Shown in pieces: positions 1 through 64,000 of a stretch of DNA of 64,000 bases; within the stretch, counting starts at the first letter, position 1; every line of letters starts with the position of its first letter. Source of the DNA: Mytilus trossulus. Its lineage: Eukaryota. The position numbers were made by a program, and so were the translations under genes. The notes beneath the pieces were generated by a model. It was given only the letters and a program-made list of their open reading frames with translations, did no database searches and was not told where the DNA came from. The stretch is taken from positions 23,211,216 to 23,275,215 of the forward strand of contig NC_086385.1 of the NCBI RefSeq assembly GCF_036588685.1, given 5' to 3'.

Positions 1-48
1 AGAACATAACCCGTGCCATGCCAACAACTGTTTTTATAATAAATGTGT

Positions 49-945
49 TTAGTTCCGACGCAAAGACCTTATCAGTGACTCAATATTAACGCCAAAATAT
101 GCAATCTTTAATGACTTGACAACAGTATCGTAATTATATCCCTTCTTAATAAGTCTATTCAAAGGTTTTGTAAGTTTATGAGGTGAATACTGACACCTTT
201 GTGCTTTATAAAGAATATTTCCATAAAAAATTGGATGTGAAATACCTGAACGTATCAAAAGTCTGCATGTTGAGCTATATTTACGAATGATGTCTTTATA
301 CCGATGATAAAATTTAGTAAATGTTTTGACTAGTTTGTGATATCGAAAACCCTGGTGTAATAATTTTTCAGTAATACATAAATTTCTCTCGTTAAAATCT
401 AAAACATTGTTACATACACGAGCGAATCGTACAAGTTGAGATATATAAACACCGCAAGATGGTGACAAGGGAACGTCACCATCTAAAAACGGATAATTAA
501 CGATAGGAAATGAAAAATCATCCCTTTTATCATAAATTTTAGTATTCAGCTTTCCGTTAGTGATATAGATATCAAGATCGAGGAAAGGGCAGTGGTCATT
601 GTTAGTATTAGCTTTATTTAAAGTAAGTTCACCAGGATAAATTTCATTAATATACATACTGAAGTCGTCATTATTGATAGCCAAAATATCATCCAAATAT
701 CTAAAAGTATTATTAAATTGGTTTATCAGATGTTGTTTTGATGGGTCTTTGCTTATTTTTGTCATAAATTGTAACTCGTAACAATACAAAAAGAGGTCCG
801 CGATAGTGGTGCACAGTTAGTCCCCATTGGAATTCCGATAATCTGACGATATACGGAATCCCCAAAGCGAACAAAAATGTTATCTAGTAAAAATTCCAGG
901 GCATATATAGTATCAAAGCATGTCCAATTAACATAGTTTTTTTTG
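49..945 (-). pseudogene. Penelope-like retroelement reverse transcriptase fragment (5'-truncated, frameshifted)
   Basis: ORFs 762..1064 and 49..789 join across a frameshift near 800 to give RT motifs GIPMGTNCAP, FRYLDD, FLDL and the thumb region IYDKRDDFSFPIVNYPFL, typical of Penelope-like elements. Confidence 0.85.
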
Positions 946-3312
946 TTTATTGCTACTAAAAAATGACCTAAAAGAGTTTGAACATATATATTTACATTCT
1001 GATTTTTTGAATGCCCATTTAATATAAACATATTAAACATATATTTGGTAAGAATTATAAACATGTATATTGACGAAAATGCTATATTTCAATCGGTAAA
1101 CTTTAATCGATTTTTGAAATTTTAACAGCTGTCGTCTTTGCTAGTGAAATCGTTCGTTCATCATATGTGAATATGAAGTAGAATTATGAAAATGGACAAA
1201 ATTTAGGAATCTCATGTTTTTGTTTTTAATATTGATAAAATAAATGTTTGACATCTTGTCTTGACATGTTCATGATGTTTAAAACCAATGTATATTATGC
1301 TTTTGTGCGTCTTATTAGAATGTTTTTTTTCTCTGAATTAAACAAGTGTATGCAAAAAAAAGATAACATTGTTGTTTTATTTTTTTAAATTGTAATATGC
1401 TTGATAAATTGAATTTTATCAAACCTTGAATCTGGACAAATATCAAGTAGATATTATAACATAAAGGGTATTTACAGCGATATTTTTTAATGTCCTTCTT
1501 ATTCAGTGACACGTAGGCATTGTTTTATGTCAATGGTGCACATAATATTGAAGAAATGTGAATTCTTTTCAAGAAGTTTGCCTCAAATCTTATATATTTG
1601 TTTAAAAACATTTAAAACCCAAACTCCTTTGGATAAGATTAGGATGATGTATTCAATATATATCAAGGAAGCACTTGATGGACATACTGTGCAGATCGAA
1701 ATAATACAACTAAGTAAAGTAAAATTAGAGCACCTTATCTATGTTATCAATCACAAACTAAACTAAAAAGTAGACCAAGTCTAAAAGGATGAACGAATGA
1801 CTGGTAGTTATGATATCACTAGGTAAATATTGCGATGAAAGTTGATTTTTTATCTAAAGATAATAACAAAATGTTGATTGTTTTAACACTATTTTTAACA
1901 TTTTTACCTATAATGTCTGTTTGTCCTTTACACAGCGTTGTCAATATAATATAGTGAGAAGTTTAGATACCTAAAAAACAGGTTTCATCCACCATTTCCA
2001 ACATAATCTTTAACTGGTACCAAATCAGGAATATAGAAGTTGTTATCCATTTATTTGATATGTGTGAGCTTTAGACTTTGTTAGATGAAGGACTCTCCGT
2101 TTTGAAATCTTTCTCGGATGTAAAGTAATTTTTTCGAGAATCATTTCTATATTGTCTTATTAAGTTTACAACAAAAACATCTTCTTTTAAAATTTTGTGA
2201 TTAAATAAAAAAAATTGAAATTTTGTGAAAAAAATTAATCAACAAAAATATTAAGGCGAATCAACACATGAATAGGCCACACAAAATTATTTTCGAGTTC
2301 TACAGACTCTTACACTTGAAATATATTAGCGTGAGAGCGATTTGTTTTTCAAAGTTTTATTAGTGCAAAAAAAAAAAAGAAATTGTTTACCTCTTTCGAC
2401 AATATTTCTTAACATTATATGAAGGGTAAACAAAAAGAACGTTTCATCAAATTCCACCTAGTCATCAAACATCAGTTAGTGACAGCAATCGACGATATTA
2501 AATGGACACAGTTAGTGAAATTAAGAGTTCAAGCTAAGTCTCCTAAAAAAAAACAATATTTCATAAGGATCCGTTCGTCGTTAATGATTCTACTGGATTT
2601 AGAATAAAATGTAAAAATACACATGAGAACATGGATTACCGCTGTAGATACAATTATGTTTTGGCACTCTCTTCAGTTTAATTAATGTTATGGATATATA
2701 TATCTTGTGATTTAAAATGTCCTTTGGCATGTACATTTTTATATTTACCGACGAATATGCTAATATACTAAAATTTATGCAAAATGCTGTTACCATAAAA
2801 TAGATCTGTACAGTGAATGATATGAAATTTAAAAAATTATGTTATACATTTTTCCATCAGAGCTCTACAGAATGTGATCTTTATTATTATTTTAATGTTC
2901 CGATATTAAATAGTGAAATAATATTTCTCAATATAATCTACGATGTACATATGGATATGTCAACGAAACTGGCCATTTTTTCGTTCTTTATAATTGCATT
3001 TTCCAACTTAACAATTTCACATTTATATTTCAGATGATATGTATGACAACATCTGATATTAAAGGAAGCCATTATAGAATTAGAATATAACAATCATATG
3101 TTTATGTTAACGCCTGATTTAGTACTTAATATGATTTGAACAGCTTTGCCATGAATTAATAATTTAATTTTGGATGTAACGCGTCTCCTGATTGGCTGAC
3201 GTTATTTTGTTATGAGCCTGTAGACATAATTTAGTCATGTGACCGTAACGTCACTACGTTTTTTCATGGTTTTCTACGGTTTAAAACCGAATTTAGAATT
3301 AAATTATAAGAA

Positions 3313-4955
3313 AAAAGTAAAATCACAAAAATACTGAACTCAGAGGAAAATCAATTTGGAAAGTCCATAATCACATGGCAAAATCAAAAAACAAAACGCA
3401 TCAAAAACGAATGGACAAGAACTGTCATATTCCTGACTTGGTACAGGCATTTTCAAATGTAGAAAATGGTGGATTAAACCTGGTTCTATAGCGCTAACCC
3501 TCTCACTTTAATAACAGTCTCATCAAATTCCGTTACATTTACATGATGCGTTAAATAAACAGTCACAATCAATAAAATAGTCAAAATATGGGAACATCAG
3601 TCATCATCGTATAACAATTTAACAGGACACAACAACATCTACTATCTACGAACACATGGATTGATTTGAGTGTCTGACGTCAGAAAAATTATATACGTCA
3701 CATAAATGTGTCGTTCAATGTGCATACAATAGTTATCAAAAGTACCTGGATTATAAACAATTTTAAATTTTACATAGGCAATGAGCGCAGACAGGGTTAA
3801 AAAATCAAAAGTATGTAAGAATAAATTACAGAAATCGAACTAGTCCAAAAGTTATACATAGAATTTATGAGAATCCAAAACTTTTAAAAGGAACAATTTA
3901 ACAAGACACAAAAACCTATCCACGAACACATGGATCTACTTGAGTGTCCGACGTCAGAAAAATTATATACGTCACATAAATTTGTCGTTCAATGTGCATA
4001 CAAACAATTTTAAAATATACATAGGCAATGTACGCATACAGGGTTAAAAAATCAAAAGTATGTAAGAATAAATTACAGAAATAGACCGAGATTCAAACTA
4101 GTCCAAAAATTATACATAGAATATATGAGAATCCAAAACTTTTTAAAGGGAACAATTTAACAGGACACAATAACATCTACTGTCTAAGAACACATGGATT
4201 GATTTGAGTGTCTGACGTTAGAAAAATTATATACGTCACATAAATTTGTTGTTCAATGTGCATACAAACAATTTAAAAAAAAAATTGCATAGGCAATGTA
4301 CGCATACAGAGTTAAAAAATCAAAAGTATGTAAGAATAAATTACAGAAATAGACCGAGATTCAAACTAGTTCAAAAGTTATACATAGAATTTATAAGAAT
4401 CCAAAAATTGTCAATTCCACTACGCCATTGATTGATTTTGACGTTTGTGGTTCAACGTATACAAGTAATTCATAATAGAAATATATCATAATGACATATT
4501 ATAGACAAATATCATACTGACGGGATCTTTTAAAGTACAGAGTCACGTTATAAGCACAAAAGAAATACAAAGAGTCACATATACAAAACAAATCACCAAA
4601 AAATGAAAGCCAATACAAACACATTGACGAGATGTATAAGTACCGAGCCACGTCAAACGGATATCACATAAAACCATTCAACAGTAAAAGTAATCTTAAT
4701 AATAGAACAAAAACAAATAAAAGAACAATAAAACATGTTGTTAAGATGATACACAACATCAGTACGCAGAATCTATACATCAAGACCATCGTGTATTATT
4801 TGAGAAGTTGATACGGAATATTTATCAACAAGGTCTTGGTACCTTCCGATGAACTTTTTTAGAAAAAGGACGAGACGTTCTTTGACATACCCCTGGTTCA
4901 TCAACTTTCTACTCAGACACTGATGACGTTTTACAAAGTCTGAGTAAGAAATGAC
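3313..4955 (-). mobile_element. Truncated Penelope-like element 3' end with a long tail
   Basis: 4773-4950 encodes YSDFVKRHQCLSRKLMNQGYVKERLVLFLKKFIGRY, which parallels the C-terminal part of the RT at 49..789. It is followed on the - strand by a tail containing tandem repeats. Boundaries are approximate. Confidence 0.55.
3613..4410. repeat. Tandem repeat, about 3 copies of a 260-280-bp unit
   Basis: AACAATTTAACA(G/A)GACACAA...GAACACATGGAT...GACGTCAGAAAAATTATATACGTCACATAAAT...CAAAAGTATGTAAGAATAAATTACAGAAAT recurs starting near 3613, 3891 and 4151. Confidence 0.9.
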
Positions 4956-5135
4956 TGTAATTTTTTTTCTGTCTTTTCGAAATAACATGAAAAATGTGGT
5001 GCACACTGTTAAATAACCCGCAGTATGATCACTTTCAATCATTCTTTTAAAAATTAATAAACTGTAGGCAAATTTTGTATACGTTTTCTTGGGCAATTAG
5101 TAGGATGCCCAAACAACAGATTTTATCGATTTGCC

Positions 5136-8100
5136 TTAACGGAATAACACACGGCTATATTTTATATCGTTGGAAAGAGGAGAACAAGCCTCATCGAAAT
5201 AGCGTTGTTGTCGTTGTCTGTCGTGGTCACGCTTTAAATCAGGGTCGAAGGTCAAAGCAAAAATTCAAGAAAAATGCACAGTCACATTTAGATAGCTCGT
5301 TTCTCCTACATATGTGCGTTAGGAGCAAAATAAAAAGAACGAATTCATAGAAAAATATCTGTTGTATCTACATTTAGAACTTGTTTTATATTTTTAACGC
5401 TAAGAATTACTTTCGATTGACTTTTTTGTATATGGGGTGCAAATTTGAAATTTTCAAACAACTGTTAAATAACAGTGACCTTGACCTATTTCAATTTCTA
5501 AAGTTGATTTTTTTTTTGTATTCAATACGATACAAGTAAGATCTAAAGATGTTTTTTATATCTTAACTTTAATCATTTGTCGAAATAAAAAATGTGTTTA
5601 TCACGTCTTTTGCTAGTAAGGTGTTCGTCAATTTCTAGGTAAAAATCAAATTTCTGTTATTTTGTGTGAAAGGGTATATATAAATGATTATTTTCGAAAT
5701 TAACGTCGGACTTGGTTGAATATAAAGCTCTGTGTATGGCTTTGTTTTACAGAAGTAAAAAATAGCGCAAACAGAAAAAAAGGGGGGGATAAAGTTATGA
5801 AAACTAAACATGATTAAAAATATGTAAAACACCCCATCCTACATATACAGATGACTAAATGAGCAACAATTGGCTATATTGTTTACAAGTATTCCAAAAA
5901 TATAATCAGGGAGAGGGTTATGTACAGCACCGATGTATTTTAACAAACAATTCCAAACAAAAAAAGCGCGAGAAACCACAGGAATATTAAAAACTTATAA
6001 AATGATGACAAGCAGACAACATCATGGCATAAACACGAAAAAGAATAACAAATACAAATAGAAAATTATGATCGAGGCTAGTATTACCTACTACATTCTA
6101 TGGTCTCCTCTAGTTTAAGCCCACCAACCAAGTAAAAGGGTAGAGAACATATGGCAGGTTTTTATTTATCATTTTTTTTTTACATATCCTTCGGATCCCC
6201 ACTAGATAGATTATTACTATATTTCCCAGCATTTCAAAATTGAGTATATATTTTACCGGTATTTATTGTTTTGAGAGTATTATGGACTGCTTAATTTTCA
6301 TTCGATAGCTAACAGTGATTTATAAGGTACATACAAAAAAATGAAATCTTATACATCGTCATCTTCGTCGTAATTAATGTTTCTAATTCCAACCACACGA
6401 ATATTTATATTTTGGCATGTGTAATTTGCCTGACATGGACATAAATATGTATACAGGATAGATTTTGTTCGGAGCAAATGGCACCCTTTGAAACACAGGT
6501 TTACCTTACAAGTACAAACTAAATCTTGCAGAAATTCGGATGACATATGACCTTCGAGATAGATAGGAACAAGTAAATCTTCTTTTCCAATTCGAACTTA
6601 AGAGGAGAATGTTAGGGTAGTTTTGCTTTATGGGAAGACATCAAATTTATGTCATGAGTGAAGCTCTTATTATATGTTGTTTAAAAGTAGATTCACAAGG
6701 AGGAAGTTTGACAAGGGAGAAATTTTAAATTGTAGCCAGTTTTACGCTCAATTTGTTTAGATCACGGTGATCTATTCGTAGTTTTGACTTGAGATCATTC
6801 AACCTGGCAACCTGGCAACCAGATCCTATGCTGCATCTATAAATTCATCGATGTCATAATAAGATAGGTTTGACAAACTCAACTAGGTTGTCCTTCGAGA
6901 CTAAAAAGCAGTGCGCTAACTGATCATAAACACAGCCGATTACGTTGTATTGCATCATGTTACAGCATGTACGGTTGGTAGAACGTTACAGATGGCAAAC
7001 TGAGACTTTTACATATTTCGTGGACAGGTATATAGCGGCGCAAATCTTGTATACAAATTACAGTGCCTGTTTGAAACCATAGCTCATGCGTATACTGCAT
7101 GGAGTGGGTGTAGGGAACGCATAATATTAGAACATTTGTATCTTGTGTCTTTGTTATTATCCTACCCTTGATTCCTTTCACACCGAACTCTTGAACAGCA
7201 TGTAAAATCATGCGAGTATCTACTTCATCGGGCGTACAAAATAATTCTTAAATCCTGATGTAGGGTCCTTGGAAGTGCTAGCTAGACTATGACTTCCTCA
7301 TGTAGCATAGTAACTGTTCATCTACCATGATGCTGAACAATCGATTCGCAAAGAAATCTGATTAAGGCCTGTTGAATCTCACTGACGACTTCTATATATG
7401 ACCTGAAACACTTTAACAGACGAACAAGAACTTGATTCAGCTTTAAAATAACTGCAGTTGTGTCTGCAAGTGTAAAATTTATAGCAAGAATGGTGCCGGG
7501 TACAACATTTTGAAATCATCAGTACGAAGATGGTCTAGGTCTGACGCATCATGCATGCATAAACTAAACTTCCGTGCTCCCATAGGCTCGATAAAGCGTT
7601 TGTTTGTGCCTATGCCTTGCATATCAATAAGCAATTCATTAAAAGAACCCTGACATATAACACACTTATCCCATTGTATTTCATTCCTACTTCGTCGCGT
7701 GCTGGATTGGCATAGTTTAACATGACTGTGAATGTGTGCCATATTCCGGGTCTGAAACGTGACCGAAGGATTTGATTTGTAAATTACAAATATAACAAAA
7801 CAATCAATTCAAAAAAAGCAATTAAAGTTATAAAAAAAGAACAAAAAAATATTTCCAATTGCAAAACAACGATCTTCAAACTAACTGGACTATTCCAAAT
7901 ATACAAATCGACCACACAACAAGCTTAAAAGAGAAATGAAGTCAGTGAGAATTGTCCTAGTTAATGACCTGATAGTGTAAGCTACAAAACGATTAACGGC
8001 ACGAGAAAAGGCATGTCTGAATAAAGGCAGAATTATCACTAAATTTGTGTTTTAAATTACTGTTTTCTTCTCAGCGATTAACATTACACGAAAGATATTT

Positions 8101-8517
8101 GGTACACATATGAACCATGTCTTATTGGTGTAATCAGAGTAAAAATCTTGTGAAAGTAACACGCAATAAATTTTCTTTCGTTCAAAATGTGGTAAATTTC
8201 AGCAAAAAAAAAAGAGTCTTACTAAAATCATGAAATACTTAAACTTAAATTATATAAATCTTTTGCAGCTTTTGTTATATGATAAATTTAATTTTTAAGC
8301 TAAATGATAAGTATCATTTGAACAAATAACACAGAAAACAATAACTTCATTTTTCGTGTTGAAGATGGTCTGTATGATCATGTTTCTGTCGGTACCCTAA
8401 GAAACCACAAAATTTTGAAAAACGTTACCACAGGAGCATACGACGACATTCATGATTGGAAAATATAATGATTTTCCAATAGTTTGCATATAAATATAGC
8501 CGTGTGTTATCCGTTAA
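5136..8517 (-). mobile_element. Internally deleted, degenerate AcademX-like DNA transposon
   Basis: An inverted repeat bounds the element: TTAACGGAATAACACACGGCTATATTT (5136-5162) against the reverse complement of 8492-8517. Inside, minus-strand remnants read WDKCVICQ (N-terminal), EVDTRMILHA...DTNVLILCV...LWFQTG...RRYIPVHEIC (XPG/PIN-like region) and a Cys-rich CxC tail (6349..6546). No TSD was resolved. Confidence 0.7.
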
Positions 8518-9615
8518 CTTATTCTCGTTAACTAGACGTCTTTTTCGATACTGGGCACCCTACTAAATGATTAACAAAATAATTATACTAAAAAAGGGCA
8601 GTCCAAAATTAAGGTAAAGGTCTTTCATTAGGCAACCGTACGACTTCAACAATGAGAAAAAAATGCAAATTTCTATCATTATTTCATAACATAACATGAT
8701 AATGTTTCCCCCAAACAATTACCATATCCACACTGAATGTCAATACCATAGAGCATTTTTACGAATACTTCTATAAAGATAACAACCACGACTTACTAAA
8801 GAAATTCTATAAATGAAACAATTTTTTGAAGTTTTAACATCATGTAAATTATAAATTCACCAATTTTCCCACTTTAGACAATAACAATCAAAAACAAGGA
8901 GTAAACAAAGACTCTAAAAACCAAATAGAATTGATGCCTACAAATTCACATACGATTCTGATCAATAGACTTTGTGCGATTCCTGTGACTCGATAAATGT
9001 GATTTGATCGTGTGTAAATTACTGTCGCCTCAATATAACATTTTTAAATCTAAAAAAGAAATGCTGGTGTATGTACCGTACATATTGAAAGTGTTGCTTG
9101 GTGGACAAGGTGTTTTTATCGAAAAAAGTTAAAGAAAAAAAATTCCGAGGAAAATTAAAAACGGAAAGTTCCTAATCAAATGGCCAAATCTAATGATAAA
9201 ACACATCAAACGAATGGACAACAACTGTCATATTCCTGAATTGGTACAAGCATTTAAATGAAGAAAATGGTGGATTGAACCTGGTTTTATAGCTAGATAA
9301 ACCTCTCACTTGTATGACTGAGTGTACATGTATTATGTAGTTCTAGGTCGAATGAAATATGATATATTTGAAAATTGTATTTAACACTTGAAGATGTGTT
9401 AAACCCAGAGAACTTCCACCAGGAGGAATGACAAATCGTTGAATTATCACCAGTGATAATGAGGCTTCCAGATGCACTTGAGCCATTAAAAATCAAATAC
9501 CTTGTAGCTTACACTACACAGATGTGTTAGCATCATATTTCACTTCATTGATAAAAACACAATATGTTGTACTTTTAGACAATTTATAATTACACAATTT
9601 ATACACAGTTTACTG

Positions 9616-10391
9616 TTATTCCCACATATGCCCCATATATTGGATTCCAACAGGATTAGGATAAAGTTCTCTAACAAGTTCCAAAACACACTCCGGCATA
9701 ATTTCCCGCTGGTGCATTACAACCCATTCCCCACCACCAAGTCTTTTCTTTTTATCCAAATACTGTGGAAGTAACCATCCATACATATTGTTCACACATT
9801 TCCAAAATCTTCTGTATATCCCTTTTCGTATCTGGGGGTTTGCATTTGAGGGTGGTTGGCCATTTCCTACCCATGGAGCCGTAATATATGAGGTAGCAAC
9901 ACATGGGGTGATGAAACAATAAGGACATTGTCCTTCTCGTAATGCAATGTCCTCATGACCTGAATCTGGATCTCCACTGTCACCATTGTCATCTCTGTCA
10001 CCACTTTCATCCTGAATATTTCCTTGGCTTGAAGAAGTGCTTCCTTTCTCATCCTTTTTAGACCTTTTTCTCTTTATACATTTCTTTTCTAAAATAAAAT
10101 TGCAGTCATAAATAATAGAATATATATAAATATTAAGATAAGCATTCTTCACATTTAAATTTGTCATATTATTATTATAATGTTATAAGTTAACATAATT
10201 AGATTTAAAAGATAAATTAATATTCACATTTACAGAATAATGCTTTATTGAAATATCTATAAAGTAAATGAATAAAAAAAAAAATACTTACCAACAATAC
10301 ATGATGTCATATTTTGCTCTTTCAAAAATATCATCAATTTATCCCTTTCCTCTTCATTTACTTTCAAAACCATTTCACATCTTTTTTCCAT
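9616..10391 (-). CDS. KolX-like accessory protein of a Kolobok transposon (P2X7 cytoplasmic-ballast-like), 2 exons, about 190 aa, intact
   Basis: Exons 10391-10292 (MEKRCEMV...CIV, GTAAGT donor, phase 1) and 10088-9616 splice in frame. The C-terminus CPYC..PC...IRKGIYRRFW...GW...REIMPECVLELVRELYPNPVGIQYMGH matches the ballast/KolX pattern (R...YR...R..LP.CV...IR..YP.P.G.Y.G). Confidence 0.75.
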
Positions 10392-10430
10392 CTTTGCTTT
10401 TGTAATTTCTTCTTACATTTGACCTGATCT

Positions 10431-10606
10431 AAGTCATGTGATTATATGTTTGAATTTGATTGGTCTACTTAACTTTGCGCCTAATTTTTCAATTTAAAAT
10501 CAAATCTGATTGGACCAGATTCTTTTCAAAGTCATGTGATTTATAAACTTTGAATTTGATTGGTTTGCTCATTTTTGCGCTTATATTCTTTCAATTTCAA
10601 ATCAAA
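10431..10606. promoter_or_regulatory. Putative bidirectional promoter between KolX and the Kolobok transposase
   Basis: The two ATGs (10391 and 10643) are head-to-head, 251 bp apart. A roughly 75-bp module is duplicated (10431 and 10529). ATTGG (CCAAT box) occurs at 10459, 10509 and 10559, with TTTGAA and TTTGCGC motifs nearby. Confidence 0.5.
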
Positions 10607-10642
10607 CACAGTATTTTGATCCTGTATACAACAAGTTTCAAG

Positions 10643-11768
10643 ATGGCTAGCAATATGAATATACTAAGTAATATTACAAATGTGGAGTATTTTAATAGAA
10701 AGAGACCTTCAAATGGAGAAGTGAAACCTAGAAAATCCATTGACTACAATTTTGACAATGACTCACAAAAGTTGGCATTTGATGAAAAATATGAAGGCCT
10801 AAAGAGGAAAATGGAAGTAAAATCTAATGTGGACATTTTGAACATTTTGATGGACTTTTACAATCAGAACTGTTCAACTCCAAAGCTTGAAGAAATACCA
10901 AATCCAAATGATAATAGTGAACAGGATGACCAAGACCTTTTTGTTTGCTCTAAACAGAAACTATTTGAACTTGTACGCCTAACACAGTGGTATGGTCCTC
11001 TTGAACCGGCCGAAATGACAAAAATTGGACATGTTGCAAGACTAGTTGTTAAACCAGTGAAAACAACATCTTTTCCGATTTTCTGGCATTCCTTATCCGC
11101 ACTGAAGCAGGACTTTACAGTGAATTACAAGTTGATACATTCTTATCTCTGTGCTGGGATGTTTCCTGCTCAATACGAACGGTTTAGTAGCTTTGCTAAC
11201 ATTGGACTTTCACAGAAACGATTTCGGGAAAAAATGTTTCCAACATTCAAACAGGTGGTAATATCGCTTCGGGACAAGAGCATTAATGATGCGTTAAAAG
11301 AGGAAAAAGAGAAAAACTCTTATAGTGATAATAAACTTGATATAATGACAGATGCAAGACATGCATGTAGAAAGAACAGTTATCATACTGATGTAACAGC
11401 TCTGGGGAACTTGACTCACAAAGTAGTAGGTTATAGTCACGTTACAAAGAACCAGGAAAGGAGTTCCCAGAAACATGAAACCTTTGGTACAGAAAAGCTT
11501 TACGAAGATTTCGAAAGAAAGAGGATTAAAGTGAAGTTCATTCGCATGATAGAAATGCATCTGTCAGTAAATATCTGAGCCAAAACCAACCAGATGTAAT
11601 TGATTCCTATGATACTTAGCATGGTGCAAAGGAGGTGCGGAGGAATATGGCAAAAATTACAGAGGGGACAAGGAAAAACATCGGAAAGACATGGCATCCT
11701 GAACTTAGAGACAAATCTGCCGGTGTTAAAACCCATGTTTACTGAGCAAAAGAATTGCAATGGTAATG
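10643..11768 (+). pseudogene. Kolobok-type DDE transposase, 5' part (interrupted by AcademH)
   Basis: ATG at 10643; motifs IMTDARH (first D), then after a frameshift near 11535 HDRN (second D) and YDT*H (DxWH with W to stop). A second W-to-stop and a frameshift near 11745-11750 follow. It ends KNCNGN at the TSD. Confidence 0.8.
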
Positions 11769-11846
11769 CAATCTCCGGCGCAGAGATCACATATCCGTTC
11801 CGTTCAATACTACGTAACACTACACTCAATATGACCTCTGCCATAC
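11769..11846 (+). repeat. AcademH left terminal inverted repeat
   Basis: The first 21 bp are the perfect reverse complement of 31621-31641; the match continues imperfectly to about 75 bp. Confidence 0.95.
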
Positions 11847-12155
11847 CTTTTTTTGCGTACTTTTTCTTCTCAATCTCTAAACAAAAATGAAATGCCTATG
11901 ATGACTTTTTTTATCAAAATTTAGCAATCAATCTTCAATTTTAAAAGAATAACAAAAGTTTTAATGAAATTTAATTAAAAAATTTATATTTATCAAATAA
12001 AAGCTGATTGTCGCACTTCTGTTATAGATTGTATTTCCTGTCAAATTATGTAAACAAAGTAGTCTGCAAAGGGATTATTTTTATTTCTGTAGCGATGTTT
12101 TTTATACATATTTCACTTTTTTTATGGATTTCTTCTTCAATTTAGATAATTTGAT

Positions 12156-15100
12156 ATGTCTTGCAATGCTTGTTATACCACAAATTCGTGGAGATTTCAT
12201 TCGTTGAAATCTGACCTTTTTTCTTTTTTCGACAAATTTACAAAGAATTTTGTATCAGTTTACATTCCAACTACCAAAAAACAAACATTGTGTAACTCCT
12301 GCTATTGTACGTTAAAGAAGTTGAAAGAGTGGAGTGAGAACATATACAGGTAACTCAAGTGCTTGAATTGTCTACATAATGAACATTTCCGTATACATGT
12401 ACACTAGTTATATTATACATAAATGTCTTTCATGAATTTGTAATCCATGACCATGTCTTATTAAATAATAATGATCTGGACCTCTGAAGTTAAAAGAAGT
12501 CTAATGAATAGCCCACAAAATTATTTTTTAATTTTTATCTAAAAAGCAAAATAAAAGGTGTAAAAAATATATATATAGTGCATGCAGTGGACCATGTTTG
12601 ACCAAGGAACTAGCCACTAAAGACTGTTATTTATCAGTAGCTATGCTATCTCTATTTAATATTGAACACAACATAGCTTGAGATAATTATTAATTATTCT
12701 TCAACTTGGTGTAACTGATATTCTTATAATCACATTCTTCGTAACATTGCAATTTTGCATGTTTGACAAACAGAACTTCTGATTTTCCTGACCAAAATTG
12801 AGTGGAGGTTTAAGTAAATTATATAGGTTAGCGATTTAGGCATTCCTAGCTATTTAAACAAGAACACAATTTTTTTTAAAGATTTAATTGTTTCTTCAAT
12901 TCTCTATGAAAAGATTGTGTAACTTATTGATGTTAATTTCTCCTTCCAGTTAAAATTGAAAGATACAAAAAATATTTATCATATGAATTACATGTACTTT
13001 ATCTGTTGATTTTCTTGTAGAACTGAGAGAATTAATACATTTAGTGATCATGCTGTGTTTCAGGAACAACATGTCAATCAATTGGTTACTGAAACAGGGT
13101 ATGTGTAGATAGTTGATGAATACGCATGAAATGTGGGGAAGGGTTCATGTCAACAATTCAGCTACCACTACACAAAAAAAAGACTTGAAAATACTAAAAT
13201 AAATATTATGAATATTAACAAACATTTATTGCACTTTTTGTACTTTTGACCTTTGTTTGATATTAGATAATTGGTCTCCATTGCCAATGATACACTAAGT
13301 GACATGATTGAAATCTTTTTGATTATTTAGCTGCTATTTAATATAAGACATAAATAAGACCTTTATTGATCTCAGTAGAATATTAAAGATAATATTATGT
13401 TGGGTAGCACTCAATGTAACAATATACAGTTGGACTATATAATTATTCAATTGTGAATATTGGTATATACTTATGTGCTTTCATCATGTTCATGTCATAT
13501 ACATTGCATAGTTCTAATTCTGATTTTAGAATTTCACCTGATCCACAGATAATTGATTGTTTAAGGAATGGTCACTTTGGTTCCATTGAGTAAGTAACTT
13601 ACCTTTATTATATATGTATACTGTGTGATTCATTAAATGCTAATTATTCATTTTATAAACATAGTACAGGTATAAGAGATTTTTTATTTAAATATTTCAA
13701 AATTTTAAAAGTTAAAACATTATAGGATATTTATTTAATTAAACCTTTTTGAATAATGAATGCACCTTTGCATTTTTTGTCATGTTTATTTCTAAGGCAT
13801 ATATATAGTGAAAGCTGTATAATGTATATATAATTACATATGCTATGGTTAAGATGGCTCTACTTACAAAATTCTACTTCGGCCAAATGAAAAAGTATGT
13901 GTGGTTCCAGTTACATCTGAAAAAAAGTTAGGGTAGGTAGTTAGGGATTTTTTTTTAATTTTATGGTTGTTTTTTTACATTGAGTCTATGGCATGTATGT
14001 GAGCAACATTCTGACTTTAATAGTGCTTAAAGAAAAATGACAATAAAATCTTTAGGGTAGGCTATTTTCAAGCCAAAAAAGTAGGGACGGTAGGGTTTCT
14101 GGAACCACACATATATTTTTATTTGGCCTTATAACAGGCTATAGTTTAAACTTGGAATAATTTTTAATAATGGCATTTGCATAATACAATGTGCATTTGA
14201 TTAATTTAGCTGTACAAATATATGTATCTAGTCAAGTGCTTGAAAATTTTGATAAATTCCATATTTATTTTGTACTATGATGTAAGAGAGTATTTTTCAA
14301 TAGAATGTACTGTGCCGCTCACAACAATATCTATACAAAATACAATGTATTAGAAGGGTTATGGACTGCTCAAAACAAATAAACAGAGAATTTATTCAAA
14401 AAGTAATACAATTATATTTGTTAGAAGTCTAGAACCTGGTCTATCACATACAGTTGGTCCAGCAGGGGATGCTGGCAGTATAGACAAATCAGAGTAAGTA
14501 ATTATCTGTAGGAACTTTAGAATAAGTGATGTCAACATATTTCATATTATATTAAAAGAAGATGTGGTATTATTGCCAATATGACATGTATGAGACAACT
14601 TTCCACAAGAGACAGATTGACACAAAAGAAATCACAGCTATACATGTAGGTCACTGTCAAGTCTTTAACAATGAGAAAAACTGTTATGGCATAGTCAGCT
14701 AAAAAAAGACAAAGTAATCACAAATGTAAACAATTCAATTGACAAAACTTATGGCCTAATCAAAGTGCAAAAAATAGATGAAAAACAATTATGGAGCACA
14801 GCAACAAACAGCCTCATTTAAATTACAGGATCTTGGCTTGGGACAGGAAAATTCAAACAGAATGTGGTTGGGTTGAAAATGTAACCAGGGACAGAGGTGT
14901 TACAGTACACAGTACATCATGAACATGACAAAAAAATATGGTCTACATGTCAATGAGATAGCTTCCGCCAATTAAAAAAATCATTTAGAAGCAATAGATC
15001 CATATCCTGTGACATACATAAATAACAAAGCTATTGAAACACCATTGTATATATGAATATGAACATGAATATAATATTATAGTTGATTGTTTAAAATGTA

Positions 15101-18100
15101 GTCTGAAAAGCAACCAACTTGCAAAAAAGTCCCAGGCACAAAGAATAATTGTAGGAAAAATGGAATTTTTATCATTTATGGGAATCTGAAGAAAAAAAAT
15201 ATCACCTATCATTTTGTACTTTTTTACATAATGTGAAATTACAATGAATTATGAGTATGCACATGTGGTTACATTCATATCAACAGTTTTATATAACTTT
15301 TTTCAGTATAAATGACACAGTTATTCCAGAGGAGGATTGCATACTATCATCAGGAGTAAAAAGATCTTTTACAGAGTATATATCATCTATATGTTTAGAT
15401 CACACTACAGCTCAGGTTGATTTTGCTTTGTCCACTCTTCCACAGTGTGAATTGGCACTGGGTGGGCAAATTCCAGCTTGTCCAGTCTGCCCACCAATAG
15501 GAGTGGGCATGTAATTTCTATTGATTAATCAAAAGACAATTTTTGCAAGTACAATCAATTGAAAAAAGCAGATAAGCATTTGTAAATAAGGAATATTAAA
15601 CAGTACTGTTATTAAAGAGTTGTCACCGTTAATTGTAGATTTGACGGTCACAAATGCAGTTTTATTGGCGACCGATATTTGCTGCCGTCAAATCAAAATT
15701 GATATTGGCAACTCTTCAACTACAGTACTGTTATTCTGGTTCTAATACATTTAAAAAATAAGATATGTAACAAGTTGAAAAAATGTATAAATTTGACATA
15801 CACAAAAAGTCAGCGAAACTTCATGAATATTTATGACCTATAAATGTCATTGATAAACGTGACGTCAAAGACTGTACATAATTTAAACTAGATCATTCAT
15901 GAGTTTGAATAAAGTTTATGCTTTCATAACTTTTAAATGCTTAGTATCTTGAAAATTTGATATGCAATAGTACTTCTATTTTTCAACATATATATCCTCA
16001 ACTCTCATACAAAATCTTGAAGACTTAAGTCAATGTCTATGAAATATCTTTTACTACCATTAAATGTTTATTTTTACAGTGACCATTCATATATCAACCA
16101 CAAAGGGCACAATACAAGTGATTCAAATGACCATGAATATTCCTGTAACTTGCACACAGAGGAGGATGAAGAAGATGATGAAGACGTCAATATTTTATGT
16201 CAGGATAGAATAAAACAAATATTAAAACTACTCAATTTAAAGAGTAATGCTGCATATGACTACCCAAGCATGTTAAGGACTTGTAGTCAGACAGATCTTA
16301 GCGAAAAAGACATCTTCATGAGCATTATTGAAGAAATGAAAACACGGTATTATTAACATCACTTCTAAAAATGATTTTTGATATGAAATATGGAGATTTT
16401 GCATGATTTTCAATGAAACTACTATATTGGTAGAGATAATTTGACTAAGATACAAACTACCTTCAACAATGAGCATAATCTTTACCTTTTAGCAAATGAA
16501 ATAAAATTTTTTATTAAAATACCAACAGTCTAATACATACATGACATACAACATCAATGATTCAAAATCACATGTGGCAGAAAAACAAAACAAATTTCAA
16601 TTGATTTATTCAGACAGATAGTTATAGAATTTTTAACATAAATATCTGCAAGAATAAATACTTCTTTGTAAGACATTATGCATTTAAACGTTATTTTCTT
16701 AAATAATGATTTCAAAAATTATTGTTCTTTTATCATGTTTGTCTCTGAATATTGAGGATGAAGATTGAATCATTATCTTTCTAGACCTGAAATCTATTTT
16801 GTGTACATACATTACCATTTAGAATACTACTTATTCAAATATTGAAATTCTTTGAACTTATATTTATTAATACATTTGTACTTAAATATTTAATATGAAT
16901 TCACTTGTATATTTGAATACCAATAGATGTCCACAACTGCTTGAAATACTGTTATCAGTATGTGTGAAGGATACGACAAAAGTTAATTTAAGGCAAATTA
17001 ACAGTGTTGCTGTTGCATATTCATCTCTAATGTTTGCTAGAAACAACAAAAACTCTGGTATACAAAGATGTATTACCCTGTTAGCTGTTAAAGGAGATGC
17101 AAATGATGAGGTACGAAAAAATCATGGTAATGTAATACAATATAGTTTGTATAAATGTCATATAACATACATTTTCTTCAGCAGGAGACCCAGTGATGAT
17201 TATTTAATGATAGGGGCTGATGTTATTGATGGAGTTTGGTTATTAAAGGTGGCACTTTGAAAATACAGCTGTTTCTCAAACCACACTTCTTTTGGGGAGA
17301 TCTAAAATATTCATAAAAAAATAATTGTGTTTACATACTGGTTCCCAGTTCTGATCTGTATGTTGCATCTAACAGAGACATATCTTGGGAATGTTACCAG
17401 TAAATATACATGTGCATATTGTTTATATTGAAATCTGTGGTAACCCTTCATTTGAGATACGGGGTAGCTAAGAAAATAAGTTTTACTTTAAAATCTGAGA
17501 AGTTCAAGGCATATAAACGTTGAAAATATGCCGCATACCGCTGTATTTCGACCTTTGAGATTAATTGAAGTGCATATGAACTTTAAATTCTTCGATAAGA
17601 TTTTTTTCAAAACTTCATAGTAAAAGTGTTACAGTTTTAGCCGCAAAAGGAGTTCCAACGGAAAATGCATTCTCAATATTTACAAAAATGCAACCTAAAT
17701 CTCAGTAAATTGAACAGCTTATGACTGGAATTGTACTCTATACCTAGATATTCTTAGATTTTATGATTTTTTACTGTTATGCCACTTGTTTTGCTCCCTC
17801 AATGCTAATTCATCTGTAACTATTACTGCTTATTGCCTAATCTTTCCCTTTTTGCTGTGTCTCAAAATATAAAATCTGTTTCTATATTCTATCACTAATG
17901 AAAGCAATGAATACAAATAGATTTTATGTTTTCCTTTAGGGCTGTTCCAAAAATAAATGTATGAGGGCACTTTTTATTTGACCCCACAATGCATGAATTT
18001 TTATTTGAAAATTTCCTTTAAATGGTAAAGTTATTAAACACTACCCATCAAATTGTATTTAAAGTGCCTTATGACCCCCATACAATTAATTCTGGAACAA

Positions 18101-21100
18101 CCCTTATTGTATACTGTAAATTCAGACATTGAACTGACTTATCCCATGAAAAAACAAATATGTGTCTAATTAGATTAATTATTGGAATTTCTATACAAGT
18201 TGATAATTATAGATATATGTACAGGATATAAGAAAACTAGTTATTTTTCTTTGATATATGGTTACCAAGTTGCATAAATCATAATCATTTCTGAATTTAC
18301 AGTATACTTTTGCTTCCCATTTAGGTTACAGCTTTACTTTCCTTTCACATTAACAAAATACATTATATGAAAGTCTGTATAAAATGGTAAATACACCTGC
18401 TGTATGTTGGTTCGAATCCAACTGCAGACAAAGCAATGTATCTTAGTATAGCTAGCTATTAACACTTAAACTGTGAAATCATTCTTATAAGCATTTTGGT
18501 ACTTTGGTAATATGAAAAATGTTATTCAATATAACATTTTCAAAATTCTTTTCCTATGATTCCATTTTAAAAAAAATGAATTCAATGAAAAATTACCTTT
18601 TATTATAAATTTACAATATTTCTGATTATCTGATTTTCAACTATTACTAATAAGGACAAATACATTTATTATTGATAAGAATGACTTCACAGTGCTTACT
18701 GCTATTTTTGGTGAAGGTGCATTATTAACTAGTTACAAATACATTAGTAATAATTGATAATGACAGCACTATTTCATACATGTTTTATTTTTAATTCTAT
18801 TTCATAGTTTATCAGAAGATTGAACAGGATGTCGTTAAGCCTTTCCTGTTCTGGAAAATTAAGAATTCTTGATAAGGCTGTACTTGCGTCACATAATATG
18901 CTGGTTGAAGCAATTCGTACAAACCCTTTAATGAAAATTACTGGGGATAACTTGGATATGTATATCAGAACAAACCACCAAAGGACAGACAATAGCAACC
19001 AGGATATACACTGGTTTGCCTCTAATGCATTTTTCACCAGACTTAATTACCAAAATCTTCCTGAAAACACACCAGAAGTTAGTCCAGTTTCTGTTGCTAA
19101 TTTTGTTAGCATGGTTCACTTGTTCTTAAATTAAGAATTTCTTTTTGAATTTGTTGAAAGCTGGAAGTATTATTTCTCATGGATTGTTATCTGATTATTG
19201 CTTTACATAGGCAGTAACTGTTTTAGTTTCCTTATCCAGCAATTAATTTAAAAAAAGAAAAATTCTATCCAAATCAATAATTATTTTTTTATGTAATCAT
19301 GACTTAAATTTAATCGGATACTGTGCTTTACAATATTATTCCTTTATTATAATCTATTGATTGATTAACAATTTACAAACAGTTAAGAAATGTAATTTTT
19401 TTATTCATACAAATTATCAGTCTGGAAATTAGGAAAATTAGTGTAATTGTAAGGTAGCATGCATTTATATATGTTTTACATTTTTTTACAACTTTAACTC
19501 ATAATTATTATTTTACACAACATGTTATTGAAGCCATTTTTGATGAGTTCTGTTTTTCACACTGATGTTTTCTTACAGGTGACATGTTCCAATTAGTGTT
19601 TGAGTCTTGTGATCATTATGTTCTTTTTTCTATTTAATGGGTTATCATATTTAAAAATTTGATTATTAAATTGTACTATTAAAGTGCAATTGAAAATATA
19701 TTTCAAGATTATAGTATATGGTGTAGGTGTAGTCCAGTTGATCTTGTCAATTTCAAGATGATTTTTTTACATTTTGGCTGTTCATGAATTATGGTACTAG
19801 ATGATTGGAAAATTGAATTCATTTGAAATTTTTATATTTTTCTTTCCCAGACTACCTTCAAACATTGTGCAAGTATAAATATCAATAAACTATGACTTTT
19901 TTTATAGGTTAGACTGAAAGACATAGATGCAGAAATGTTTGTATTAACTGGAGGGGAAACAATGAAGCTGAATGATGTAAAGAAGGTTTTGATAGGTCGT
20001 CTTCTATGTGACAGGGATGACTTTCAGTGGCTTAAAAATAAACTACCACAACATATACCACATCGGTACAACTTTAAATCTTAATATATGGGAAAAAAAA
20101 TTACAACTGTCCTCAATGGAATGGGTCTGAGTAGTACAAATGTGATTTCATTTTATGTTGTGAATTTATTTTGAACATATTTTTACATATTTTTCAGCAA
20201 ATCAAATGACTTTTGTTGTCCAGATAAATTTGGGATATAAATAAAATAAAATAAAGGATATGGTTAACTGACTTTACAGTATAAACTTTGCTCATGGTTG
20301 AAGGCTGACAGTGACCTTCATCTGAATATCTGTGTCAATTCATCTTTGGTGGACAGTTATCTCATTGGCCATCATCATACCACTTCTTCTTCAATTTTAT
20401 AAAAATAAGTTGCGACATATATAAAAACGAGAATCAAGTGATGAGAACTTATTTTGATCAGATTGCATCTTCTTTCATATAATGACACAAAACTGGTGTA
20501 TAACAAAACACAAAATGCAGTAGAATAAGGTTTTAATTGCTATTCTTCATTTCAAAATTAGTGATGACTTCAACATGAAGCAAATACTATCACCTAACTA
20601 CATCTATAATATCATATGGCTCCTAGCACTAGTTTGATTGGCTTTTATAAACATATTACATAAAAGAATTAAAGAAGTAACAGAAATATCATATCAATAT
20701 AGTACCTTATATTATATCGTAATACATGTATTTCATTTGGCATTTTTTAATTTTAAGATACAGTGACAGCATGTCAAAGAAACAGCATGTCTATACATTG
20801 AAAATAATGTTCAAGAATGAATCTAAAAATGAAGACTGTCTGGATATAATGGGCGAATACGAAGATCAAATAATTGATTTGCACACAAAGGCATATGGTA
20901 ATAAAGGCATTACAATGAAACCTGGCTAAACCAAATCCTACCTAAAACCGAAGACCTGTATAAACCAAAATTGTTCTGAAGCACGGTCATATCAAATTGT
21001 ATGCTTTCTTAATTCCTGTGGAGGTTCCTTTTTAAATAGGTTTCATTGTAGTATACCTTGCACACTGTTTATTACAGTTTTTCATATCTGATTTGGATTT

Positions 21101-24100
21101 CAGTATCCTTTCTATTATCATTTGCACTTTCACTTTCTTTCTTATATAAAAAAAAATGTTGCATTTGTTCATGATAGCCATCAAAATTCAATTGAAATTT
21201 AAAATGTTTTAATATTTTTAATATTCCTATTACAGGAAATACAGACAATTTAGATAAATATGGAGTAGTTTTAGGAGGAGATATGTTGACCAGGGAAAGA
21301 TTACAAAATGCTAAAAACATCACATATTTAGCTCCAACACCAAGGGGTAGATTTGAACATTTAGCCCCAGTCACTTGTGAACTTTGGCATGTGAAGCAAG
21401 ATCTTCTATCTGTATGTTTTATTGTATTCATACCTAGTCCCTTAAGCAATTTTGATATCACCAAGCATTCTGAGTGCAAGGACCATAACTCTCAACAAAT
21501 TTGTAACTTTATCTGTTACTTGTCATCATAAATCAAGATACCAAATTTCAAATCAATATCTTCAAGCTGTAAGAAAAATTGTGGAAAAACTTATTTGACC
21601 AAATGCAAAACTAAAGTCCATTTAAACTTTATGCTCATTTTGTTTCTTAAATTATGCACTGTACTGGCATCAATTTTCAAGTCTATTTTTTTTTATTTCA
21701 CCTAAGCGCATACCTAATATTGTATTAAAAGGATTTTAAAAAACAGAATTGAAGTTATTTTAACATTGTCTTTATGTCAATTTTTTAGAAAGCATATAAA
21801 GCCTTATATAAAATTGATTCATTGGGAGAGTGTGGAACTTTGTTTCACATGAAGACAGCATTAAGGAGGAATGATGTGAATGGAAATGTAAAGTCCAACT
21901 ACAAAGCCCATGAGGAACTATTTCTGCTGATTGTGAAAGCATTAATTCACGTAGCCTCAGATGAGATAAGGGATTGCAAAGAACAGAACAGAGACGTTGT
22001 CCTTAGTAATGTTTTTTCAAAAATTTATGGTTTGTATAAAATAATGATTTCCATATAATTATTTCATTGGTACGATAGCAAAACATGCAAAAGTTATTAG
22101 CATAAAGGGACAACCCGTGGTAAAATCTAGATATATTCAAGCCCCCATGAATTATTTCGATTCTAATAGGACAAATACGGCTACTTTTTTGGATCGAAGC
22201 GCCCTAGGTGGAGGCCATTATTTGCCGTTCCCATAAATTCACGCACTTTTAGATTGGCGTAAAAGAACGGAGCAAACAGAATAAGTGACATGCTCAAACT
22301 ATTCACAAAACTTATAAAGATAGATTTCGATGAATTTTAATGATAACTTACTTAAATATGCCTTCTATGTATAAAAAAAATGGGCTTATACCACATTTTT
22401 GCATCGTTTGTTTACGTTTCCTTGTTGTGATGATTTTCGGTATCAAAAGCGTGTATTTTCCCGTAAAATGCTTAAATTATAACGTCATCATTCTATGACG
22501 TCGGGTACTTCATTCATTAAAAAAACATATGACGTGGGAGTACGATCGGAACAGCCAATGCAATATATTCATATTTTACCACGGGTATGTACTCAAAGCG
22601 TTTGAAGGACGTCATGTTAGAATACTTTACATTTATGTTCATGGAATGTAAAGATTTCAAATTCTACCTGGTAAGAATTCTACTGACTGTGACAGAACCA
22701 TGAAATCAAGTATTACACATTCTCGGAAAATTGATTCCCAAGAAAAAAAGTTGAGTCTACACTATTTAGAATAACAAATTTAAAAATAAAAAACTGGAGG
22801 CTTTCCTATATAGATATAGGAAGATGTGGTGTGAGTGCCAATGAGACAACTCTCCATCCAAATAACAATTTAAAAAGTAAACCATTATAGGTTAAAGTAC
22901 GGCCTTCAACACGGAGCCTTGGCTCACACCGAACAAAAAGCTAAAAAGGGCCCCAAAATTACTAGTGTAAAACCATTCAAACGGGAAAACCAACGGTCTA
23001 ATCTATATAAACAAAATGAGAAACGAGAAACACGTATATATTACATAAACAAACAACAACTACTGTACATCAGATTCCTGACTTAGGACAGGTGCAAAAT
23101 GTACACCTAATGACCAAGCTAAATAAATTGTAGGAATGACCTGGCAGATATACATAATATATGAAAACCTATTGGTTACCTTCTGCTGTTGTCTGTTCTA
23201 TGGTAGGGTTGATGTCTCTTTTACACATTCCCAATTTTCATTCTCAATTTTATATGAAGAAGATGAATGGTTACAATTTATAAAACTGTTTGTGGATGCA
23301 AATGAATATAAACAGTTATTTTTTAGGTCTAGGATACAGCACAGATGATTACATTTACAACTACTTCACAAATTTAATAACCTGGGGTATTCAAATAATT
23401 AACATGAATGACACAGCAAAGGAAGGGGACATGGAGAGACTTATAATGAATATGAAGGAAAATGCAGCCTTTTTTTTACAGCCACTCAGTAATGAGCAAA
23501 TATTTTTCTGAGTGCGTTAACACCATCTTACAAGTACAGCACCTATCATCCCCTCATATGAAAATGAGACAGCTAGAAGGGGCATTCATTAATACCAAAG
23601 GAGGTTCTGGTAAAAACAAAGAAGCAGACCTGGTGCAGGAGCATGCCATTAGAAATCAGAAGGACTTAATAAGAGGTTTAGGTAAGAAACATAGACTTAG
23701 CCTCCAATCACCCAAGTATTGTTACTGTAATTGTACTTCTGTATAAAAGTTTCCTGTTGGAATTATCTCCCTTATACCATTGACCTAACTTAAAAAAGGA
23801 GTTGCTTCATATTCTTAATTAATTTATTATTTTTAAACAGTTTCAAATTTAATATCTAAATATATGGGATCCATATTGTCTTAATGATTGAATTTGTATA
23901 TAACTATTTGTAACAACACACAATCAGGATAAATTTGTAAGGTGGGGTGATGTGAACCTGATAATTTTTCGCTACATTGAAGACCTGTTGGTGACCTTCT
24001 GCTGTTGTTTTTTTATTTGGTTGGGTTGTTGTCATTCCCCATTTCCATTCTCAATTTTATCATATTATACAATTGCACACTATGAATCTAATATTGCTTA

Positions 24101-24592
24101 CGGCCAATTAAATCTATTAAAAAGGGCTAATATATTACTTTCATTACTGTACTAAACAGTAAGATATTGGGAGTAATACATTCAGACAAAAGCTTGAACA
24201 GTTTCATAATATAAAGAAAACATCAGTCACATCTGTATTACTTATTGATCTTAAAGTTGAATATAATTTTTATTAATGTAGGAGCAAATAAAACTGAAAA
24301 TGGTTCCAGGAGAGCTAGCAGCTCAGCAGACATCATCCATCGAATAGGAGACAATGTAGACCATCTTCTTGGTATACCTAAATTCACATCAAGCCATGCC
24401 AAGAAAACGTCATCTAAAGATCTGGAAATTGCTATAAACATTTTAAGTAAAGTTCAGCCATTTAAATATGTTAAGGGTAGGAAATTTGAAAGTTTTAAAA
24501 CAATACAAAAAAATCCAAAACTAATTGTTCAAAGGAAAGATCTAATACATGCCATCCATAAAAAAATTCAGAGGTTATTTTTAAATTCATAA
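12156..24592 (+). CDS. Academ (DUF6589-like) DDE transposase, 14 exons, about 907 aa; one +1 frameshift in a T8 run
   Basis: Phase-consistent GT-AG exons: 12156-12349, 13021-13098, 13512-13589, 14425-14493, 15307-15510, 16080-16346, 16927-17110, 18808-19077, 19908-20065, 20758-20897, 21236-21411, 21789-22029, 23327-23681, 24282-24592. Motifs: N-terminal CxxC..CxxC, ITGDNLD, GGDMLTRER, ELWH, KEGD, SKY, NTKGGSGKNKEADLVQEH, LGANKT. One extra T at 23470-23477. Exons 2-5 are less certain. Confidence 0.82.
13881..14128. mobile_element. MITE in transposase intron 3
   Basis: Imperfect TIRs of about 28 bp: GGCCAAATGAAAAAGTATGTGTGGTTCC and GGAACCACACATATATTTTTATTTGGCC. Confidence 0.7.
17936..18106. 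mobile_element. MITE in transposase intron 7
   Basis: Imperfect TIRs of about 30 bp: TAGGGCTGTTCCAAAAATAAATGTATGAGGG and CCCCCATACAATTAATTCTGGAACAACCCTTA. Confidence 0.65.
18373..18430 (+). ncRNA. tRNA-like structure, copy 1 (58 nt), transposase intron 7
   Basis: Acceptor-like stem GTCTGTA/TGCAGAC, a stemless D-like loop containing TGGTA, a 5-bp arm ATACA/TGTAT with a 5-nt loop, and a T-arm GTTGG-TTCGAAT-CCAAC. Confidence 0.6.
22807..23100. repeat. Abundant SINE-like interspersed repeat
   Basis: ATAGATATAGGAAGATGTGGTGTGAGTGCCAATGAGACAACTCTCC...ACTAGTGTAAAACCATTCAAACGGGAAAA is nearly identical to 34271-34453. Related copies lie near 14555, 42335 and 55790. Confidence 0.75.
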
Positions 24593-24959
24593 TTTTTTCT
24601 ATAGTGTGTTTATAGTTTCATAGAAAATCAGGTGCCTATATCTACTGAACTTTGTGTTTCTATTAAAAAAAAAATTAGAATAACTTATTTACTGAATGTC
24701 AATAGCATATAAGTCATAACCATTAATTTTTCAATGCATGTAAATTTCTCTCCACTAATATTGAAAATGAAATGAAGGTAAAAGCAATTTTCAGTTAATT
24801 TTACTTACACATTACAATAATTTAATGTTATTTTTGAAACTAGATATATGCCGAAACAGTGGTCTAAAATACCAATAAACATTATGTAAATGTTACTGAT
24901 GATTATACTGGTGCTATTTTTACCTTAAAATCAATCATTACTATAAAATATTGGGGATT

Positions 24960-25830
24960 GAAGAAACAACTTCATTGTTGTTTTATAGATTTTAAAAGTG
25001 TTTTTGACAACTTGAATACATTTTTTTTATATCATAAACTTGCTAAATGTGGTATTAGTGTAAGTTTTTTTCCATTATTAAATCTTTCTATGATATTTCA
25101 ATGACCTGTGGGAAATTTAAAGGTGAATTTTCTAATATATTTTCTGTAGAAAAAAGAGTATTACAAGGGGAATCATTATCAACCATACTATTTTTTTTTT
25201 TTTTATGATTTTGAATATTAGTTTATTTTATAGCTTATTTCTGTTTTACCAGTAGACACGAAATAGCTGTCATTGTTTATATTGATGTTTGTTATATTTT
25301 CTGAGAGTATTGATGGGTTGTAAAATATGTTGAGTATTCATAATGTATCAGATAGAAAAATAAAAAAAAATCAGTTAGAATTTTGTAAATATATTTATAC
25401 TATTAAGAAATCCCCTGCTACAGCAATGGTTTATTCTGAGTTGGAAAGATTTCCTTTACTTATATGTTAATCAGTAAAAATATCCAAATATTGGATTTGT
25501 CTATTACGAGTCTGAATCAGGAAATATGTCATCATGGGTTACTAATGTTAAACCTATGTTGCTTAGCCAAGGTTTTGGGCATGTATGGTATGCACAGAAT
25601 TTTGAATGCGAAGAAGCATTTTTTATTCAAACTAAGGTTTATTGACCAAAAGGGAAATATGCTTTTCGATTCATCATCAAAATGAACGATCTATAAATAT
25701 GAAGTGGATAACTGTTTAACTGACATTTTTTTCACAAATAAGTTAAGTCCACAATGTATCAGATTTTTAACTAAATATAGTCATTTCCTAAGGGGAGGTA
25801 AATTAGTTCCCAATGTTTTGTATCAATTAG
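24960..25830 (+). pseudogene. Highly degraded LINE (RT) remnant between the AcademH genes
   Basis: 25156-25192 reads RVLQGESLSTILF (RT motif QGxxLSPxLF); a later segment reads AMVYSELERFPL. Many stops and deletions. Boundaries are approximate. Confidence 0.5.
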
Positions 25831-27420
25831 AATTGACATTCTAAAAAAGTTGAGTGTAAATTCTTCTTCAATAGATCAGGAATGGCTAATATCTGCATTG
25901 TTAATAAAATTATAGTGAGCTATGTTTATAATTTATTATTATTATTTAATGTGTCTCTCCATGTCCCTTTCTTGTGTAATTTTAATCTGTACGGTGTGAA
26001 CCATATTCTTTCATTGAGGCCTTTTTTGTAAAAGAAATACCTAATTTTGATCCCTGCATGTAATATAGTTCAAAAATATATAAAATTGTTATTTCCTATA
26101 AATCTACCTACAGTTTATTATTTTAATGCTATTATGTGTTTATGCATTTGTTGTTCAAGATTCATTGATTGTAATAACAAATGAAATTTTAAAATTTATT
26201 CAAATGTTGGTCTGCTATATTTATCAGTCTATTATTATTCTATTATTTACACTTTGAGAAAAGCGCAAAAAGAATTGGAAGGCAAGAAGATGAAAAAAAA
26301 GATGAATTGATAGAAAAAGATTTTTTTTAGAAAAAAAATATGTAATATATATATTTAAATATTTTAACAGTGACTTACGTTGAATCGCATTTACACTAAA
26401 AAAAATATTGTGATTGCCTTCATTTAATGGTTTAAAGCAACTACATCTCATATAAAAAAAATTGGAATGGAAAAATACATCCTTGATAATTGTTATATGT
26501 TAATATATAATTCTTTCAGTGAAAGAAAAGATTTACATTGACTGTGATATTTTTATTCATTATTGATTATGAAATAAACTGTGATATAAACTGTGATATT
26601 GACTTGTAATGTATGTTTAATGAACAAAAAAAGAAATCCTCCCAGAATATTTTTAGTCATCAAATCTGGGTTTCTTTTTATTTGTAATTATATGAATTAT
26701 ATAAGTGAAAATTTTTGATTAAATCAAATGTATAGTCTTAAAAATTAATTTGAATGACTTCTTCTGAAAAGGGATCATATTAGAAGTTGAAATGAAGGTA
26801 TAAGTATGTTATTACAAGTTGAAGCAAACTGTAATCTTTTTTTTAATCAGAAGTTTTGAGAAACATTAGTTTGTGCCAAGGATTATTAAATTGATTTTTG
26901 CTATGATTTATTGTTCATTACTATTTTTAAAATGATGCATGAAATTATTTCTTTGGGTGCAGATGAACTGTTATGAAAACCTTTTTTAGGGTAGCAAAAG
27001 GGTTTTAAGATTAAAATTACTTAAACTAGAACAATAAAGTAATATTAATGTATTGAAATGAAAACCAAAATGTTATCATTGGATTTTTATTTCACTCAAA
27101 CTAGTATGTCTTGTATACATAAATAGATTATTTATAAGCTATTAAACCTGTGCACTGAATGGTTAAAGCATAACTATCTCCAAGAAATGAACTTTTATCA
27201 TTATTTATTTGATATTTAAAAAAAAAAAAAATTTGAAATCAATTGTAGGTTTTGAATACATTGTCTCCTAATATTATGATTAAATGCTGTACTTATATGC
27301 TTTTTGTATTACTTGAAAATAGAATAAAATTTGTATATGAAAAACGATTTTTTATTTCTATTCCAAAGTTTTGAAATTAGGATTGGGATGGGGGTTGAAG
27401 TTTGAAGGGTTATTGCCTAT

Positions 27421-30400
27421 TTACAATTCCATTCTCAACATCTCACATTCAATACAGGAACATATTGGTTTACAGTTGTTACAGCAGATATGACCCTTTA
27501 CATCTGTTTTTTCAAAGCCATACTGCTGTAGTAGGTATTCTCGAATGCAACCCTTTTCCCTACAAAAACCAATAATATCAGGCTTGATATCAACTACATT
27601 AGCAGCAATATCCCTATTGCTGTAATAAAGAACAGCATTGGCTGCATTCCCTGAACGACCAGCACGCCCAATCTCTTGGACATAATCTGACAGTGATCTT
27701 GGTGGACGTGCATGGATGACTCTCATAATTGATTGAGAATTAAACCCCATACCCACAACTGAGGTGCAAAACACAAGTTTTATCCTTGGGTTTACACAAG
27801 CCAACTCTTTAATTATATAATTTTTTACACTGTCATCCTGACCACTGCAGAGAACACCGTATACAGATGTTTCAAGGGTAGGTTTCTTGAATATATGTTT
27901 GCAGTAGGCAGCTGCATTGCCTATATACTGTAATGGCATAAATAACAAAGTAACTGGAAAAGTTTCCCTATTTTCAAACAAACTGTCACAAAGTGGCCTA
28001 TATATATTTTCATAGGACTCATAAATATCTAGGGATGCCTCTTTAAGTTTGATTTCCAGTAAAATGTTTTCCCTATCAGGACTTTCCTTAATAACTTTTG
28101 GATTTTTTATCCCTAAAGAACTAGTAACCGCCTTCTCTTCTTGTTTCGTGACAGTGGCACTAAGTCCCAATCTGGGTACTCCTGGAAAAAATCCTGGAAG
28201 CTCTTTCAGGTGTTCAAAAGCTTTCCTGAAGGATCTCCCCCTATTCATAAAAAAAGAAGTAATGATCATGCATTTTGATAATAACCATTTAATAAATAAA
28301 GTTAAATACACCACCACCAAATAAAAGGGATATAAGCAATATGAAATCATTTTTCCCAATAAAACTCTGATTTTATTAAATATGGTGTTAAAATTTGTGT
28401 TCTGTATTTGTTACAATTTTTGTTATCTACATGAAATAAATTTGAAAGAAAACCAATGAATCTAATAATCCAAGAATGAATAATATGATATTATTCATTC
28501 TTGGATTATTATTAATATCTATTATATTTCAAAAACAATACAGGTCACAGATAATTGGAAAAAATGCATTCACAGTGGAATGTTAATAGCTGAAATAATA
28601 TACATTGTTTGTCCGCAGTTGGAATTGAACCAACATACAGCAAAGTGTATTACCCTATAGATACAGACTTCTTTATAATGTATGTTGTTAGTAAGGGTGA
28701 GATAAAATGTAAATAAAAAATTAAGATAAAAGCATTAATTACTAAATGTTAACAAAAAGCTTTAAAAAACCACATTAAAAGCTTATACTAGCTGCATTAT
28801 AGAAGTTGACAGTGGATGAAAACAGGAAATTTAACCAGAAGCTAAAACATGTAAAATGCAGATATGCACTGAAAATAAATTAATAAAAAATAGGTCACCC
28901 AAGATCAATTTTACTTATTGTTAAGTTAAAAAAATGTCTTGCTACATGTTGCAGATAAATTCCATTAGGCCAACTGTAAGGAGTTTTGCTAGAAGTAATA
29001 AATATACAAAAAACATATACATTACTGGTAAGTCTTAACATTAGAAATGGAAATACATACCTTGCTTTCTCTTTTATACTTACATTATCTGTTTAAAACA
29101 TTTCAAACAGTATCAGTAAAATCTGATTCATGTCAAAATGTGAACTTTAAATCAATGGTAATATAAAAAAACAAAAACAACAAAATATTATTGAGGTTAT
29201 ATAAGTAATATTGATTTTTAAAATTGAAAAAAAAAAATGCCAGATCTTGAGAACAAGTTACAAATTTGATAAGAAAGGTGATAAGCCAGACTTTACTTTC
29301 AAAGAAATGACCAATGCTTGATAAAATATATAAACTATGTTAATCATTGACCAATATACAGGGTAACACACAACCAGGACAAAAGCTTAAAGAATTACGT
29401 TTAAATTGTTTTATAAAGTGTAATAGATGTCCATTAATGTCACCTAAAAAGTATGGAATGTTACCAGTATTTATTTATATATTCAATACATTTTGCTATT
29501 GTCCAGCAGAAAAAAGTTGTCAAACTGAATCTGAAATTAAAATACAACTAGAGCTGAAACGTACCAATCTGCAACTTTATGACATTCGTCAATAAAAATT
29601 GCCTTCACTGAAGATTTGAAACTACAAGAAATATAAAGTAAGAAAAACATGGAATTTTACTATTGACTGTTTTGGCCACTTGAATGTATTTTAAATGCAC
29701 ACATAACGTTGTTCTAAATTCATATTAAGATCAAAATTCTCAGTTCCATTATCATTATTTGTTGGCAAAATTTAACACGAATTTTCTGTAAATGGTTTTC
29801 AGAAAAAAAATGTGAAAAACTAAACTCTAAGGGATTGCTTAATTTTAACCAGACTGCAAAACCAACATTCCATTTTTATAGCATTATTGCTTTAAAGAAC
29901 AATTTAACATGGGAAAGAAGTGATGCATAAGTCAAAAATCTTTTTTTTTTAATTTCTTGATTATTTTTTCTATATATAATTAATACATGCATATAAATAG
30001 TTTAATACCTAGAGGAATCCAAGATATCATTTCCTTCTGAAGTACAGAAGAAGGCTTCTGGATGAGCAAATATTAAGTTACAATTGGATATATCTGAAGT
30101 ATCTATATCACACTTAAGATCTTGGATATTTTCCTCATTCCCTGCAGTCAACAGTCTTCCCTGTGGAATAAAGGAGCACAGTTAAACTATGTAAAACTAC
30201 CTACCAAGAATTATTAGATACTGAAACAGAAGAAATTAAATACATGTGTAGCCATCAATCAAGAATCATGATTTATGAATCTAGATTTTATCAAATTCAT
30301 GCCCCATTCAATGAATCAGAAACTACTTCTTGACGAAACCAAATACTTTTGAACATATGATACATGTACATGTAACTACAAGATTTAGAACAACCTTATA

Positions 30401-31485
30401 TATATATATGCATGTATATGTATAACCTGCAGTTGACAACTTGAAATATTAAGTACAGTATTTGAGTAAAAAAAAAAATTAACAGGTGAGCCATGCATAA
30501 GCATGTAACTGGTACCAGATTAACATGAATATCTCAAAGTCTTCAAATATCAGTTAACTTTAATTTGGTATGTTAGTAAAACTGTTTCGTCCCGGCCAAG
30601 GGTACTCATCAGGTGCCTTAAGGCTACCACTACAGTCATCTGTTACATATACATTTTTTTTAACTAATTATAAGAACAAATGGTATTAGTTAGTGATCAT
30701 CTCTTTGCACTCATATTCTGAAATATTTCACTTAAGAGATCTTTTAGACCTTAAAAAAAATATTTGAGGTGTTCATAAGGGTCTGTGGAGTTCAAAAAGT
30801 GGGGTGTTATAGACGTTTCTTTTCTGTTATCTGTAGATATTTGGACTCTTAGTCTTCTAATTTGTTGAATTAATAATTGGAATATTATAAATAAGTACCA
30901 ATTTAAACGATAAAAGTCAAAATAATAAACTTTTTTGGTGTTCGGTGGTGTGCGGTGGTGAAAAGACCTACCGGTTTATTTTGGCACCTTCTGCAGGAAA
31001 GAAAAAACTGGAAAGCAAAATCTAGTAAAGTTTTTAAAATTTCTGAAACGTTTACTTTAAAATAACTTTTATATATCTGCCATGCCTTAAAACTTTCCTA
31101 GATGTACCAGTTTCTCTACTCAAATAGTAAATTTTTAGGGGTAAACACGGCCATATTTTTAAATTCCTTATGATGAACCTGAAGAATAAGAGTAGATTTT
31201 TACCCTGGTATTTAATATACAACATTTCAGTGCTTCTGAGTTCTTCAACTGTTTTACTTGCTCTTCTTGGATGACACTGAGAGGTGAAAAAACAATCACA
31301 GTGCCGTCCAAGATTAGCGGAGCCAGTTGGTATATGAGGCTCTTTCCATAACCAGTTGGCAAAATCGCTACTGTTTCAAGTGTTCCTTTTCTGATTTCGT
31401 CCAACACTTCAATTTGTTTAGGTTTCAGTAGTATGTTAGGATGACCAAGTCCAAGACGTCTAAGCGGGATTTCGTAATCCGCCAT
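27421..31485 (-). CDS. RecQ-like SF2 helicase of AcademH, 4 exons, 436 aa, intact
   Basis: Exons 31485-31204, 30160-30009, 29621-29565 and 28240-27421 splice in frame (1311 nt). Motifs: LPTGYGKS, SPLSVI, AHPE, FIDECH, WGRSFR, LSAT, CTSVVGMG, YVQEIGRAGR, and a C-terminal CIR...CCNNC Zn-binding segment. Confidence 0.92.
28463..28511. repeat. Perfect 24-bp inverted repeat with 1-nt spacer
   Basis: TAATAATCCAAGAATGAATAATAT-G-ATATTATTCATTCTTGGATTATTA. Confidence 0.95.
28610..28668 (-). ncRNA. tRNA-like structure, copy 2 (59 nt), helicase intron 3
   Basis: The minus strand reads GTCTGTA TCTATAGGGTA ATACA CTTTGC TGTAT GTTGG TTCAATT CCAAC TGCGGAC A. The stems match copy 1; differences fall in loops or give a G-U pair. 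Confidence 0.6.
30581..30636 (-). ncRNA. Type III hammerhead ribozyme in helicase intron 1
   Basis: The minus strand reads ACTGT-A GTGGTAGCCTTAAGGCAC CTGATGA GTACCC-TTGGCC-GGGAC GAA-ACAGT. It has a complete CUGANGA/GAAA core, a GUA cleavage triplet, closed stems I and II, and an open stem III (ACUGU/ACAGU). Confidence 0.8.
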
Positions 31486-31566
31486 TTTTTACAAATAGCC
31501 CTTTCACCGCCTTAGATACTTCCGCTTGTCCGCCATGAGGAAATTTCCTCATGGAGTCAGCCAATC

Positions 31567-31641
31567 GTATGGCAGAGGTCATATTAAGTGTAGTATTGCG
31601 GAGCACGTAAGGAACGGATATGATCTCTGCGCCGGAGATTG
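31567..31641 (-). repeat. AcademH right terminal inverted repeat
   Basis: Reverse complement of the left TIR, followed directly by the TSD ATGGTAATG. Confidence 0.95.
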
Positions 31642-32222
31642 ATGGTAATGCTGCTCAACTAGTGCTCTTGCTTGACTCCATTGTGGACCATTACAAACAA
31701 GACCATAGAAACTGTCATCAAACATCTAGATACAAAAAAAATGACTATGTGCCGTCGCGAGATATTATTCGGGATCCAACAGCCGAGTTGTTGCTAAGGA
31801 ACAGTATAAAAAACCTTTATATTTATAAGCATCCAGAAAAGTATACTCATTGTCGTGACACTCATTATATTGAGAGTTATCATAATACAATTCTCATACA
31901 TGTGGATAAAAGGTTACATTATCATAATTTAATGTATGAAATTAAGTTGGGACTATCAATACTTGATTGGAATGAACATGTTGATAGACCTGCTTCATCA
32001 GTACAACACCGTGTGCAACATGACCATCCACGTCGACAATCTGGATATCGGGTTTTGACACCAAAACAATATACTTTTACAGATGAATTATGGAATAACT
32101 TTGTAAATCTGTTAAATCATGACCGCAATGACCAAATTGAGCCCGATGATGTTGAAAATGTTCAAATAGACCAAAATGATACAATTGGTAGTGAATATGA
32201 AGATTCAGATGATGATGAGTAA
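31642..32222 (+). pseudogene. Kolobok-type DDE transposase, 3' part
   Basis: Continues the 5' part in frame once AcademH is removed: GNAAQLVLLLDSIVDHY..DH..CH...RDTHYIESYH (catalytic E)...DKRLHY...LSILDWNEHVDR, ending in an acidic tail. Confidence 0.8.
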
Positions 32223-33798
32223 ACTGTGATATATCTATATGTATAATTTATTAGTATAATTAAATTGTTGTTTGTGCATTATTATTATCTTCTTTTGTTT
32301 ATTGAAAAACATAATACTGATCGCAAAATTTTGAATTGCAAAAACTTATGAAACACAATAAGATGATTTCTTTCACACAATACTGTAAACTCTGAAAATG
32401 TAGATAAAATTACAAATTTGGATGCATAACTTTATGAACTACCTAAGATGTGATGATGCTCAAGGCCAAAATAATTATTTAATCAACAATTACCTAAACA
32501 ATATGGAAGACCAAATAAAAAACTATCTATTAAAGTACAAAGTGATGCAGGAGAGATTCTTTTTTTTGTTGCTAAATTTGAATAAAATCAACATGAAAGA
32601 AACTTTCAAACATTTGCTGTGAAAACATTAAAAATCTTAAATTTACCGAATAATGCATAAACATTAAACTTTAAACTATCAATTATTTGTCCAAAGAATG
32701 GAATTATGATTCTATATAGGTATACAGAGAGTTTATTCCATGTCATCACTTCAAAAGATAATTATGTGTAAAACACTTTATATAATTATCTTTATTGAAA
32801 CTTTACACACCATTGTTTTGGTTACATTCCACTTCAACATTTGTGGCTGTACCTAAATGACTGCCATTAATAACCTTTAACAAGACAGATACTGCTTTAC
32901 CCCACTTTCGCTATCAGCTGGAGATGGCAAGTAACTTGTGATAAAACTTGGACACTGACAGCTATGTTATTGGGGTTTAAACCACTTTTTCTATTGGAAT
33001 TTTAAACACATTCTTAATAAATTTAAAACCTAAGATTTTTACATTGTTAATATAAAGAAACTTCACGTCAACGTTTTAAGTAAGATAAGTTTTCCTTATA
33101 CATTATTTACAGAACATCTTAACATCCTTTAAAGATAAACAAAGGAAACTATTGTTAAAACCTGTGAAGTTGATTCAGGGAATATAGATAATTTTATACA
33201 ACAGATTGTTTATAGTTTTTTTTTATATTCTAATTTAAACTTTGTATTTATGTAACACGTTAATAACCGACTTTTACCCTTCGAAAAAAGCGGGTTTCTA
33301 CAATGTAGTACAAAACAACAACACCTTCAATTTTCGTTTTGTCGCCCACATTTGGTTGACCTACAATGACAGATTTTATTCAGTCTAATTCGAATGGGAA
33401 ATCAGAATGTGAAAGTGTTTGAAATAGCGTACTCATTGACGCCTTTCTGCGTAAACATTTCTGTATCATAATCCACACGTGCTTATCATTTGAATCTGAA
33501 ATACTTAAAACATTTGAAACACTTGCTTTGAACAACCGTATCCCATTGGGAAATAGTGTTCATGTACATTACATGTATGAGGTCGAGTTTCCAATTGGTG
33601 GATTAAGGCTTACTATAAATCGGAACTTTGTGCGGAAAAACAAATTCGCAGATAAATGTAATTGATAATTTTACCGGTAATACCATAACCAGTTGCCTTA
33701 TTTATAAAAAAGAAATATGCTAGTAACAAATATTGGAAATCCAAGAAAAGTCAAACTCAGCAAACAAATGGAAAACTACTGTTATATTTCTGACTTAT

Positions 33799-34144
33799 GG
33801 TGGAGATTTATTTCCCCGAGGGTATCACAAGCCAAGTAGTCAGCAATTTTTGTGCTGACATGAATTGTCATTAATATGGTTATATTTATCAATTTAATTT
33901 ACTGTTTACAAATTTTTGAATTTTTTGAAATACTAAGGCTTTTCTACCTCAGGCATAGATAACCTTAGCTGTATTTGGCAAAACTTTTAGGAATTTTGGT
34001 CCTCAATGCTCTTCAACTTAAAGTTCGTACTTTATTTGGCATTTTGAACTTTTTGGGATTCGAGCGTCACTGATGAGTCTTTTGTAGACGAAACGCGCGT
34101 CTGGCGTATATACTAAATTAAGTCCTGGTATCTATGATGAGTTT
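33799..34144 (+). repeat. About 350-bp dispersed repeat carrying a minimal type I hammerhead (retrozyme-like)
   Basis: Homologous copies at about 43205-43540, 47600-47735 and 58064-58270. Degenerate inverted copies near 41380-41680, 49495-49660 and 54690-54965. Confidence 0.85.
34065..34106 (+). ncRNA. Minimal type I hammerhead ribozyme (intact core)
   Basis: CGTCA CTGATGA GTCT-TTTGT-AGAC GAAAC GCGC GTC TGGCG, with a palindromic short stem III and a GUC cleavage site at 34101. Confidence 0.85.
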
Positions 34145-34958
34145 AATTAGTAAAGGCATTTTTTTATGTAAAAAATGGTGAATTAAATCTGGTATTTAGC
34201 TAATTTTACCACTGTAAATAAGAAGCTATAACAGACGCATACACGAAGATCAGAAGGATTTTGTGGCATTAATAGATATAGGAAGATGTGGTGTGAGTGC
34301 CAACGAGACAACTCTCCATCCAAATAACAATTTTAAAAAAGTAAACCATTATAGGTCAATGTACGGCCTTCAACACGGAGCCTTGGCTCACACCGAACAA
34401 CAAACTATAAAGGGCCCCCAAATTACTAGTGTAAAACCATTCAAACGGGAAAATTTTCTAAAGGGAACTGTGACTGAACAATTTTGTTTGATTTTAACAA
34501 TTATTGAAAATCCTTCCAATCAATAAATTCGTTGTATATTACGTATATCCTTAATACGTGCTAACAGTTTGTGTCTTGGGTTAAGTTTTTTTTAGTTGAG
34601 ACTGGCTTTGAAAAAGAGGGAAGTAACTGCAAGTATTCTTAAATAAATATTCGTGTTTTGTGCTTTTGACATTTTACTTATTTATACAGAGTTCGTACTT
34701 ATATTAATTAATCAATACATCACTTGTATTTAAATTTCATATCATGATTGTTTTGTTTATTTGTTAATTGATACATTAGGTTAATAAAATACATCATGCA
34801 CATAGCTTTAAATTTTTTTTTTTTTTTCATTTTTTCAGTAATGAATTTTCAATTTTATTAGATTACACATTACTGTAGGTGTTTCTATTATATATTTGTG
34901 ACTGTCCTTTCGTTGTACACTGATTTGTTTTTGATTCATTTAAATAATATATATATTG

Positions 34959-37024
34959 CAGTGGTTGTCATGGATAAATCTGCCTATATTAAAGAGGCTG
35001 AACGACAACTTGGCGATGCAAGGTTCTACCAAAAACTAGACTCTGATCCTACAACATCTTTTAGCAGAGAAATTACTGTTAGTTTGGTAGAAATGCATGA
35101 CGATGGTTTCATCGATGACAAAACTCTTGAATATTTGAAACCAGAAAATCCAAAACCGGGCAGATTTTATCTTTTACCTAAAATTCATAAGGCCAATAAC
35201 CCAGGAAGACCTATAGTTTCAGCGAACGGTCATCCGACGGAAAAAAATATCGGAATTTGTTGACTTCCATCTTCGTCAACATGTTGAAGACTTACCATCT
35301 CACATCAAAGATACAACCGATTATCTAAGAAAAATGCAGGCCTTAAATCCACTCCCCTCCGACACGACTCTTGTTTCCATGGATGTCACCTCCCTCTACA
35401 CTAATATTCCACATGCAGATGGCATCGATGCATGTAAAGAAGTTTGGAATTCCAGACCAGTGAAATAGCCTGGTCAAAATGTTCACGCTGGTACTTAAAA
35501 AAAAAACAACTTCACTTTTGATGGAGATCATTATTTGCAAGTAAATGGAACTGCCATGGGCACCAAAATGGCTCCGTCATATGCCAACATATTTATGGGC
35601 AAATTAGAGAAACAACTCCTTGAAACTTCCATCGAAAAACCGCTTTCCTGGTTTAGATTTATAGATGATGTGGATATGGAATGGAATAAAAGCAACGAGG
35701 ATTTAGATACTGTTATCACTCATGCCAACAACATACATCCTAGTATCAAATTTACTCATGAGAAGTCTAAATCCAAAATCGCCTTCCTCGATACTTCAAG
35801 TTCGCTCACAGAAGGCATCATATCTACAGATTTTTATTCTAAACCTACTGACACTGATCAATATTTGTCCCCTAAAAGTTGCCATCCTGCTCATCTTACC
35901 AAGAGCATCCCATACAGTCAGGCACTTAGAGTCAAGCGAATATGTTCCAACACAGAAACAACTAAAAGACAACTACGTCAACTTGAAACTCGCTTGAAGA
36001 AAAGGGGCTACAAACACAGAAATATCAAAAAAAGCTTTCAGAAAGCGGAGTCAATTCCGAGGAGTGAACGTTTGGAATATAAAGTTAAAAAGAAAAATAA
36101 AAGGACTCCATGTGTTCTTACTTACCACCCATCTCTCAAAAACAGCTTTGGTGTCATTCATGAGCATTGGAAATCAGTTGAAAAGAATTCCAAACTATCC
36201 AATATTTTTCCCGAGCCTCCAATGATAGCTTTTAGGCAACCTAGTAGTCTGCGGAACCTGCTGGTGCGGGCTGAAGTGTCTGATAATAGAAGTACTTCTG
36301 GAGAATGTCGTTCGTGTGAGGAAAAATGCTGCAAATGCTGCCTACAGATGCAGCATTCATCAACATTTCACAGTAAGGCAACCGAAAACAACTATAAGAT
36401 ATTTTGCAATGTTACCTGCAAAAGTATGAATGTTATTTACATACTAGAATGTTCGGTTTGTGGCCTCCAATATGTTGGTGAGTCAGAGCAGCCTTTCCAC
36501 AAACGCCTCAATGGCCATGGGAGTGATATCTCTAAGAAGCCACTTCTCCCAGTTTCTCAGCACTTCAGACAGTCGGGTCACGAACCTGATGACTTTAACC
36601 GCATGAAAATTCTAGTGATTGAACAGAACATTCACTGGAGTGATGCCCAGTGACAGGTTCGGGAAAGCTTTTGGATAAAGGAACTTAATGTACATCATCC
36701 AAACGGCATCAATAAGAAATACTAACGGTTTTGTTTTTCACTCATTTTTATTGTTAATATACACAGTCACGTATATTGAATTATAGTGTTTTGTTTTTAT
36801 TATTATATTCAGGATTTTGGATTAAAATCAATCGACCAAAAACTTACCTGTATTATTACCGATCTATTTTTACACCTTATACATTATGTATCAGTATTGT
36901 TAAAACTTGTGACACTTGAAGAAGGCCATTTGTTGAGCCGAAATATTTGTCAACACGATGTAATAACAACATTTTCGTATTATAACATCTTATATCAGTA
37001 CCGATGTGCAAATCTTTAGACTAA
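34959..37024 (+). mobile_element. 5'-truncated Penelope-like element (RT plus GIY-YIG endonuclease), disrupted
   Basis: Coding remnant 34959-36725: FYLLPKIHK...[51 protein letters not shown], CxxC..CxCC and NVIYILEC..CGLQYVGES (GIY-YIG). It has frameshifts near 35245 and 35500 and stops. Both ends are flanked by TAAT(AT)nTG. Confidence 0.9.
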
Positions 37025-37463
37025 TATATATATATTGGGTTGATGTTTAGACGAGTTGTATATATATTATTACACAGCCATGTATCACCATCATGGCGAT
37101 CCGATGGATACATCTGTTGTAGAGTTGTCACTGACTCCGACGTACTTATAAATATAATTATTTTCTGTGACTGTATATTACATTAATTTGTAGGATCCTT
37201 TACTATAGATAATTTAGCTGATCTGTAACAATAACATCTTCATGCCTTATATATCATGTACTGTAGTACGCCGCTAGATTAAAACTGACGAGGAAAGGTA
37301 ACACACGGCCAGCGGAAGCTCTTTTTTTTAGTCTAAATATTTGCACATCGGTACTGATATAAGATGTTATAATACGAAAATGTTGTTATCAAATCGTGTT
37401 GACAAATATTTCGGCTCAACAAATGGCCTTCTTCAAGTGTCACAAGTTTTAACAATACTGATA
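36889..37463. repeat. About 136-bp inverted repeat (Penelope pLTR-like end duplicated in inverted orientation)
   Basis: 36889-37024 is the near-perfect reverse complement of 37328-37463, with a spacer of about 300 bp. It includes a hammerhead-like variant CTTGAAGA-AGGC...GCC-GAAA. Confidence 0.85.
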
Positions 37464-37789
37464 AAAATATATGAAATCGAATAAATTGTTCAGTCTATAG
37501 TATTCATGTCTTTTCGATTTTTATCAGTGATGGTTGGACAATGACCAAAGCAAATTGCACATATTGTATAAGTTCAAGTATTCTTTATAGAATTACAAAA
37601 CTGGTTAAATGCTACATATTATGTTTCATGTATTGATGATGAAAAAGTCATTAGACGTACAATTGATTATTGCAAAGGTAAAACAATTCTAATTTTGAGA
37701 AGAAATCCATCGAATCGATACCTTATTTACACATATTCATTGTTTTACACGTACGAGATTTGCAAGCTTCATATATAAATTAAACTCCC

Positions 37790-40700
37790 TCATGAATGCG
37801 AGGTATAGGTAGCAGTGAACCCTCTCTCCGTGTGACTTCCGTCAGTTGTAAACAACACCAGAATGACATTGCCAGTAGACTGAATAATCATCGTATTATT
37901 AATTGACCCAGAAAAGTTTAGTAAGCGCCTATCTGAAACTCTTGATCCATCAAATGCCTGTAAAATATAAGCAAATTAAGAATATCACTCAACAACTGTA
38001 AACGATTCAGTGACAAAGTTAACCGATAAAACGTAAATTGTGTAAAAACTTACACCTTTCTTTTTAATTGGCTGGTAGAGAATGTATTTGTTTTACATAT
38101 TTCAAATTATTTTCTTCTTTAATGCCGGTGAATATGCATCAAATACCCCTCTATGCTGTGATATTTGGCATTTTTCATATTTCCCTTTCATAATCGTTAT
38201 CCTAAGTTCTTCCCGCCTAAATTAATCGGCACCTTTCTCAGCCTACCCCGATAAGTTAGGCAACATGATTAACCAGATTGGTTGATAGAGGTAATACGAA
38301 TATTGTTAACCAAAAATGTAAGCCAACATGTCACCAATCTCGTGATCGTATACTGAATAATTCGCGTTGTGGATATAATAAGAGAAAAAAAAAACACGTC
38401 TATACTAATAAACGATTTAATAATGGAATGACAATGAAGTTTACACATATATACTACGATGTGTTATACAGACATTCCTAACTTGTACAACAACATGTAT
38501 AATTCACGCAGCACTATATATGCTAGTCTCGTCGTATCCTCAAAGTTATGCATGCATGTTAATGTATTACAGCTTACTAGTAAGAAGTAAACAAAAAGAT
38601 GTCCCTTCACTTGTACAGAGGGTTTCAATCACAATCTATGTGATTTAATTAAACTGATATATCATCACGCTTATGTTATGGATGTATATCTGTGAAAAAT
38701 ACCAGTCTTGGAATCAAATGTCACCTTCCTACTGGCTCAGGAAATTTCAGAGTGCAATGACTAGTATTTTTTTTTAAAAAAAAAATCTACCTATCCAGAA
38801 ACATGTTTATCTGTTCAAAAATAAGGTGTATAGGGTAATGATTTATATTGTTTCTTTTAATTATTCAAAATACAAACTGACTCAAATTACATGCGTAACA
38901 GAATAAATAAATACATTCATTTATCCACATAACATGGTATATGTTGTAATTGTTTTTAGTGTATTTTGTGGAAAACGATACATGGGATAGTGTATGGTGT
39001 AATAAAGTAGGACAAATTGTGTATAGTGGTTTGTAGTGTATGGTGTGCGATGTATATTGTAATAGTCTATGCAGTACTATCATTGACGACAAAAACTGTT
39101 ATGCAACATATACGCATTTAGACATATATGTCTCGACAGTGATTTTTTTAAAATATTTTACCATACCTTATACAAAAGCCAGAAGACTTCATACAACAAC
39201 AAACAAACAAAAAACATAATATATGAAAAATAATTTCAATCTCGGACAAAAAATCTTAACTTAACATTCATTACTTTTAAAACTGTAAACAGTAAATTAT
39301 TAAGAAAATGCACCCCTATTTTCATGTCAGTACAGAAGTACTTGCTTCATTGTGGATGATGCTCTCGGGAATAAAAAGTCCACATGCAGAAGTATCATCC
39401 CAGTTGAAGTAATAATGCTAACGGTACCAATTGTATTTCAGCGATGCTCAAATTTAAATTATTTGAAAGTAAACAACCTTATAAAATACTTGAGAGGTGA
39501 TAAAATAAACCAAACGTAAAAAACAAATATGTTAAAGGAATCAATATAAATAATGAGAGAGACATTCCTTAACTTACAAAGATTGTGAATCAATGTTCCA
39601 GAAGCGCCTGCATACGGACTTTAATATCTCCCTATTGATACGATATTCCCAGGTTTGTATTATAATCATGATTTCATTTATAGAGAGTTGCTGCCAACAA
39701 GGAAGCTTTTGAACCAAGAGTTTGAAATGTTGTAGGTGAAAACATCCCTTCTTACATTTTATAAACGCCATCACCAGTTGGTGGACCGTTACATAATATT
39801 CGTTTTACAAATGATAATGGTTATTTTCCTTACGTACTAATATGAGCAACACTACCAGTGCAACAAATGGAGCAGGATCTGTTATCCTTCTGGAACAACC
39901 GAGATCACCCCCAGTTTTAGTTGGGTTTGTGTTGCTTAGTCTTTATTTTTTATGTTGTGGTTTGTGTGCTGTTTGCCAGTTTGTCATTTTCTTCTTTAGC
40001 ATGGCGTTATCAGTTTATTTTCGATTGATGAGTTTGACAGTATCTCTGATATCTTTTGCCCTTCTATTACATGTAATGCCACCTACGCATAGTAAGTCAA
40101 ATCTGGTTGAATACATATTCCGTAGAATTGTATAGTTCTAGGAAATTAATCGTACATTTCATTGCAGCTAATGATGTGTGTGTCATAAACATATATCTCA
40201 GGTGTTTTAAAGCACCACATATTTTATTTGATGTTTCCTAATATACGATAATCTCTCACCTGGAGGTAATCATAGTTGCCTTCTGTAATAATACTAGTAA
40301 ATGCTAAGTTAATTCTCTGTCCTGATTGCACCCGAATCAAATATGTGCAATATAAGTAATCCGTATATGGATGAGGATAATTTGGAGAACTGAATGAACC
40401 TGTTGAACTTGTCAAAAATCTTGAACCACCTAAAACATAGAAAATGAAATCCGTTGCATAATGTTAATGTACGAAAAATTCAATACGGTTCATTGAACAA
40501 TGATAGTTCAACACTTTTGTACATTCATAATGTAATGCCAGTTATTTTGTGAGAGAAGTCCCGTGTCATATATGGCATCCTTAGTCAAGTCTTGCTCTCT
40601 TCCAACATTATTTAAAAAAATGTACGTCTACATTCCTACCGAAAATGGATGCGTATCGCTCCTTAAATACTTAATCTTAATGAACTTAGTTTTGAATTGT

Positions 40701-43700
40701 CCTGACCTCGCCATTGAAAAGTATAGATGAACCAAAAACAAACCCCAACAGCATATAAGTCTAACAAAGGTCAAAATCCTGACTTGGACAGTTGAAAAAA
40801 AATCCCGGTGGGGTTAAAATATATTTTATAAGATTTCAAACCTCCCTCTCTGTCTCTCTCTTCAGAAGAATAAACACACACATACATATCAACACGCATA
40901 GAAAAACTCAGTTTATTTAAGTCGGTATTCAATGGCAGAATAGATATCAGAAGAAATAAAGCAAAACTGACAATGAAAACTGAGTGAAAGGTGATGTCAT
41001 CATCATATGGAAGTTAAGCAATTCCTCTTGTAAGTGATTTAGTAATATATCATCACAAAATATATGAGGAACTCATAACCCGTATCATGCAAACAACTGG
41101 TTTTATAATACATGTGTCTTTATTTTCTAATTGCAATTATGAAAAATGCTGTATAGCATATAATTGTTACAGATATTTAACCATATTATATTGCAGGATT
41201 TCTCTATTTCATGTGTCTGGTTGTAGTACAATACATATGTAATTACTACCTTATTCAAGTTGGATAACAGTTGAATTTAGAAACTCCAAAGGAAGATGTG
41301 TATTTTAATGAAACATTTTTCCCAATGCTTAACAATGTACAATTTTCGCTTACAATTTTTTTCTTTACAAACCATAGTTTTCAAAGGTAACAGGTTTACA
41401 ATTTAATACGCTAGTTGCATGTTTCGTATACATAAGACGCGTCAGTAACACTCTGCAGATCAAGTAAGGAAGAATGTCTAAGATTAACGTTGAAAATTCC
41501 AAGATTCAAGAATTAGAATAAAAAAGGATAGCCCTTATTAGCTTTCGTACTAAGGTAATATATCTTGGATAAGAAAATCCGTATTATTCCGAAAAATCAT
41601 ACTTTTAATTTGCAAACAAGGAAATTATGAAAATGACCATAGATTTGATATTTATATAACACCGATGTGGTGACTGCAAACGAAAAAAACACCAGCAACG
41701 TAATAAAGATTCAAGGATACATATAAATGAGCGCGGCATCGTTAGTATCGATAAACTATAGACTAGCGCTATTTTAGCATTTCGGATACACGTATAATTA
41801 CTGGTATATATGTCTTTACTTACTGTGGTTGAATGCTTTGTATGATACGCGAAATCCATAATAAACTACACTAACGTCAGATGTAAAATGTAAAAGCATT
41901 TCATTGTTTGTTGATGTTATGTTTTCTGTGTTATTTCTATATGTTCCGGAAAGTTCTGCCAATGTATTGTTTGAAGTTGTTAGGCCATCATACACCTAAA
42001 TAATAGTAATATAAATTGTTACAGTACATTGTGATAGTAGTTATTATAATAAAAATAACGATAAAGATGATGACAATGATTATGATGAACATACAAGAGT
42101 CTTATTATAATTATAAGACTACTACATGTAAATCCAATATTGGAAAATGAGAACAGGATTGTTTTAAAAACAGCTTAAGGTCTTTCCAATGTATGATAAT
42201 TTTTCTAACACATTTTGTAGCCATTGTATAGAAACAACCAGCAATCTTTGTCTTGACTTGCTAAATTCATTGATACAGTCACTGCAAATCAAATAATCAA
42301 TACACGAAAATCCAAAGGTAGTGAAAATAAAAAAAGAGAAGACGTTGTATGATTGCCAATGAGACAACTCTCCACAAGAGACCAAATGACACAGAAATAA
42401 TAACTGTAGGTCACCGTACGTCCTTTAACAATGAGCACCGGCCATACCGCATAGCTTTTAAAGGCCCGAATTGACAAATCTAAAACATTCAAACGAAAAA
42501 ACTAACAGCGTAATTGATGTAAAAAAAATAAACCAAAAACAAATATGTAACACATCAACAAATGACAACAACTGAATTTCAGACTCCTGACTTGAGACAG
42601 GTGCATACATACATAATGTGGCGGGGTTAAACATGATAGCTGGACCCTAAACCCTCCCCCTTATTTTGGACAGTAGTGTAACACAACAACATAACGAACT
42701 ATCAGAATCTGTTGAAAAAGGAGCTTATCTAATGTAGCTCAATAAATCTAAATTAAGGTTTTACATGTTAATATACTAAATTTGGTATATCAACCGTCTT
42801 TATTTGAGCGCCACTTATAAATTATTTAAGAATTGAATGCTCTTTTTTGTAAATTTATTGGGCTGTAAAAGCGTTGACCGAAGTACATTTTGTATGAAGC
42901 ACGGAATTACATTTTTACCTAAAGGATCATGAAAACACGCCTTTTATGAAGTTTTTATTTCATTTACCTGTGCACTTTATTGTGGGACCTCGTGTCATCA
43001 TGAATGAGAAGTTTTATTGAGTGATACAACTGCGTAAGGAATAACACATGATGTGCCGTTAGCCAATCAAAATAACGTATTGTAATGAAACATACTTCTT
43101 ATGTAATTATATGAATAAAAATACGAACTAATTTACAAACTTGATTTAAAAAACAAAATTAAGCACAAACACTATATGAACTTATATCATACTTGCCAAT
43201 GCTGATGAAGTTTTAATTACCCGGGGGTATCACCAGCCAAGTAGTCAGCATTTCTGTGCTGACATATAACTTATCATTGAAATGGTCATATTTATAAATC
43301 AACTGTTTACAAAACTTTAGAATTTTTGAAATACTAGGGTGTTTCTACCTCAAAAACAGATTACCTTAGCTGTATTTGGTAAAACTTTTAGGAATTCTGG
43401 TCCTCAAAGCTCTTAAACTTCGTACTTTATTTTGCCTTTTTTACCATTTTAAGATTCGAGCGTCACTGATAAGTCCTTTGTAGACGAAACACGCGTCTGA
43501 CTTTAATACAAAATTTATTCCTGTTATCTATGATGAGTGTATTTAGATGTTTTTATATAGGTAATGTATTGGTATCTAAACAACCAACTTCACCACAAAC
43601 CTAGGCCTCGACAGTTATCTGTAGTTTTTTCTGAGGGCAGTAATAATAGCAACATGTCAAATAGTATATTTTATTGACCTCAAAATCATATAATAAAGAT

Positions 43701-46700
43701 CATACCGTAGGGAACACCATAGTTTGGAAAATTGTTTAGCATCGCGTCAAAAATTTGTTTAATATTGTACTAAAAATTGCATTCCAATAAAATTCTTTGT
43801 GTAAAACATTAACAGCAAAAAAAATTATCATTTACCTTTAGATAATCAAGTGATCCTTCAGTTTTAAATGTATTAACTGTCAAATGTATTTTATATCCCA
43901 CTGGAACATCAATGTAATATTTGCAGCTCGATAAATTTGGATAAGGATCTGGAAACCATGGAGAACTCAAACTTCCAGACATCGAAGAAAAATTTCCACC
44001 GCATCCTGTAATATACAAAGCGTACAAACAGTATTACATCCCTTTTTTCCCCACATAATACTTACCACATTTTTTCTCAATTGATATTGATAACTATAAG
44101 GGTTGACTTGGGTAAAGATTAGTGAAACCCTTGTCGAAGTTTGGCAAACAGTATTTCATCAATTTTAATATAACGATATTCAATCTAATACGACTTTAAA
44201 CTATTTTAACATCGGAGGGCAATATTTTAAAGCAGTTAGTTGAATAGTTATTTTTATATTTATATGTTAACGGTTAAAAGTTTAGTTAAGACGTTACCAT
44301 GCACAAGTGTTGTAGCAGGTGTTGTACTTGTTGTACTCGTGGTTGTTGTACAATAATCGTTGCATAAATCACTCTGACAACATTTTGAACATAATGTTGA
44401 TCGCTTTTGTATGATTGCAGCTCTCTTTTTTCGTCCAAAAGCTGGTACATATCCGGATAAAGCTTGACAAACCTAACAACATGGGACATTGTATTACTAC
44501 GTTATTTCAGAAACAACACAAATATATATATGAGTTCACTGATTTCCTATTATAGTTAATTTATTTGTATGCGTTGCCTTTCTATTCCTACCATTTAAAG
44601 ATATCACATTTTACCAAAATGCACAAAAGAAGTGTATGTTCACAGTTTTTAAAGTTCTCTACTGCACAATTCATAACTTTAAATCTCGTTTGCTTTGTGT
44701 AAATGTTAATTTTTGAAAATAGCTGAAGAGAAACAGTTTGTTGCCCGTTTTTTTATTAAAAGAATAAAGTAAATCTTTGCTACACAGATTAATTTACTCA
44801 CATGCATATTTTCACACGACGTTTTGAAAAAACGTTGATTAAAGCGCATCATTTCCTGAATATAACACATCTGAAATATAACAAACAAGAATATGTCAAT
44901 AGTACACGGATGCCCCACTCGTACTATCATTTTCTATGTTCATTGGATTGTGAAATTGGGGTCAAAACTTTAATTTGGAATTATATTTAGAAAGATCATA
45001 TCATAGGAAACATGTTTACTAAGTTTCAAGTTGATGTAACTTTAACTTCATCAAAAACTACCTTGACCAAAAACTTTAACCTGAACTTCGCACTATCATT
45101 TTCTATGTTCAGAGGACCATGAAATTGGGGTCGAAACTATAGTTTGGCATTAGAATTAGAAAGATCATATCATTGGGAACATGTGTACTAAGTTTCAAGT
45201 TGATTGGACTTCAACTTCTTCAAAAACTACCTTGACCAAAAACTTTAACCTGATGCAAACGGACGCACAAAGGGACGAACGAACTTACGAACGGAGGCAG
45301 AGACCAGAAAACATAATGCCCCTCTACTGTCGTAGGTGGGGCATAAACGAACGAACGGGAGGCACAGACCAGGAAACATAATGCTCCTTTGCTATCGTAG
45401 GCGGGGCATACACATCTTTTTACACACTCAACAGATTACAATTAGAGTTATATGAAACGGTAATTTCAATTCAGCACTACTTTAAAGAACATCCCATAAG
45501 AAACTGAAATGAAAAAACAAATCTAAACCATGATATGGTTAAGAGGCATACATGGCATTGTTAACTAATGCAAAAATACACTGAACATATAATGTCGTTG
45601 GTGACCTTCTGCTTTTTTTTTATTTGGTCGGGTTGTTGTCTCTTTGACACATTCCCCATTCCCATTCTCAATTTTATAAATACCGGAATTTACATTTTTT
45701 ATTTGTCCGGAATGCGCATTTTGTTACAAAATAATCGTGAGGGACACTTTACACAAATGTTAATAAAAGCTTAATAAAATGCAAATTTGATAAGCATTCA
45801 GGATCCAGTGACTACTCGGCAGTGATAAAATATTAGAAAAATACTAATAGACGGTACTATTTGTTTTACCTCATCAGCTTCACACACTCTTGTCTGATGA
45901 CATTGCATAGGATCTGCGATACCATCACAGTTAAAACACAAAGGCCCAGTTTGAAGATGATCTGAAATAAGCTGATAGTTAGAAGATATATCTATGAATT
46001 TAGCTGGTTCAATTTACAAAAATACAAATTAGAATAATGAATCAATAACAGATGGGCTGTTTATTTGTAGTGCATGTTTTATTGTTTTAGTGTGGATGGA
46101 TGGGATACCGATATGTCTGGTTTTCCATGTAAAATTACAATGATTTAATTAAGAATGGCGATCAAGTGTTGGAACATTTTGAAGTGAATCGTGTTCTTAT
46201 TGACAGTAAATTTTTAGATAGCATAATGTTTTGTGGTTAATATAATAGATGTTATGGACAAATACTTACTTGTTATTCCACAGCCATCCTTGTTACATCC
46301 ATCTGTAGTACAGCATTCTATACACTGCTCTATGTCTGTATGTGCTAGTGACCTTGTTCTTGGGCATCTCTAAAACATTGAATATATATGGATATTCAGT
46401 GAGTAACTTGCAAACATGTTTTATATCATTTCAGCCATCTTAAGGGCTTTTGTCCATGGTATATTTTCGATGTTTTCATTTTATTTTTCAATTTTCTATG
46501 TCAATGAGTTGCTTTCTTTTATTATTTTAAGGACATGACTAGGAAAAGTGCATTAATGTTAGACATATTGAAGGAGACAACTAGATATATTGCAATTAAG
46601 GTTAAAAAGGCTTTGATACTAATAATTATCTCAATTCATGTACATGTATAAAGGACACCAAAATTGATATGAGTTAATGTAAATCTCGCCTTATAATAAC

Positions 46701-49700
46701 TTTGGTTTAGCGTGTGCATGTGGTTTGAATAAGGTATTCCGTATGTCTGTTTTATAATATATATATATTTTATTAAATTTAAACTTTAAAACAAATGTTT
46801 TCTCAAATATACATGATATAGTCTTACCGTTCTAGACAAGCATCCTAGTTTGTACAAAATATTTCCGGAACTTTCAAACTTTTCAATGCTACAAATCTGA
46901 AGAATACAAGACATCATTTGTAATTTTGATTGTAAAAGACTTTTGATTAGAACAAAAACGGCTTTGTTCGACCCGTATACGATTTTGAAAAAACACCTAT
47001 GGAATAGGTAAGAATCAACAGTATTTAAAAACGTCCAAATTTCTTTAAACCAGCTTTATTAGTATATTAGTTGTATTTTTTTGTTTATAAAGTCCGCGTT
47101 CATGTAATGCTAACATACACGAACGCAACAGCTCAAATATGTCATCTAAAAAACAAACCGTTTGCCAGATTGTTGTTTTATATACTGATTATTTAGTAAC
47201 TGACGATGAAAAACTTATTTTATCATGTCACGTTTGTCAGAGGTCCAGCTGAAAGTCGAGATCTGAGTCTAACATCAGAAATGTAGTACGTCCTTAAGAT
47301 ATGTTAATATTTGATAACTTAGTTCACTTGGTTACCTGAGATTTCAGACATCTGGAAGATTTCTCTATGTGCCTGTGAAAAGGTTGTATGTATTTTGATC
47401 GATAGAAAAATTGACGAGCAATAGTGTTTGTACAATGTTTATCATTTATCAAAATAAATGTATGCTGAAGTAAAACAACTAGACAAATTTGTTTAATTAG
47501 TATTTTTCGTTTTAAAACATCGCATTTAGAAAATGAAAAAAAAAAAAGTCGGGTGTTAGTGGTAAACGATTACAGTAAAAAAGCCCAAAAGAAATAAATC
47601 GCTTGAATAACGACTTTTACAACTTCGATTTAATGATGCAACTTTTGGGATTTGAGCGTCACTGAAGAGTCTTTTGTAGACGAAACGCGCGTCTGGCGTA
47701 TATAATAAAGTTAGTTCTGCTATCTATGATAAGTTAATTTTCATGTGACGATGTTATTTATCAATCAATTTGATAGCTTGTAGAGTTTTGTAAGGCATTG
47801 ACAATCAAAACTGAGGAGTTAACAAAGAATCATAAAACCAAAAGACATTTACATCAACAGTTACAATTCAAATTATAAATAAGGAACAACATGAACTCCA
47901 CTAAAAACCGAGAGGGAAATAAGGTGCTCTTGAAGAGTAAGTTTTTCCGGCATCGTATATGGCACCCGTCGTGGTATGTCTTTGATCAGTTTGGAAATAT
48001 TGGAAGGTTATTATGACAGGGGAAGAATATCAGATATGATTTCTGACAAACTTTTGTCATTATGACCAATCAGCTTATGATGGCGACCGTAAAATATCTT
48101 AAGAAATGACCTTAATTCAATTGATTCATAAATATGTAATCTACTTACTGATCCTGACATGCATTCAATTGTGTGGTCGCAAAACAAAGGATTCATAACT
48201 GAATCACAGTTCAAGCAAGTTAAACCTGCAATAGACAAATCAAATTGATACATCAAGTGGTATAGAATTAACACAATTATATATATAAAGAAAGTGTCCG
48301 GTATATGCATATTTTCTGATGTATTGATTGATTTGCATATTGTCATGACTACTCATATGATGCATGTGATGAGAAGCATCAAGCACAATGTGGGCAGTGG
48401 GTTAAACAAATCAATTATTACGTATCATTTGTATTCGTTAAGCATTTGATAAATTATAAGAAACATCTAGTGCCCTTTTTGTTAAAGAAACACAAGCTGA
48501 CGAGTCTTCACAGTCGAGTTTAAAGTTAAGTATGTGAAAAAGTGGTATAAAGAGTTGTAAAATCAAACCTTGTTTTTGCAAAGGAGTTAAGATTGTGTTT
48601 TGAGAGTAAGGAGATGATTAGCGGTATTTACTGTATCATCTTCCATATTTGTATCTTTTTACCACAATACGATTTTGCATGGACGTAGTTTTGTATATTA
48701 TTGATCGCCGCGATATAGCCTTTTTGTGCTAATGTGGCATAAAGCAACCAACAATCAATCAATCAATATATTATTGATACGGCATATCTTAATCTTTATA
48801 AAGCTTAATTCATTTCGTGTTTTCCCCAGCCTGAATACTTTGGAAATAAGGGTATGCCATAATCACTTATTATTTAATTGTACAGCTAATTAAATTACAT
48901 TGTTAATTGTTGTCTAAAGTCTATTCATATTTATTTTTATATATTTATTATATATTTAACTATAGACAACAGAAGCCACACGTATACTAAATTATCGAAA
49001 CAATATATAATGAATATATATTCAAACAGATTTTCACACATACAAATAATGCAAAACGTGACTTGGTTCGTGCTAATGATTTTGCGTTGTCTATGTCAAG
49101 GCAATCCGTGAATGAAATCGATAATTTGATAAACATAATGGTGAGTTTTTTTACCGAAATTAAAAATCTGCAATATTTGTATGTTAAACGGATACACATT
49201 TCACATTCTGAGTGTCTTGATTGTTCTTATATTTTAATACTACTTGCTTATTAACGAAAAAAAAATTGCTCGAATAAAAAAACGTGAAAAGAGCAAGTGT
49301 TTTGTAATTGAAAGATATTTTTAAGTGACTGTGTATTAAAGCATTGTTTGCGTTACATGTATATTTAAAAGTTGAAATTATTGATATGTTAAGTTTTATA
49401 ATTACCTTCAACTAACGTTCTCTCGCAAGCCAACATCAACAATATCACTGTAAAAAATGAAGTAATTGTGCTAACTTCAATCACTTATGATTTAATTCAT
49501 CATAGATAACAGGGTTAAATTTTATATTTACGCCAAACGAGCGTTCCGTCTAAAAATGACTCGAATCAGAAAAAGTGAAAAAAAGCCAAATCAAGTACGA
49601 AGTTGAAGAGCATTGATCACCAAAATCTATAAATAAAAGTTTTGCCAAATACAGCTAAGATATCATTTTTTTTTAATGAAAATCCATACTTTTTTTTTTG

Positions 49701-50699
49701 AAACGCACACATTTTGGTTTGATTTGATATATGTTATCTAAATCATGTATAAATACAAAAAAAAAAAATTTGATTTATATTGCTGTGTCTAAAAGTGTAC
49801 TCGTATCAAATTGTTACTGTTTGAAAATAATATATACTAATTGTATATTTTTCATATTGTACTGAATGATATAATTGCTGTTACTTGAAATTTTGTAAAT
49901 TGTACTTATATGGAATGGATTATCTTTAGTTGTTATAACTTGTACTCAATCCTATTGTATATTTAGACTATAACATATGTTTAAACTAAACCAAGTGTTA
50001 AGTTTATTTGATGAAGAACGGAGACTAAAATTATATAATTATTAATAACATTGTTTCAATTATACACTTCTCGCTTGCAATTGGTTTGGCTCTGATCCTT
50101 AAGAATTAACACATGTATTTGTGTTTTCATAATGTTTTATTTAACAGTTGGTTATACGTATTCAAAATCAATGTTGTGTACACAAAAACTAGAAATCATG
50201 CTGTAGGATAAAAAAATGTCAATGGGATATGAAAAAATGTCTTGAATGTCAAATTTTAATCAATCACAAAATATTGAAGCTTCTTAATATATCTTGCTAA
50301 ATACATCGTCCATCCTTGCAAAATGCCATGATATTTTATTTAATTATTCTTTATAGCCGTTTACCAAATAAATTATCTATTAAAACATGTATCTTTCAAT
50401 GAAACACTTGTTGGTTTCATTAGTAAATCTGTTAGATCAAACTAACACAGAATTTCCTGACTTTTTGACTGGCACTTGCGTAATCCAAATTATTAAAAAA
50501 AATATACAAAAAATATAAAAATAAAACAAACATACGAAATTTAATTACAAACACAAACATTTTCATACTCTATCCATAACGCAAAAATCGGAGTTACTAG
50601 AAACAGCAAATTATGTATGAATACGTATATTTATTTATTTAAAAAAAAAAAGAGATACCTACAAAATGTAAAAATCATACCTGTGAAGTACATAATCAT
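37790..50699 (-). CDS. Secreted protein: signal peptide, two Ly6/uPAR (three-finger)-like domains, Thr-rich linker, two CUB domains; 12 exons, about 440 aa
   Basis: Phase-consistent exons: 50699-50681, 49447-49406, 48225-48149, 46896-46828, 46369-46270, 45961-45870, 44870-44802, 44472-44298, 44005-43836, 41995-41824, 40429-40260, 37957-37790 (1323 nt, no internal stop). Motifs: LTCLNC...CCTTDGCN; LCFNC...CCQSDLCN; CGG...SSPWFPDPYP...DYLKVYDG...FTSDVSV..YGF; SSPNYP...DYLQAFDG...FTTDGS...RGF. Confidence 0.85.
44880..45410 (+). mobile_element. HINE/Helentron-like non-autonomous element
   Basis: Starts AACAAGA, has subterminal inverted repeats ATGCCCCAC/GTGGGGCAT, two internal repeats of about 169 bp (ACTATCATTTTCTATGTTCA near 44923 and 45092), a GACG/GAAC microsatellite-like tract and a duplicated 3' hairpin end. 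Confidence 0.7.
47657..47698 (+). ncRNA. Minimal type I hammerhead ribozyme (intact core), antisense to the LU-CUB gene intron
   Basis: CGTCA CTGAAGA GTCT-TTTGT-AGAC GAAAC GCGC GTC TGGCG. Confidence 0.8.
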
Positions 50700-51474
50700 T
50701 TTCTAAAGATTATGGACAATAACAGTTGAGCTTACTTAAATACCTGCAACAAGGAAGAATCTGGTTTAAGATGAATCAAATACTATGCAACACATGCATT
50801 TGAGGTTTGATAAGAACAAGAACAAACCCTTATAGTATAATCGGATGTTTATTATTGATACCAGTAAGATAATCTTACACAGGTTGTGATCGTACTTCCT
50901 TGATGGTTGATTAACAACAACGAAATGTACATCCTCAGGTAAATGACTTCTGAATTAATGAGGAGAATTTCATCAATAAGAAGGTCGTAAATAAAATGGA
51001 AACATTTCAATATTGCTGTTCAAAATAAAGGATTCAAACTATATTATATAAATGTTTATCATGATTAAAACACGTTTTATTACACTCTTACAGATTTAAG
51101 ATGGTAAAATAATTGTTTTCAGTTCTATAAACATATTGCAAATATTAACATCCTATATCTTTTCTTGTAACGTTTTTTGGGATAGTATTGAGGACGATCA
51201 CGTGAACGTTGTTTTCAACTACGCGAACTGCGATATGATGTCACTGCCATTTGTCATTCGGTAGCAGCTCGAACTAAAATTTTACACATTTTAAGTTTTG
51301 TTATTATTCCCTTTGAAACTGAAAAACGGCTTAATTAAAATATTTTTTTCATTGATCACCAAGTAAACTTTGAAAACTTTTTCAATGAAAAATATTAAAG
51401 TGTACGTGCTAGTTTGCTAATCATTCATACTAAACACGTCAAATATCCTTCTCCTTGTCGACCTCTTATCATTG

Positions 51475-53948
51475 TTATATTAGTCGGAGTTCTTTCAGAC
51501 ACTTTTCACTGTGAGATGATAAAACTTAAGGCTCTAAAGAGCCTGTGTCGCTCACCTTGGTCTTTGTGAATATTAAACAAAGGAAGCAGATGGATTCATG
51601 ACAAAATTGTGTTTTGGTGATGGTGATGAGTTTGTAGATCTTACTTTACTGAACATTATTGCTGCTTACAATTATCTTTATCTATAATGAACTTGGCTCA
51701 GTAGTTTCAGTGGAAAATGTTACTTATTTGTAAATCTTACTTTCCTGAACATTATTGCTGTTTACAGTTTATCTCTTTCTATAATAAAATTCAAGATAAT
51801 AACCAATAACAGCAAAATTTCCTTAAAATAACCAATGCAGGGACAGCAACCCAACAACGGGTTGTCCGATTCATTTACCCCGTCAGATTTGCTCTAACTT
51901 CTTTGGTTGTTGAGTTGTAAGCCAAAAACTGCTTTTTACCCCTATGTTCTATTTTAAGCCATAGCGGCCATCTTGGTTGGATGGTCGGGTCACCGGACAC
52001 AATTTTTAACTAGATAACCCAAAGATGATTGTGGCCAAGTTTGGATTAATTCGGTCCATTAGTTTCAGAGGAGAAGATCTTTGTAAAAGATTACTAAGAT
52101 TTACGGAAAATGGTTTAAAATTGACTATAAAGGGCAATAACTCCTAAAGGGATAAATTGACCATTTCGGTCATGTTAATTTATTTGTAAATCTGACTTTG
52201 CTGAACATTATTGCTGTATACAGTTTATCACTATCTATAATAATATTCAAGATAATAACCAAAAACAGCAAAATTTCCTTAAAATAACCAATTCAGGTGC
52301 AGCAACCCAACAACAGGTTGTCTGATTCATCTGGAAATTTCAGGGTAGATAGATCTTGACCTGATATTCAATTTTACCCCTGTCAGATTTGCTCTTAATG
52401 CTGTGGGTTTTACTTATAAGCCAAACACTGCATTTTACCCCTATGTTCTATTTTTAGCCGTGGCGGCCATCTTTGTTGGATGGTCGGGTCACCGGACACA
52501 TTTTCAATCTAGATAACCCAAAAATGATTGTGGACAAGTTTGGATTAATTTGGCCCAGTAGTTTGAGAGGAGAAGATTTTTGTAAAAGATTACTAAGATT
52601 TACGGAAAATGGTTAAAAATTGAATATAAAGGGCAATAACTCCTTAAGGGGTCAATTAACCATTTCGGTCATGTTGAGTTATTTGTAAATCTGACTTTGC
52701 TGAACAATATTGCTGTTTACAGTTTATCTTTATCTATAATAATATTCAAGATAATAACCAAAAACAGTAATATTTCCTTAAAATTACCAATTCAGGGACA
52801 GCAACCCAACAACGGGTAATCAGATTCATCTGAAAATTTCAGGGCAGATAGATCTTGACCTGATAAACAATTTTATCCCGTCAGATTTGCCCTTAATGCC
52901 TTGGTTTTTGGGAAATAAGCCAAAACTGCATTCTATTTTTAGCCATGGCGGCCATCTTGGTTGGTTTGCCGAGTCACCGGACACATTTTTAAACTAGATA
53001 CTCCAATGATGATTGTGGTTAAGTTTAGTTTAATATGGTGCCGTAGTTTCAAAGGAGAAGATTTTTGTAAAAGTTAACGACGACGGACGACGGACGACGG
53101 ACGACGACTGACGACGGACGCAAATTGATGGGAAAAGCGCACTTGGCCCTTCGGGCCAGGTGAGCTAAAAAGGCTGATAATTTAATTTCACCTTCAGATA
53201 CGTTGAAGAATTCAAACGTTTTTCAATCTATTCATAAAGTAAGAAACTCATTCATTAAGTAGATGTTGGGTCGGTGAAAATGTTCGCATTCGGTTCTAAA
53301 TTTAATAGCGTATTTTGTCATTTGTAGGTTCAATAACACAAACTGGAAAAAAACAAACTCATATAAAAAAACAAGTCGAAAGTAATAGACTTTCATGCTC
53401 AATTAAAACTCAATTAAGAAGTTGATATCGAAATTGTTGTCAGCTGGTGGTTTTATTTATTCATTAGATATAGCATGTTTTGATTGTCATGTATATCCTG
53501 TTTAATGACAAAATGAAAGACATTGTTGTTAAAACTATGGTTATGGAAATCATAACAGTACATTGTGTTAGATAATGCATACGTTAAAATATATACATAC
53601 ATGTAAGATGAGACGCAGCTCTTTAAATATCAAACAGGACATTTGCTTGTGAAAACTTGAAGTCAAACATAATTTTTAGCATTAGTTAACGATAGGTGGC
53701 CATTGAGTAATATCCGACCATACATCATTTATGAAGATATATATTTTTGTTAAACACAGTAACCATAGTGATTTATACATGTAAATAAAACACTTTTGAA
53801 TCAACAATGATATAGGCAAACGAATACGTTCACTTGGTGGGATATTTCTACGTACAACTAGCGAGGTTTGTAGATTAAAATTTCTGTATTTCTCGAAAAC
53901 AACAGGCAAAATAGTTTCGCTGCAAATTGTGTTTGGTTTACATGATTG
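51475..53948 (+). repeat. First copy of a long direct duplication (offset 10,052 bp)
   Basis: Reads identical by eye to 61527-64000. The ORF track gives the same 75-aa ORF at 53682 and 63734. Confidence 0.95.
51524..53170 (+). mobile_element. HINE/Helentron-like element with an internal tandem array (about 3 units of 455-500 bp)
   Basis: Subterminal inverted repeats GCTCACCT/AGGTGAGC, a 3' hairpin TGGCCC-TTC-GGGCCA, a (GACGACG)n microsatellite at 53078-53120, and repeat-unit anchors near 51726, 52181 and 52680. Confidence 0.8.
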
Positions 53949-56900
53949 ATGTTATATTTTAAATCGCATTTATCAAAATTTCATCTGAATTTAATTACGT
54001 TTTCTAAATTTGAATATCAATGGAGGTATTTATGCTGAAAAAATCGACATACATTGAAGTGCAAAGGTGCACTTGTTTGCGTAAGTTTGGTAGTGTCAGA
54101 ACAGACATTTCTGATGGGAGCCCTTCTATTTTAATTGAATACATTTTTCATAATTACAAAAAGAAAATATAACAATTTTATAGACACTCCTAGTCAATAA
54201 GCTTAATTTATTACAAACATCACCATTATAGTTTTTACCCGTATCGTTGTTGCTTTTGTAAAAATACTAGTTTGTATTATTTCCGAAAGACTGAGAAATA
54301 ATTAATCTTCATTTTGAGATAGGAAATTTACAGTTACACAGTTTTAAACAAAACTAGGTTCATTAAGTCTGCATCTGAATAGACACGACGGTTTATATCA
54401 GTGAAAAACTTCCGAAATAGTTTATTAATTTCGAACACAATTCAAACATTACTTACATACGTTTTGAAAAAAAAATAACACTTGGTATTTATACGTGTAA
54501 ACAAAATGTGAAACGAAAAAAACTTGTTTACCCGTTTAAGAGAAAATATATTAAAATGTTACAAATTTATGTAAATTAGCAAAAATTAAATATTCAATGA
54601 GTGTGGAATCCTTAGAATCCATACACAAAATGCATGACGTATCATTTGTGACAGCTAAAATAATCCAAAAATGTTTTAAGTATGCACTAATAATCAAAGG
54701 TACCAGGCTTTTAATTTAAGACGCCATACGCACGTGTCGTTTACGTAAGACTCACCAACAACGCTCAGATCAAGATAGTAAGAAAGCCAAACAAGTTTAA
54801 AGTTTAAGAGCGTTGATGACGCAAACTTCCCAAAAAATTGTGCCATATCGGCTACAGTAACATATTCTTGAAAAAGAACATCAATATTTTGAATAGTTAA
54901 TACTTTTGCAAACAGTAAATTTATTAAAATGACCATAAAATTGATATTTATGGCAACACCGAAGTTCTACAGTTCCCATAAGAATATTTGCATGTCCCGT
55001 TGAAAAAAGAGTTTTTTAATACTTATCTATGGTGTATCAACATAAATTTTGTTAATTAAACAAAACTACCTTCATCATATCAAATAATAGACTTATCATA
55101 ACTTTGTTAAAAGATCTACGAATTGGATACTTTTTTCCAGCTATATATTATGGGGTGTTCTGATAATATTTTCCCTAAACAGCAACGATAACCCGCAATT
55201 CTTTTGATTAATCAAAGCTTTTCGTGTATGACTTTTTAAAGTTATATACACAATGAACCATGATAATGCAGGTATATATATGTTAGAAAACGTTAGGTGA
55301 ATACCCTAATACACAAAGTTATGCATTCAGTAATTGTCTTCTCCTTTAAAGTTTGAAAGAATTAATATGTATTTATACAGATTAACAAATCTAAATTGAT
55401 TTTAAATGTCTAGCAATATGATTTATAAAAATATAATGTCATATCCTGTTGAAATTGAACTCAATTTTATACTGAACTATTGTTTATTACAAAAACTTGC
55501 TCACGTCTTTAAATGTATGTTTGAAAGCGTGAAACCAATAACAAACGGATTCATAACTTAAATGCTTTTGTTTACAATATAGTTTTACAAATAAAAATAT
55601 TTTCTCTTCTATTCAGGTTATTTCAAAATAAACTGTCTAACCGACTTAAAAAATACAACCAGTACGTATTTTTGAATGGACAGAAATCGTGTACGATTTA
55701 AATAACGCTTAACAAAGTCTAGCCTAGATTTTTAAGTTTCGTTCGACGATAGAAGATTAAGCACTGCCATGAAATTAGTTTAATATAAAAAAGAAGATGT
55801 GGTATGATTGTGAATGTGACAACTATCCACAAGAGACCGTATGTCACAGAATTTAACAAATACAGTTCATATTAGATTAATTGTTGTCAATTTGCAAACA
55901 TTATCTTGAAAAAAATTAAACAAATCTGTCGAAATTTAAAGGGCAATATTGGTTTTTTACTTGGACAATCATATCCTGTGTGCCTACATAATAAAATATG
56001 TGTTCAATGAGTAGTTCATTAAATGAGACTGAGTTATCCTTGATTTGATATTATATAACATCACAAAACCATGAATTAACATACCAGTTGTGTAATTCGC
56101 CAATACATGTTTCTTCAGGGAGTCAAAAATTTAAAAAAAAATCAAAGTTTACCTATCATGATGACCTATAAAAAGTATAGCCATTTTTATGAAAGACATC
56201 AGAGCTTTGAATGGGTATACTTCTCTCTCAACTTATAAAATAATATCGAACTTTTGATAAGGAAAATTTGAATATCATAAAATCTATGTGTTCATGCCAA
56301 TACAATAATAACAAACCACAAGTAGAGGTCTTAACGAAGTGTTAGATATAACATTTACGTAACCAATTTATTGACTTAGATGCGCAGAATTTTAAGAAGC
56401 CAGAATATTTGAAAATCAAACAATTTATTAAACAATGAAAATCCTACAAGTAAAGCAAATGTTGGGCAAGTCTCCAGAGGGGGATATAATCCTTGAATTA
56501 AAATTAAAAACTTAATATCCGTATTTTTAATTCAAGTACAATAGTATTGTGTACCCTCGGGTATATGTAGCAGTTGTCGCGACTCGGTGGTAGTTATAAC
56601 ATGAGGATAAATATAACTATGAATGGTTTTTGATTTGTATGTTCTGTTCATTATATTTCTTCGCAACTATTGATACGTAGTAAATATATATTACCAGACT
56701 TCAGGTTAAGACAAAATAATTACATTGTTTTAATCGTTGTCTTTCATACATGTTTAATATCTGATTTCTTTTTGTCCACAATGGTATTCAAAAAGTTATA
56801 TGATTTTTTTAAGGCTTCAATCTTTTTCAGTTTGTCGACACAAATCAATTTATATAGAGCAAGAAACGAAAATCCTGAATTTTGTTTAGAGAAATTTAAT

Positions 56901-57105
56901 TTGATTTGAAAACTCGCTCCTTTTTTCGAGACTGATATCCGTCTGATATACATGCATGTATTCTTAACATATTCGAGAGTATATTACATGATTCTCTTTT
57001 CAATGCATTCTTAAAAATGGCTTCATACAATTAAAATTCCAAAATTGTGTTTCATATTGTAGGACTGACGTGCTCTGGATTTTGCCTTGGACCCTTTGGT
57101 AAAAT

Positions 57106-59970
57106 ATGAAGCTGTCACAGATAATGTTGGACATGATGTCGGTGCTTTTCATAGTAACTGGTTTTTATTGTAAGTAATACTCAATAATGTATATGCTATT
57201 TTCCCATGATCTCTTTACTCTTATTTCTCATCCTTATCATTATCATCGGCATCGTCCTTAATATTGTTATTCTATTAAGATGCTCTGAACTTAAAATCAT
57301 GATAACCATGTCTGAAACATTTGCAAATATACAGTTGAATTTTGATTCTATGAATGTATGAACAGTCTGTAAGGTCGAGAATTTAGTTTTGATAAATATT
57401 ACACAATTTATTTAGGGGCCAGCTGAGGACAACCACCGGGTGCGGGATTTTCTCGCTGCGTTGAAGACCCATTGGTGGACTTCGGTTGTTGTCTGCTCTT
57501 TATAAAGGTTGTTGTATCTATGACATAATCCTTAATTCCATTCTCAATTTTGTTGACTAAGTGTTACCCTGACTTTTATTTGACAGACACAAACATTTGA
57601 ACGTAAAAATTTCAATGAAATCGAAGCCATACTTGACATTTATCTGAATTTTTTCATTTTTTTTAATTCAACGCTGACAATTTAAAAAATACAACTACTA
57701 AATGATGTTTATCAACGAATATTGAATAAATACGTCCTTCTGATACCGTCAAGTTACAACACTTATCCATGCACCACGACGATGCTTTGTAAAAAGATAA
57801 TCAGTGTTGTACGTATTAGTTTATATAATAAGCGTTTGATGAGCCTTCCAATCTCTTTTTTTTTGGCACCTCTTCCTGAAGCTGTATGTGCATATTCTGG
57901 TTTATTTGTCTTGCTTCTTTGACATGAATAACAAGATACAGAAAGTCATGGCACTGTCCAGGGTTATATGTACACAGTCGTCGTAACACCTTATCTATAT
58001 GAATGTGAACTGATAGACAATTGTAAATAGCGTTGTCAGTTATTAAATCATCATTTAATTCCCTCTAAGGCTTTCTACCTCAGGCATAGATTACCATAGC
58101 TGTATTTGTCAAAGCTTTTAGGAATTTTGGTCCTCAATGCTCTTCAACTTCGTACTTTATTTAGCCTTTTTAACTTTTTTGGATTCGAGCGTCACTGATT
58201 AGTCTTTTGTAGACGAAACGCGCGTCTGGAGTATATATAAAATTTAGTCCTGGTATCTATGAGGAGTTTATTAATGAGGTCATTCTTCTGTGTTTATCAT
58301 GTTTATTGTGGAAGTGTATTTACAGGCAAAAATTGGATTTTTAAAAATAAATCTATTTCCACTGTACATTTTTCAAATCCTTTATGAAAAAAAATATATA
58401 TCGAGTACCGTCCGGAACATTGCTGATTCAAACTGGCGCAATTATAGATTTTGTTTGTAATTCCCAAAAATTTCCCGGTTGTGTCCGTTGAAATTGGTAT
58501 ACTTTCAATATTTACATTGCTAGATAGCTTCTGTCAAGTCCTCTTTCTAAAAGATAAAGGTCTATTTTCTTGTATTTACTACATAATTTGGTATTTGCTT
58601 TGAAAATATCAGCATGAAGTGAAATGTTCATTGCAGGTTTTGAAGAAAAGCTGTTATTTTCGACTTCTTCGGGGAAAATAAAAGAATTGAACATAATAAA
58701 AGGGGAAGTGAAAGTACTTGGTAATGCAGAAAGTGAAGTATTTGTACTTGCATACGATAATGAAGACAAATATGTGTATGTTCCAAGACAGACCCAGGAG
58801 CAAATAATAAGGTATTGTCATTAAATCTATCAATTTGTAATTAATCAAATATAAGCAAGTTATTGTCAATAGATCGTATAACGAGGTGATTAATTGTTAT
58901 TTTTGTTTGGAAACACATCCAGGCAGTCACGACGGCATGTTCCTTTCATCCACGTTATGAAGTAAGTTCAAATTAGGAGACCGGAAATGCAGATACTATT
59001 TTTATGAAAGAAAAGTTAAGAAAATCATGCCTTATAGTATATATAATTATTTGATTGGCTAATACAGAAATCATTTGTCATAGTTTAATTTTGATGTTTT
59101 TTCCTAAAATTGGCAGAAGCGATGAATAACCGTAAAAAAAGAAGCATCCATCGAACCGATGAATTACCCTTGTCGTACTCAATGACTCCCTTAAAAAATA
59201 TGACGTCACCTAACGCCAGTAAAACAAAAACAAATATGACAACGGCCAGGTGAGAAGTCCATCAAGTGATGAAGAAGCTGACTATAATGAATGGCCTTTG
59301 CTCATTGTTGAGGGACGTACGGTGACCTATAGTTGTTAATTTCTGTGTCATTTTGGTCATTGGCAATCATACCACATCTTCTTTTTTTATACATACAAGA
59401 CTTGGAAATTCATCTATAATGTCGACGATATCTCTTGTAAACGGCTCTTTTCAGGGCCATATATATTTCATAGAAAGAATCTACCTTTGTTGTCCTTTTA
59501 CATTCGCGAAAAGTCAATAGACAGAAAATAATTTTCTCAGGTAAGTGTTTTTGATAGTAATATGTTTGTTCGGTATAATAAAACAATTATGCCCCCGTGA
59601 AAAAAATCCTTACTCGAAATATCAATATTAAATATTCACTTCCTCAGCGGGCCATTCTTGTATTTTATATAAGTCACTTTCTTCTCACAATGGAAAATGT
59701 GATTTATATGTGTTGGTGTTTGCTTCTAAAGCAAAGTATTTTTACTTGATTCAGATTCCCTTATCCAAGCAATCAGACCACTGAGTTTGAAATTGTTGTC
59801 TCGGAAATTATTCCAGGCGGGATCGCATTTGACTCCGAACATAGATATCTATACTGGACTGAACCTATGGAAGGAAAGATAATGAGAAGTAATACAAATG
59901 GATCAAATATAACCAGAATTTTCAATGACACAGTCGAACCTGCTGCACTTACCATTGACAAAGAGAATAG
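57106..59970 (+). CDS. LDL-receptor class B (YWTD beta-propeller) repeat protein, first 3 coding exons only
   Basis: Exons 57106-57169 (signal-peptide-like), 58637-58811 and 59755-59970 splice in phase. They read LAYDNEDKYVYV, GIAFDSEHRYLYWTE...GKIMRSNTNGS and PAALTIDKENR. I found no further exon before the duplication junction at 61527. Confidence 0.8.
57411..57551 (+). repeat. SINE-like repeat 3' half
   Basis: GGGGCCAGCTGA...TTCTCGCTGCGTTGAAGACC...GTTGTCTGCTC...TCCATTCTCAATTTT. Shorter copies near 23165, 23970, 45596 and 60166. Confidence 0.65.
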
Positions 59971-61526
59971 GTTGGTAACTTTTCTAATTTTTTGATACAA
60001 TAAAATGATCATATTGTAATACATAACTGCATAGCACGTTTTAGTAAACTAAAGTATTTCCTTACCAAAGGCTTTCCGCGCGTATTGATATAACTTAAGA
60101 TCGTTGACCAGATTTTCAGAAAATTTAGTTATTCGTTAATTTGTCTTATACGTAAACATGCTTTGAGACCTGTTGGTGACCTTCTGCTGTTGTTTTTTTA
60201 TTTGGTCGGGTTGTTGTCTCGTTGACAAATTACCTATTTCCATTCTCAATTTTATTTAACATCATGTTATGATAACCGAGTACCAACTGTTATTTTGTAT
60301 TCTAAAAACAACAGTTTGAGTGTTTCTCTAGTTTTTTTTAATAATACGTCAGGAACTACAGGCGTAAAAACGAAAATCTGCAAATAATCAAACTGTATAT
60401 ATATGATCCGTATTGTCATGAAAATGCGATTACCCTCAACAGCGCTTAAGACCGAGAGGTCACGGTGTTTTGTCAAAGAGGATCAAATATCATCCCCAAC
60501 CTAAGACAGATCGGGAACATTTTTGTCAGGTAGTGATATATACCTTATTAAATCCTATTGCAGGAATTGTAGAAAAAGAAACCAATTTGAAGTACTCTCA
60601 ACGACTTGTGTGTTCGTATCGGCTGACAGTGTCTGCTAACAGTCAATAAAGAACCATCTGAATTCAAGTTAATTGTTAAATTTTACAACACTTACCGTTA
60701 CATTAATGATATTTTCCAAAATTCTACAAAAGACTACCAAAATTTACCAAAAGGTACTGATATTAAATTAAATCAAATATATGTATAAACTATAATAACT
60801 AACTGTCCTTTCCTAGATTTCGATTTTGTTCCTTTACCAATGAGACACAACATAAAACTTTAAGACAAAAGACCGTTTATCGGCTTCCTACTGTTAATTT
60901 TATTTCTATTGTGGACAGTGTCTATATTATCTAAATATATTCATCTGTCCGTAGTGAATTTGTTTTAATTGCAATGAACGCAGACTATCTATTACTGGTA
61001 ATAATTAAGTCAATGATTTTGCCATCATACTTTTACTTTAAACCTTTAGTATAAACGTGAGAAGATGTTGTAATATACGATAACTCATCTGCATGTTCTA
61101 CTAAAGAATTGTCCATTAAATTGACTAAAATTTTGTCCGCAGTTTAAGAGGGTCTTCATATATACTGTGAAACTATTTACTCGCGCAGTGGTATTAACCA
61201 TATGTGGATTCTTAAAAACTCTTAAGAACTTTTTTAAAAATTTTAATCTCTGTCTTTTTCTGAAGTTAGTTCTATCAAAACTTTAGATTTTTCAACCTTG
61301 TATACAACCATTACCCATGTGAAATTTAAAAACCGTCTAAAAGAAATAATCCACAAAATGCTTTCCATCATAAACATGGTAGCATACGCTATAACTTTAT
61401 CACTTTGGAATACCATAAGGCATATTTCGTTAATAAGGAACAAAAGGGTAAAACACATTACACAGAGGAACAAGTGATCAGTACATTTGTATGCCGGAGT
61501 TTCTTATTGGCAACATATTTGTTGAA

Positions 61527-64000
61527 TTATATTAGTCGGAGTTCTTTCAGACACTTTTCACTGTGAGATGATAAAACTTAAGGCTCTAAAGAGCCTGTGT
61601 CGCTCACCTTGGTCTTTGTGAATATTAAACAAAGGAAGCAGATGGATTCATGACAAAATTGTGTTTTGGTGATGGTGATGAGTTTGTAGATCTTACTTTA
61701 CTGAACATTATTGCTGCTTACAATTATCTTTATCTATAATGAACTTGGCTCAGTAGTTTCAGTGGAAAATGTTACTTATTTGTAAATCTTACTTTCCTGA
61801 ACATTATTGCTGTTTACAGTTTATCTCTTTCTATAATAAAATTCAAGATAATAACCAATAACAGCAAAATTTCCTTAAAATAACCAATGCAGGGACAGCA
61901 ACCCAACAACGGGTTGTCCGATTCATTTACCCCGTCAGATTTGCTCTAACTTCTTTGGTTGTTGAGTTGTAAGCCAAAAACTGCTTTTTACCCCTATGTT
62001 CTATTTTAAGCCATAGCGGCCATCTTGGTTGGATGGTCGGGTCACCGGACACAATTTTTAACTAGATAACCCAAAGATGATTGTGGCCAAGTTTGGATTA
62101 ATTCGGTCCATTAGTTTCAGAGGAGAAGATCTTTGTAAAAGATTACTAAGATTTACGGAAAATGGTTTAAAATTGACTATAAAGGGCAATAACTCCTAAA
62201 GGGATAAATTGACCATTTCGGTCATGTTAATTTATTTGTAAATCTGACTTTGCTGAACATTATTGCTGTATACAGTTTATCACTATCTATAATAATATTC
62301 AAGATAATAACCAAAAACAGCAAAATTTCCTTAAAATAACCAATTCAGGTGCAGCAACCCAACAACAGGTTGTCTGATTCATCTGGAAATTTCAGGGTAG
62401 ATAGATCTTGACCTGATATTCAATTTTACCCCTGTCAGATTTGCTCTTAATGCTGTGGGTTTTACTTATAAGCCAAACACTGCATTTTACCCCTATGTTC
62501 TATTTTTAGCCGTGGCGGCCATCTTTGTTGGATGGTCGGGTCACCGGACACATTTTCAATCTAGATAACCCAAAAATGATTGTGGACAAGTTTGGATTAA
62601 TTTGGCCCAGTAGTTTGAGAGGAGAAGATTTTTGTAAAAGATTACTAAGATTTACGGAAAATGGTTAAAAATTGAATATAAAGGGCAATAACTCCTTAAG
62701 GGGTCAATTAACCATTTCGGTCATGTTGAGTTATTTGTAAATCTGACTTTGCTGAACAATATTGCTGTTTACAGTTTATCTTTATCTATAATAATATTCA
62801 AGATAATAACCAAAAACAGTAATATTTCCTTAAAATTACCAATTCAGGGACAGCAACCCAACAACGGGTAATCAGATTCATCTGAAAATTTCAGGGCAGA
62901 TAGATCTTGACCTGATAAACAATTTTATCCCGTCAGATTTGCCCTTAATGCCTTGGTTTTTGGGAAATAAGCCAAAACTGCATTCTATTTTTAGCCATGG
63001 CGGCCATCTTGGTTGGTTTGCCGAGTCACCGGACACATTTTTAAACTAGATACTCCAATGATGATTGTGGTTAAGTTTAGTTTAATATGGTGCCGTAGTT
63101 TCAAAGGAGAAGATTTTTGTAAAAGTTAACGACGACGGACGACGGACGACGGACGACGACTGACGACGGACGCAAATTGATGGGAAAAGCGCACTTGGCC
63201 CTTCGGGCCAGGTGAGCTAAAAAGGCTGATAATTTAATTTCACCTTCAGATACGTTGAAGAATTCAAACGTTTTTCAATCTATTCATAAAGTAAGAAACT
63301 CATTCATTAAGTAGATGTTGGGTCGGTGAAAATGTTCGCATTCGGTTCTAAATTTAATAGCGTATTTTGTCATTTGTAGGTTCAATAACACAAACTGGAA
63401 AAAAACAAACTCATATAAAAAAACAAGTCGAAAGTAATAGACTTTCATGCTCAATTAAAACTCAATTAAGAAGTTGATATCGAAATTGTTGTCAGCTGGT
63501 GGTTTTATTTATTCATTAGATATAGCATGTTTTGATTGTCATGTATATCCTGTTTAATGACAAAATGAAAGACATTGTTGTTAAAACTATGGTTATGGAA
63601 ATCATAACAGTACATTGTGTTAGATAATGCATACGTTAAAATATATACATACATGTAAGATGAGACGCAGCTCTTTAAATATCAAACAGGACATTTGCTT
63701 GTGAAAACTTGAAGTCAAACATAATTTTTAGCATTAGTTAACGATAGGTGGCCATTGAGTAATATCCGACCATACATCATTTATGAAGATATATATTTTT
63801 GTTAAACACAGTAACCATAGTGATTTATACATGTAAATAAAACACTTTTGAATCAACAATGATATAGGCAAACGAATACGTTCACTTGGTGGGATATTTC
63901 TACGTACAACTAGCGAGGTTTGTAGATTAAAATTTCTGTATTTCTCGAAAACAACAGGCAAAATAGTTTCGCTGCAAATTGTGTTTGGTTTACATGATTG
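61527..64000 (+). repeat. Second copy of the direct duplication (runs off the window edge; includes a second HINE copy at about 61576-63222)
   Basis: Identity with 51475 onward begins at TTATATTAGTCGGAG and continues to base 64000. Confidence 0.95.

Follow-up and report, generated by a model that had tools for sequence, protein, structure and literature searches.

The locus described here raises the question of what has split a transposase gene of Mytilus trossulus into two parts, and whether the intervening DNA is itself a mobile element, a pair of host genes or a member of the same superfamily as the gene it interrupts. The window analyzed, i.e., the whole stretch of 64,000 nucleotides, was examined for its ends, its genes and their relatives, and the features are collected in Table 1.

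Ends and target site of the element

The transposon extends over positions 11769-31641 (19,873 bp), is full-length and is bounded by TIRs that align with 67 of 75 columns identical and 3 gaps, the first 19 nt being perfect and the termini reading 5'-CA...TG-3'. On both sides it is flanked by the same 9-bp TSD, ATGGTAATG, and an exact 9-mer match at the TIR-defined ends would arise by chance at about 1e-5, as computed from the window composition. The end alignment and the identity of the 9-mers bear out the TIRs and the exact TSD that an earlier note on this DNA had claimed; the TSD was seen for one insertion only, i.e., for this copy. A C follows both 9-mers, which would allow a 10-bp reading, yet this base pairs with the G that closes the right TIR and therefore 9 bp was preferred. 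The perfect palindrome located between the helicase start and the right TIR is a possible candidate cis element. Rfam searches returned 0 matches.

The interrupted gene shows the Kolobok DDE motifs with the xxH signature and a zinc finger: judged by eye against the published alignment, the motif series TDARH (first Asp), HDRN, WH, H/C finger and ES[YF][HN] is the same as in Kolobok_1_MyEd and Kolobok_16_CGi (PMC9587614 supplement 3), from which the host differs in being a pseudogene here, and this agrees with the Kolobok-type assignment made previously. Moreover, the host homolog P0094 passes PF20700 with 35.3 bits (cut-off 26.5). If the element is removed together with one TSD, ...KNCNGN runs directly into AAQLV..., and the resulting junction was covered by one continuous tblastn match in 8/8 host-gene homologs tested; uninterrupted relatives of the host gene, which the earlier note had suggested looking for, were found in this way and align across the insertion site. 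The frame restoration claimed for such a removal holds locally, but the host transposase does not become open, because it keeps two stops (11617 and 11743) and still shifts frame twice, near 11536 and near 11749. Around the window copy no convincing pair of Kolobok TIRs or TTAA TSD was detected, and TTAA-flanked inverted repeats with AC...GT ends were present in 2 of 36 related loci. In 20 of 36 metagenome loci (E <= 3e-7) the small partner gene has a homolog next to the transposase, and neither Pfam, PDB nor Atlas provided a name for it. Kolobok0 (Kol0) possesses an accessory protein, KolX, which is P2X7 ballast-like. The host element resembles Kol0 in having a small partner gene, which is at most a candidate for a KolX-like one.

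Table 1. Positions of the element, its two genes and the interrupted host gene in the window.
Feature	Positions	Strand	Basis or remark
Small conserved partner gene of host Kolobok element	9616..10044	-	start not mapped
Kolobok-type transposase pseudogene, 5' part	10643..11768	+	motifs match published Kolobok rows by eye
Left TSD, 9 bp	11760..11768	.	same as 31642-31650
Left TIR, ~78 bp, imperfect, 5'-CA start	11769..11846	+	aligned to right TIR
DUF6589 gene of 14 exons, putative Academ-type DDE transposase	12156..24592	+	gene model, Pfam PF20231
Transposase exons 1-7	12156-12349, 13021-13098, 13530-13589, 14425-14493, 15307-15375, 16080-16346, 16927-17110	+	
Transposase exons 8-14	18808-19077, 19908-20065, 20758-20897, 21236-21411, 21789-22029, 23327-23681, 24282-24592	+	
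T8 run, +1 frameshift in exon 13	23470..23477	+	transposase model
Spacer between convergent 3' ends	24593..27420	.	X15 contigs span 24279 to 27244, strand undefined
RecQ-like SF2 helicase gene, 4 exons, 436 aa, frame open	27421..31485	-	gene model
Helicase exons	31485-31204, 30160-30009, 29621-29565, 28240-27421	-	
22-bp perfect palindrome	31533..31554	.	between helicase start and right TIR
Right TIR, 75 bp, TG-3' end	31567..31641	-	aligned to left TIR
Right TSD, 9 bp	31642..31650	.	same as 11760-11768
Kolobok-type transposase, 3' part (ESYH motif)	31651..32222	+	open to its stop

Two convergent genes: putative transposase and RecQ-like helicase

Two convergent genes lie inside the element, a transposase gene of 14 exons on the plus strand and a helicase gene of 4 exons on the minus strand. 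In the predicted models 16/16 introns, of which 13 belong to the transposase and 3 to the helicase, are GT-AG with compatible phases, in accordance with the number given in the earlier note. The spacer between the genes possibly represents one or more long 3' UTRs, the run X15 that covers it being only guessed to be RNA.

If the frameshift is read through, the transposase product comprises 856 aa, and it is 98.5% identical, without gaps, to XP_076081561 over 542 aa. Exons 3-14 are supported by homologs; for exons 1 and 2, where no homolog support was found, the model is based on the open frame and the splice phase, and the exon-1 variants listed (2/2) are synonymous. One contig of X15, a probable RNA run only, joins exons 12-14 and shows that these are spliced in a related copy. 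The protein was compared by eye with the RNase_H_Academ HMM of PMC5751038 as far as that profile was available, i.e., over regions other than those of the second Asp and the Glu: HMM states 3-6 (D-N-x-D) correspond to D354-N-L-D357 and state 223 (H) corresponds to H548. From the motifs we infer D354 (or D357), D512 and E740 as candidate catalytic residues, together with the conserved H548, and the motifs are retained in 6/6 long relatives checked. Taken together, the sequence comparison supports a reading of the Pfam family DUF6589 as an Academ-type transposase. In a full-text search, DUF6589 came up in one paper. The AlphaFold model of the transposase reached a pLDDT of 32 with a 13-row, Mytilus-only alignment, and the transposase profile gave only one chance-level match to PDB sequences (E 0.73).

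The transposase frame is not intact as assembled because of the +1 frameshift in the T8 run: the frameshifted product would end near residue 700, short of E740. The description of the element as complete applies to its structure, but not to its coding capacity as assembled. The relatives P0086, P0254 and P0256 read through the frameshift site and P0087 ends in the other shifted frame. Over exon 13, one X15 contig and one X4 contig lack a single base relative to the window, the site of the gap being undefined. The frameshift, which the earlier note had missed, is either a mutation or an assembly error.

The helicase carries Walker A, DECH, SAT and motif VI sequences as well as a C-terminal Cys cluster, matches the Pfam families DEAD and Helicase_C and has recQ_fam as its best NCBIfam match, scoring below the cut-off of that family; all 4 exons are supported by homologs. 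The fold of P0278, a 436-aa relative with 55% identity, was predicted with a pLDDT of 92, and among the best-fitting structures this model matched the cores of WRN, RecQ, BLM and RECQL5 with TM scores of 0.57-0.74 at 20-23% identity. The helicase is a predicted minimal RecQ core consisting of two RecA domains and a zinc-binding region. The core fold would be common to the element and to cellular RecQs (WRN, BLM, RECQL5 and bacterial RecQ), which differ from the element helicase in that the latter has only 436 aa and gave no match to an RQC winged helix, HRDC or exonuclease in the domain search. In a quick tree containing 17 chosen cellular RecQs, and no rows labelled AcademH, BLM, RECQL1 or RECQL5, the helicase and 30 relatives were split from the cellular proteins (SH-aLRT 100); the grouping with host RecQ genes that the earlier note had named as counter-evidence was not seen among these 17. 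The depth on helicase exons was near zero in both RNA-type runs examined; in the raw RNA run X21, of which about 6% was read, most bins outside host repeats were below 1x in depth, and the rows listed contained no splice joints.

Relatives of the element and further copies

The AcademH lineage of the Academ superfamily was reportedly described by Kojima in 2020. Within it, the sublineage AcademHP is distinguished by a PHD finger in the transposase. The element described here differs from AcademHP, as a PHD finger had no match in exon 1, P0254 or P0256. With AcademH it shares a transposase together with a RecQ-like helicase, TIRs, a 9-bp TSD, an animal host and the lack of a detected XPG nuclease, as far as the lineage is described in the accessible portions of PMC10045372 and PMC10799480; a nuclease had no match in the relatives P0254 and P0256. 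The available text of PMC10045372 gives TSDs of 9-10 bp for AcademH, as the earlier note had stated, and of 3-4 bp for AcademX. The DNxD...H signature that the published Academ HMM gives for the transposase is common to AcademX and the element (by eye, for the part of the profile at hand), but AcademX has a nuclease and a 3-4-bp TSD, whereas the element here has a separate helicase and 9 bp (PMC10045372, same portion). The RecQ-like helicase, the 9-bp TSD and the DNxD...H signature uphold the previous AcademH identification. Academ transposons are abundant in bivalves, and according to the accessible part of a survey their consensus sequences have a mean length of 5,565 bp (n = 100 curated), as compared to 19.9 kb and 16 introns here, a contrast that refers to bivalve Academ overall and not to animal AcademH families; the part searched of the supplementary files contained no match (PMC10294476).

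Helicases of the RecQ type are likewise encoded by the DNA transposons KolobokH and Kolobok-1_CCri, the latter on the opposite strand, as in the element here (PMC9587614). This similarity, and the fact that Academ membership was checked by eye alone, would speak for a helicase-carrying, KolobokH-like Kolobok or another non-Academ superfamily. However, Kolobok elements have a 4-bp TTAA TSD and RR...YY ends (PMC9587614), both absent here, as the element has CA...TG ends and a 9-bp TSD; the transposases are unrelated by profile comparison (DUF6589 versus the host Kolobok profile, probability 0.1, E 0.42, with a shallow query profile); and KolobokH is reported from fungi only. We consider this assignment very improbable. 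Judged from its sequence, the element is most likely a new member of the AcademH lineage, and it probably represents a new AcademH family.

Transposase and helicase genes are paired at four other loci in three species, as judged from consecutive accessions and contigs of the same length (VDI79976/7 with VDI79978, XP_063436657 with 658, XP_063435698 with 699 and CAG2194114 with 115), and the two M. trossulus pairs sit on different chromosome-size contigs of 88.1 and 96.3 Mb. In M. galloprovincialis, near-identical transposase pieces (94-97%, tblastn) were present on three contigs of different length, which within one heterozygous assembly can be alleles. Annotated Mytilus relatives are up to 98.5% identical, and contigs of run X4, which has another organism code than X1, are about 97-99% identical over much of the element. 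The summed contig depth at position 31566 was 790 in X1 and 195 in X4, single interior contigs having about 12-35, and same-strand joints from 11825 to 31579 were present in both DNA runs (X1 and X4). These observations therefore suggest that short TIR-bearing derivatives of the element exist, contig depth not being equal to copy number. Among the joint rows listed for the read contigs there was no empty-site joint for this insertion. The TIR 21-mer pattern had 0 matches in metagenome contigs, and no transposase relative was confirmed among 163 viral and 180 prokaryotic candidate stretches.

The recurrence of the pair bears on the view that both genes are host genes, namely a paralog of RecQ together with an unknown gene, or a remnant that has been domesticated, the end repeats being incidental. 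The gene-like structure with 16 introns and a spliced transcript, the divergence between organisms of about 1-3% and the names given in databases, e.g., 'ATP-dependent DNA helicase RecQ' or 'WRN-like', are in line with this view. Contrarily, the block breaks the frame of another gene and has an exact TSD at its borders, the gene pair is found again on different chromosomes and the helicase lies outside the sampled cellular RecQs, which makes a host origin highly unlikely in our opinion.

Proposed mechanism and implications

Taken all together, we are largely confident that the locus contains a full-length element of the AcademH lineage, which likely entered a Kolobok-type gene of the Mytilus genome by DDE-driven cut-and-paste. 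We propose that each gene would be driven by a promoter near its own end of the element (the ATGs lie 387 bp and 156 bp in from the respective terminus) and that the DUF6589 protein would bind the TIRs, possibly via its N-terminal Cys cluster, excise the element and join it to a target whose strands are nicked at a distance of 9 bp; the TSD would then arise when the host repairs the gaps. The helicase would act in 3'-5' direction as an accessory factor. Its role might be to unwind gapped or flapped strand-transfer junctions and so to resolve the long 9-bp duplications, where AcademX uses an XPG nuclease, a proposal we make tentatively and rate slightly below an even chance; a second guess, to which we give clearly less credence, is that it favors repair of the donor gap by copy-back.

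Replicative spread of the same element, in which the transposase nicks one TIR strand and the helicase displaces or copies it without excision, appears improbable. Rolling-circle elements carry their own helicase, as does the element here, and neither an excision footprint nor an empty donor occurred among the joint rows listed. However, a missing empty site among listed rows is weak evidence, two-ended strand transfer is what TIRs, an exact 9-bp TSD and DDE-like motifs normally indicate, and Pfam detected no HUH/Rep domain in the ORFs or relatives scanned. With regard to the favored cut-and-paste reading, this copy can, as predicted from its open frame, still supply the helicase, while its supply of transposase depends on the extra T being an assembly error. 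With the helicase intact and near-identical intact transposase relatives publicly annotated, transposition could readily be assayed with both genes or with the transposase alone.

The longest stop-to-stop frame across any transposase exon is 125 aa, and no exon is as long as 300 codons. The bivalve survey required ORFs of more than 300 aa, according to its accessible part, so elements of this kind would likely go unnoticed (PMC10294476). A joint reading, which we regard as rather doubtful, would be that a giant, gene-like AcademH of bivalves is still active and largely unannotated, being overlooked by TE pipelines that rely on ORFs, as all transposase exons fall short of 300 codons, and being filed as host RecQ, WRN or DUF6589 genes; that its presence/absence blocks of about 20 kb explain RECQL/WRN-like helicases in hemizygous mollusc DNA; and that the four lesions within 230 bp of the insertion are scars of error-prone, helicase-linked repair. 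In the portion available, Calcino et al. (bioRxiv 10.1101/2020.09.15.298695) report that RECQL/WRN-like helicases occur in hemizygous regions of molluscs and that the dispensable genes of mussels include helicase-like domains, and elements such as the one described here offer a possible explanation for their remark on hemizygous-region helicases. AcademH-type elements may account for some of the 'RecQ/WRN-like' genes in bivalve annotations. Furthermore, the element supplies exact ends, a TSD and models of both genes for a lineage that, in the accessible portions of PMC10045372 and PMC10799480, is little studied and mechanistically untested.

Ends of the element and the interrupted host gene

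The terminal inverted repeats (TIRs) start with 5'-CA and finish with TG-3', and left and right TIR were identical in 67 of 78 aligned columns, the remainder being 8 mismatches and 3 gaps, with bases 1-19 perfect. They are flanked by an exact 9-bp target-site duplication (TSD), for which the probability of a chance match at the element ends was about 1e-5 given the window composition. No further TIR copies were detected elsewhere in the 64-kb window.

After deletion of the element and one TSD, the eight longer homologs of 10643-11575 examined each matched continuously across the junction, which independently confirmed the insertion point. The earlier note had claimed that this deletion restores the Kolobok frame: the homologs indeed align through the junction, but the gene is still dead, since it retains two stops (11617, 11743) and two frame changes (near 11536 and 11749). 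All four lesions (11536-11750) sit to the left of the insertion and no more than about 230 bp from it, while the frame is open for about 297 codons ahead of them and 190 beyond; the uniform chance of such clustering is about 7e-4 for an interval picked after the fact. The host transposase motifs agreed by eye with Kolobok_1_MyEd and Kolobok_16_CGi in the PMC9587614 supplement. Pairing with a small gene is as expected of a two-gene Kolobok, the accessory protein KolX being a candidate identity only, and Pfam, PDB and ESM Atlas yielded no name for this partner. The ends of the host Kolobok were not found around the window copy. Two Kolobok-like metagenome loci (L034:412-4412 and L036:257-6232) carry TTAA-flanked inverted repeats ending in AC...GT instead of RR...YY.

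Coordinates of features in the window
Feature	Position	Strand	Remarks
Open frame	49-816	-	255 codons; no significant Pfam match
Small host partner gene	9616-10044	opposite to host transposase	homologs adjoin transposase in 20/36 related loci
Left TSD, ATGGTAATG	11760-11768		directly outside left TIR; exact copy at 31642-31650
Element	11769-31641		19,873 bp
Transposase gene	12156-24592	+	14 exons
Repeats nested in transposase introns	13881-14128, 15599-15732, 18109-18307, 22084-23096		MITE-like or other very high-copy
Inverted pair	18351-18486 (transposase intron), 28559-28689 (helicase intron)		137 bp, 78% identical
Helicase gene	31485-27421	-	4 exons
Palindrome	31533-31554		perfect, 22 bp, between right TIR and helicase ATG
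Right TSD, ATGGTAATG	31642-31650		directly outside right TIR
Penelope-like frame	35499-36653		384 aa; reverse transcriptase and GIY-YIG matches
MITE-like element	36889-37463		inverted arms 136 bp, 98%
Exact duplication	51475-53135, 61527-63182		10,052 bp apart, ~499-bp tandem units; may reflect a recent duplication, collapse of an element or faulty assembly

Transposase and helicase genes

Both genes were located via homologs of single exons and splice sites were then placed by hand; in these models every one of the 16 introns has GT-AG borders and the phases are compatible, bearing out the number given in the earlier note. The genes are convergent, each starting near its own element terminus, and coding sequence accounts for 3,883 of the 19,873 bp, with very high-copy host repeats inside several introns. 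No annotated homolog was found for transposase exons 1-2, which are predicted from open frame and phase; both exon 1 variants among the 40 of 739 variant rows listed were synonymous. Position 14494, where the intron 4 donor begins, is changed in a related copy from DNA run X1, which would likely be unable to splice there.

The plus-strand product matches Pfam DUF6589, comprises 856 aa if a single frameshift is read through, and showed 98.5% gap-free identity over 542 aa to a Mytilus galloprovincialis RefSeq protein, which makes Mytilus the most likely origin of the window. Its ESM Atlas neighbours were DUF6589 clusters of molluscs, cnidarians and basidiomycetes, at a recognition under the tool threshold. 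The RNase_H_Academ HMM, in the available part of the PMC5751038 supplement, opens with D-N-x-D, which is strongly conserved, and its state 223 is likewise a conserved His; by-eye, unscored comparison identified D354-N-L-D357 and H548 in the window transposase, with D512 and E740 as candidates, and these motifs were retained in 6/6 long relatives examined. Neither structure prediction nor PDB sequence search gave a supported fold.

The T8 run in exon 13 (23470-23477) shifts the frame towards a predicted stop near residue 700, upstream of E740. The frame is continuous through this run in the annotated relatives P0086, P0254 and P0256, and the M. edulis model P0087 finishes in the other shifted frame, not in that of the window. 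Exon 13 was 1 base shorter than the window in one contig each of X15 (a run guessed to be RNA) and X4 (DNA), where the gap could lie anywhere in the exon. Since the homopolymer has three lengths across assemblies, sequencing error or slippage is indicated, and either may account for the T8 run of the window.

The helicase frame is open over 436 aa and contains Walker A, DECH, SAT, motif VI and a C-terminal Cys cluster, with annotated relatives of equal length in P0278 (436 aa, 55% identity) and P0268 (69%). The top NCBIfam family, recQ_fam, scored under its cut-off, and a Pfam scan gave no match to RQC or HRDC domains. A model of P0278 reached pLDDT 92 (83-row alignment), the closest structures being the cores of WRN, bacterial RecQ, BLM and RECQL5. 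In a quick 48-row tree of the window protein, all 30 non-cellular relatives with at least 330 residues covered and 17 of 84 cellular RecQs chosen by hand, with no labelled AcademH, BLM, RECQL1 or RECQL5 among the rows, a branch supported at SH-aLRT 100 set the cellular RecQs apart from the rest. The proteins do not group with the sampled host RecQs; such a grouping had been named in the earlier note as speaking against its reading.

Relatives, mobility and expression

At four loci in three species, relatives of the transposase and of the helicase have consecutive accession numbers on contigs of equal length, and two of these loci belong to different chromosomes of M. trossulus; the sister group at these paired loci showed about 70-77% protein identity. 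Transposase pieces 94-97% identical to the window are annotated on three different-length M. galloprovincialis contigs, among which there may be alleles.

Sequencing-run comparison used 4 of the 24 runs listed. Contigs of X1 were identical to the window across several kb; this run, which also contains diverged versions of the element's 5' part, may be the window's own source and is therefore not independent evidence. Contigs of X4, which bears a different organism code, were about 1-3% diverged over much of the element. Read depth, which gives no copy number, was far higher at the right TIR edge than in the element interior, and same-strand joints from left to right TIR were present in both DNA runs; together these observations suggest short non-autonomous relatives. 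No empty-site joint occurred among the joints listed (873 further joints are in the data), the TIR had 0 matches in metagenome contigs, and no TSD of a second copy was obtained from the runs or metagenome contigs searched. Transposase exons 12, 13 and 14 were contiguous in one 1,825-nt X15 contig, spanning two predicted introns, and helicase exons had near-zero depth in X15 and the RNA-type run X21.

Classification and proposed transposition mode

The element is real, well delimited and most likely of AcademH type, a further member of a known lineage. A literature search by title and abstract start returned no description of a Mytilus AcademH; Repbase, Dfam or the supplements of the AcademH-defining paper may contain one.

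From the element anatomy and general knowledge of DDE enzymes, cut-and-paste would be the most likely mode: the transposase would act at both TIRs and transfer the strands to target positions staggered by 9 bp, the host would repair the gaps, and the helicase would most likely serve as an accessory 3'-5' motor. PMC10045372 relates the length of the TSD to which accessory enzyme is encoded (9-10 bp with a helicase, 3-4 bp with a nuclease), which favours a helicase role at integration junctions. We therefore tentatively prefer, at somewhat less than an even chance, that the helicase helps to resolve these junctions; copy-back at the donor gap appears rather unlikely, and replicative spread is likewise less favoured than junction resolution.

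The value of the element lies in its exact ends and intron-rich gene models. It offers a likely function for DUF6589, as a putative Academ-type transposase, and a possible explanation, open to testing, for the RecQ-like genes that lie in presence/absence regions of bivalve genomes.

Follow-up and report, generated by a model that had tools for sequence, protein, structure and literature searches.

Candidate RNA-cutting cassettes in the introns of an AcademH element and other DNA transposons of Mytilus trossulus

Introns of multi-exon DNA transposons in Mytilus trossulus carry two portable cassettes, a type III hammerhead and a tRNA-like fold, that may cut the nascent pre-mRNA so that only transcripts spliced in time become mRNA; judged from sequence, this reading is given a probability of about 0.45. 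It builds on the sequences, positions, strand and conservation of the cassettes and on their sharing between kinds of transposon, from which we infer the cutting, the enzymes involved, a splice-site role and a lowering of mRNA.

The window, a 64,000-nucleotide stretch of genomic DNA, contains an AcademH element. In the accessible text of PMC10045372 such elements are defined by a transposase, a helicase, terminal inverted repeats and a 9- or 10-bp target duplication, and the element harbors a DUF6589 transposase, a RecQ-like helicase gene, terminal inverted repeats and a 9-bp duplication. Exons on the plus strand matched PF20231 (DUF6589) with E-values of 6e-11 and 7e-7; in this copy a T run near 23470 is one T too long, which shifts the frame of the transposase. 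Exons on the minus strand matched DEAD and Helicase_C. Borders of the four helicase exons, which sum to 437 codons, were taken from the homologue P0003 together with splice sites. A 19-nt micro-exon near 30972-30990 was rejected, as it contains an in-frame stop and P0003 joins exon 1 to exon 2. The element, its genes and the cassettes are located as follows:

11760..11768, plus strand: left copy of the 9-bp target-site duplication
11769..31641, no strand assigned: AcademH element of 19,873 bp, bounded by imperfect terminal inverted repeats
31642..31650, plus strand: right copy of the 9-bp target-site duplication
16081..24592, plus strand: transposase (DUF6589); the range covers mapped exons only, with 5' exons outside it
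17111..18807, plus strand: transposase intron with tRNA-like cassette 1
18350..18354, plus strand: YUAAC resembling a branch site, in cassette 1; its A, at 18353, lies 20 nt upstream of G+1
18358..18441, plus strand: outer helix of cassette 1, in which 18358-18364 pairs with 18435-18441, enclosing the tRNA-like fold
18373..18430, plus strand: tRNA-like fold 1, predicted RNase P cut before 18373
27421..31485, minus strand: RecQ-like helicase, exons 31485-31204, 30160-30009, 29621-29565 (DECH) and 28240-27421
28600..28683, minus strand: outer helix of cassette 2, in which 28683-28677 pairs with 28606-28600
28610..28668, minus strand: tRNA-like fold 2 within the third helicase intron; RNase P is predicted to cut before 28668
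28687..28691, minus strand: CUAAC resembling a branch site, in cassette 2; its A, at 28688, lies 20 nt upstream of G+1
30581..30636, minus strand: hammerhead in helicase intron 1, type III topology, core 30612-30606 and 30588-30585

The original prediction of one hammerhead and two tRNA-like motifs, all intronic and sense to their host gene, was thus borne out, as was its statement that the hammerhead (intron 1) and a putative RNase P site (intron 3) bracket helicase exons 2-3 with the DECH motif. When the 1.3-Gb genome was scanned for exact patterns, the hammerhead returned 22 and 27 matches and the tRNA-like motif 52, with none for the reversed patterns, which argues against chance. Neither Rfam nor ARAGORN found any of the three motifs in the window, where the hammerhead lay below the reporting level of the Rfam scan (E<=1); its sister copies scored 32.9 and 34.9 bits against a gathering score of 48.5 for RF00008. 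Folding z-scores of the three motifs were modest (-2.7, -2.0 and -0.8).

The hammerhead folds into three stems, with stem III open, and carries a GUA triplet with a predicted cut between 30631 and 30630. The core of CUGANGA and GAAA with an NUH triplet is intact in the window copy and in 20 of 28 genomic matches; a core-like string at locus L197 lacked a hammerhead fold and was rejected. In the alignment 94.6% was paired, loop I varied in length from 8 to about 48 nt, and the three pairs of a putative contact between loop I and loop II could form in 97.4% of cells, without covariation. Two-sided covariation was weak (17/500 shuffles). A G-G mismatch at 30616 in stem I sets the window copy apart from all others among 13 aligned variants, so it may be slower than its sister copies. 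The hammerhead occurs as a single copy per locus, and its genome-wide number is in the tens.

Hammerheads were also sought in environmental sequences, where 50 metagenome and 11 viral loci were obtained and 60 read in all. These were mostly hammerheads of the same scaffold on non-AcademH contigs, besides a few chance matches, and AcademH genes were present at 0 of the 60 loci. Their likeness is partly built into the search pattern and was not counted as evidence of origin. Two tRNA-like patterns gave no match in viral contigs.

The two tRNA-like motifs are homologous (91% identity over 35 nt, 78% over 137 nt) and consist of an acceptor plus a T arm with the T-loop consensus. In fold 1, a 7-bp acceptor is followed by a GG-containing linker without D stem, a 5-bp short stem and the T arm; in its missing D stem and short second stem it resembles mascRNA. 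No full cloverleaf of a tRNA gene was detected at the motifs and ARAGORN reported no tRNA in the window; a sister copy gave a weak match to RF00005 (24 bits). The cassette is larger than originally predicted: an outer helix, which covaries, joins leader and trailer by pairing, a branch-site-like YUAAC lies some 20 nt upstream, and the predicted RNase P position coincides with the G of an AG. Covariation was found in the acceptor and outer helices: 95.8% of cells were paired and 8 showed two-sided changes, a level reached by 0/500 shuffles. One further pair count came from an alignment fitted to the model and was treated as biased. YUAAY with its A at -20 to -22 was present in 8 of 10 representatives, which are homologous to each other and include two without YUAAC, compared with 1,587 of 69,016 background AGs. 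Between YUAAC and AG there is no pyrimidine tract. DNA shared between hosts ends at the motif edges, and for the tRNA-like cassette the sharing begins at the YUAAC. Additional pattern matches were rejected because they lie in an open frame without 5' arm (C5:36.46M, C11:50.35M), have a 5' arm that is not intact (C10:50.80M) or have no fold (C1:81.2M, C2:101.2M).

To the evidence from folding, comparison with a sister family adds conservation; all comparisons among families were made within this one genome. The sister family carries all three motifs in the same introns with 86-91% identity (49/57, 53/58 and 50/56), while little else of the introns can be aligned. In helicase intron 1 (1,043 nt in the window, 1,156 nt in the sister) the hammerhead is the only alignable block. 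By comparison, five in-frame exons are 71-78% identical, exons Tb and Td, which were translated out of frame, being left out of these figures, and only 67 of 147 four-fold sites match. Four-fold sites approach saturation while the motifs are kept in orthologous introns, and because the motifs outmatch both exons and four-fold sites, selection appears to act on them in place.

The same cassettes recur elsewhere in the genome. Besides further AcademH families, ISL2EU-like and Mutator/Kolobok-like elements carry the type III hammerhead. The tRNA-like motif was found in AcademH families that are only distantly related and in a KDZ/Ulp1 element, where both genes have it. The idea of a system specific to two-gene AcademH elements is not supported, the same cassettes being present in three other kinds of transposon. 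Five other motif-bearing AcademH families showed one motif each, in different introns. The first helicase intron holds a hammerhead in the window family and a tRNA-like cassette in family L082. Two unrelated motifs in similar places support cutting, as this is their only shared predicted property. In 20-kb AcademH stretches picked blindly, the tRNA-like motif was present in 1 of 12 and the hammerhead in none, so most AcademH elements do without either cassette. The one blind-picked family carries a diverged tRNA-like copy in the same transposase intron, with the fold kept and a different outer helix. In 21 of the 24 blind halves, which were scanned with Rfam, the common type I hammerhead was the sole ribozyme class reported.

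Each gene carries its own cassette, which would act independently of the others. If the preferred reading of cutting in competition with splicing is correct, mRNA for transposase or helicase would come only from transcripts spliced before the cut. Within its intron, the hammerhead would be self-cleaving. By analogy with MALAT1/NEAT1 processing, host RNase P would cut the tRNA-like fold before G+1 and RNase Z after the discriminator. The YUAAC 20 nt before the G of an AG suggests that this cassette may also engage the spliceosome as a rival 3' splice site; whether RNase P or splicing came first, the transcript would end after the N-terminal exons. In the accessible text of PMC10274809, cutting by the intronic CPEB3 ribozyme competes with splicing and lowers protein, and blocking it raises CPEB3 protein. 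A cut intron need not lower mRNA. A more elaborate version is possible but tentative: at least four kinds of transposon (AcademH, ISL2EU-like, Mutator/Kolobok-like and KDZ/Ulp1) may trade two interchangeable cassettes, one of them an undescribed structured RNA that would fuse a spliceosomal branch site and 3' splice-site AG to an RNase P substrate. Splicing and tRNA processing would then vie for a single guanosine, the outcome deciding whether the gene gives full-length or truncated mRNA.

In all 11 distinct host-gene contexts the motif is sense (p about 0.001 if independent), in line with the strand bias by which the original prediction could be judged. However, every oriented cassette in two-gene elements also points inward from the nearer element end, so that "sense" and "inward" are confounded in this count. 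RNA reads cover the element at a depth of about 1 or less outside repeats, too low for mapping cut ends; among the rows listed, where common repeats dominate, no pile-up of read ends or joints was seen at the motifs. Splicing nevertheless takes place: in two runs, RNA contigs cease to follow the genome at the donor of exon 1, where the hammerhead intron starts, and contig X1 has three downstream exons of the transposase joined. The inward orientation and the spliced products across or beyond the hammerhead donor would suit cassettes that clear unspliced or read-in transcripts, with spliced mRNA escaping: intron-containing RNA, also from host transcription entering either end, would be destroyed before silencing or before double-stranded RNA forms between the convergent genes. 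Such clearance would presumably benefit the transposon directly and fit long-term retention, but it leaves the branch-site-like element unexplained, and we regard it as unlikely.

In three lineages the tRNA-like cassette is tandemly multiplied, with units of 202, about 210 and 150-310 bp, and the KDZ element has arrays of at least 12 copies, which exceeds what a single cut needs. Tandem repeats of other kinds are also present in these elements. The arrays, together with the covarying pairing of leader and trailer, could speak for release of a stable RNA of about 58 nt, the outer helix holding the intron halves together so that splicing proceeds; in the accessible part of PMC12941219, mascRNA is the stable product of such processing. 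This is clearly improbable, since the hammerhead gives no small product and is not covered, and the arrays may be neutral given the other repeats beside them.

Movement between unrelated hosts is evident from the long-loop hammerhead, which is identical at 82 of 94 positions between an ISL2EU-like and a Mutator/Kolobok-like element, and the motifs are scattered unevenly over the AcademH tree, with 3-4 changes among 18 rows. With tandem units inside the retrozyme size range (PMC7229834, accessible text), this could be expected of parasitic or neutral passengers, remnants of retrozyme- or SINE-like RNA-level units in transposon introns. We consider this a poor account, as retention in orthologous introns despite near-saturated four-fold sites and the all-sense orientation are not expected of neutral cutters. 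In addition, no target duplication, tail or body as in tRNA-derived SINEs is shared beyond the motif edges, and 9 of 10 hammerhead flank groups are linked to a transposon or transposon intron, the only exception being L069.

The originally predicted release of a defined 1,962-nt RNA (30630-28669) with helicase exons 2-3, by hammerhead and RNase P site acting as a pair, has become very improbable. The layout fits and recurs in the sister family, three genomic copies included, but the two cassettes are not combined in one gene of any other family: recurrence of the motifs in related elements was confirmed, their pairing only in these two families, and just 1 of 12 blind stretches had either motif. 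Lone cassettes occupy different introns of different genes, and the piece would have no cap or start exon and two partial introns. Similarly remote is a role on DNA, as a TFIIIC B-box site shielding the genes or a polymerase III unit: the T loop of all variants fits the B-box consensus, but there is no clear A box and no T run 3' of the motif, the hammerhead is not covered, and acceptor and outer-helix covariation and strand bias point to RNA.

Taken together, recurrence, strand bias and retention against divergence are as expected if the motifs act on RNA. Ribozymes in mobile elements have been described from retroelements, whose movement needs RNA cutting. DNA transposons have no RNA intermediate, and conserved intronic predicted cutters in them therefore point to regulation. 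Searches of a literature that took in few subscription journals or Repbase entries turned up no account of either motif within introns of DNA transposons, nor of any RNA motif in AcademH elements. If true, cutting of introns in competition with splicing would give cut-and-paste transposons a so far unreported means of controlling their own genes. The role of intronic ribozymes could then be tested in a small system that supplies its own controls: some families have the cassette and others lack it, copies are intact or decayed, and similar sites are occupied by two different chemistries. With the tRNA-like cassette, RNase P-type processing of transcripts made by polymerase II, known from vertebrate MALAT1/NEAT1, would reach pre-mRNA introns as well.

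Among known systems, the vertebrate intronic self-cleaving ribozymes of CPEB3 (PMC10274809) and the RECK and C10orf118 hammerheads (PMC3088659), as described in the accessible parts of these sources, are likewise conserved, sense and intronic. Whereas those are single loci in host genes, the putative type III hammerhead described here is common to several kinds of DNA transposon. In core and topology, and possibly in a 3-bp loop-loop pairing, it resembles type III hammerheads whose loops I and II form a pseudoknot (RF00008; accessible text of PMC3088659). Hammerheads in animal genomes are mostly of type I according to the accessible text of PMC7229834, which also describes non-LTR retrozymes in animals including Mytilus, with type I hammerheads in thousands of dispersed copies. 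Like retrozymes, the cassettes are small cleavage-type motifs in a mussel genome, and the tRNA-like one sometimes lies in 150-310-bp tandem units. Unlike retrozymes, which have a type I hammerhead per 150-450-bp tandem unit, the hammerhead is of type III, single and in DNA transposons; tandem units are seen only for the tRNA-like cassette. The latter resembles MALAT1 mascRNA and NEAT1 (PMC12941219, accessible part) as a reduced tRNA-like fold with a strongly conserved T arm in a polymerase II transcript. In contrast to these, which lie at the 3' end of a long non-coding RNA, it resides in coding-gene introns of invertebrate transposons. An alignment of 12 copies inspected by eye showed no conserved U-rich/A-rich arrangement of a MALAT1/NEAT1-type triple helix upstream; in its place the cassette has an outer helix and a branch-site-like element. 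The host element itself, with transposase and helicase, terminal inverted repeats and 9-bp target duplication, agrees with AcademH DNA transposons as described in the accessible text of PMC10045372.

The motif-bearing AcademH element splits a transposase frame of Mutator/Kolobok-like type (plus strand, 10547-11578 and 31611-32222; PF20700, weak), upstream of which lies a cysteine-rich frame on the opposite strand (9616-10182, minus). Its two genes, a multi-exon DUF6589 transposase (plus) and a four-exon RecQ-like helicase (minus), are convergent, and the helicase is 98% identical to one Mytilus galloprovincialis protein. A helicase together with a 9- or 10-bp target duplication is the AcademH hallmark (PMC10045372). 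The following features were located:

11769-31641: AcademH element, 19,873 bp, bounded by terminal inverted repeats; target duplication of 9 bp
30636-30581, minus: hammerhead in helicase intron 1, with full core, GUA triplet and type III topology
18373-18430, plus: tRNA-like motif 1 in the transposase intron 17111-18807
28668-28610, minus: tRNA-like motif 2 in helicase intron 3

The three motifs of the original prediction were confirmed, and the two tRNA-like ones are homologous. An acceptor of 7 bp, a stem of 5 bp closed by a short loop, and a T arm make up each tRNA-like motif; there is no D stem, and the linker of 11 nt contains GG. The T loop fits the B-box consensus, and the layout resembles that of mascRNA. 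Rfam and ARAGORN detected none of the three motifs in the window, and copies from the sister family (L079 and L080) scored under the cut-offs (RF00008 32.9-34.9 bits, RF00005 24 bits). Two type I hammerheads of a common mussel repeat, unrelated to the type III motif, lie at 34064-34107 and 47656-47699 (plus; Rfam 32.5 and 33.6 bits). Penelope-like reverse-transcriptase-like frames (34862-36653, plus), ending in a stretch judged by eye to be GIY-YIG-like, are followed by a 136-nt inverted repeat (36889-37463). A direct duplication (51475-53200 and 61527-63200; spacing 10,052 nt, 100% identity in the 300-nt blocks shown) is either recent or an assembly artefact.

The sister family harbors counterparts of all three motifs, each in the corresponding intron. 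Between the two families, exon identity is 71-78% (five exons read in frame) and 67 of 147 four-fold sites agree, but the motifs are identical at 49/57, 53/58 and 50/56 positions. Helicase intron 1 aligns over the hammerhead alone; the transposase intron and helicase intron 3 align mainly over their cassettes, with additional short blocks of 24-64 nt. Fifteen tRNA-like sequences were 95.8% paired, with eight cells of two-sided change (0 of 500 shuffles as high), and 13 hammerheads were 94.6% paired with weak covariation (17 of 500 shuffles), both controls being inflated by kinship among the sequences. The motifs are very probably selected RNA structures.

The tRNA-like motif is part of a larger cassette, which is an undescribed structured RNA. 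Its leader pairs with its trailer in an outer helix of 6-7 bp, whose sequence is different in distant families and whose first pair is A-U, G-C or G-U depending on the family. Directly 5' of this helix stands YUAAC, at which the DNA common to different hosts starts. G+1, the first acceptor nucleotide, before which RNase P is predicted to cut, completes an AG in all ten representatives, and the A of YUAAC lies 20-22 nt before it in eight of them (background: 1,587 of 69,016 AGs). Branch site and 3' splice site are spaced in this way, and the arrangement is superimposed on the predicted RNase P site. Since the representatives are homologous, the pattern shows constraint, not independent origins. 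Alternatively, YUAAC might bind a STAR-family protein or have a structural role. In both window cassettes the outer helix is followed by another conserved stretch of ~40 nt (18445-18500, plus; 28595-28560, minus); it is kept in the sister family and absent from distant families.

DNA searches of the genome yielded 53 candidates for the tRNA-like motif, of which 40 were scored, and 28 hammerhead matches, all scored (core and triplet intact in 20); nearly all matches were limited to the motif itself. Pattern scans matched 22 and 27 sites for the hammerhead and 52 for the tRNA-like motif, and the reversed control patterns matched none; a looser pattern gave 179 matches, 100 of them listed, versus 48 in the control. 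Many tRNA-like matches belong to one non-autonomous family, in which the cassette is often doubled at 202 bp and YUAAC and the outer helix are eroded around an intact tRNA-like core. The hosts are:

G000:C8:2.019-2.024M (L090/L091; ~20 similar loci): tRNA-like cassette in a non-autonomous ~5-kb element with AcademH ends
L063, L071: two distant AcademH families with the hammerhead in a transposase intron
L067: ISL2EU-like transposase (DDE_Tnp_4 with YqaJ), hammerhead ~830 nt 5' of its start codon; intron not shown
L089: another DDE_Tnp_4 transposase, with the hammerhead inside a coding intron
L077: hammerhead with damaged stem I between exons of a Mutator/Kolobok-like element
L089:5009-5111, L077:9902-10000: long-loop hammerheads, loop I enlarged by an AT-rich insert of 40 nt, in two unrelated transposon kinds
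L082: tRNA-like cassette in helicase intron 1
L185/L186: tRNA-like cassette in the intron following the DExH exon
L169: tRNA-like cassette in the same transposase intron as in the window family
C1:98.875-98.918M (L189-L192, L205): 22 tRNA-like cassettes, in arrays, in a large element

ISL2EU, Kolobok and Zisupton are the names that go with these domain sets. The L089 and L077 hammerheads are identical at 82 of 94 positions; as the common DNA comprises the ribozyme with its loop I insert and ends there, it points to a lateral move between these hosts. The large C1 element has convergent KDZ-like (minus; Atlas 0.93-0.94, with 18-53% of members having PF18758; Pfam gave no direct match) and Ulp1-like genes (plus; one exon with PF02902 at E 0.004, below cut-off). 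Thirteen of its copies are sense to the former and nine to the latter, some between mapped exons; the ends of this element were not found. Similar clusters occur on C1, C3, C4 and C9 among the 100 matches listed. A system specific to the two AcademH genes had been proposed; the motifs do recur in other AcademH families, and the restriction falls with their presence in ISL2EU-like, Mutator/Kolobok-like and KDZ/Ulp1-type elements.

The anticipated orientation bias was found within this one genome, all 11 host-gene contexts being sense (orthologous introns counted once), where sense and inward-pointing orientation are inseparable. Around an intact hammerhead at L069:9917-9978 (plus) no transposon gene was found within 10 kb, and a host-like cysteine-rich exon of the same orientation precedes it by 1.2 kb; it is possibly a copy in a host intron.

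Twelve 20-kb AcademH stretches were sampled from 103 PF20231 matches, avoiding places already known to bear motifs; two were near-identical and stretches may miss element ends. The tRNA-like cassette was present in 1/12 and the hammerhead in 0/12. Placing the cassette label on a tree of 18 transposases takes 3-4 changes; as few arose in 37 of 500 shuffles. AcademH elements can do without the cassettes, whose distribution is patchy.

Four runs were aligned to the element, both contig runs being presumed RNA. One contig connects three transposase exons (21235-21411, 21789-22028 and 23326-23573). In two runs, contigs stop matching the genome at the donor site of helicase exon 1, leaving 28 and 19 letters unplaced; therefore the family is transcribed, and its RNA spliced, at a low level. 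At this read depth, cut ends would escape notice. The window transposase has one extra T within a T run near 23470, in an exon that is gapped in an RNA contig.

Because predicted cutting of the host RNA is the one property common to both unrelated cassettes, we favor a race between cutting and splicing (probability roughly 0.45): a cut by the cassette would compete with splicing, and less transposase and helicase mRNA would result. The earlier interpretation, self-regulation at the RNA level, is in part supported and is widened beyond AcademH, as other transposon kinds carry the same cassettes. Clearance of unspliced or read-in RNA is an unlikely rival, and release of a small RNA is more doubtful. 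That the motifs are passengers is slightly less probable still. A defined RNA bracketed by the hammerhead and the RNase P site, as first proposed, and a role at the DNA level are both very improbable.

No report of either motif in DNA transposon introns was found in the literature searched, and the original AcademH paper or Repbase may mention them. In L108, L149 and other loci from metagenome and viral scans, type III hammerheads built on the same scaffold of stems I and III occur without AcademH genes. Type I hammerhead repeats lie just upstream of an AcademH transposase exon in L203 (6722-6765, minus; second core near 7150); they are antisense to this exon, whereas the type III motif is sense, and their intron position is putative. 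A cutting-splicing race that limits mRNA has been reported for the CPEB3 ribozyme (PMC10274809), and intronic cutters are an already known kind.

What the first reader, a model, noticed from the sequence alone, without database searches (positions are those of the whole stretch)
18345..18485. tRNA-like (mascRNA-sized) fold in transposase intron 7, with a homolog in the helicase gene
Seen: a block of about 140 bp here matches the reverse complement of about 28565-28692. Its core folds into a 7-bp acceptor stem, a stemless GG-containing D-like loop, a 5-bp arm with too small a loop for an anticodon, and a canonical T-arm. Flanking ATACATT/AATGTAT could form an outer stem. Known: the 58-nt mascRNA and menRNA are tRNA mimics cut out of Pol II transcripts by RNase P and RNase Z. 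Inference: this is a transposon-borne processing signal or small RNA. I know of no description of this in Academ.
Basis: partly seen in the sequence, partly recalled or inferred. Interest (0 to 1): 0.78.

Follow-up and report, generated by a model that had tools for sequence, protein, structure and literature searches.

The report
tRNA mimic inside transposon introns
A short tRNA-shaped RNA module is kept, in reading direction, inside an intron of each of the two genes of a mussel cut-and-paste transposon family, which suggests the transposon uses the cell's tRNA machinery on its own transcripts, although no RNA evidence could be obtained.

Summary
Block A (window 18348-18497, +) and block B (28694-28558, -) are homologous. 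Each holds a 57-58-nt tRNA-shaped core: a 7-bp acceptor stem, a GG loop without a stem, a 5-bp hairpin and a canonical T arm.

It is not a scattered SINE head. A strict pattern finds 82 copies in the 1.3-Gb genome, against 0 for the reversed control. Of the 53 strong covariance-model hits, 47 lie in this helicase-encoding (AcademH-type) transposon family or in its 5-kb non-autonomous derivative.

Wherever a neighbouring exon was identified (19 of 19 cases), the block lies upstream of it on the same strand. Between diverged elements, only three intronic stretches still align: the two blocks and a hammerhead. The blocks are 80-86% identical; the exons are 70-82%.

Acceptor pair 5-68 occurs as G-C, A-U, U-G and C-G. 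One distant lineage still scores as a tRNA in Rfam.

Function is unproven. The gene was silent in the three RNA-seq runs laid. My best reading is a tRNA mimic in the Pol II transcript that RNase P and RNase Z process, as with mascRNA. Rivals are an intronic splicing element, a Pol III/TFIIIC site, and a relic.

The scan has notes on this window only, none on other DNA.

The parts
18348..18497 (+). Conserved block A in the transposase-gene intron: leader, tRNA-like core, and a conserved tail of about 65 nt that ends at a T run
   Evidence: The covariance model scores 102.6 bits at 18348-18445. blastn to the diverged element L046 gives 80.3% over 147 nt at 18351-18497; the rest of the intron gives no blastn hit there, and a global alignment shows about 46-55% identity beside the block.
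18373..18430 (+). tRNA-like core of copy A: acceptor stem 18373-18379/18423-18429, GG loop 18380-18390, hairpin 18391-18405, T arm 18406-18422, discriminator 18430
   Evidence: Read from the sequence, the fold, pair counts and RNAalifold.
18358..18364 (+). Leader strand of the outer helix (ATACATT). It pairs with 18435-18441.
   Evidence: The distal pair varies between lineages as A-U, G.U and G-C (sequences).
18435..18441 (+). Trailer strand of the outer helix (AATGTAT)
28558..28694 (-). Conserved block B in the helicase-gene intron
   Evidence: The covariance model scores 90.7 bits at 28596-28693. blastn to L044 gives 85.7% over 119 nt, and to L045 81.8% over 143 nt.
28611..28668 (-). tRNA-like core of copy B: acceptor stem 28668-28662/28617-28611, T arm 28634-28618
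   Evidence: Read from the sequence and the fold.
16916..17131 (+). Transposase exon upstream of block A (context)
   Evidence: tblastx gives 67-68% aa identity to L007, L009 and L046.
18784..19116 (+). Transposase exon downstream of block A (context)
   Evidence: tblastx gives 76-77% aa identity to L007, L009 and L046. Genome-wide homologues of this exon are listed.
27424..28245 (-). Last helicase exon (Helicase_C), about 350 nt downstream of block B (context)
   Evidence: Pfam PF00271 matches at 3.4e-10. tblastn of the annotated Mytilus proteins P0002-P0004 maps to it.
30005..30178 (-). Helicase exon upstream of block B (context). A further possible exon lies at 29510-29638.
   Evidence: tblastn of P0002-P0004.
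30581..30639 (-). The second kind of conserved intronic island in the same element. Scan note s1-829976 reads it as a hammerhead.
   Evidence: blastn to L044 gives 86.7% over 60 nt. I did not test the ribozyme call myself.
11769..11846 (+). Left terminal inverted repeat of the host transposon
   Evidence: Alignment of the two ends. The terminus recurs genome-wide.
31568..31645 (-). Right terminal inverted repeat. The 9-bp direct repeat ATGGTAATG flanks both ends.

Best explanation
The block is a tRNA-derived RNA structure module, a tRNA mimic. It has a 7-bp acceptor stem stacked on a canonical T arm, a GG loop, a short hairpin in place of the anticodon arm, and a leader-trailer helix outside the core. 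A group of helicase-encoding (AcademH-type) DNA transposons of this mussel carries one copy, in sense orientation, in an intron of the transposase gene and one in an intron of the helicase gene.

Shown here:
- It is tRNA-derived.
- It is low-copy and carried by the transposon.
- It is positionally conserved.
- It evolves more slowly than the surrounding intron and at least as slowly as the exons.
- Its stems are maintained on the sense strand.

Inferred mechanism: the module is transcribed as part of the Pol II pre-mRNA or excised intron. RNase P and RNase Z recognise it through the acceptor/T-arm unit. Cleavage at its 5' and 3' ends releases a small RNA of about 58 nt and cuts the intron, as happens with mascRNA from MALAT1 and the intronic tRNA-like RNA of Arabidopsis GUT15. 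The outcome would be a transposon-made small RNA, a dampening of transposase and helicase mRNA output, or both.
For: 1. Origin. A distant lineage copy (L057, C4:44333068-44333130) scores 40.9 bits against Rfam tRNA, above the gathering score of 29. It has an intact D arm and an anticodon arm cut down to 13 nt.

2. Distribution.
- The 29-mer core with up to 2 mismatches finds 50 hits, control 0.
- The strict gapped pattern finds 82 hits, control 0.
- Of 53 covariance-model hits at 67 bits or more, 11 are in coding elements and 36 in the 5-kb non-autonomous derivative. That derivative shares the family's left terminus, and the right terminus was seen in one copy, L012.

3. Position and strand. 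All 19 blocks that have an identified neighbouring exon lie upstream of it on the same strand: 9 on the transposase side and 10 on the helicase side. These include lineages whose helicase exon is only 28-44% identical in protein.

4. Constraint. Between the window element and the class-ii elements, only three intronic segments still align: block A (80.3%/147), block B (85.7%/119) and the hammerhead (86.7%/60). Exons are 70.7-82.2% identical. The global alignment gives 79% at the block against about 46-55% in the adjoining intron.

5. Structure.
- In 34 copies the acceptor stem is 97.5% paired and the T arm 99.4% paired.
- Pair 5-68 occurs as G-C 25, A-U 4, U-G 4, C-G 1.
- Pair 6-67 occurs as U-G 29, C-G 4, U-A 1.
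- The covariation score is 0.149 against 0.081 when shuffled (0 of 500 shuffles as high).
- RNAalifold finds the same three helices.
- Pairing is better on the sense strand than on the antisense strand: acceptor 97.5% against 82.8%.

6. T loop. Among the nine lineage representatives compared, it varies only at positions 57 (G or A) and 59 (A or T). Those are the positions that vary in real tRNAs (the tRNA rule is recalled knowledge). Individual copies do carry other changes (TTGGAAT, TTCGAAA, TTTTAAT).

7. Leader-trailer helix. It covaries (A-U, G.U, G-C). Its 5' strand lies 9-15 nt upstream of the acceptor stem. By recalled knowledge of where Pol III starts, that is further upstream than a Pol III pre-tRNA leader usually reaches. 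A leader-trailer interaction promotes RNase P processing of MALAT1 (PMC8457004, abstract).
Against: - There is no RNA evidence. In three RNA-seq runs (1.3, 1.8 and 1.9 billion letters read), depth over 18392-19127 is at most 0.12, and the bin 18208-18391, which holds the block's 5' part, is at most 0.7. The exons are silent too. No small-RNA library was examined.
- The window copies are not called tRNA by ARAGORN or Rfam. They lack a D stem, so whether eukaryotic RNase P accepts them is unknown.
- No conserved stabilising element of the MALAT1 type lies upstream. Conservation starts only about 25 nt before the core.
- The conserved 65-nt tail is not explained by this model.
- Several AcademH copies have no detectable block: C19 (its two matched exons have no internal stops), C2:92760916, C1:76122309, and lineages with 39-47% protein identity. 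So the block is not indispensable. The covariance-model search scored only 150 candidates, so absence is not proven.
- Most double-sided changes sit at a single pair.
- The copies are related by descent, so the shuffle control is not a probability.
Confidence: 0.42

Rival explanations
1. The block is an intronic splicing regulatory element. The tRNA-shaped fold binds proteins near the 3' part of the intron and changes splicing efficiency of the host intron, either enhancing it (as human nimtRNAs do) or inhibiting it (as the GUT15 tRNA-like does). It is not itself cut out as a stable RNA.
For: - The block is always intronic, in sense orientation, and a few hundred nt upstream of the next exon. 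Distances are about 340 nt for A, about 350 nt for B and about 270 nt for C4:44333043.
- The diverged 159-bp arrays also end 150-190 nt upstream of putative exons.
- Conservation extends into the leader, the trailer and a 65-nt tail, beyond what RNase P and RNase Z need.
- Precedents: nimtRNAs promote splicing, need the cloverleaf, and are not processed as tRNAs (PMC7722341, abstract and section titles). The GUT15 tRNA-like inhibits splicing of its intron (PMC6152437, abstract).
Against: - The non-autonomous derivative, which has only degenerate exon remnants, keeps the block and has duplicated it.
- The distance to the 3' splice site is not fixed: 270-550 nt, and kilobases in some copies.
- No splicing data exist.
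Confidence: 0.2
2. The block is an autonomous Pol III unit or a TFIIIC-bound B-box site. In this reading the T arm is conserved as an internal promoter or TFIIIC site. It would either drive a small tRNA-like transcript that ends at the downstream T run, or act at the DNA level as a chromatin boundary that shields the transposon genes.
For: - The T-arm sequence GGTTCGAATCC, with variants GGTTCAAATCC and GGTTCAATTCC, fits the B-box consensus as I recall it in every lineage.
- A run of 4 or more T follows 14-63 nt downstream in all lineages and closes the conserved block in four of them.
- The tRNA-scoring lineage L057 has a better A-box-like D arm.
Against: - The A-box region is degenerate in the window and in most lineages, which have no D stem.
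- Compensatory changes in the acceptor stem and in the leader-trailer helix are not explained by promoter function. The leader strand lies further upstream than Pol III usually starts (the start position is recalled).
- T4 runs are expected by chance within about 60 nt of such AT-rich sequence (my estimate is roughly 0.6-0.7, not computed by a tool).
- The strict sense orientation is not needed by a Pol III unit. However, it reflects only two independent placements.
Confidence: 0.15
3. The block is a neutral relic. A tRNA pseudogene or tRNA-derived SINE landed in an ancestral element, was duplicated into the second gene, and has been copied along passively ever since.
For: - The block is clearly tRNA-derived.
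- Some copies decay: there is a 25-nt deletion in the two C9 copies, and T-loop C56 is changed to G in C8:74958745 and in one class-iii copy.
- Several family members lack it.
- No expression was seen.
Against: - The block is the only part of either intron that still aligns between lineages. It is as conserved as the exons or more so.
- It survives at 77-81% identity next to helicase exons that are only 28-44% identical in protein.
- Stem changes are compensatory or wobble-compatible, and are better on the sense strand.
Confidence: 0.1
4. The block is a DNA-level cis element for transposition, for example a binding or loading site for the element's helicase or transposase, placed symmetrically in the two halves of the element.
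For: - The two copies point inward from the two ends. Because the genes are convergent, this cannot be told apart from 'sense to both genes'.
- The recently amplified non-autonomous derivative keeps the block and has duplicated it: 22 loci, with whole-locus identities of about 94-99% to L021 among the copies compared.
Against: - The non-autonomous derivative has copies in one orientation only.
- At least 12 further termini lie in elements without any block, including head-to-head terminus pairs about 130 bp long. So the block is not required for mobilisation (one search compared).
- U.G pairs kept on one strand point to RNA.
Confidence: 0.06

Closest known systems
mascRNA / menRNA (tRNA-like small RNAs cut from MALAT1 and NEAT1 by RNase P and RNase Z)
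   Same: Both are tRNA mimics of about 58-60 nt inside a Pol II transcript, with an acceptor stem, a canonical T arm and an undersized anticodon-like arm. In both, a leader-trailer pairing lies outside the acceptor stem (PMC8457004, abstract).
   Different: - This block sits in introns of protein-coding transposon genes, not at the 3' end of a lncRNA.
- No conserved upstream triple-helix or A-rich stabiliser was seen.
- The D stem is absent in the window copies.
- Processing is not shown.
- It is an invertebrate transposon element, not a vertebrate host gene.
GUT15 intronic tRNA-like RNA of Arabidopsis (PMC6152437, abstract)
   Same: Both are tRNA-like sequences encoded in an intron of a Pol II gene. 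The GUT15 one is reported to be released from the Pol II transcript, not to be transcribed by Pol III on its own, and to affect splicing of its intron.
   Different: GUT15 is a plant host lncRNA present as a single locus. Here the module is carried by a mobile element, occurs twice per element, is conserved across diverged lineages, and has been amplified into tandem arrays.
[quoted passage not shown]
   Same: Both are intronic tRNA look-alikes whose fold is maintained. The nimtRNA effect depends on structure and on position within the intron.
   Different: nimtRNAs derive from mitochondrial DNA, keep a full cloverleaf and lie in host genes. This block has a nuclear-type T loop, lacks a D stem and lies in transposon genes.
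tRNA-derived SINE heads and tRNA-related MITEs
   Same: All derive from a tRNA, carry a B-box-like T arm and are multi-copy.
   Different: - Only 82 strict matches occur in 1.3 Gb.
- The copies are not dispersed on their own. They are embedded at fixed intronic positions of a DNA transposon.
- No A-rich or LINE-type tail was read in the copies I looked at. I did not check for target-site duplications around the block.
- Orientation is not random.
Retrozymes and other hammerhead-bearing repeats of animals
   Same: Both are small structured RNA-processing modules carried by mobile DNA and prone to tandem repetition. A hammerhead-like island is conserved in the same helicase gene (scan note s1-829976).
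   Different: The module here is not self-cleaving. It would depend on host RNase P and RNase Z. The host is a DNA transposon gene, not a non-coding retroelement.

Membership tests
Canonical tRNA gene (Rfam RF00005 / ARAGORN) | Scores as a tRNA with a four-arm cloverleaf | tested here: not met
   Window: ARAGORN finds 0 genes. Rfam finds 0 at the gathering score and no tRNA hit at E up to 10. ARAGORN at default settings finds 0 in 9 of 9 lineage representatives, and relaxed runs give inconsistent calls. Only the distant relative L057 passes Rfam tRNA, at 40.9 bits against a gathering score of 29.
Canonical tRNA gene (Rfam RF00005 / ARAGORN) | Anticodon arm of 17 nt with a 7-nt loop | tested here: not met
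   The window copies have a 5-bp stem with a 5- or 6-nt loop. L057 has 13 nt in place of 17.
mascRNA-type tRNA mimic processed from a Pol II transcript | Acceptor stem stacked on a T arm with a canonical T loop, and an undersized anticodon-like arm | tested here: met
   Among the nine lineage representatives compared, the T loop varies only at positions 57 and 59.
mascRNA-type tRNA mimic processed from a Pol II transcript | Cleavage by RNase P at the 5' end and RNase Z at the 3' end, then CCA addition, giving a stable small RNA | not testable with these tools
   Only standard RNA-seq runs were reachable, and the locus was silent in them.
mascRNA-type tRNA mimic processed from a Pol II transcript | Upstream triple-helix (ENE plus A-rich tract) that stabilises the cut 3' end | tested here: not met
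   No conservation is seen beyond about 25 nt upstream of the core between lineages. I did not run a dedicated ENE search.
tRNA-derived SINE | High copy number, dispersed independently of other elements, in either orientation | tested here: not met
   Counts are 50 hits, 82 hits and 53 strong covariance-model hits. 47 of those 53 lie inside the transposon family. 19 of 19 blocks with a neighbouring exon are in sense orientation.
tRNA-derived SINE | Internal Pol III promoter with A and B boxes | tested here: inconclusive
   The B-box-like T arm is intact in all lineages. The A-box region is degenerate because there is no D stem. The consensus motifs are recalled, not taken from a call.
AcademH (helicase-encoding Academ DNA transposon), as host element | Two genes, a transposase plus a helicase | tested here: met
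   DEAD (PF00270) and Helicase_C (PF00271) exons lie on the minus strand and are mapped by P0002-P0004. A multi-exon gene on the plus strand is conserved in other copies.
AcademH (helicase-encoding Academ DNA transposon), as host element | Terminal inverted repeats and target-site duplication | tested here: met
   The element has inverted repeats of about 78 bp and a 9-bp direct repeat, ATGGTAATG, at both ends. That AcademH makes duplications of 9-10 bp is recalled. The paper was not held.
AcademH (helicase-encoding Academ DNA transposon), as host element | Transposase homologous to Academ transposases | not tested
   Pfam gave no hit for the plus-strand exons. The label comes from scan note s1-830151.
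Intronic splicing element of the nimtRNA type | Intronic location in sense orientation, with a maintained fold | tested here: met
Intronic splicing element of the nimtRNA type | Measurable effect on splicing of the host intron | not testable with these tools
   No spliced reads were found on the locus.

The most novel reading that the evidence does not exclude
These mussel DNA transposons carry an RNA-processing toolkit in their own introns: a hammerhead ribozyme in one helicase intron and tRNA mimics in one intron of each gene. The toolkit cuts the elements' transcripts or releases small or circular RNAs. That would give a cut-and-paste transposon a post-transcriptional way to set its own transposase and helicase dosage, or to make a trans-acting small RNA. 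The tandem 201-bp and 159-bp arrays would then be dosage amplifications of that RNA.
Probability: 0.2. Interest if true: 0.85.

Novelty: new variant of a known kind. Interest (0 to 1): 0.62.

Why it matters
Conserved non-coding RNA structures are hardly known inside the genes of eukaryotic DNA transposons. In this family, intronic islands keep a tRNA shape through compensatory changes across lineages whose proteins have diverged to 28-44% identity.

If the module is processed like mascRNA, it would be the first case I know of in which a cut-and-paste transposon recruits RNase P and RNase Z to its own pre-mRNAs. It would extend tRNA mimicry, known from vertebrate lncRNAs, plant introns and viruses, to mobile DNA in molluscs.

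It also gives a cheap experimental handle: one northern blot or small-RNA library from mussel germline or embryos.

If the module is only a splicing aid or a relic, it is still a useful marker for this transposon family.

My searches of the held library listed no paper that describes it (I read listings only). Repbase and the AcademH paper could not be consulted.

Tried and rejected
- High-copy SINE head: rejected on the counts and on context.
- Genuine tRNA gene: rejected for the window copies.
- MALAT1-type triple-helix module: no conserved upstream element.
- Phylogeny to prove that A-type and B-type copies are orthologous across elements: the deep nodes are unresolved. Only nearest-neighbour distances fit: winA is nearest the transposase-side copies and winB nearest the helicase-side copies.
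- Global alignment of the helicase intron misplaced the block, so I used local BLAST instead.
- Pair counts within the 24 closest copies showed no double-sided change. Covariation appeared only after the diverged lineages were added.
- Expression: one run search and one read-laying run. The locus was silent, so nothing can be said about processing. Depth at 17104-17655 comes from an unrelated repeat.
A metagenome pattern scan found 0 matches. Whether the block exists in M. galloprovincialis, M. coruscus or M. edulis therefore remains untested, although helicase homologues are annotated there.
- Identity of the loci that hold the 159-bp arrays: the two 1.2-kb flanks showed putative short exons but no match to the helicase proteins or to the window. 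No AcademH helicase or transposase exon and no terminus hit fell within the array loci.
- The AcademH paper was not held. A search for 'Academ' was swamped by 'academic'.
- Supplements of papers were not opened.
Full report
OBSERVATION

Block A (window about 18348-18497, plus strand) and block B (about 28694-28558, minus strand) are homologous. They show 80% mean column identity over 233 aligned columns. Their 27-nt core occurs twice in the window, against 0.00 expected in 100 shuffles.

Read from the sequence, each block holds a 57-58-nt core with these parts (coordinates for copy A):
- a 7-bp acceptor stem, 18373-18379 with 18423-18429
- a stemless loop containing GG
- a 5-bp hairpin with a 5- or 6-nt loop, 18391-18405
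- a 5-bp T stem with the 7-nt loop TTCGAAT, 18406-18422
- the heptamers ATACATT and AATGTAT on either side

Folded alone, copy A's minimum-free-energy structure and centroid, and copy B's minimum-free-energy structure, contain the acceptor stem plus T arm. Z-scores are -2.5 and -1.9. ARAGORN and Rfam call no tRNA in the window.

WHAT CARRIES IT

The window lies on contig C13 of a 1.3-Gb assembly. A protein name and a matching contig length identify the species as Mytilus trossulus.

The host element runs from 11769 to 31645. It has terminal inverted repeats of about 78 bp and a 9-bp flanking duplication. It holds a multi-exon gene on the plus strand. On the minus strand it holds a DEAD/Helicase_C gene, whose exons are mapped by annotated Mytilus proteins at 31485-31195, 30178-30005, possibly 29638-29510, and 28245-27424.

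Block A lies between the plus-strand exons 16916-17131 and 18784-19116. Block B lies about 350 nt upstream of the last helicase exon. Both blocks are therefore intronic and in sense orientation.

I did not test whether the plus-strand gene is an Academ transposase. That label comes from scan note s1-830151. I could not verify the intron number.

COPY NUMBER AND CONTEXT

The family is small:
- The 29-mer core with up to 2 mismatches gives 50 hits, reversed control 0.
- A strict gapped pattern (5' acceptor strand plus T arm) gives 82 hits, control 0.
- A covariance model built from 24 distinct copies gives 114 matches at E up to 1 among the 150 candidates scored. 53 of these score 67 bits or more.

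The 53 strong hits divide as follows.
- 11 hits lie in 7 coding elements: the window; a 98% twin on C8; and diverged elements on C4 (two), C5, C12 and C8.
- 36 hits lie in 22 loci of a roughly 5-kb non-autonomous derivative. It keeps the family's left terminus (the right terminus was seen in one copy, L012) and only degenerate exon remnants. It carries the block in one to three copies, tandem at a 201-203-bp period where more than one.
- 5 hits belong to a diverged group I call class 4.
- 1 hit is on C7.

Class 4 copies lie 1.3-7 kb upstream, on the same strand, of Helicase_C exons that are only 28-44% identical to the window's. This holds for 4 of the 5 copies. One of them also has a DEAD-type exon about 1 kb upstream.

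Two still more distant copies, C4:44333043 and C4:42400357, lie 270 bp and 2.2 kb upstream of helicase exons of 36-37% identity, again on the same strand.

In total, 19 of 19 blocks with an identified neighbouring exon are upstream of it and in sense orientation.

The results against a universal role are these. AcademH-type copies on C19 (its two matched exons have no internal stops; 56-65% protein identity), at C2:92760916 and C1:76122309, and in lineages of 39-47% identity, have no detectable block. At least 12 further termini belong to elements without a block. The two C9 copies carry a 25-nt deletion that removes the T arm.

CONSTRAINT

Between the window element and the diverged class-ii elements, blastn aligns the termini, the exons (70.7-82.2% identity) and only three intronic islands:
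- block A, 80.3% over 147 nt
- block B, 85.7% over 119 nt
- a 60-nt island at 30581-30639, 86.7%, which another scan note reads as a hammerhead

A global alignment gives 79% identity at the block against about 46-55% in the adjoining intron.

Class 4 blocks are 77-82% identical to the window blocks although the neighbouring protein exons are 28-44% identical.

STRUCTURE SUPPORT

Within the 24 closest copies the stems hardly vary, and no double-sided change occurs.

I then added class 4, the C7 copy, the C4:44333043 copy and four units of a 159-bp repeat, giving 34 sequences. With these added:
- The acceptor stem is 97.5% paired and the T arm 99.4% paired.
- Acceptor pair 5-68 occurs as G-C (25), A-U (4), U-G (4) and C-G (1).
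- Pair 6-67 occurs as U-G (29), C-G (4) and U-A (1).
- The covariation score is 0.149 against 0.081 in shuffles, with 0 of 500 shuffles as high.
- Sliding the partner by 1-3 columns drops pairing to 30-45%.

RNAalifold predicts the same three helices on its own. Pairing is better on the sense strand than on the antisense strand: acceptor 97.5% against 82.8%, T arm 99.4% against 95.3%.

Among the nine lineage representatives compared, the T loop varies only at positions 57 (G or A) and 59 (A or T). Individual copies carry other changes. The outer leader-trailer helix keeps 5-8 bp in most lineages. Its distal pair is A-U, G.U or G-C (sequences). The helix is weakened in the non-autonomous derivative, where it is 81% paired overall.

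Three caveats apply. The copies are related by descent. Most double-sided changes fall on one pair. The MAFFT alignment is unreliable for the outer helix and for the middle of the most distant copy.

ORIGIN

The distant copy L057 scores 40.9 bits against Rfam tRNA, above the gathering score of 29. It has an intact D arm and an anticodon arm reduced to 13 nt. The family is therefore tRNA-derived, and the window copies have additionally lost the D stem.

DIVERGED TANDEM ARRAYS

About 56 weaker covariance-model hits (31-45 bits) lie in 159-bp tandem arrays. These arrays occur at 4-5 large loci plus a few fragments. At each large locus the plus-strand arrays are on the left and the minus-strand arrays on the right.

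BLAST links the unit to window block B at 77% identity, E 3.8e-7.

The two arrays I could examine end 150-190 nt upstream of putative short exons. These did not match the helicase proteins or the window.

EXPRESSION

I laid three raw RNA-seq runs of the same species and one contig set on 16000-21500. Depth over 18392-19127 was at most 0.12, and the bin 18208-18391, which holds the block's 5' part, was at most 0.7. No splice joints of the gene were seen. The gene was silent in those samples, so nothing can be said about processing. No small-RNA data were available.

INTERPRETATION

Shown: a low-copy, tRNA-derived module carried by the transposon, positionally conserved and structurally constrained, on the sense strand.

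Inferred as most likely (0.42): it is read in the Pol II pre-mRNA or intron and recognised by RNase P and RNase Z. Precedents are mascRNA (PMC8457004, abstract) and the GUT15 intronic tRNA-like RNA (PMC6152437, abstract).

Rivals:
- a structure-dependent splicing element, as for nimtRNAs (PMC7722341, abstract; 0.20)
- a Pol III unit or TFIIIC site (0.15)
- a neutral relic (0.10)
- a DNA-level cis element (0.06)

NOVELTY

Five literature searches, read as listings only, showed no description of a tRNA mimic in DNA-transposon introns. I class the finding as a new variant of a known kind: a tRNA-mimic RNA module in a new host context.

Noticed in passing
G000 C1:98878222-98920262, C1:29567011-29599188, C3:35836142-35877923, C9:43389046-43430770, C4:40218601-40238143 (sample in L051): These loci hold 159-bp tandem arrays in which each unit carries a diverged homologue of the tRNA-like block (acceptor strands GTCTTCA/GGGAGAC, T loop TTCAATT). 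There are 4-5 large loci, with plus-strand arrays on the left and minus-strand arrays on the right. Two arrays end 150-190 nt before putative short exons. The genes were not identified.
   Followed up: partly
L012-L030 and L048, e.g. G000 C8:2019073-2024029: A non-autonomous derivative of the same transposon, about 5 kb long, occurs at 22 loci (whole-locus identities of about 94-99% to L021 among the copies compared). It keeps the family's left terminus (the right terminus was seen in L012) and carries the block as a tandem repeat of period 201-203 bp, in one to three copies.
   Followed up: partly
window 30581-30639 (-): This is the second kind of intronic island conserved between diverged elements (86.7% over 60 nt to L044). 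Another scan note reads it as a hammerhead ribozyme. I did not test the ribozyme call.
   Followed up: no
L057 79-141 (G000 C4:44333068-44333130): This distant family member passes Rfam tRNA (40.9 bits against a gathering score of 29). It has a full D arm and a 13-nt anticodon arm. It lies 270 bp upstream of a helicase exon of 37% identity.
   Followed up: partly
L004 and L005 1509-1581 (G000 C9:76903314, C9:76335178): Two copies of an element that is 85% identical to the window's carry a 25-nt deletion. It removes the hairpin's 3' strand and most of the T arm.
   Followed up: no
window 17104-17655: This stretch of the same intron has RNA-seq depth of about 1-6 on either strand in all three raw runs, and very high contig depth in X1. 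Many reads continue into unlike sequence, so it is an abundant expressed repeat unrelated to the block.
   Followed up: no
window 11760-11769 and 31645-31655: A 9-bp direct repeat, ATGGTAATG, flanks the terminal inverted repeats of about 78 bp. Both inverted repeats start CAATCTCCGGCGCAGAGAT.
   Followed up: partly
G000 C12:11256903-11257035, C43:2871446-2871584, C8:17926470-17926592, C1:71809844-71809968: These are head-to-head pairs of the transposon terminus about 130 bp long. They look like minimal MITE-type derivatives and have no tRNA-like block.
   Followed up: no
window 35535-36653 (+): An ORF with weak reverse-transcriptase (RVT_1) and GIY-YIG matches. As I recall, this combination is typical of Penelope-like retroelements.
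   Followed up: no
window 18442-18497 and 28610-28558 (-): The conserved tail after the core holds the motifs GCTATTAACA and CTGTGAA and then a T run. These are shared by several lineages. No model here explains them.
   Followed up: no

Follow-up and report, generated by a model that had tools for sequence, protein, structure and literature searches.

A duplicated intronic RNA module with a tRNA-like core in both genes of an AcademH-like transposon of Mytilus

The window analysed here is a 64-kb stretch of AT-rich eukaryotic DNA from the mussel Mytilus. It contains a DNA transposon with terminal inverted repeats (TIRs) and a flanking 9-bp target site duplication (TSD), and the two genes of this element, a transposase on the forward strand and a helicase on the reverse strand, are convergent (Table 1). 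Matches above the cut-off to PF00270, PF00271 and PF20231 identified a superfamily II helicase together with an Academ-type transposase; the latter carries DUF6589, which we take to be the Academ transposase domain. Target duplications of AcademH elements are reported to be 9 or 10 bp (PMC10045372). The 19,873-bp element, with its TIRs, 9-bp duplication and gene content, fits an AcademH-like transposon. Its helicase shared 98% identity with a protein of Mytilus galloprovincialis and 87% with one of M. coruscus, and all 12 of the matches obtained with a transposase exon as query came from Mytilus species. Compared with its homologues P0065 and P0071, the transposase has a frameshift at a run of T near 23470, which reflects either decay or an assembly error. 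Because the transposase of this element copy is frameshifted, the present function of the module described below is uncertain.

The element itself sits inside a Mutator-like transposase ORF (10547-11890 and 31611-32222; PF20700, E = 0.0016, below the cut-off), which is adjoined by a convergent cysteine-rich ORF on the reverse strand (9616-10182); we presume that this layout resembles that of Kolobok elements. Elsewhere in the window we noted frameshifted pieces of a Penelope-like reverse transcriptase with a GIY-YIG domain (34862-36653, forward strand), an inverted repeat at 36889-37463 (136 nt, 98% complementary, arms 303 nt apart), and a near-identical duplication (51475-53130 and 61527-63182, spaced by 10,052 bp) that contains 499-bp tandem units and a GACG-type microsatellite.

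Table 1. Positions in the window of the transposon, its genes and introns, and the predicted parts of the two module copies.
Feature	Position	Strand	Remarks
AcademH-like DNA transposon	11769-31641	.	19,873 bp (19.9 kb); TIRs and 9-bp TSD
TIRs	11769-11846 and 31567-31641		86% alike over 78 columns
RecQ-like helicase gene	27421..31485	-	four exons; Pfam DEAD and Helicase_C
DUF6589 transposase gene	13504..24592	+	multi-exon
Helicase intron with copy 2	28241..29564	-	1324 nt, GT..AG, phase 2, before last exon
Transposase intron with copy 1	17111..18807	+	1697 nt, GT..AG, phase 0
Whole module, copy 2	28311..28700	-	390 nt; RNAalifold, pair counts, shuffles
Whole module, copy 1	18341..18717	+	377 nt; RNAalifold, pair counts, shuffles
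tRNA mimic, copy 2	28610..28668	-	core 28668-28611, 58 nt; discriminator A at 28610
tRNA mimic, copy 1	18373..18430	+	core 18373-18429, 57 nt; Rfam RF00005 and fold
Predicted outer helix, copy 2	28700-28688 with 28320-28311	-	10 bp, 3-nt bulge
Predicted outer helix, copy 1	18341-18353 with 18708-18717	+	
Leader-trailer helix, copy 2	28600..28683: 28683-28677 with 28606-28600	-	7 invariant pairs
Leader-trailer helix, copy 1	18358-18364 with 18435-18441	+	
Invariant 10-nt linker block with TAAC motif	28581..28590	-	only other occurrence in the window at 18455-18464
Long helix E/F, copy 2	28340..28576: 28576-28554 with 28360-28340	-	pair probability 0.98
Long helix E/F, copy 1	18470..18693: 18470-18488 with 18675-18693	+	18/19 complementary; pair probability 0.97
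Branch-point candidate TTAAC, copy 2	28301..28305	-	just 3' of module; 62 nt before 3' splice site
Branch-point candidate TTAAC, copy 1	18725-18729	+	80 nt before 3' splice site

Each gene carries one copy of a tRNA-like sequence, here called the mimic, for which the preliminary description implied a role as a transcript end. Such a role is not supported. Homologous proteins are continuous across both sites, and each mimic is therefore intronic. Thus, the homologue P0063 bridges the transposase intron, its residue 227 ending at 17110 and residue 228 starting at 18808, and the homologue P0003 bridges the helicase intron by joining DECHKVADW to GKSF. The cuts proposed at 28668/28669 and 18372/18373 are still predicted RNase P sites, but cutting there would sever an intron rather than finish an mRNA. 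The same description had each copy in the sense of its own gene and the genes convergent, and both statements were confirmed. The distance from the core to the 3' splice site is 378 nt in copy 1 and 370 nt in copy 2, and that to the 5' splice site is 1262 and 896 nt, respectively. One RNA-like contig ends at 28239, 1 base off the helicase exon start, which is no more than a weak hint; a single raw RNA run yielded 8 reads, all less than 90% alike, of which not one mapped to the module, and revealed neither joints nor ends.

Both module-bearing introns begin with GTACG, a sequence absent from the other donor sites examined; a shared origin or a common requirement is possible. At the other end, the TTAAC found 3' of each module copy is a candidate branch point. 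The transposase intron also contains three inverted-repeat stretches 5' of copy 1 (17864-17932, 17938-18104 and 18109-18307), two of them MITE-like.

An alignment of the two copies spanned 137 columns with 78% identity (E = 5e-24), and no other match in the window was strong. Copy 2 consists of a 7-bp acceptor stem, an 11-nt D-like loop with GG, a 5-bp middle arm and a T arm. The tRNA features present in the mimic comprise the 7-bp acceptor with G1-C72, U8, the D-loop GG, a 5-bp T stem, a TTCRANY loop (here TTCRANT) and the discriminator A. The anticodon arm is absent, 17 positions of the Rfam tRNA model (RF00005) being replaced by 6-7 nt. This model matched both cores exactly from end to end, at 28.7 bits in copy 1 and 23.6 bits in copy 2, both below its cut-off of 29 bits. 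ARAGORN called no tRNA at either core, and an Rfam scan at the gathering threshold was also empty. Given the missing anticodon arm, the scores below the cut-off and the negative ARAGORN result, we rejected identity as canonical tRNA genes. Weak antisense matches of both cores to RF04354 ('Plastid-ycf2 5UTR') are explained by the consensus of that family, which reads like a tRNA in reverse complement. Protein searches with chance translations of the core returned nothing or, in total, 3 matches judged to be chance. The folding energy of the cores was equalled by 5/200 and 0/200 dinucleotide shuffles.

Differences between the copies avoid the stems: a single change affects the 34 stem positions, compared with 10 changes (9 substitutions and 1 indel) at 24 loop positions (Fisher p = 0.0003, with stems defined on the two compared sequences themselves). 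The one stem change, A to G, keeps a U-G pair, and the T-loops read TTCGAAT and TTCAATT. On all of these points the preliminary description proved accurate. It had also described the flanks as more diverged than the stems, which needs a correction: the flanks contain conserved blocks (18/22 positions in the leader and 39/55 in the trailer) that exceed the loops in conservation, and homology comes back about 200 nt further 3'. This second shared block was the best non-self match among 2130 windows, and the alignment of the downstream block from strand F of helix E/F to TTAAC was matched by none of 1000 shuffles. No alignment between the copies was found for the insert between E and F (726/1000 shuffles as good), the 200 nt upstream (982/1000) or the 5' ends of the introns (210/1000), nor do the last 60-80 nt before the 3' splice site align.

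The conserved parts define a module of about 380 nt. In the RNAalifold consensus of the two copies, the cloverleaf sits on the internal loop of a 7-bp leader-trailer helix, and next to the predicted cut sites 8 nt of the leader and 4-5 nt of the trailer remain single-stranded. Further 3', E/F forms a 15-bp helix with 3 two-sided changes between copies 1 and 2, and encloses an unalignable variable insert of about 180 nt. A pair count was made on 49 of the 62 predicted pairs, the 13 within the unalignable insert being left out. All 49 were retained in both copies, 5 of them through two-sided and 5 through one-sided changes, compared with 33-48% pairing in a control with slid partners. The consensus energy was -37.4, as against -11.2 +/- 3.3 for 150 column shuffles (0/150 as low), and the antisense strand reached -21.7. 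Neither the module without its core nor the E-to-G part was equalled by any of 200 shuffles, and the outer helix alone was weak (9/400 as low). The number of two-sided changes in an unconstrained consensus was matched by 58/150 shuffles and is thus not above chance; moreover, the structure was derived from, and scored on, the same two sequences.

Several other identities and properties were considered for the module. At the cut-off, Rfam held no family for the whole of it, and a ribozyme, an RNase P RNA and a snoRNA were rejected by inspection. Exclusive pairing of each 5' half with the 3' half of its own copy was also discarded, since cross-pairing between copy 2 and copy 1 was as good or nearly so. 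The variable insert of copy 2 includes a near-perfect AT-rich palindrome of 49 nt (28463-28511), where Rfam microRNA matches were dismissed as products of the palindrome with scores far below the cut-offs. This palindrome is not conserved, because a diverged contig from DNA run X8 skips 32 nt of it.

We consider it likely that the module is a selected, sense-strand RNA structure. Selection on RNA structure had been suggested from the cores, and it is supported by long-range helices with two-sided changes, by the bias towards the sense strand and by conserved blocks around an unalignable middle. This support applies to the module as a whole; the core taken alone has no two-sided change.

Single-sequence folding was used to compare alternative structures. 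When the core was folded alone, the acceptor stem had a probability of ~0.75 and ~0.97 in the two copies, and the middle arm was weak. With 25-nt flanks added, an extended T hairpin beat the cloverleaf (0.64 to 0.35), a second CTGTA in the middle arm being able to capture the 3' strand of the acceptor. Across the whole module the acceptor was predicted at 0.01-0.11, the outer helix at 0-0.22 and the leader-trailer helix at 0-0.10, such that by energy only the T arm and E/F were stable. In both copies the 3' strand of the outer helix preferred a local hairpin over the TTAAC branch-point candidate, an unexceptional structure (19/200 and 5/200 shuffles). The folding model may miss a tertiary elbow or bound proteins, the module may be a switch, or the cloverleaf may rarely form.

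Searches of the 64 kb with nhmmer and a covariance model found no third copy of the module. DNA contigs were compared over 27400-30300, that is, around copy 2. In run X1 the summed contig depth, which is not a copy number, was 56.5 in the core bin, 30.2 and 40.8 in its neighbours and 22.2 in unique intron, with a peak of 139 elsewhere, a pattern that suggests an island of a few related sequences. In run X8 it was 22.5 on the core, within a range of 4-33. Compared with copy 2, the diverged X8 contig showed 14 differences over 101 positions of the variable insert and 10 over 168 positions of the conserved part, which also had 10 gap letters (p = 0.045, substitutions only). Both DNA runs carry a change at 28355 by which U-A replaces a U-G pair of helix E/F. 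In the X8 contig two T of the same helix are missing at 28563, and the contig does not reach the partner strand.

A metagenome scan recovered two distant, decayed relatives of the helicase (L110 and L111; 44-46% identity) with an intron at the same codon. The mimic was absent from both, in about 450 nt of intron each (L110 1-450 and L111 1-448); in L110 a TACTAAC precedes the splice site by about 130 nt. Against viral contigs, the helicase gave distant RecQ-like matches only (23-31% identity) or none, the T-arm pattern hit 29 unrelated stretches, several of which overlap called phage tRNAs (18/29 scanned), and the F-block pattern had 0 matches. Genome contigs gave 0 matches by protein and 0 by pattern. 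The module may be confined to the Mytilus lineage studied.

What might such a module do? Our preferred reading, to which we assign a probability of roughly 0.4, is that it would act in cis as a gate on both pre-mRNAs, its mimic being cut by host RNase P and RNase Z. The reading builds on what the sequences show: the module is duplicated, both copies are intronic and in sense at the same distance from the 3' splice site, the mimic resembles a tRNA, and pairing has been retained. When folded as a cloverleaf, the mimic would be excised by the two enzymes, severing the intron and releasing a 58-nt small RNA as a by-product. The extended T hairpin, predicted to compete with the cloverleaf, would not be a substrate, and a second predicted competition sets the outer helix against the local hairpin over the branch-point candidate. 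The balance between folds would then set the fraction of pre-mRNA cut before splicing, and cutting would limit transposase and helicase output together. The leader-trailer and outer helices would clamp the cut ends and might permit the splicing of some severed introns. A stronger version, in which every pre-mRNA is cut by RNase P and RNase Z, the halves are clamped by the helices and the exons are spliced across the break, strikes us as improbable.

RNase P is reported to read the acceptor-T stack (PMC10424219). We favour the gate because the mimic keeps precisely this stack, drops the anticodon arm and has unpaired bases next to both predicted cut sites. As described for the 58-nt mascRNA, RNase P can cut Pol II transcripts even at internal sites, and an unprotected product decays (PMC13622603); the MALAT1 leader likewise pairs with the trailer (PMC8457004). 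The presence of one copy per gene agrees with action in cis. Against the gate stand the low single-sequence probabilities of the acceptor, outer and leader-trailer helices and the success of the extended hairpin once flanks are included. Only two copies were compared, and their cores lack a two-sided change; the mimic is missing from the roughly 450 nt of intron covered in both distant helicase relatives, the transposase of this copy is frameshifted, and human intronic look-alikes of mitochondrial tRNAs are reported to stay uncut (PMC7722341).

This last precedent leads to the main rival, which we regard as possible but not likely. Here the mimic would remain uncut, and a tRNA-binding or STAR-family protein on the mimic or on TAAC would direct splicing either to the regular 3' splice site or to a poison micro-exon within the mimic. 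TAAC motifs lie 455, 346 and 80 nt (copy 1) and 448, 343 and 62 nt (copy 2) from the 3' splice site, the first of them about 20 nt before an AG at the core start, and donor-like GTAA and GTATGT occur inside the core; the resulting exons of 13-32 nt would be frame-shifting. Consistent with such a switch, the 3' strand of the outer helix can form its hairpin over the last TTAAC in both copies, and GTACG at the start of both introns is unlike the other donors. There are precedents in the nimtRNAs, which are described as uncut, as enhancing splicing and as binding KHDRBS1 (PMC7722341), and in P5SM (named in PMC12218528). However, a pyrimidine tract is lacking at the cryptic acceptor, by the shuffles given above the local hairpin is ordinary, its partner strand is not conserved (330/1000), and nimtRNAs are reported to be most effective near the 5' splice site (PMC7722341). 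A switch without cutting would also leave unexplained why the exact RNase P/Z geometry was retained.

A mobile relic and a trans-acting intronic RNA come next. In the former, both introns would carry a low-copy non-autonomous element, or its remains, with a SINE-like B box and a MITE-like inverted repeat, the structure being inherited from an active ancestor. The T arm indeed matches a B box perfectly, six consecutive T occur 47 nt after the core of copy 2, E/F is shaped like a terminal inverted repeat, and the transposase intron harbours other MITE-like repeats. Nevertheless, we judge this origin unlikely. The 64 kb hold no third copy, and the summed contig depth on the core is modest. The alignments reveal neither a tail nor a target duplication, and the tRNA head is not at the 5' boundary, since homology and pairing begin about 30 nt upstream of the core. 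The first T-run after the core of copy 1 comes only at 65 nt. Additionally, folding is better on the sense strand, both genes have the same spacing to the splice site, and three conserved motifs had 0 matches in a curated bivalve SINE file (PMC10294476).

If the intron instead encoded the module as a stable RNA, released from the lariat by trimming in the manner of a snoRNA, the module could act in trans, for example as a transposition cofactor. A predicted terminal helix closes the module 90 and 70 nt short of the 3' splice site, and the invariant single-stranded block might serve as a binding site for a protein or a target. Intronic snoRNAs typically lie 70-90 nt before the 3' splice site, as the module ends do. 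Inspection found no C/D or H/ACA boxes, though, and no Rfam snoRNA match came near the cut-off; the terminal helix is weak, and action in trans needs no copy in each gene, which leads us to rate this alternative as distinctly unlikely.

The line taken in the preliminary description, namely MALAT1-style 3' end formation giving stable truncated transcripts that end in the intron, appears very unlikely. The size of the mimic and the leader-trailer pairing are mascRNA-like, but the 150 nt upstream contain neither an A-rich tract nor paired U-rich ENE motifs, and one half of the conserved module, linked to the following splice site, is situated 3' of the cut. Finally, neutral duplication of intron DNA with a structure arising by chance would suit the mere two copies and the two-sided change count within the shuffle range, but is scarcely credible in view of stems identical at 33 of 34 positions beside an unalignable middle and a consensus energy below every shuffle.

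In their arm lengths, the mussel mimic and mascRNA or menRNA are, we presume, near-identical. At 57 and 58 nt, the mimic has the size and the tRNA-like fold with a short middle arm that characterise mascRNA, although the predicted probability of the middle arm is low. The RNAs of MALAT1 and NEAT1 are likewise described as about 58 nt long and tRNA-like, with a shortened anticodon-equivalent arm (PMC13622603; bioRxiv 10.64898/2026.01.19.700226), and mascRNA also lies within a Pol II transcript, in which leader and trailer of MALAT1 pair (PMC8457004). In contrast to mascRNA, the mussel mimic is intronic and belongs to protein-coding transposon genes of a mollusc, rather than forming the 3' end of a long noncoding RNA; reports of MALAT1 are confined to jawed vertebrates (PMC10869381). 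The mimic is also without an ENE or A-rich tract in the 150 nt inspected upstream of each core, its leader-trailer helix is separated from the acceptor stem by an internal loop instead of being contiguous with it, and it is embedded in a closed domain of 380 nt. The Rfam mascRNA model was not among the matches listed at E up to 10 for either core. The mimic is not a member of the mascRNA family, but if cut it would work like a mimic of the mascRNA type.

With the nimtRNAs (Hoser 2020, PMC7722341) the mimic shares a cloverleaf in an intron and perhaps an influence on how the host pre-mRNA is spliced. The nimtRNAs are described as unprocessed, full cloverleaves that originate from mitochondrial insertions and work best near the 5' splice site (PMC7722341), whereas in the mussel mimic the T-loop is of the nuclear type, the anticodon arm is absent and the spacing from the 3' splice site is fixed. 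Among plant systems, P5SM is a pre-mRNA mimic of a housekeeping RNA and CPIR-1 an intronic tRNA-like sequence (PMC12218528); both are reported from plant host genes, unlike the mussel module, which is duplicated across two transposon genes. With respect to the carrier, the mussel element shares a helicase, a transposase, TIRs and a 9-bp TSD with AcademH. The DNA transposons of this type are reportedly the subject of Kojima 2020. A structured intronic RNA is not mentioned in the AcademH literature covered (PMC10045372).

Cellular tRNA mimics are described as few in animals, with two counted in humans (PMC10424219). In the full-text literature, outside Kojima 2020, the original CPIR-1 and P5SM papers and uncut repeat libraries, we found no tRNA mimic in a DNA transposon or in Mytilus introns. 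Judged by the sequences of the two copies compared, the feature is genuine and represents a variant of the tRNA mimic not yet described in the literature covered. Its presence in both genes, as a module probably under structural selection, points to a hitherto unrecognised layer of post-transcriptional control for cut-and-paste transposons. If the stronger version of the gate were correct, transposase and helicase output would be tied to the host tRNA machinery, a mascRNA-like RNA would exist outside vertebrates, and tRNA-processing enzymes would create a discontinuous spliceosomal intron. The module is a small, directly testable candidate substrate for RNase P and RNase Z, and raises the question of whether a cut intron with base-paired ends can be spliced.

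Follow-up and report, generated by a model that had tools for sequence, protein, structure and literature searches.

A type III hammerhead motif in the first helicase intron of an AcademH-type transposon of Mytilus trossulus and its dispersed family

Most genomic hammerheads have no established biological role, and to our knowledge the hammerheads described in animals are nearly all of type I and tied to retroelements or to a few host introns. A stretch of 64,000 nucleotides of the Mytilus trossulus genome, here called the window, raises the question whether a type III hammerhead can also reside in the gene of a cut-and-paste transposon and, if so, whether it is a genuine ribozyme, how it came there and what it might do to the transcript that carries it. 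The original prediction, made from the letters of the window without database searches, had placed such a motif in the sense strand of an intron of a DNA-transposon helicase gene and had proposed that cleavage of the nascent transcript limits helicase output.

The motif, its intron and its host element

The motif occupies positions 30580..30637 of the minus strand, where it is defined by its sequence, by a match of 20.9 bits to the Rfam family RF00008 and by a match of 81.2 bits to our family model R1. The RNA of this strand reads ACUGUA|GUGGUAGCCUUAAGGCAC-CUGAUGA-GUACCCUUGGCCGGGAC-GAAA-CAGU, so that the complete type III core (CUGAUGA, GAAA and a GUA site) and sequences able to form the three stems of the original prediction are found directly in the letters. 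Both the 5′ and the 3′ end lie in helix III, and loops cap helices I and II, which is the type III topology. The core consists of CUGAUGA (C3-A9; 30612..30606), which is conserved across the hammerhead family, and of GAA (G12-A14; 30588-30586) together with A15.1 at 30585 (30585..30588 on the minus strand). A15.1 pairs with U16.1 (30632), and A17 (30631) ends the triplet GUA, which is of the form N-U-H. The core numbering thereby places the predicted cut after A17 and before G1.1 (30630..30631, minus strand), exactly where it had been expected. Helix III comprises 6 bp (30637-30632 with 30585-30580), and helix II with loop 2 (30589..30605, minus strand) is built of G10.1-C11.1, a U-A pair, a bulged A and three C-G pairs. 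Helix I with loop 1 (30613..30630, minus strand), as delimited by family alignments and folding, contains three canonical pairs only (GUG/CAC), followed by a G-G mismatch. GGC in loop 2 (30597-30595) is complementary to GCC in loop 1 (30624-30622). Two type I matches of the Rfam search elsewhere in the window (34064-34107 and 47656-47699) show no sequence relation to the type III motif, again in agreement with the prediction.

The motif resides in a complete AcademH-type transposon (11769-31641). The left terminal inverted repeat of this element (11769..11846; inverted-repeat pairs I23 and I3) and its right one (31567..31641; inverted-repeat search) show 89-96% complementarity, and the element is flanked by copies of the 9-bp target-site duplication ATGGTAATG on the plus strand (11760..11768 and 31642..31650); a length of 9-10 bp is given for AcademH duplications in the passage of PMC10045372 that cites Kojima 2020. 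Together with a helicase containing the Pfam domains DEAD and Helicase_C, these features bear out the assignment to the AcademH-type cut-and-paste elements. The second gene of the element, the candidate for an Academ-type DDE transposase, had DUF6589 as its only Pfam match.

The helicase gene is encoded on the minus strand and its annotated relatives are named RecQ helicase; closely related helicase genes exist in Mytilus galloprovincialis and Mytilus coruscus. The coding part of exon 1 (31204..31485; Pfam DEAD, RNA contig) comprises 94 codons with the GxGKS motif. It is followed by exon 2 (30010..30160, 3′ end approximate; RNA contig and homologous proteins), by exon 3 with the DECH box (29564..29625, limits approximate; homologous proteins) and by the last exon with Helicase_C, motif VI and the stop codon (27421..28239; Pfam, the RNA contig ending at 28239). 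An RNA contig (run X1) joins 30160 to 31204 across GT..AG splice sites on the minus strand, showing that intron 1 (30161..31203, minus strand, 1043 nt) is spliced out, and the resulting junction ...ILNTR|GRLLTAG... is also present in the annotated Mytilus proteins P0002 (M. galloprovincialis, 98%) and P0003 (M. coruscus, 87%). The hammerhead thus lies, as proposed, in the sense strand of a helicase intron, 567 nt from its donor and 420 nt from its acceptor. As spliced exon 1-exon 2 mRNA exists, the ribozyme of the window does not block splicing. RNA reads from four runs gave almost no coverage of the locus and none in the intron, and expression is very low.

A dispersed hammerhead family

Comparison with Rfam Hammerhead_3, which had been suggested as a check, supported the motif in one respect and not in another: RF00008 matches it from end to end (30638-30579, minus strand; E 0.054 in a 401-nt search), but the 20.9 bits are below the gathering score of 48.5, and Rfam reported the motif neither at gathering level nor at E<=1 over the whole window. 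About 40 chance matches of this strength are expected per 1.3-Gb genome and fold z-scores range only from -0.2 to -0.8, values that would fit a hammerhead-like string arisen by chance in an AT-rich intron. This explanation is refuted, and has next to no probability left, because the M. trossulus genome harbours about 30 copies of this ~58-nt hammerhead, whose contexts have only the hammerhead in common, and because the same intron of diverged sibling elements contains the motif as well (see below). A search of the genome with the motif returned 28 other copies with similarity confined to the hammerhead, and the covariance model R1 yielded about 29 strong matches, besides weaker ones at C5:11791705, C7:11611767, C6:13898982 and C15:146092. 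In nine contexts, the hammerhead is 0.90 identical (0.83-0.95) and the 60-nt flanks are 0.57-0.60 identical, a level assumed to be that of unrelated AT-rich 60-mers under the same alignment procedure. Intact copies score 29-36 bits on RF00008, the best one 35.7 bits with a genome-wide E of about 0.003, and every copy of the family thus stays below the gathering score. The exact degenerate pattern of the family had no match in the metagenome or viral contig collections.

The core, the cleavage site and the helices are intact in 16 of about 28 copies, in which each of the 11 core nucleotides is preserved together with the pair A15.1-U16.1 and an allowed base at H17; among these intact members are the copies at C7:35640636, C14:33012875, C5:55424114 and C5:51494766. 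The 5′ strand of helix III is retained by every copy of the family. The cleavage triplet is GUA, or GUC in the A2 lineage, the GCC/GGC pairing between the loops is invariant in all 18 distinct copies, and intact copies reach the canonical junction by minimum free energy folding. Lineage differences include two helix II mismatches that have become pairs in lineage D and, in helix I of lineage C, a C-G pair in place of U-G. Covariation is thin, with one pair changed on both sides and shuffle controls that are not decisive, which is attributed to the youth of the family and the similarity of its copies. Two AcademH lineages, A2 (four copies, 98.7-99.8% identity) and C (two copies, 99.2%), consist of near-identical elements with intact hammerheads, which suggests that they were recently active.

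These data also bear on the possibility that the ~58-nt block is kept for a non-catalytic reason, as a protein-binding or structural RNA or as an element acting at the DNA level, the hammerhead core being a relic. The Harbinger lineages B and B2 carry U-U at 10.1-11.1, a variant that may be a poor catalyst, and yet retain the motif at about 97% identity next to flanks of 73-78%; catalysis may therefore not be the sole thing that is conserved. Loop 2 (UUGGC), moreover, is as invariant as the core. The invariance of the loop is, however, also the expected product of a tertiary loop-loop contact, and contacts of this kind have been reported for about 40% of hammerheads (PMC3088659). Moreover, the conserved block starts and stops exactly with helix III, the 16 intact copies preserve precisely the nucleotides listed above, and the changes in helices I and II preserve or improve pairing. 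An origin from a tRNA or another Pol III transcript was considered as well, and ARAGORN found no tRNA here. Taken together, a non-catalytic function appears improbable.

The window copy itself is a weak member of a family whose intact copies fold well. It has a private G at position 30616 of the minus strand, where the family consensus is C (helix I, position 2.4), and three canonical pairs in helix I, compared with 5 bp in the intact relatives. In its minimum free energy structure, the register of helix I is shifted and the core base C3 is paired. Folds compatible with activity make up about 1.6e-4 of its ensemble, compared with 0.27-0.42 in intact relatives, and are 5.4 kcal/mol less stable than the structure of minimum free energy. 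Mg2+-dependent self-cleavage is a prediction from sequence and fold, and the folding model indicates that this particular copy is probably slow or inactive, because its private C-to-G substitution shifts helix I and pairs C3.

Inheritance, strand and possible action on the transcript

The motif is retained in sibling elements of the window transposon. All four siblings that keep intron 1 carry it, including one on C1 with a decayed core, and at C5:55424114 and C4:41786215 it lies in the same helicase intron and in the sense strand; the conservation that had been proposed as a check of the prediction is thus found. The helicases of the siblings are 67-69% identical to that of the window and the exons 74-79%, with identities of 0.77/0.86/0.49 at the three codon positions and of 0.50 at fourfold degenerate sites. 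In the hammerhead, 50 of 56 positions agree (89%), a slower divergence than that of second codon positions in the adjoining exons, whereas the intron flanks, compared by anchored segment alignments, align no better than shuffled sequences (z about 0). Neutral sites are saturated within this D/E clade, yet the hammerhead has persisted in the same intron. The comparison argues for inheritance of the ribozyme within helicase intron 1 of the AcademH clade of the window element; the ribozyme itself hardly changed, whereas the intron around it diverged until no similarity could be recognised.

The original prediction stands in that a type III motif is kept in an AcademH helicase intron; it has to be revised in that this intron is not the only place of the motif, which is a member of a dispersed family with about 30 copies and several kinds of host. 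In other AcademH lineages, the hammerhead lies within or upstream of the transposase gene, and in PIF/Harbinger elements it is found upstream of the transposase. It is oriented along the gene strand in all four contexts with an identifiable transposon gene, which are helicase intron 1, a transposase intron, a site upstream of a transposase and a site upstream of a Harbinger start codon. AcademH genes are found at a distance of no more than about 11 kb from nine copies, which represent three separate positions, and as these genes are estimated to make up about 0.1% of the genome, the enrichment is far above chance. For about half of the copies, the surrounding repeats could not be classified, among them those of the A1, A3 and A4 copies, and no transposon gene is identifiable nearby. 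As the positions differ between elements, the motif moves, a behaviour equally compatible with a selfish passenger and with a recruited device.

If it were a passenger, the hammerhead would travel in a small mobile module, possibly a retroelement remnant such as the tail of a Penelope-like element or a solo retrozyme-like unit, land in tolerant transposon introns and be kept by its own propagation or its youth, useless to the host. The varying position among AcademH lineages, the occurrence in the unrelated superfamily PIF/Harbinger and the many copies away from identifiable transposon genes are all in line with this. So is a module found in the copies of family A, which share an A-rich tract, the hammerhead and about 290 nt downstream, and so is the type I hammerhead 240 nt downstream of copy L003. 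A module common to all copies was nevertheless rejected, the downstream ~290 nt being shared only inside family A (lineage D shows a doubtful 66% match to it), and most contexts share the ~58-nt hammerhead only, without common module ends. A second class of ribozyme beside the copies was likewise rejected, only stray type I matches being present in L002 and L003. A retrozyme-like arrangement does not hold either: each 20-kb locus (10 loci and the window) contains one hammerhead, with no second one within 10 kb and no tandem copies within 1.5 kb on either side, and since the hammerhead never occurs in tandem or as a dimer, release of a unit-length or circular RNA is ruled out. The retention in one intron of the D/E clade across saturated neutral sites also speaks against a passenger, and the residual similarity downstream of the motif, weak as it is (13 of 500 shuffles reach its score), favours a single old insertion. 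The enrichment near AcademH genes points in the same direction, and so does the strand, as intronic passenger insertions are generally expected to lean antisense. On balance, a useless passenger is rather unlikely, but considerably less so than a non-catalytic block.

We therefore prefer, with a probability of about two in three, the reading that the window motif is a genuine copy of a type III hammerhead family located on the gene strand in or upstream of DNA-transposon genes, that it was inherited in AcademH helicase intron 1 and that intact members of the family would lower or gate output by self-cleavage. According to this reading, the ~58-nt RNA would fold into a three-way junction upon transcription of the transposon gene, probably stabilised by a 3-bp contact of GCC in loop 1 with GGC in loop 2, and would cut its own backbone after GUA or GUC. 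Such a cut would sever the pre-mRNA inside the intron and compete kinetically with splicing, so that mRNA output would be lowered or gated. A more far-reaching version can be offered tentatively at best, namely that single-unit type III hammerheads with loop-loop pairing were repeatedly taken up by cut-and-paste transposons and are under purifying selection as sense-strand devices that cut their own pre-mRNA and throttle or time the helicase or transposase. It refers to the three AcademH positions and the upstream Harbinger position, the motif being intronic where a gene model could be drawn. If true, a ribozyme class would for the first time be associated with DNA transposons instead of retroelements.

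Comparison with known hammerheads and intronic ribozymes

In the literature searched, no paper connected hammerheads with DNA transposons (Academ, Harbinger or others), or bivalves with hammerheads of type III, in agreement with the original statement that no ribozyme is known to have been reported from an Academ element; genes of cut-and-paste transposons thus appear to be a setting undescribed for ribozymes in the searchable literature. The family would extend the associations between ribozymes and mobile elements to cut-and-paste transposons and offers a compact, testable system for the effect of an intronic self-cleaving RNA on its host transcript. For genome annotation, it indicates that motifs far under the Rfam type III threshold can be real, given conservation at the level of a family.

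With the type III hammerheads of plant LTR retrozymes, viroids and satellite RNAs (RF00008), the mussel copies share the open helix III, the capped helices I and II, the core and the GUA/GUC site. Type III hammerheads cleave efficiently as monomers (PMC6155905), and a single unit should likewise suffice in the mussel. In contrast to those RNAs, the mussel copies reside in an animal, singly per locus and inside DNA-transposon genes, rather than as dimers or in LTRs, without the possibility of a circular RNA; their likely tertiary contact is a Watson-Crick loop-loop pairing instead of the usual non-canonical set, and they score below gathering. The same genus also contains non-LTR retrozymes and Penelope-like elements (PMC7229834), in which hammerheads are likewise tied to mobile DNA. 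Those hammerheads, however, are of type I and number about 5000, with tandem repeats of 350-390 bp and abundant circular RNAs, whereas the family described here is of type III, has about 30 copies and is never tandem.

Similar in setting are the hammerheads of the amniote genes RECK and C10orf118/CTCL, which are intronic, lie in the sense strand and form islands of conservation in diverged introns (PMC6155905; PMC3088659); that of C10orf118 also appears to use a pseudoknot. They are of type I and occur in single-copy host genes, as opposed to about 30 type III copies in transposon genes, and a role in mRNA biogenesis is a proposal for them as it is for the mussel family. The discontinuous type III hammerhead in the 3′ UTR of mammalian Clec2 genes (PMC6155905) is likewise part of an animal mRNA precursor and is presumed to act in cis on expression, but it belongs to host genes and has a helix I of 150-1500 nt, unlike the mussel copies. 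The intronic HDV-like ribozyme of CPEB3 lowers expression by competing with splicing (PMC10919898). It belongs to another class of ribozymes and lies in a host gene of mammals, and its action has experimental support; by analogy, it provides the working model for the mussel family, in which co-transcriptional self-cleavage of an intron would compete with splicing and reduce the output of the transposon gene.

The hammerhead motif and its host gene

The motif occupies 30636-30581 of the minus strand and reads ACUGUA|GUGGUAGCCUUAAGGCAC-CUGAUGA-GUACCCUUGGCCGGGAC-GAAA-CAGU. No invariant hammerhead nucleotide is missing (standard numbering): C3-A9 occupy 30612-30606, G12-A14 occupy 30588-30586, and A15.1 can pair with U16.1. 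The site is GUA, and its predicted cut lies where originally proposed, between 30631 and 30630. The proposed type III topology also holds, helix III being open (6 bp including a G-U pair) and helices I and II being capped by loops. Comparison with the Rfam model Hammerhead_3, which had been suggested as a check, gave a divided answer: the model aligns end to end, but its 20.9 bits fall short of the gathering score of 48.5 (E-value 0.054 in a 401-nt search), and a search of the window reported the motif neither at the gathering level nor at E ≤ 1 over its whole length. About 40 matches as strong as this one are expected by chance at the scale of a whole-genome search (1.3 Gb), and the predicted folding energy is unremarkable (z -0.2 to -0.8). 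Judged alone, the motif could have arisen by chance.

The host element is bounded by terminal inverted repeats (11769-11846 and 31567-31641) and flanked at both ends by the 9-bp duplication ATGGTAATG. It carries a multi-exon RecQ-like helicase gene with DEAD and Helicase_C domains on the minus strand, which is convergent with a DUF6589 gene on the plus strand. A 9-10-bp target duplication and a helicase are the marks of AcademH elements given by PMC10045372 (citing Kojima 2020), and the earlier assignment of the host to AcademH agrees with them. An RNA contig (run X1) joins 30160 to 31204, skipping 1043 nt with GT..AG borders on the minus strand, and annotated Mytilus proteins contain the identical ...ILNTR|GRLLTAG... 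junction; the hammerhead therefore lies, as claimed, in the sense strand of a helicase intron, namely intron 1 (30161-31203), with the donor 567 nt and the acceptor 420 nt away. Expression was very low in four RNA runs, with no reads over the intron.

Two further features were observed in or at the border of the element. A 200-aa open frame (31620-32222, plus strand) starts within the right terminal repeat/target duplication and runs outward; it gave no Pfam match and may be part of a gene interrupted by the AcademH element. Inverted copies with 78-91% complementarity and a GGTTCGAATCC-like box are located at 18351-18432 in the transposase gene and at 28608-28690 in the helicase gene; they are probably the tRNA-like copies pointed out in the original prediction, and ARAGORN called no tRNA between 27000 and 32000.

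A genome-wide hammerhead family

A search of the same genome with 261 nt around the motif revealed 28 further places with 85-95% identity, all of them restricted to the hammerhead itself, and a covariance model (R1) made from an alignment of 19 copies gave about 29 strong matches, the copy counts being lower bounds. There is one hammerhead per 20-kb locus, and tandem copies were never seen. Across nine sequence contexts the hammerhead block has an identity of 0.90 (0.83-0.95), compared with 0.57-0.60 for the adjoining 60 nt on each side, a value taken as background for unrelated AT-rich DNA under the same alignment, and helix III forms the exact start and end of the conserved block. A chance origin of the window motif is excluded by this genome-wide family with conservation limited to the hammerhead.

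Intact members adopt the canonical junction as minimum free energy fold and score 29-36 bits with RF00008, 35.7 bits corresponding to a genome-wide E of ~0.003. Core, site, and helices are intact in 16 of ~28 distinct copies; the others show the usual kinds of decay (a GUG site, the changes C3U or G12A, or disruption of helix I). Because the family members are so similar, covariation is sparse (one pair altered on both sides), and shuffle controls were indecisive. Several lineage-specific changes fit the fold: a helix I U-G pair is replaced by C-G in lineage C, lineage D has pairs where the ungapped register of helix II would leave two mismatches, and lineage A2 has a GUC instead of a GUA site. 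A GCC in loop 1 is complementary to a GGC in loop 2, both being invariant in 18/18 distinct copies, which by itself is no proof but would be compatible with a Watson-Crick contact between the loops, such as ~40% of hammerheads are reported to have (PMC3088659).

The window copy differs from all others, including its own paralogue, in having G rather than C at helix I position 2.4 (30616, minus strand). In its minimum free energy structure helix I is moved by two positions and the core base C3 is paired. With the core held unpaired and three junction pairs imposed, its compatible ensemble is 5.4 kcal/mol higher (fraction ~1.6e-4), the same constraints giving fractions of 0.27-0.42 in three intact relatives and 0.07 in A2. 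Judged from secondary-structure energetics, efficient cleavage by the window copy is doubtful.

Other RNA motifs were also detected. The matches at 34064-34107 and 47656-47699 (both plus strand; RF00163, 32.5 and 33.6 bits, just below the gathering score of 34) are unlike the type III family in sequence, in agreement with the view that the type I hammerheads of the window are unrelated. A histone 3' UTR stem-loop match is present at 59438-59482 (plus strand; RF00032, 30.8 bits versus a gathering score of 34). The whole-genome RF00008 search gave ~60 places with 36-39-nt matches of 30-37 bits, e.g. C14:68398658-68398693 and C11:23561341-23561378 (contig:position), which, from the search matches, seem to form an abundant family of their own, made up of minimal hammerhead-like motifs. 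At locus L003 (C5:51494766 region), 240 nt separate an intact type III copy (1499-1558) from a type I hammerhead farther downstream on its strand (1801-1844; RF00163, 34.5 bits, which exceeds the gathering score), and ~335 nt lie between the predicted cut sites.

Conservation in sibling elements

The lineage D elements at C5:55424114 and C4:41786215 have both genes in common with the window element, their helicases being 67-69% identical to that of the window, and the hammerhead was found in the corresponding intron in the same orientation. Between the window and lineage D, exons show 74-79% DNA identity, codon positions 1, 2, and 3 values of 0.77, 0.86, and 0.49, and 4-fold degenerate sites 0.50; for intron sequence to the left and right of the hammerhead, alignment scores stay at the level of shuffled sequence (z -2.0 to 1.2), and the hammerhead itself is identical at 50/56 positions (0.89). 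If neutral identity is 0.5, the probability of at least 50 matches of 56 is ~5e-10. A faint residual similarity in the 80 nt downstream, whose score was attained by 13/500 shuffles, would fit a single old insertion. The closest paralogue of the window element (C1:76116789) has the motif in the same intron with a decayed core; from the window, the D siblings, and this paralogue, the motif is therefore present in 4/4 copies of the D/E clade that retain intron 1 (one decayed). For a more distant helicase lineage (C19 and C7:516; 57-60% identical, intron 1 of ~3.5 and 2.1 kb), the genome searches, which give lower bounds, returned no intron 1 match, which is weak evidence of absence. Near the C1 paralogue (L002), two type I matches ~246 nt apart (2413-2456 and 2659-2702, minus strand), opposite in strand to the decayed type III copy, look like an inserted retrozyme-type tandem.

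The best reading is that the hammerhead of the D/E AcademH clade is held by purifying selection. Room is left for a lesser alternative, a non-catalytic constraint on the block, since a variant with U-U at 10.1-11.1, probably a poor catalyst, is conserved in a PIF/Harbinger-type context.

Other genomic contexts, possible function, and known hammerheads

This variant lies in B/B2 on the strand of a PIF/Harbinger transposase (THAP + DDE_Tnp_4), ~790 nt upstream of its start codon or ~2.5 kb upstream of the DDE frame; the ~790-nt case is locus L041 (C7:58805314 region), where the transposase (872-2505, plus strand) has a THAP-like N-terminus, HTH_Tnp_4, and DDE_Tnp_4, and a convergent YqaJ-like exonuclease frame is found at 3649-4599 (minus strand). 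The four A2 copies (98.7-99.8% identical) have DUF6589 and helicase matches nearby, except for the truncated C4:80511776; with a 136-aa open frame on one side of their hammerhead and the exon starting the DUF6589 domain on the other, all in one orientation, the flanking frames place it in a putative transposase intron. An A2-like AcademH relative (C8:25138832-25141537, plus strand) has DUF6589 positions 61-410, split in A2, in a single 992-aa frame, and no hammerhead was nearby among the matches listed; intron content of these transposon genes differs between lineages. In lineage C (two copies, 99.2% identical, one maybe a haplotig), the hammerhead has the same orientation as the transposase gene and precedes the first exon matched with confidence by 3.4 kb. 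The A1, A3, A4, A5, L003, and L016 copies reside in repeats of no assigned class. At L038 (C6:61920240 region), ~2.1-3 kb upstream of an A5 copy and on the opposite, minus strand, GIY-YIG-like and reverse-transcriptase C-terminal-like frames show, by eye, motifs typical of Penelope-like elements.

DUF6589 matches occur at ~65-70 places, an estimated ~0.1% of the genome, and nine hammerhead copies, representing three separate positions, lie within ~11 kb of DUF6589 or AcademH helicase matches, far more than chance. The hammerhead is on the gene strand in 4/4 contexts with an identifiable transposon gene (p = 1/16), which is suggestive only. The main rival explanation, a selfish passenger in which the motif itself is mobile, would account for positions that differ between elements, for two transposon superfamilies, and for the module shared by family A (A-rich tract, hammerhead, and ~290 nt), but it agrees less well with the single-copy arrangement, conservation limited to the hammerhead, the strand bias, and retention in the same intron. 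In our best reading, the copies are a real family of type III hammerheads, and DNA-transposon transcription units carry them in the sense strand.

Competition between intronic self-cleavage and splicing, which has been demonstrated for the CPEB3 ribozyme in its intron (PMC10919898), might also operate here and would thereby reduce or gate mRNA output; spliced helicase RNA exists. The 420 nt between hammerhead and acceptor would make the timing plausible, and rapid cleavage by monomers is known for type III hammerheads that have loop contacts (PMC6155905).

The hammerhead class itself is already known. In the literature searched, we found no type III family in a bivalve, no such family in single-unit arrangement, and, as the original prediction held for Academ elements, no residence in cut-and-paste transposon genes. 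The published mussel hammerheads are type I and form ~5000 tandem retrozyme repeats (PMC7229834), whereas the present family is type III and single-unit.
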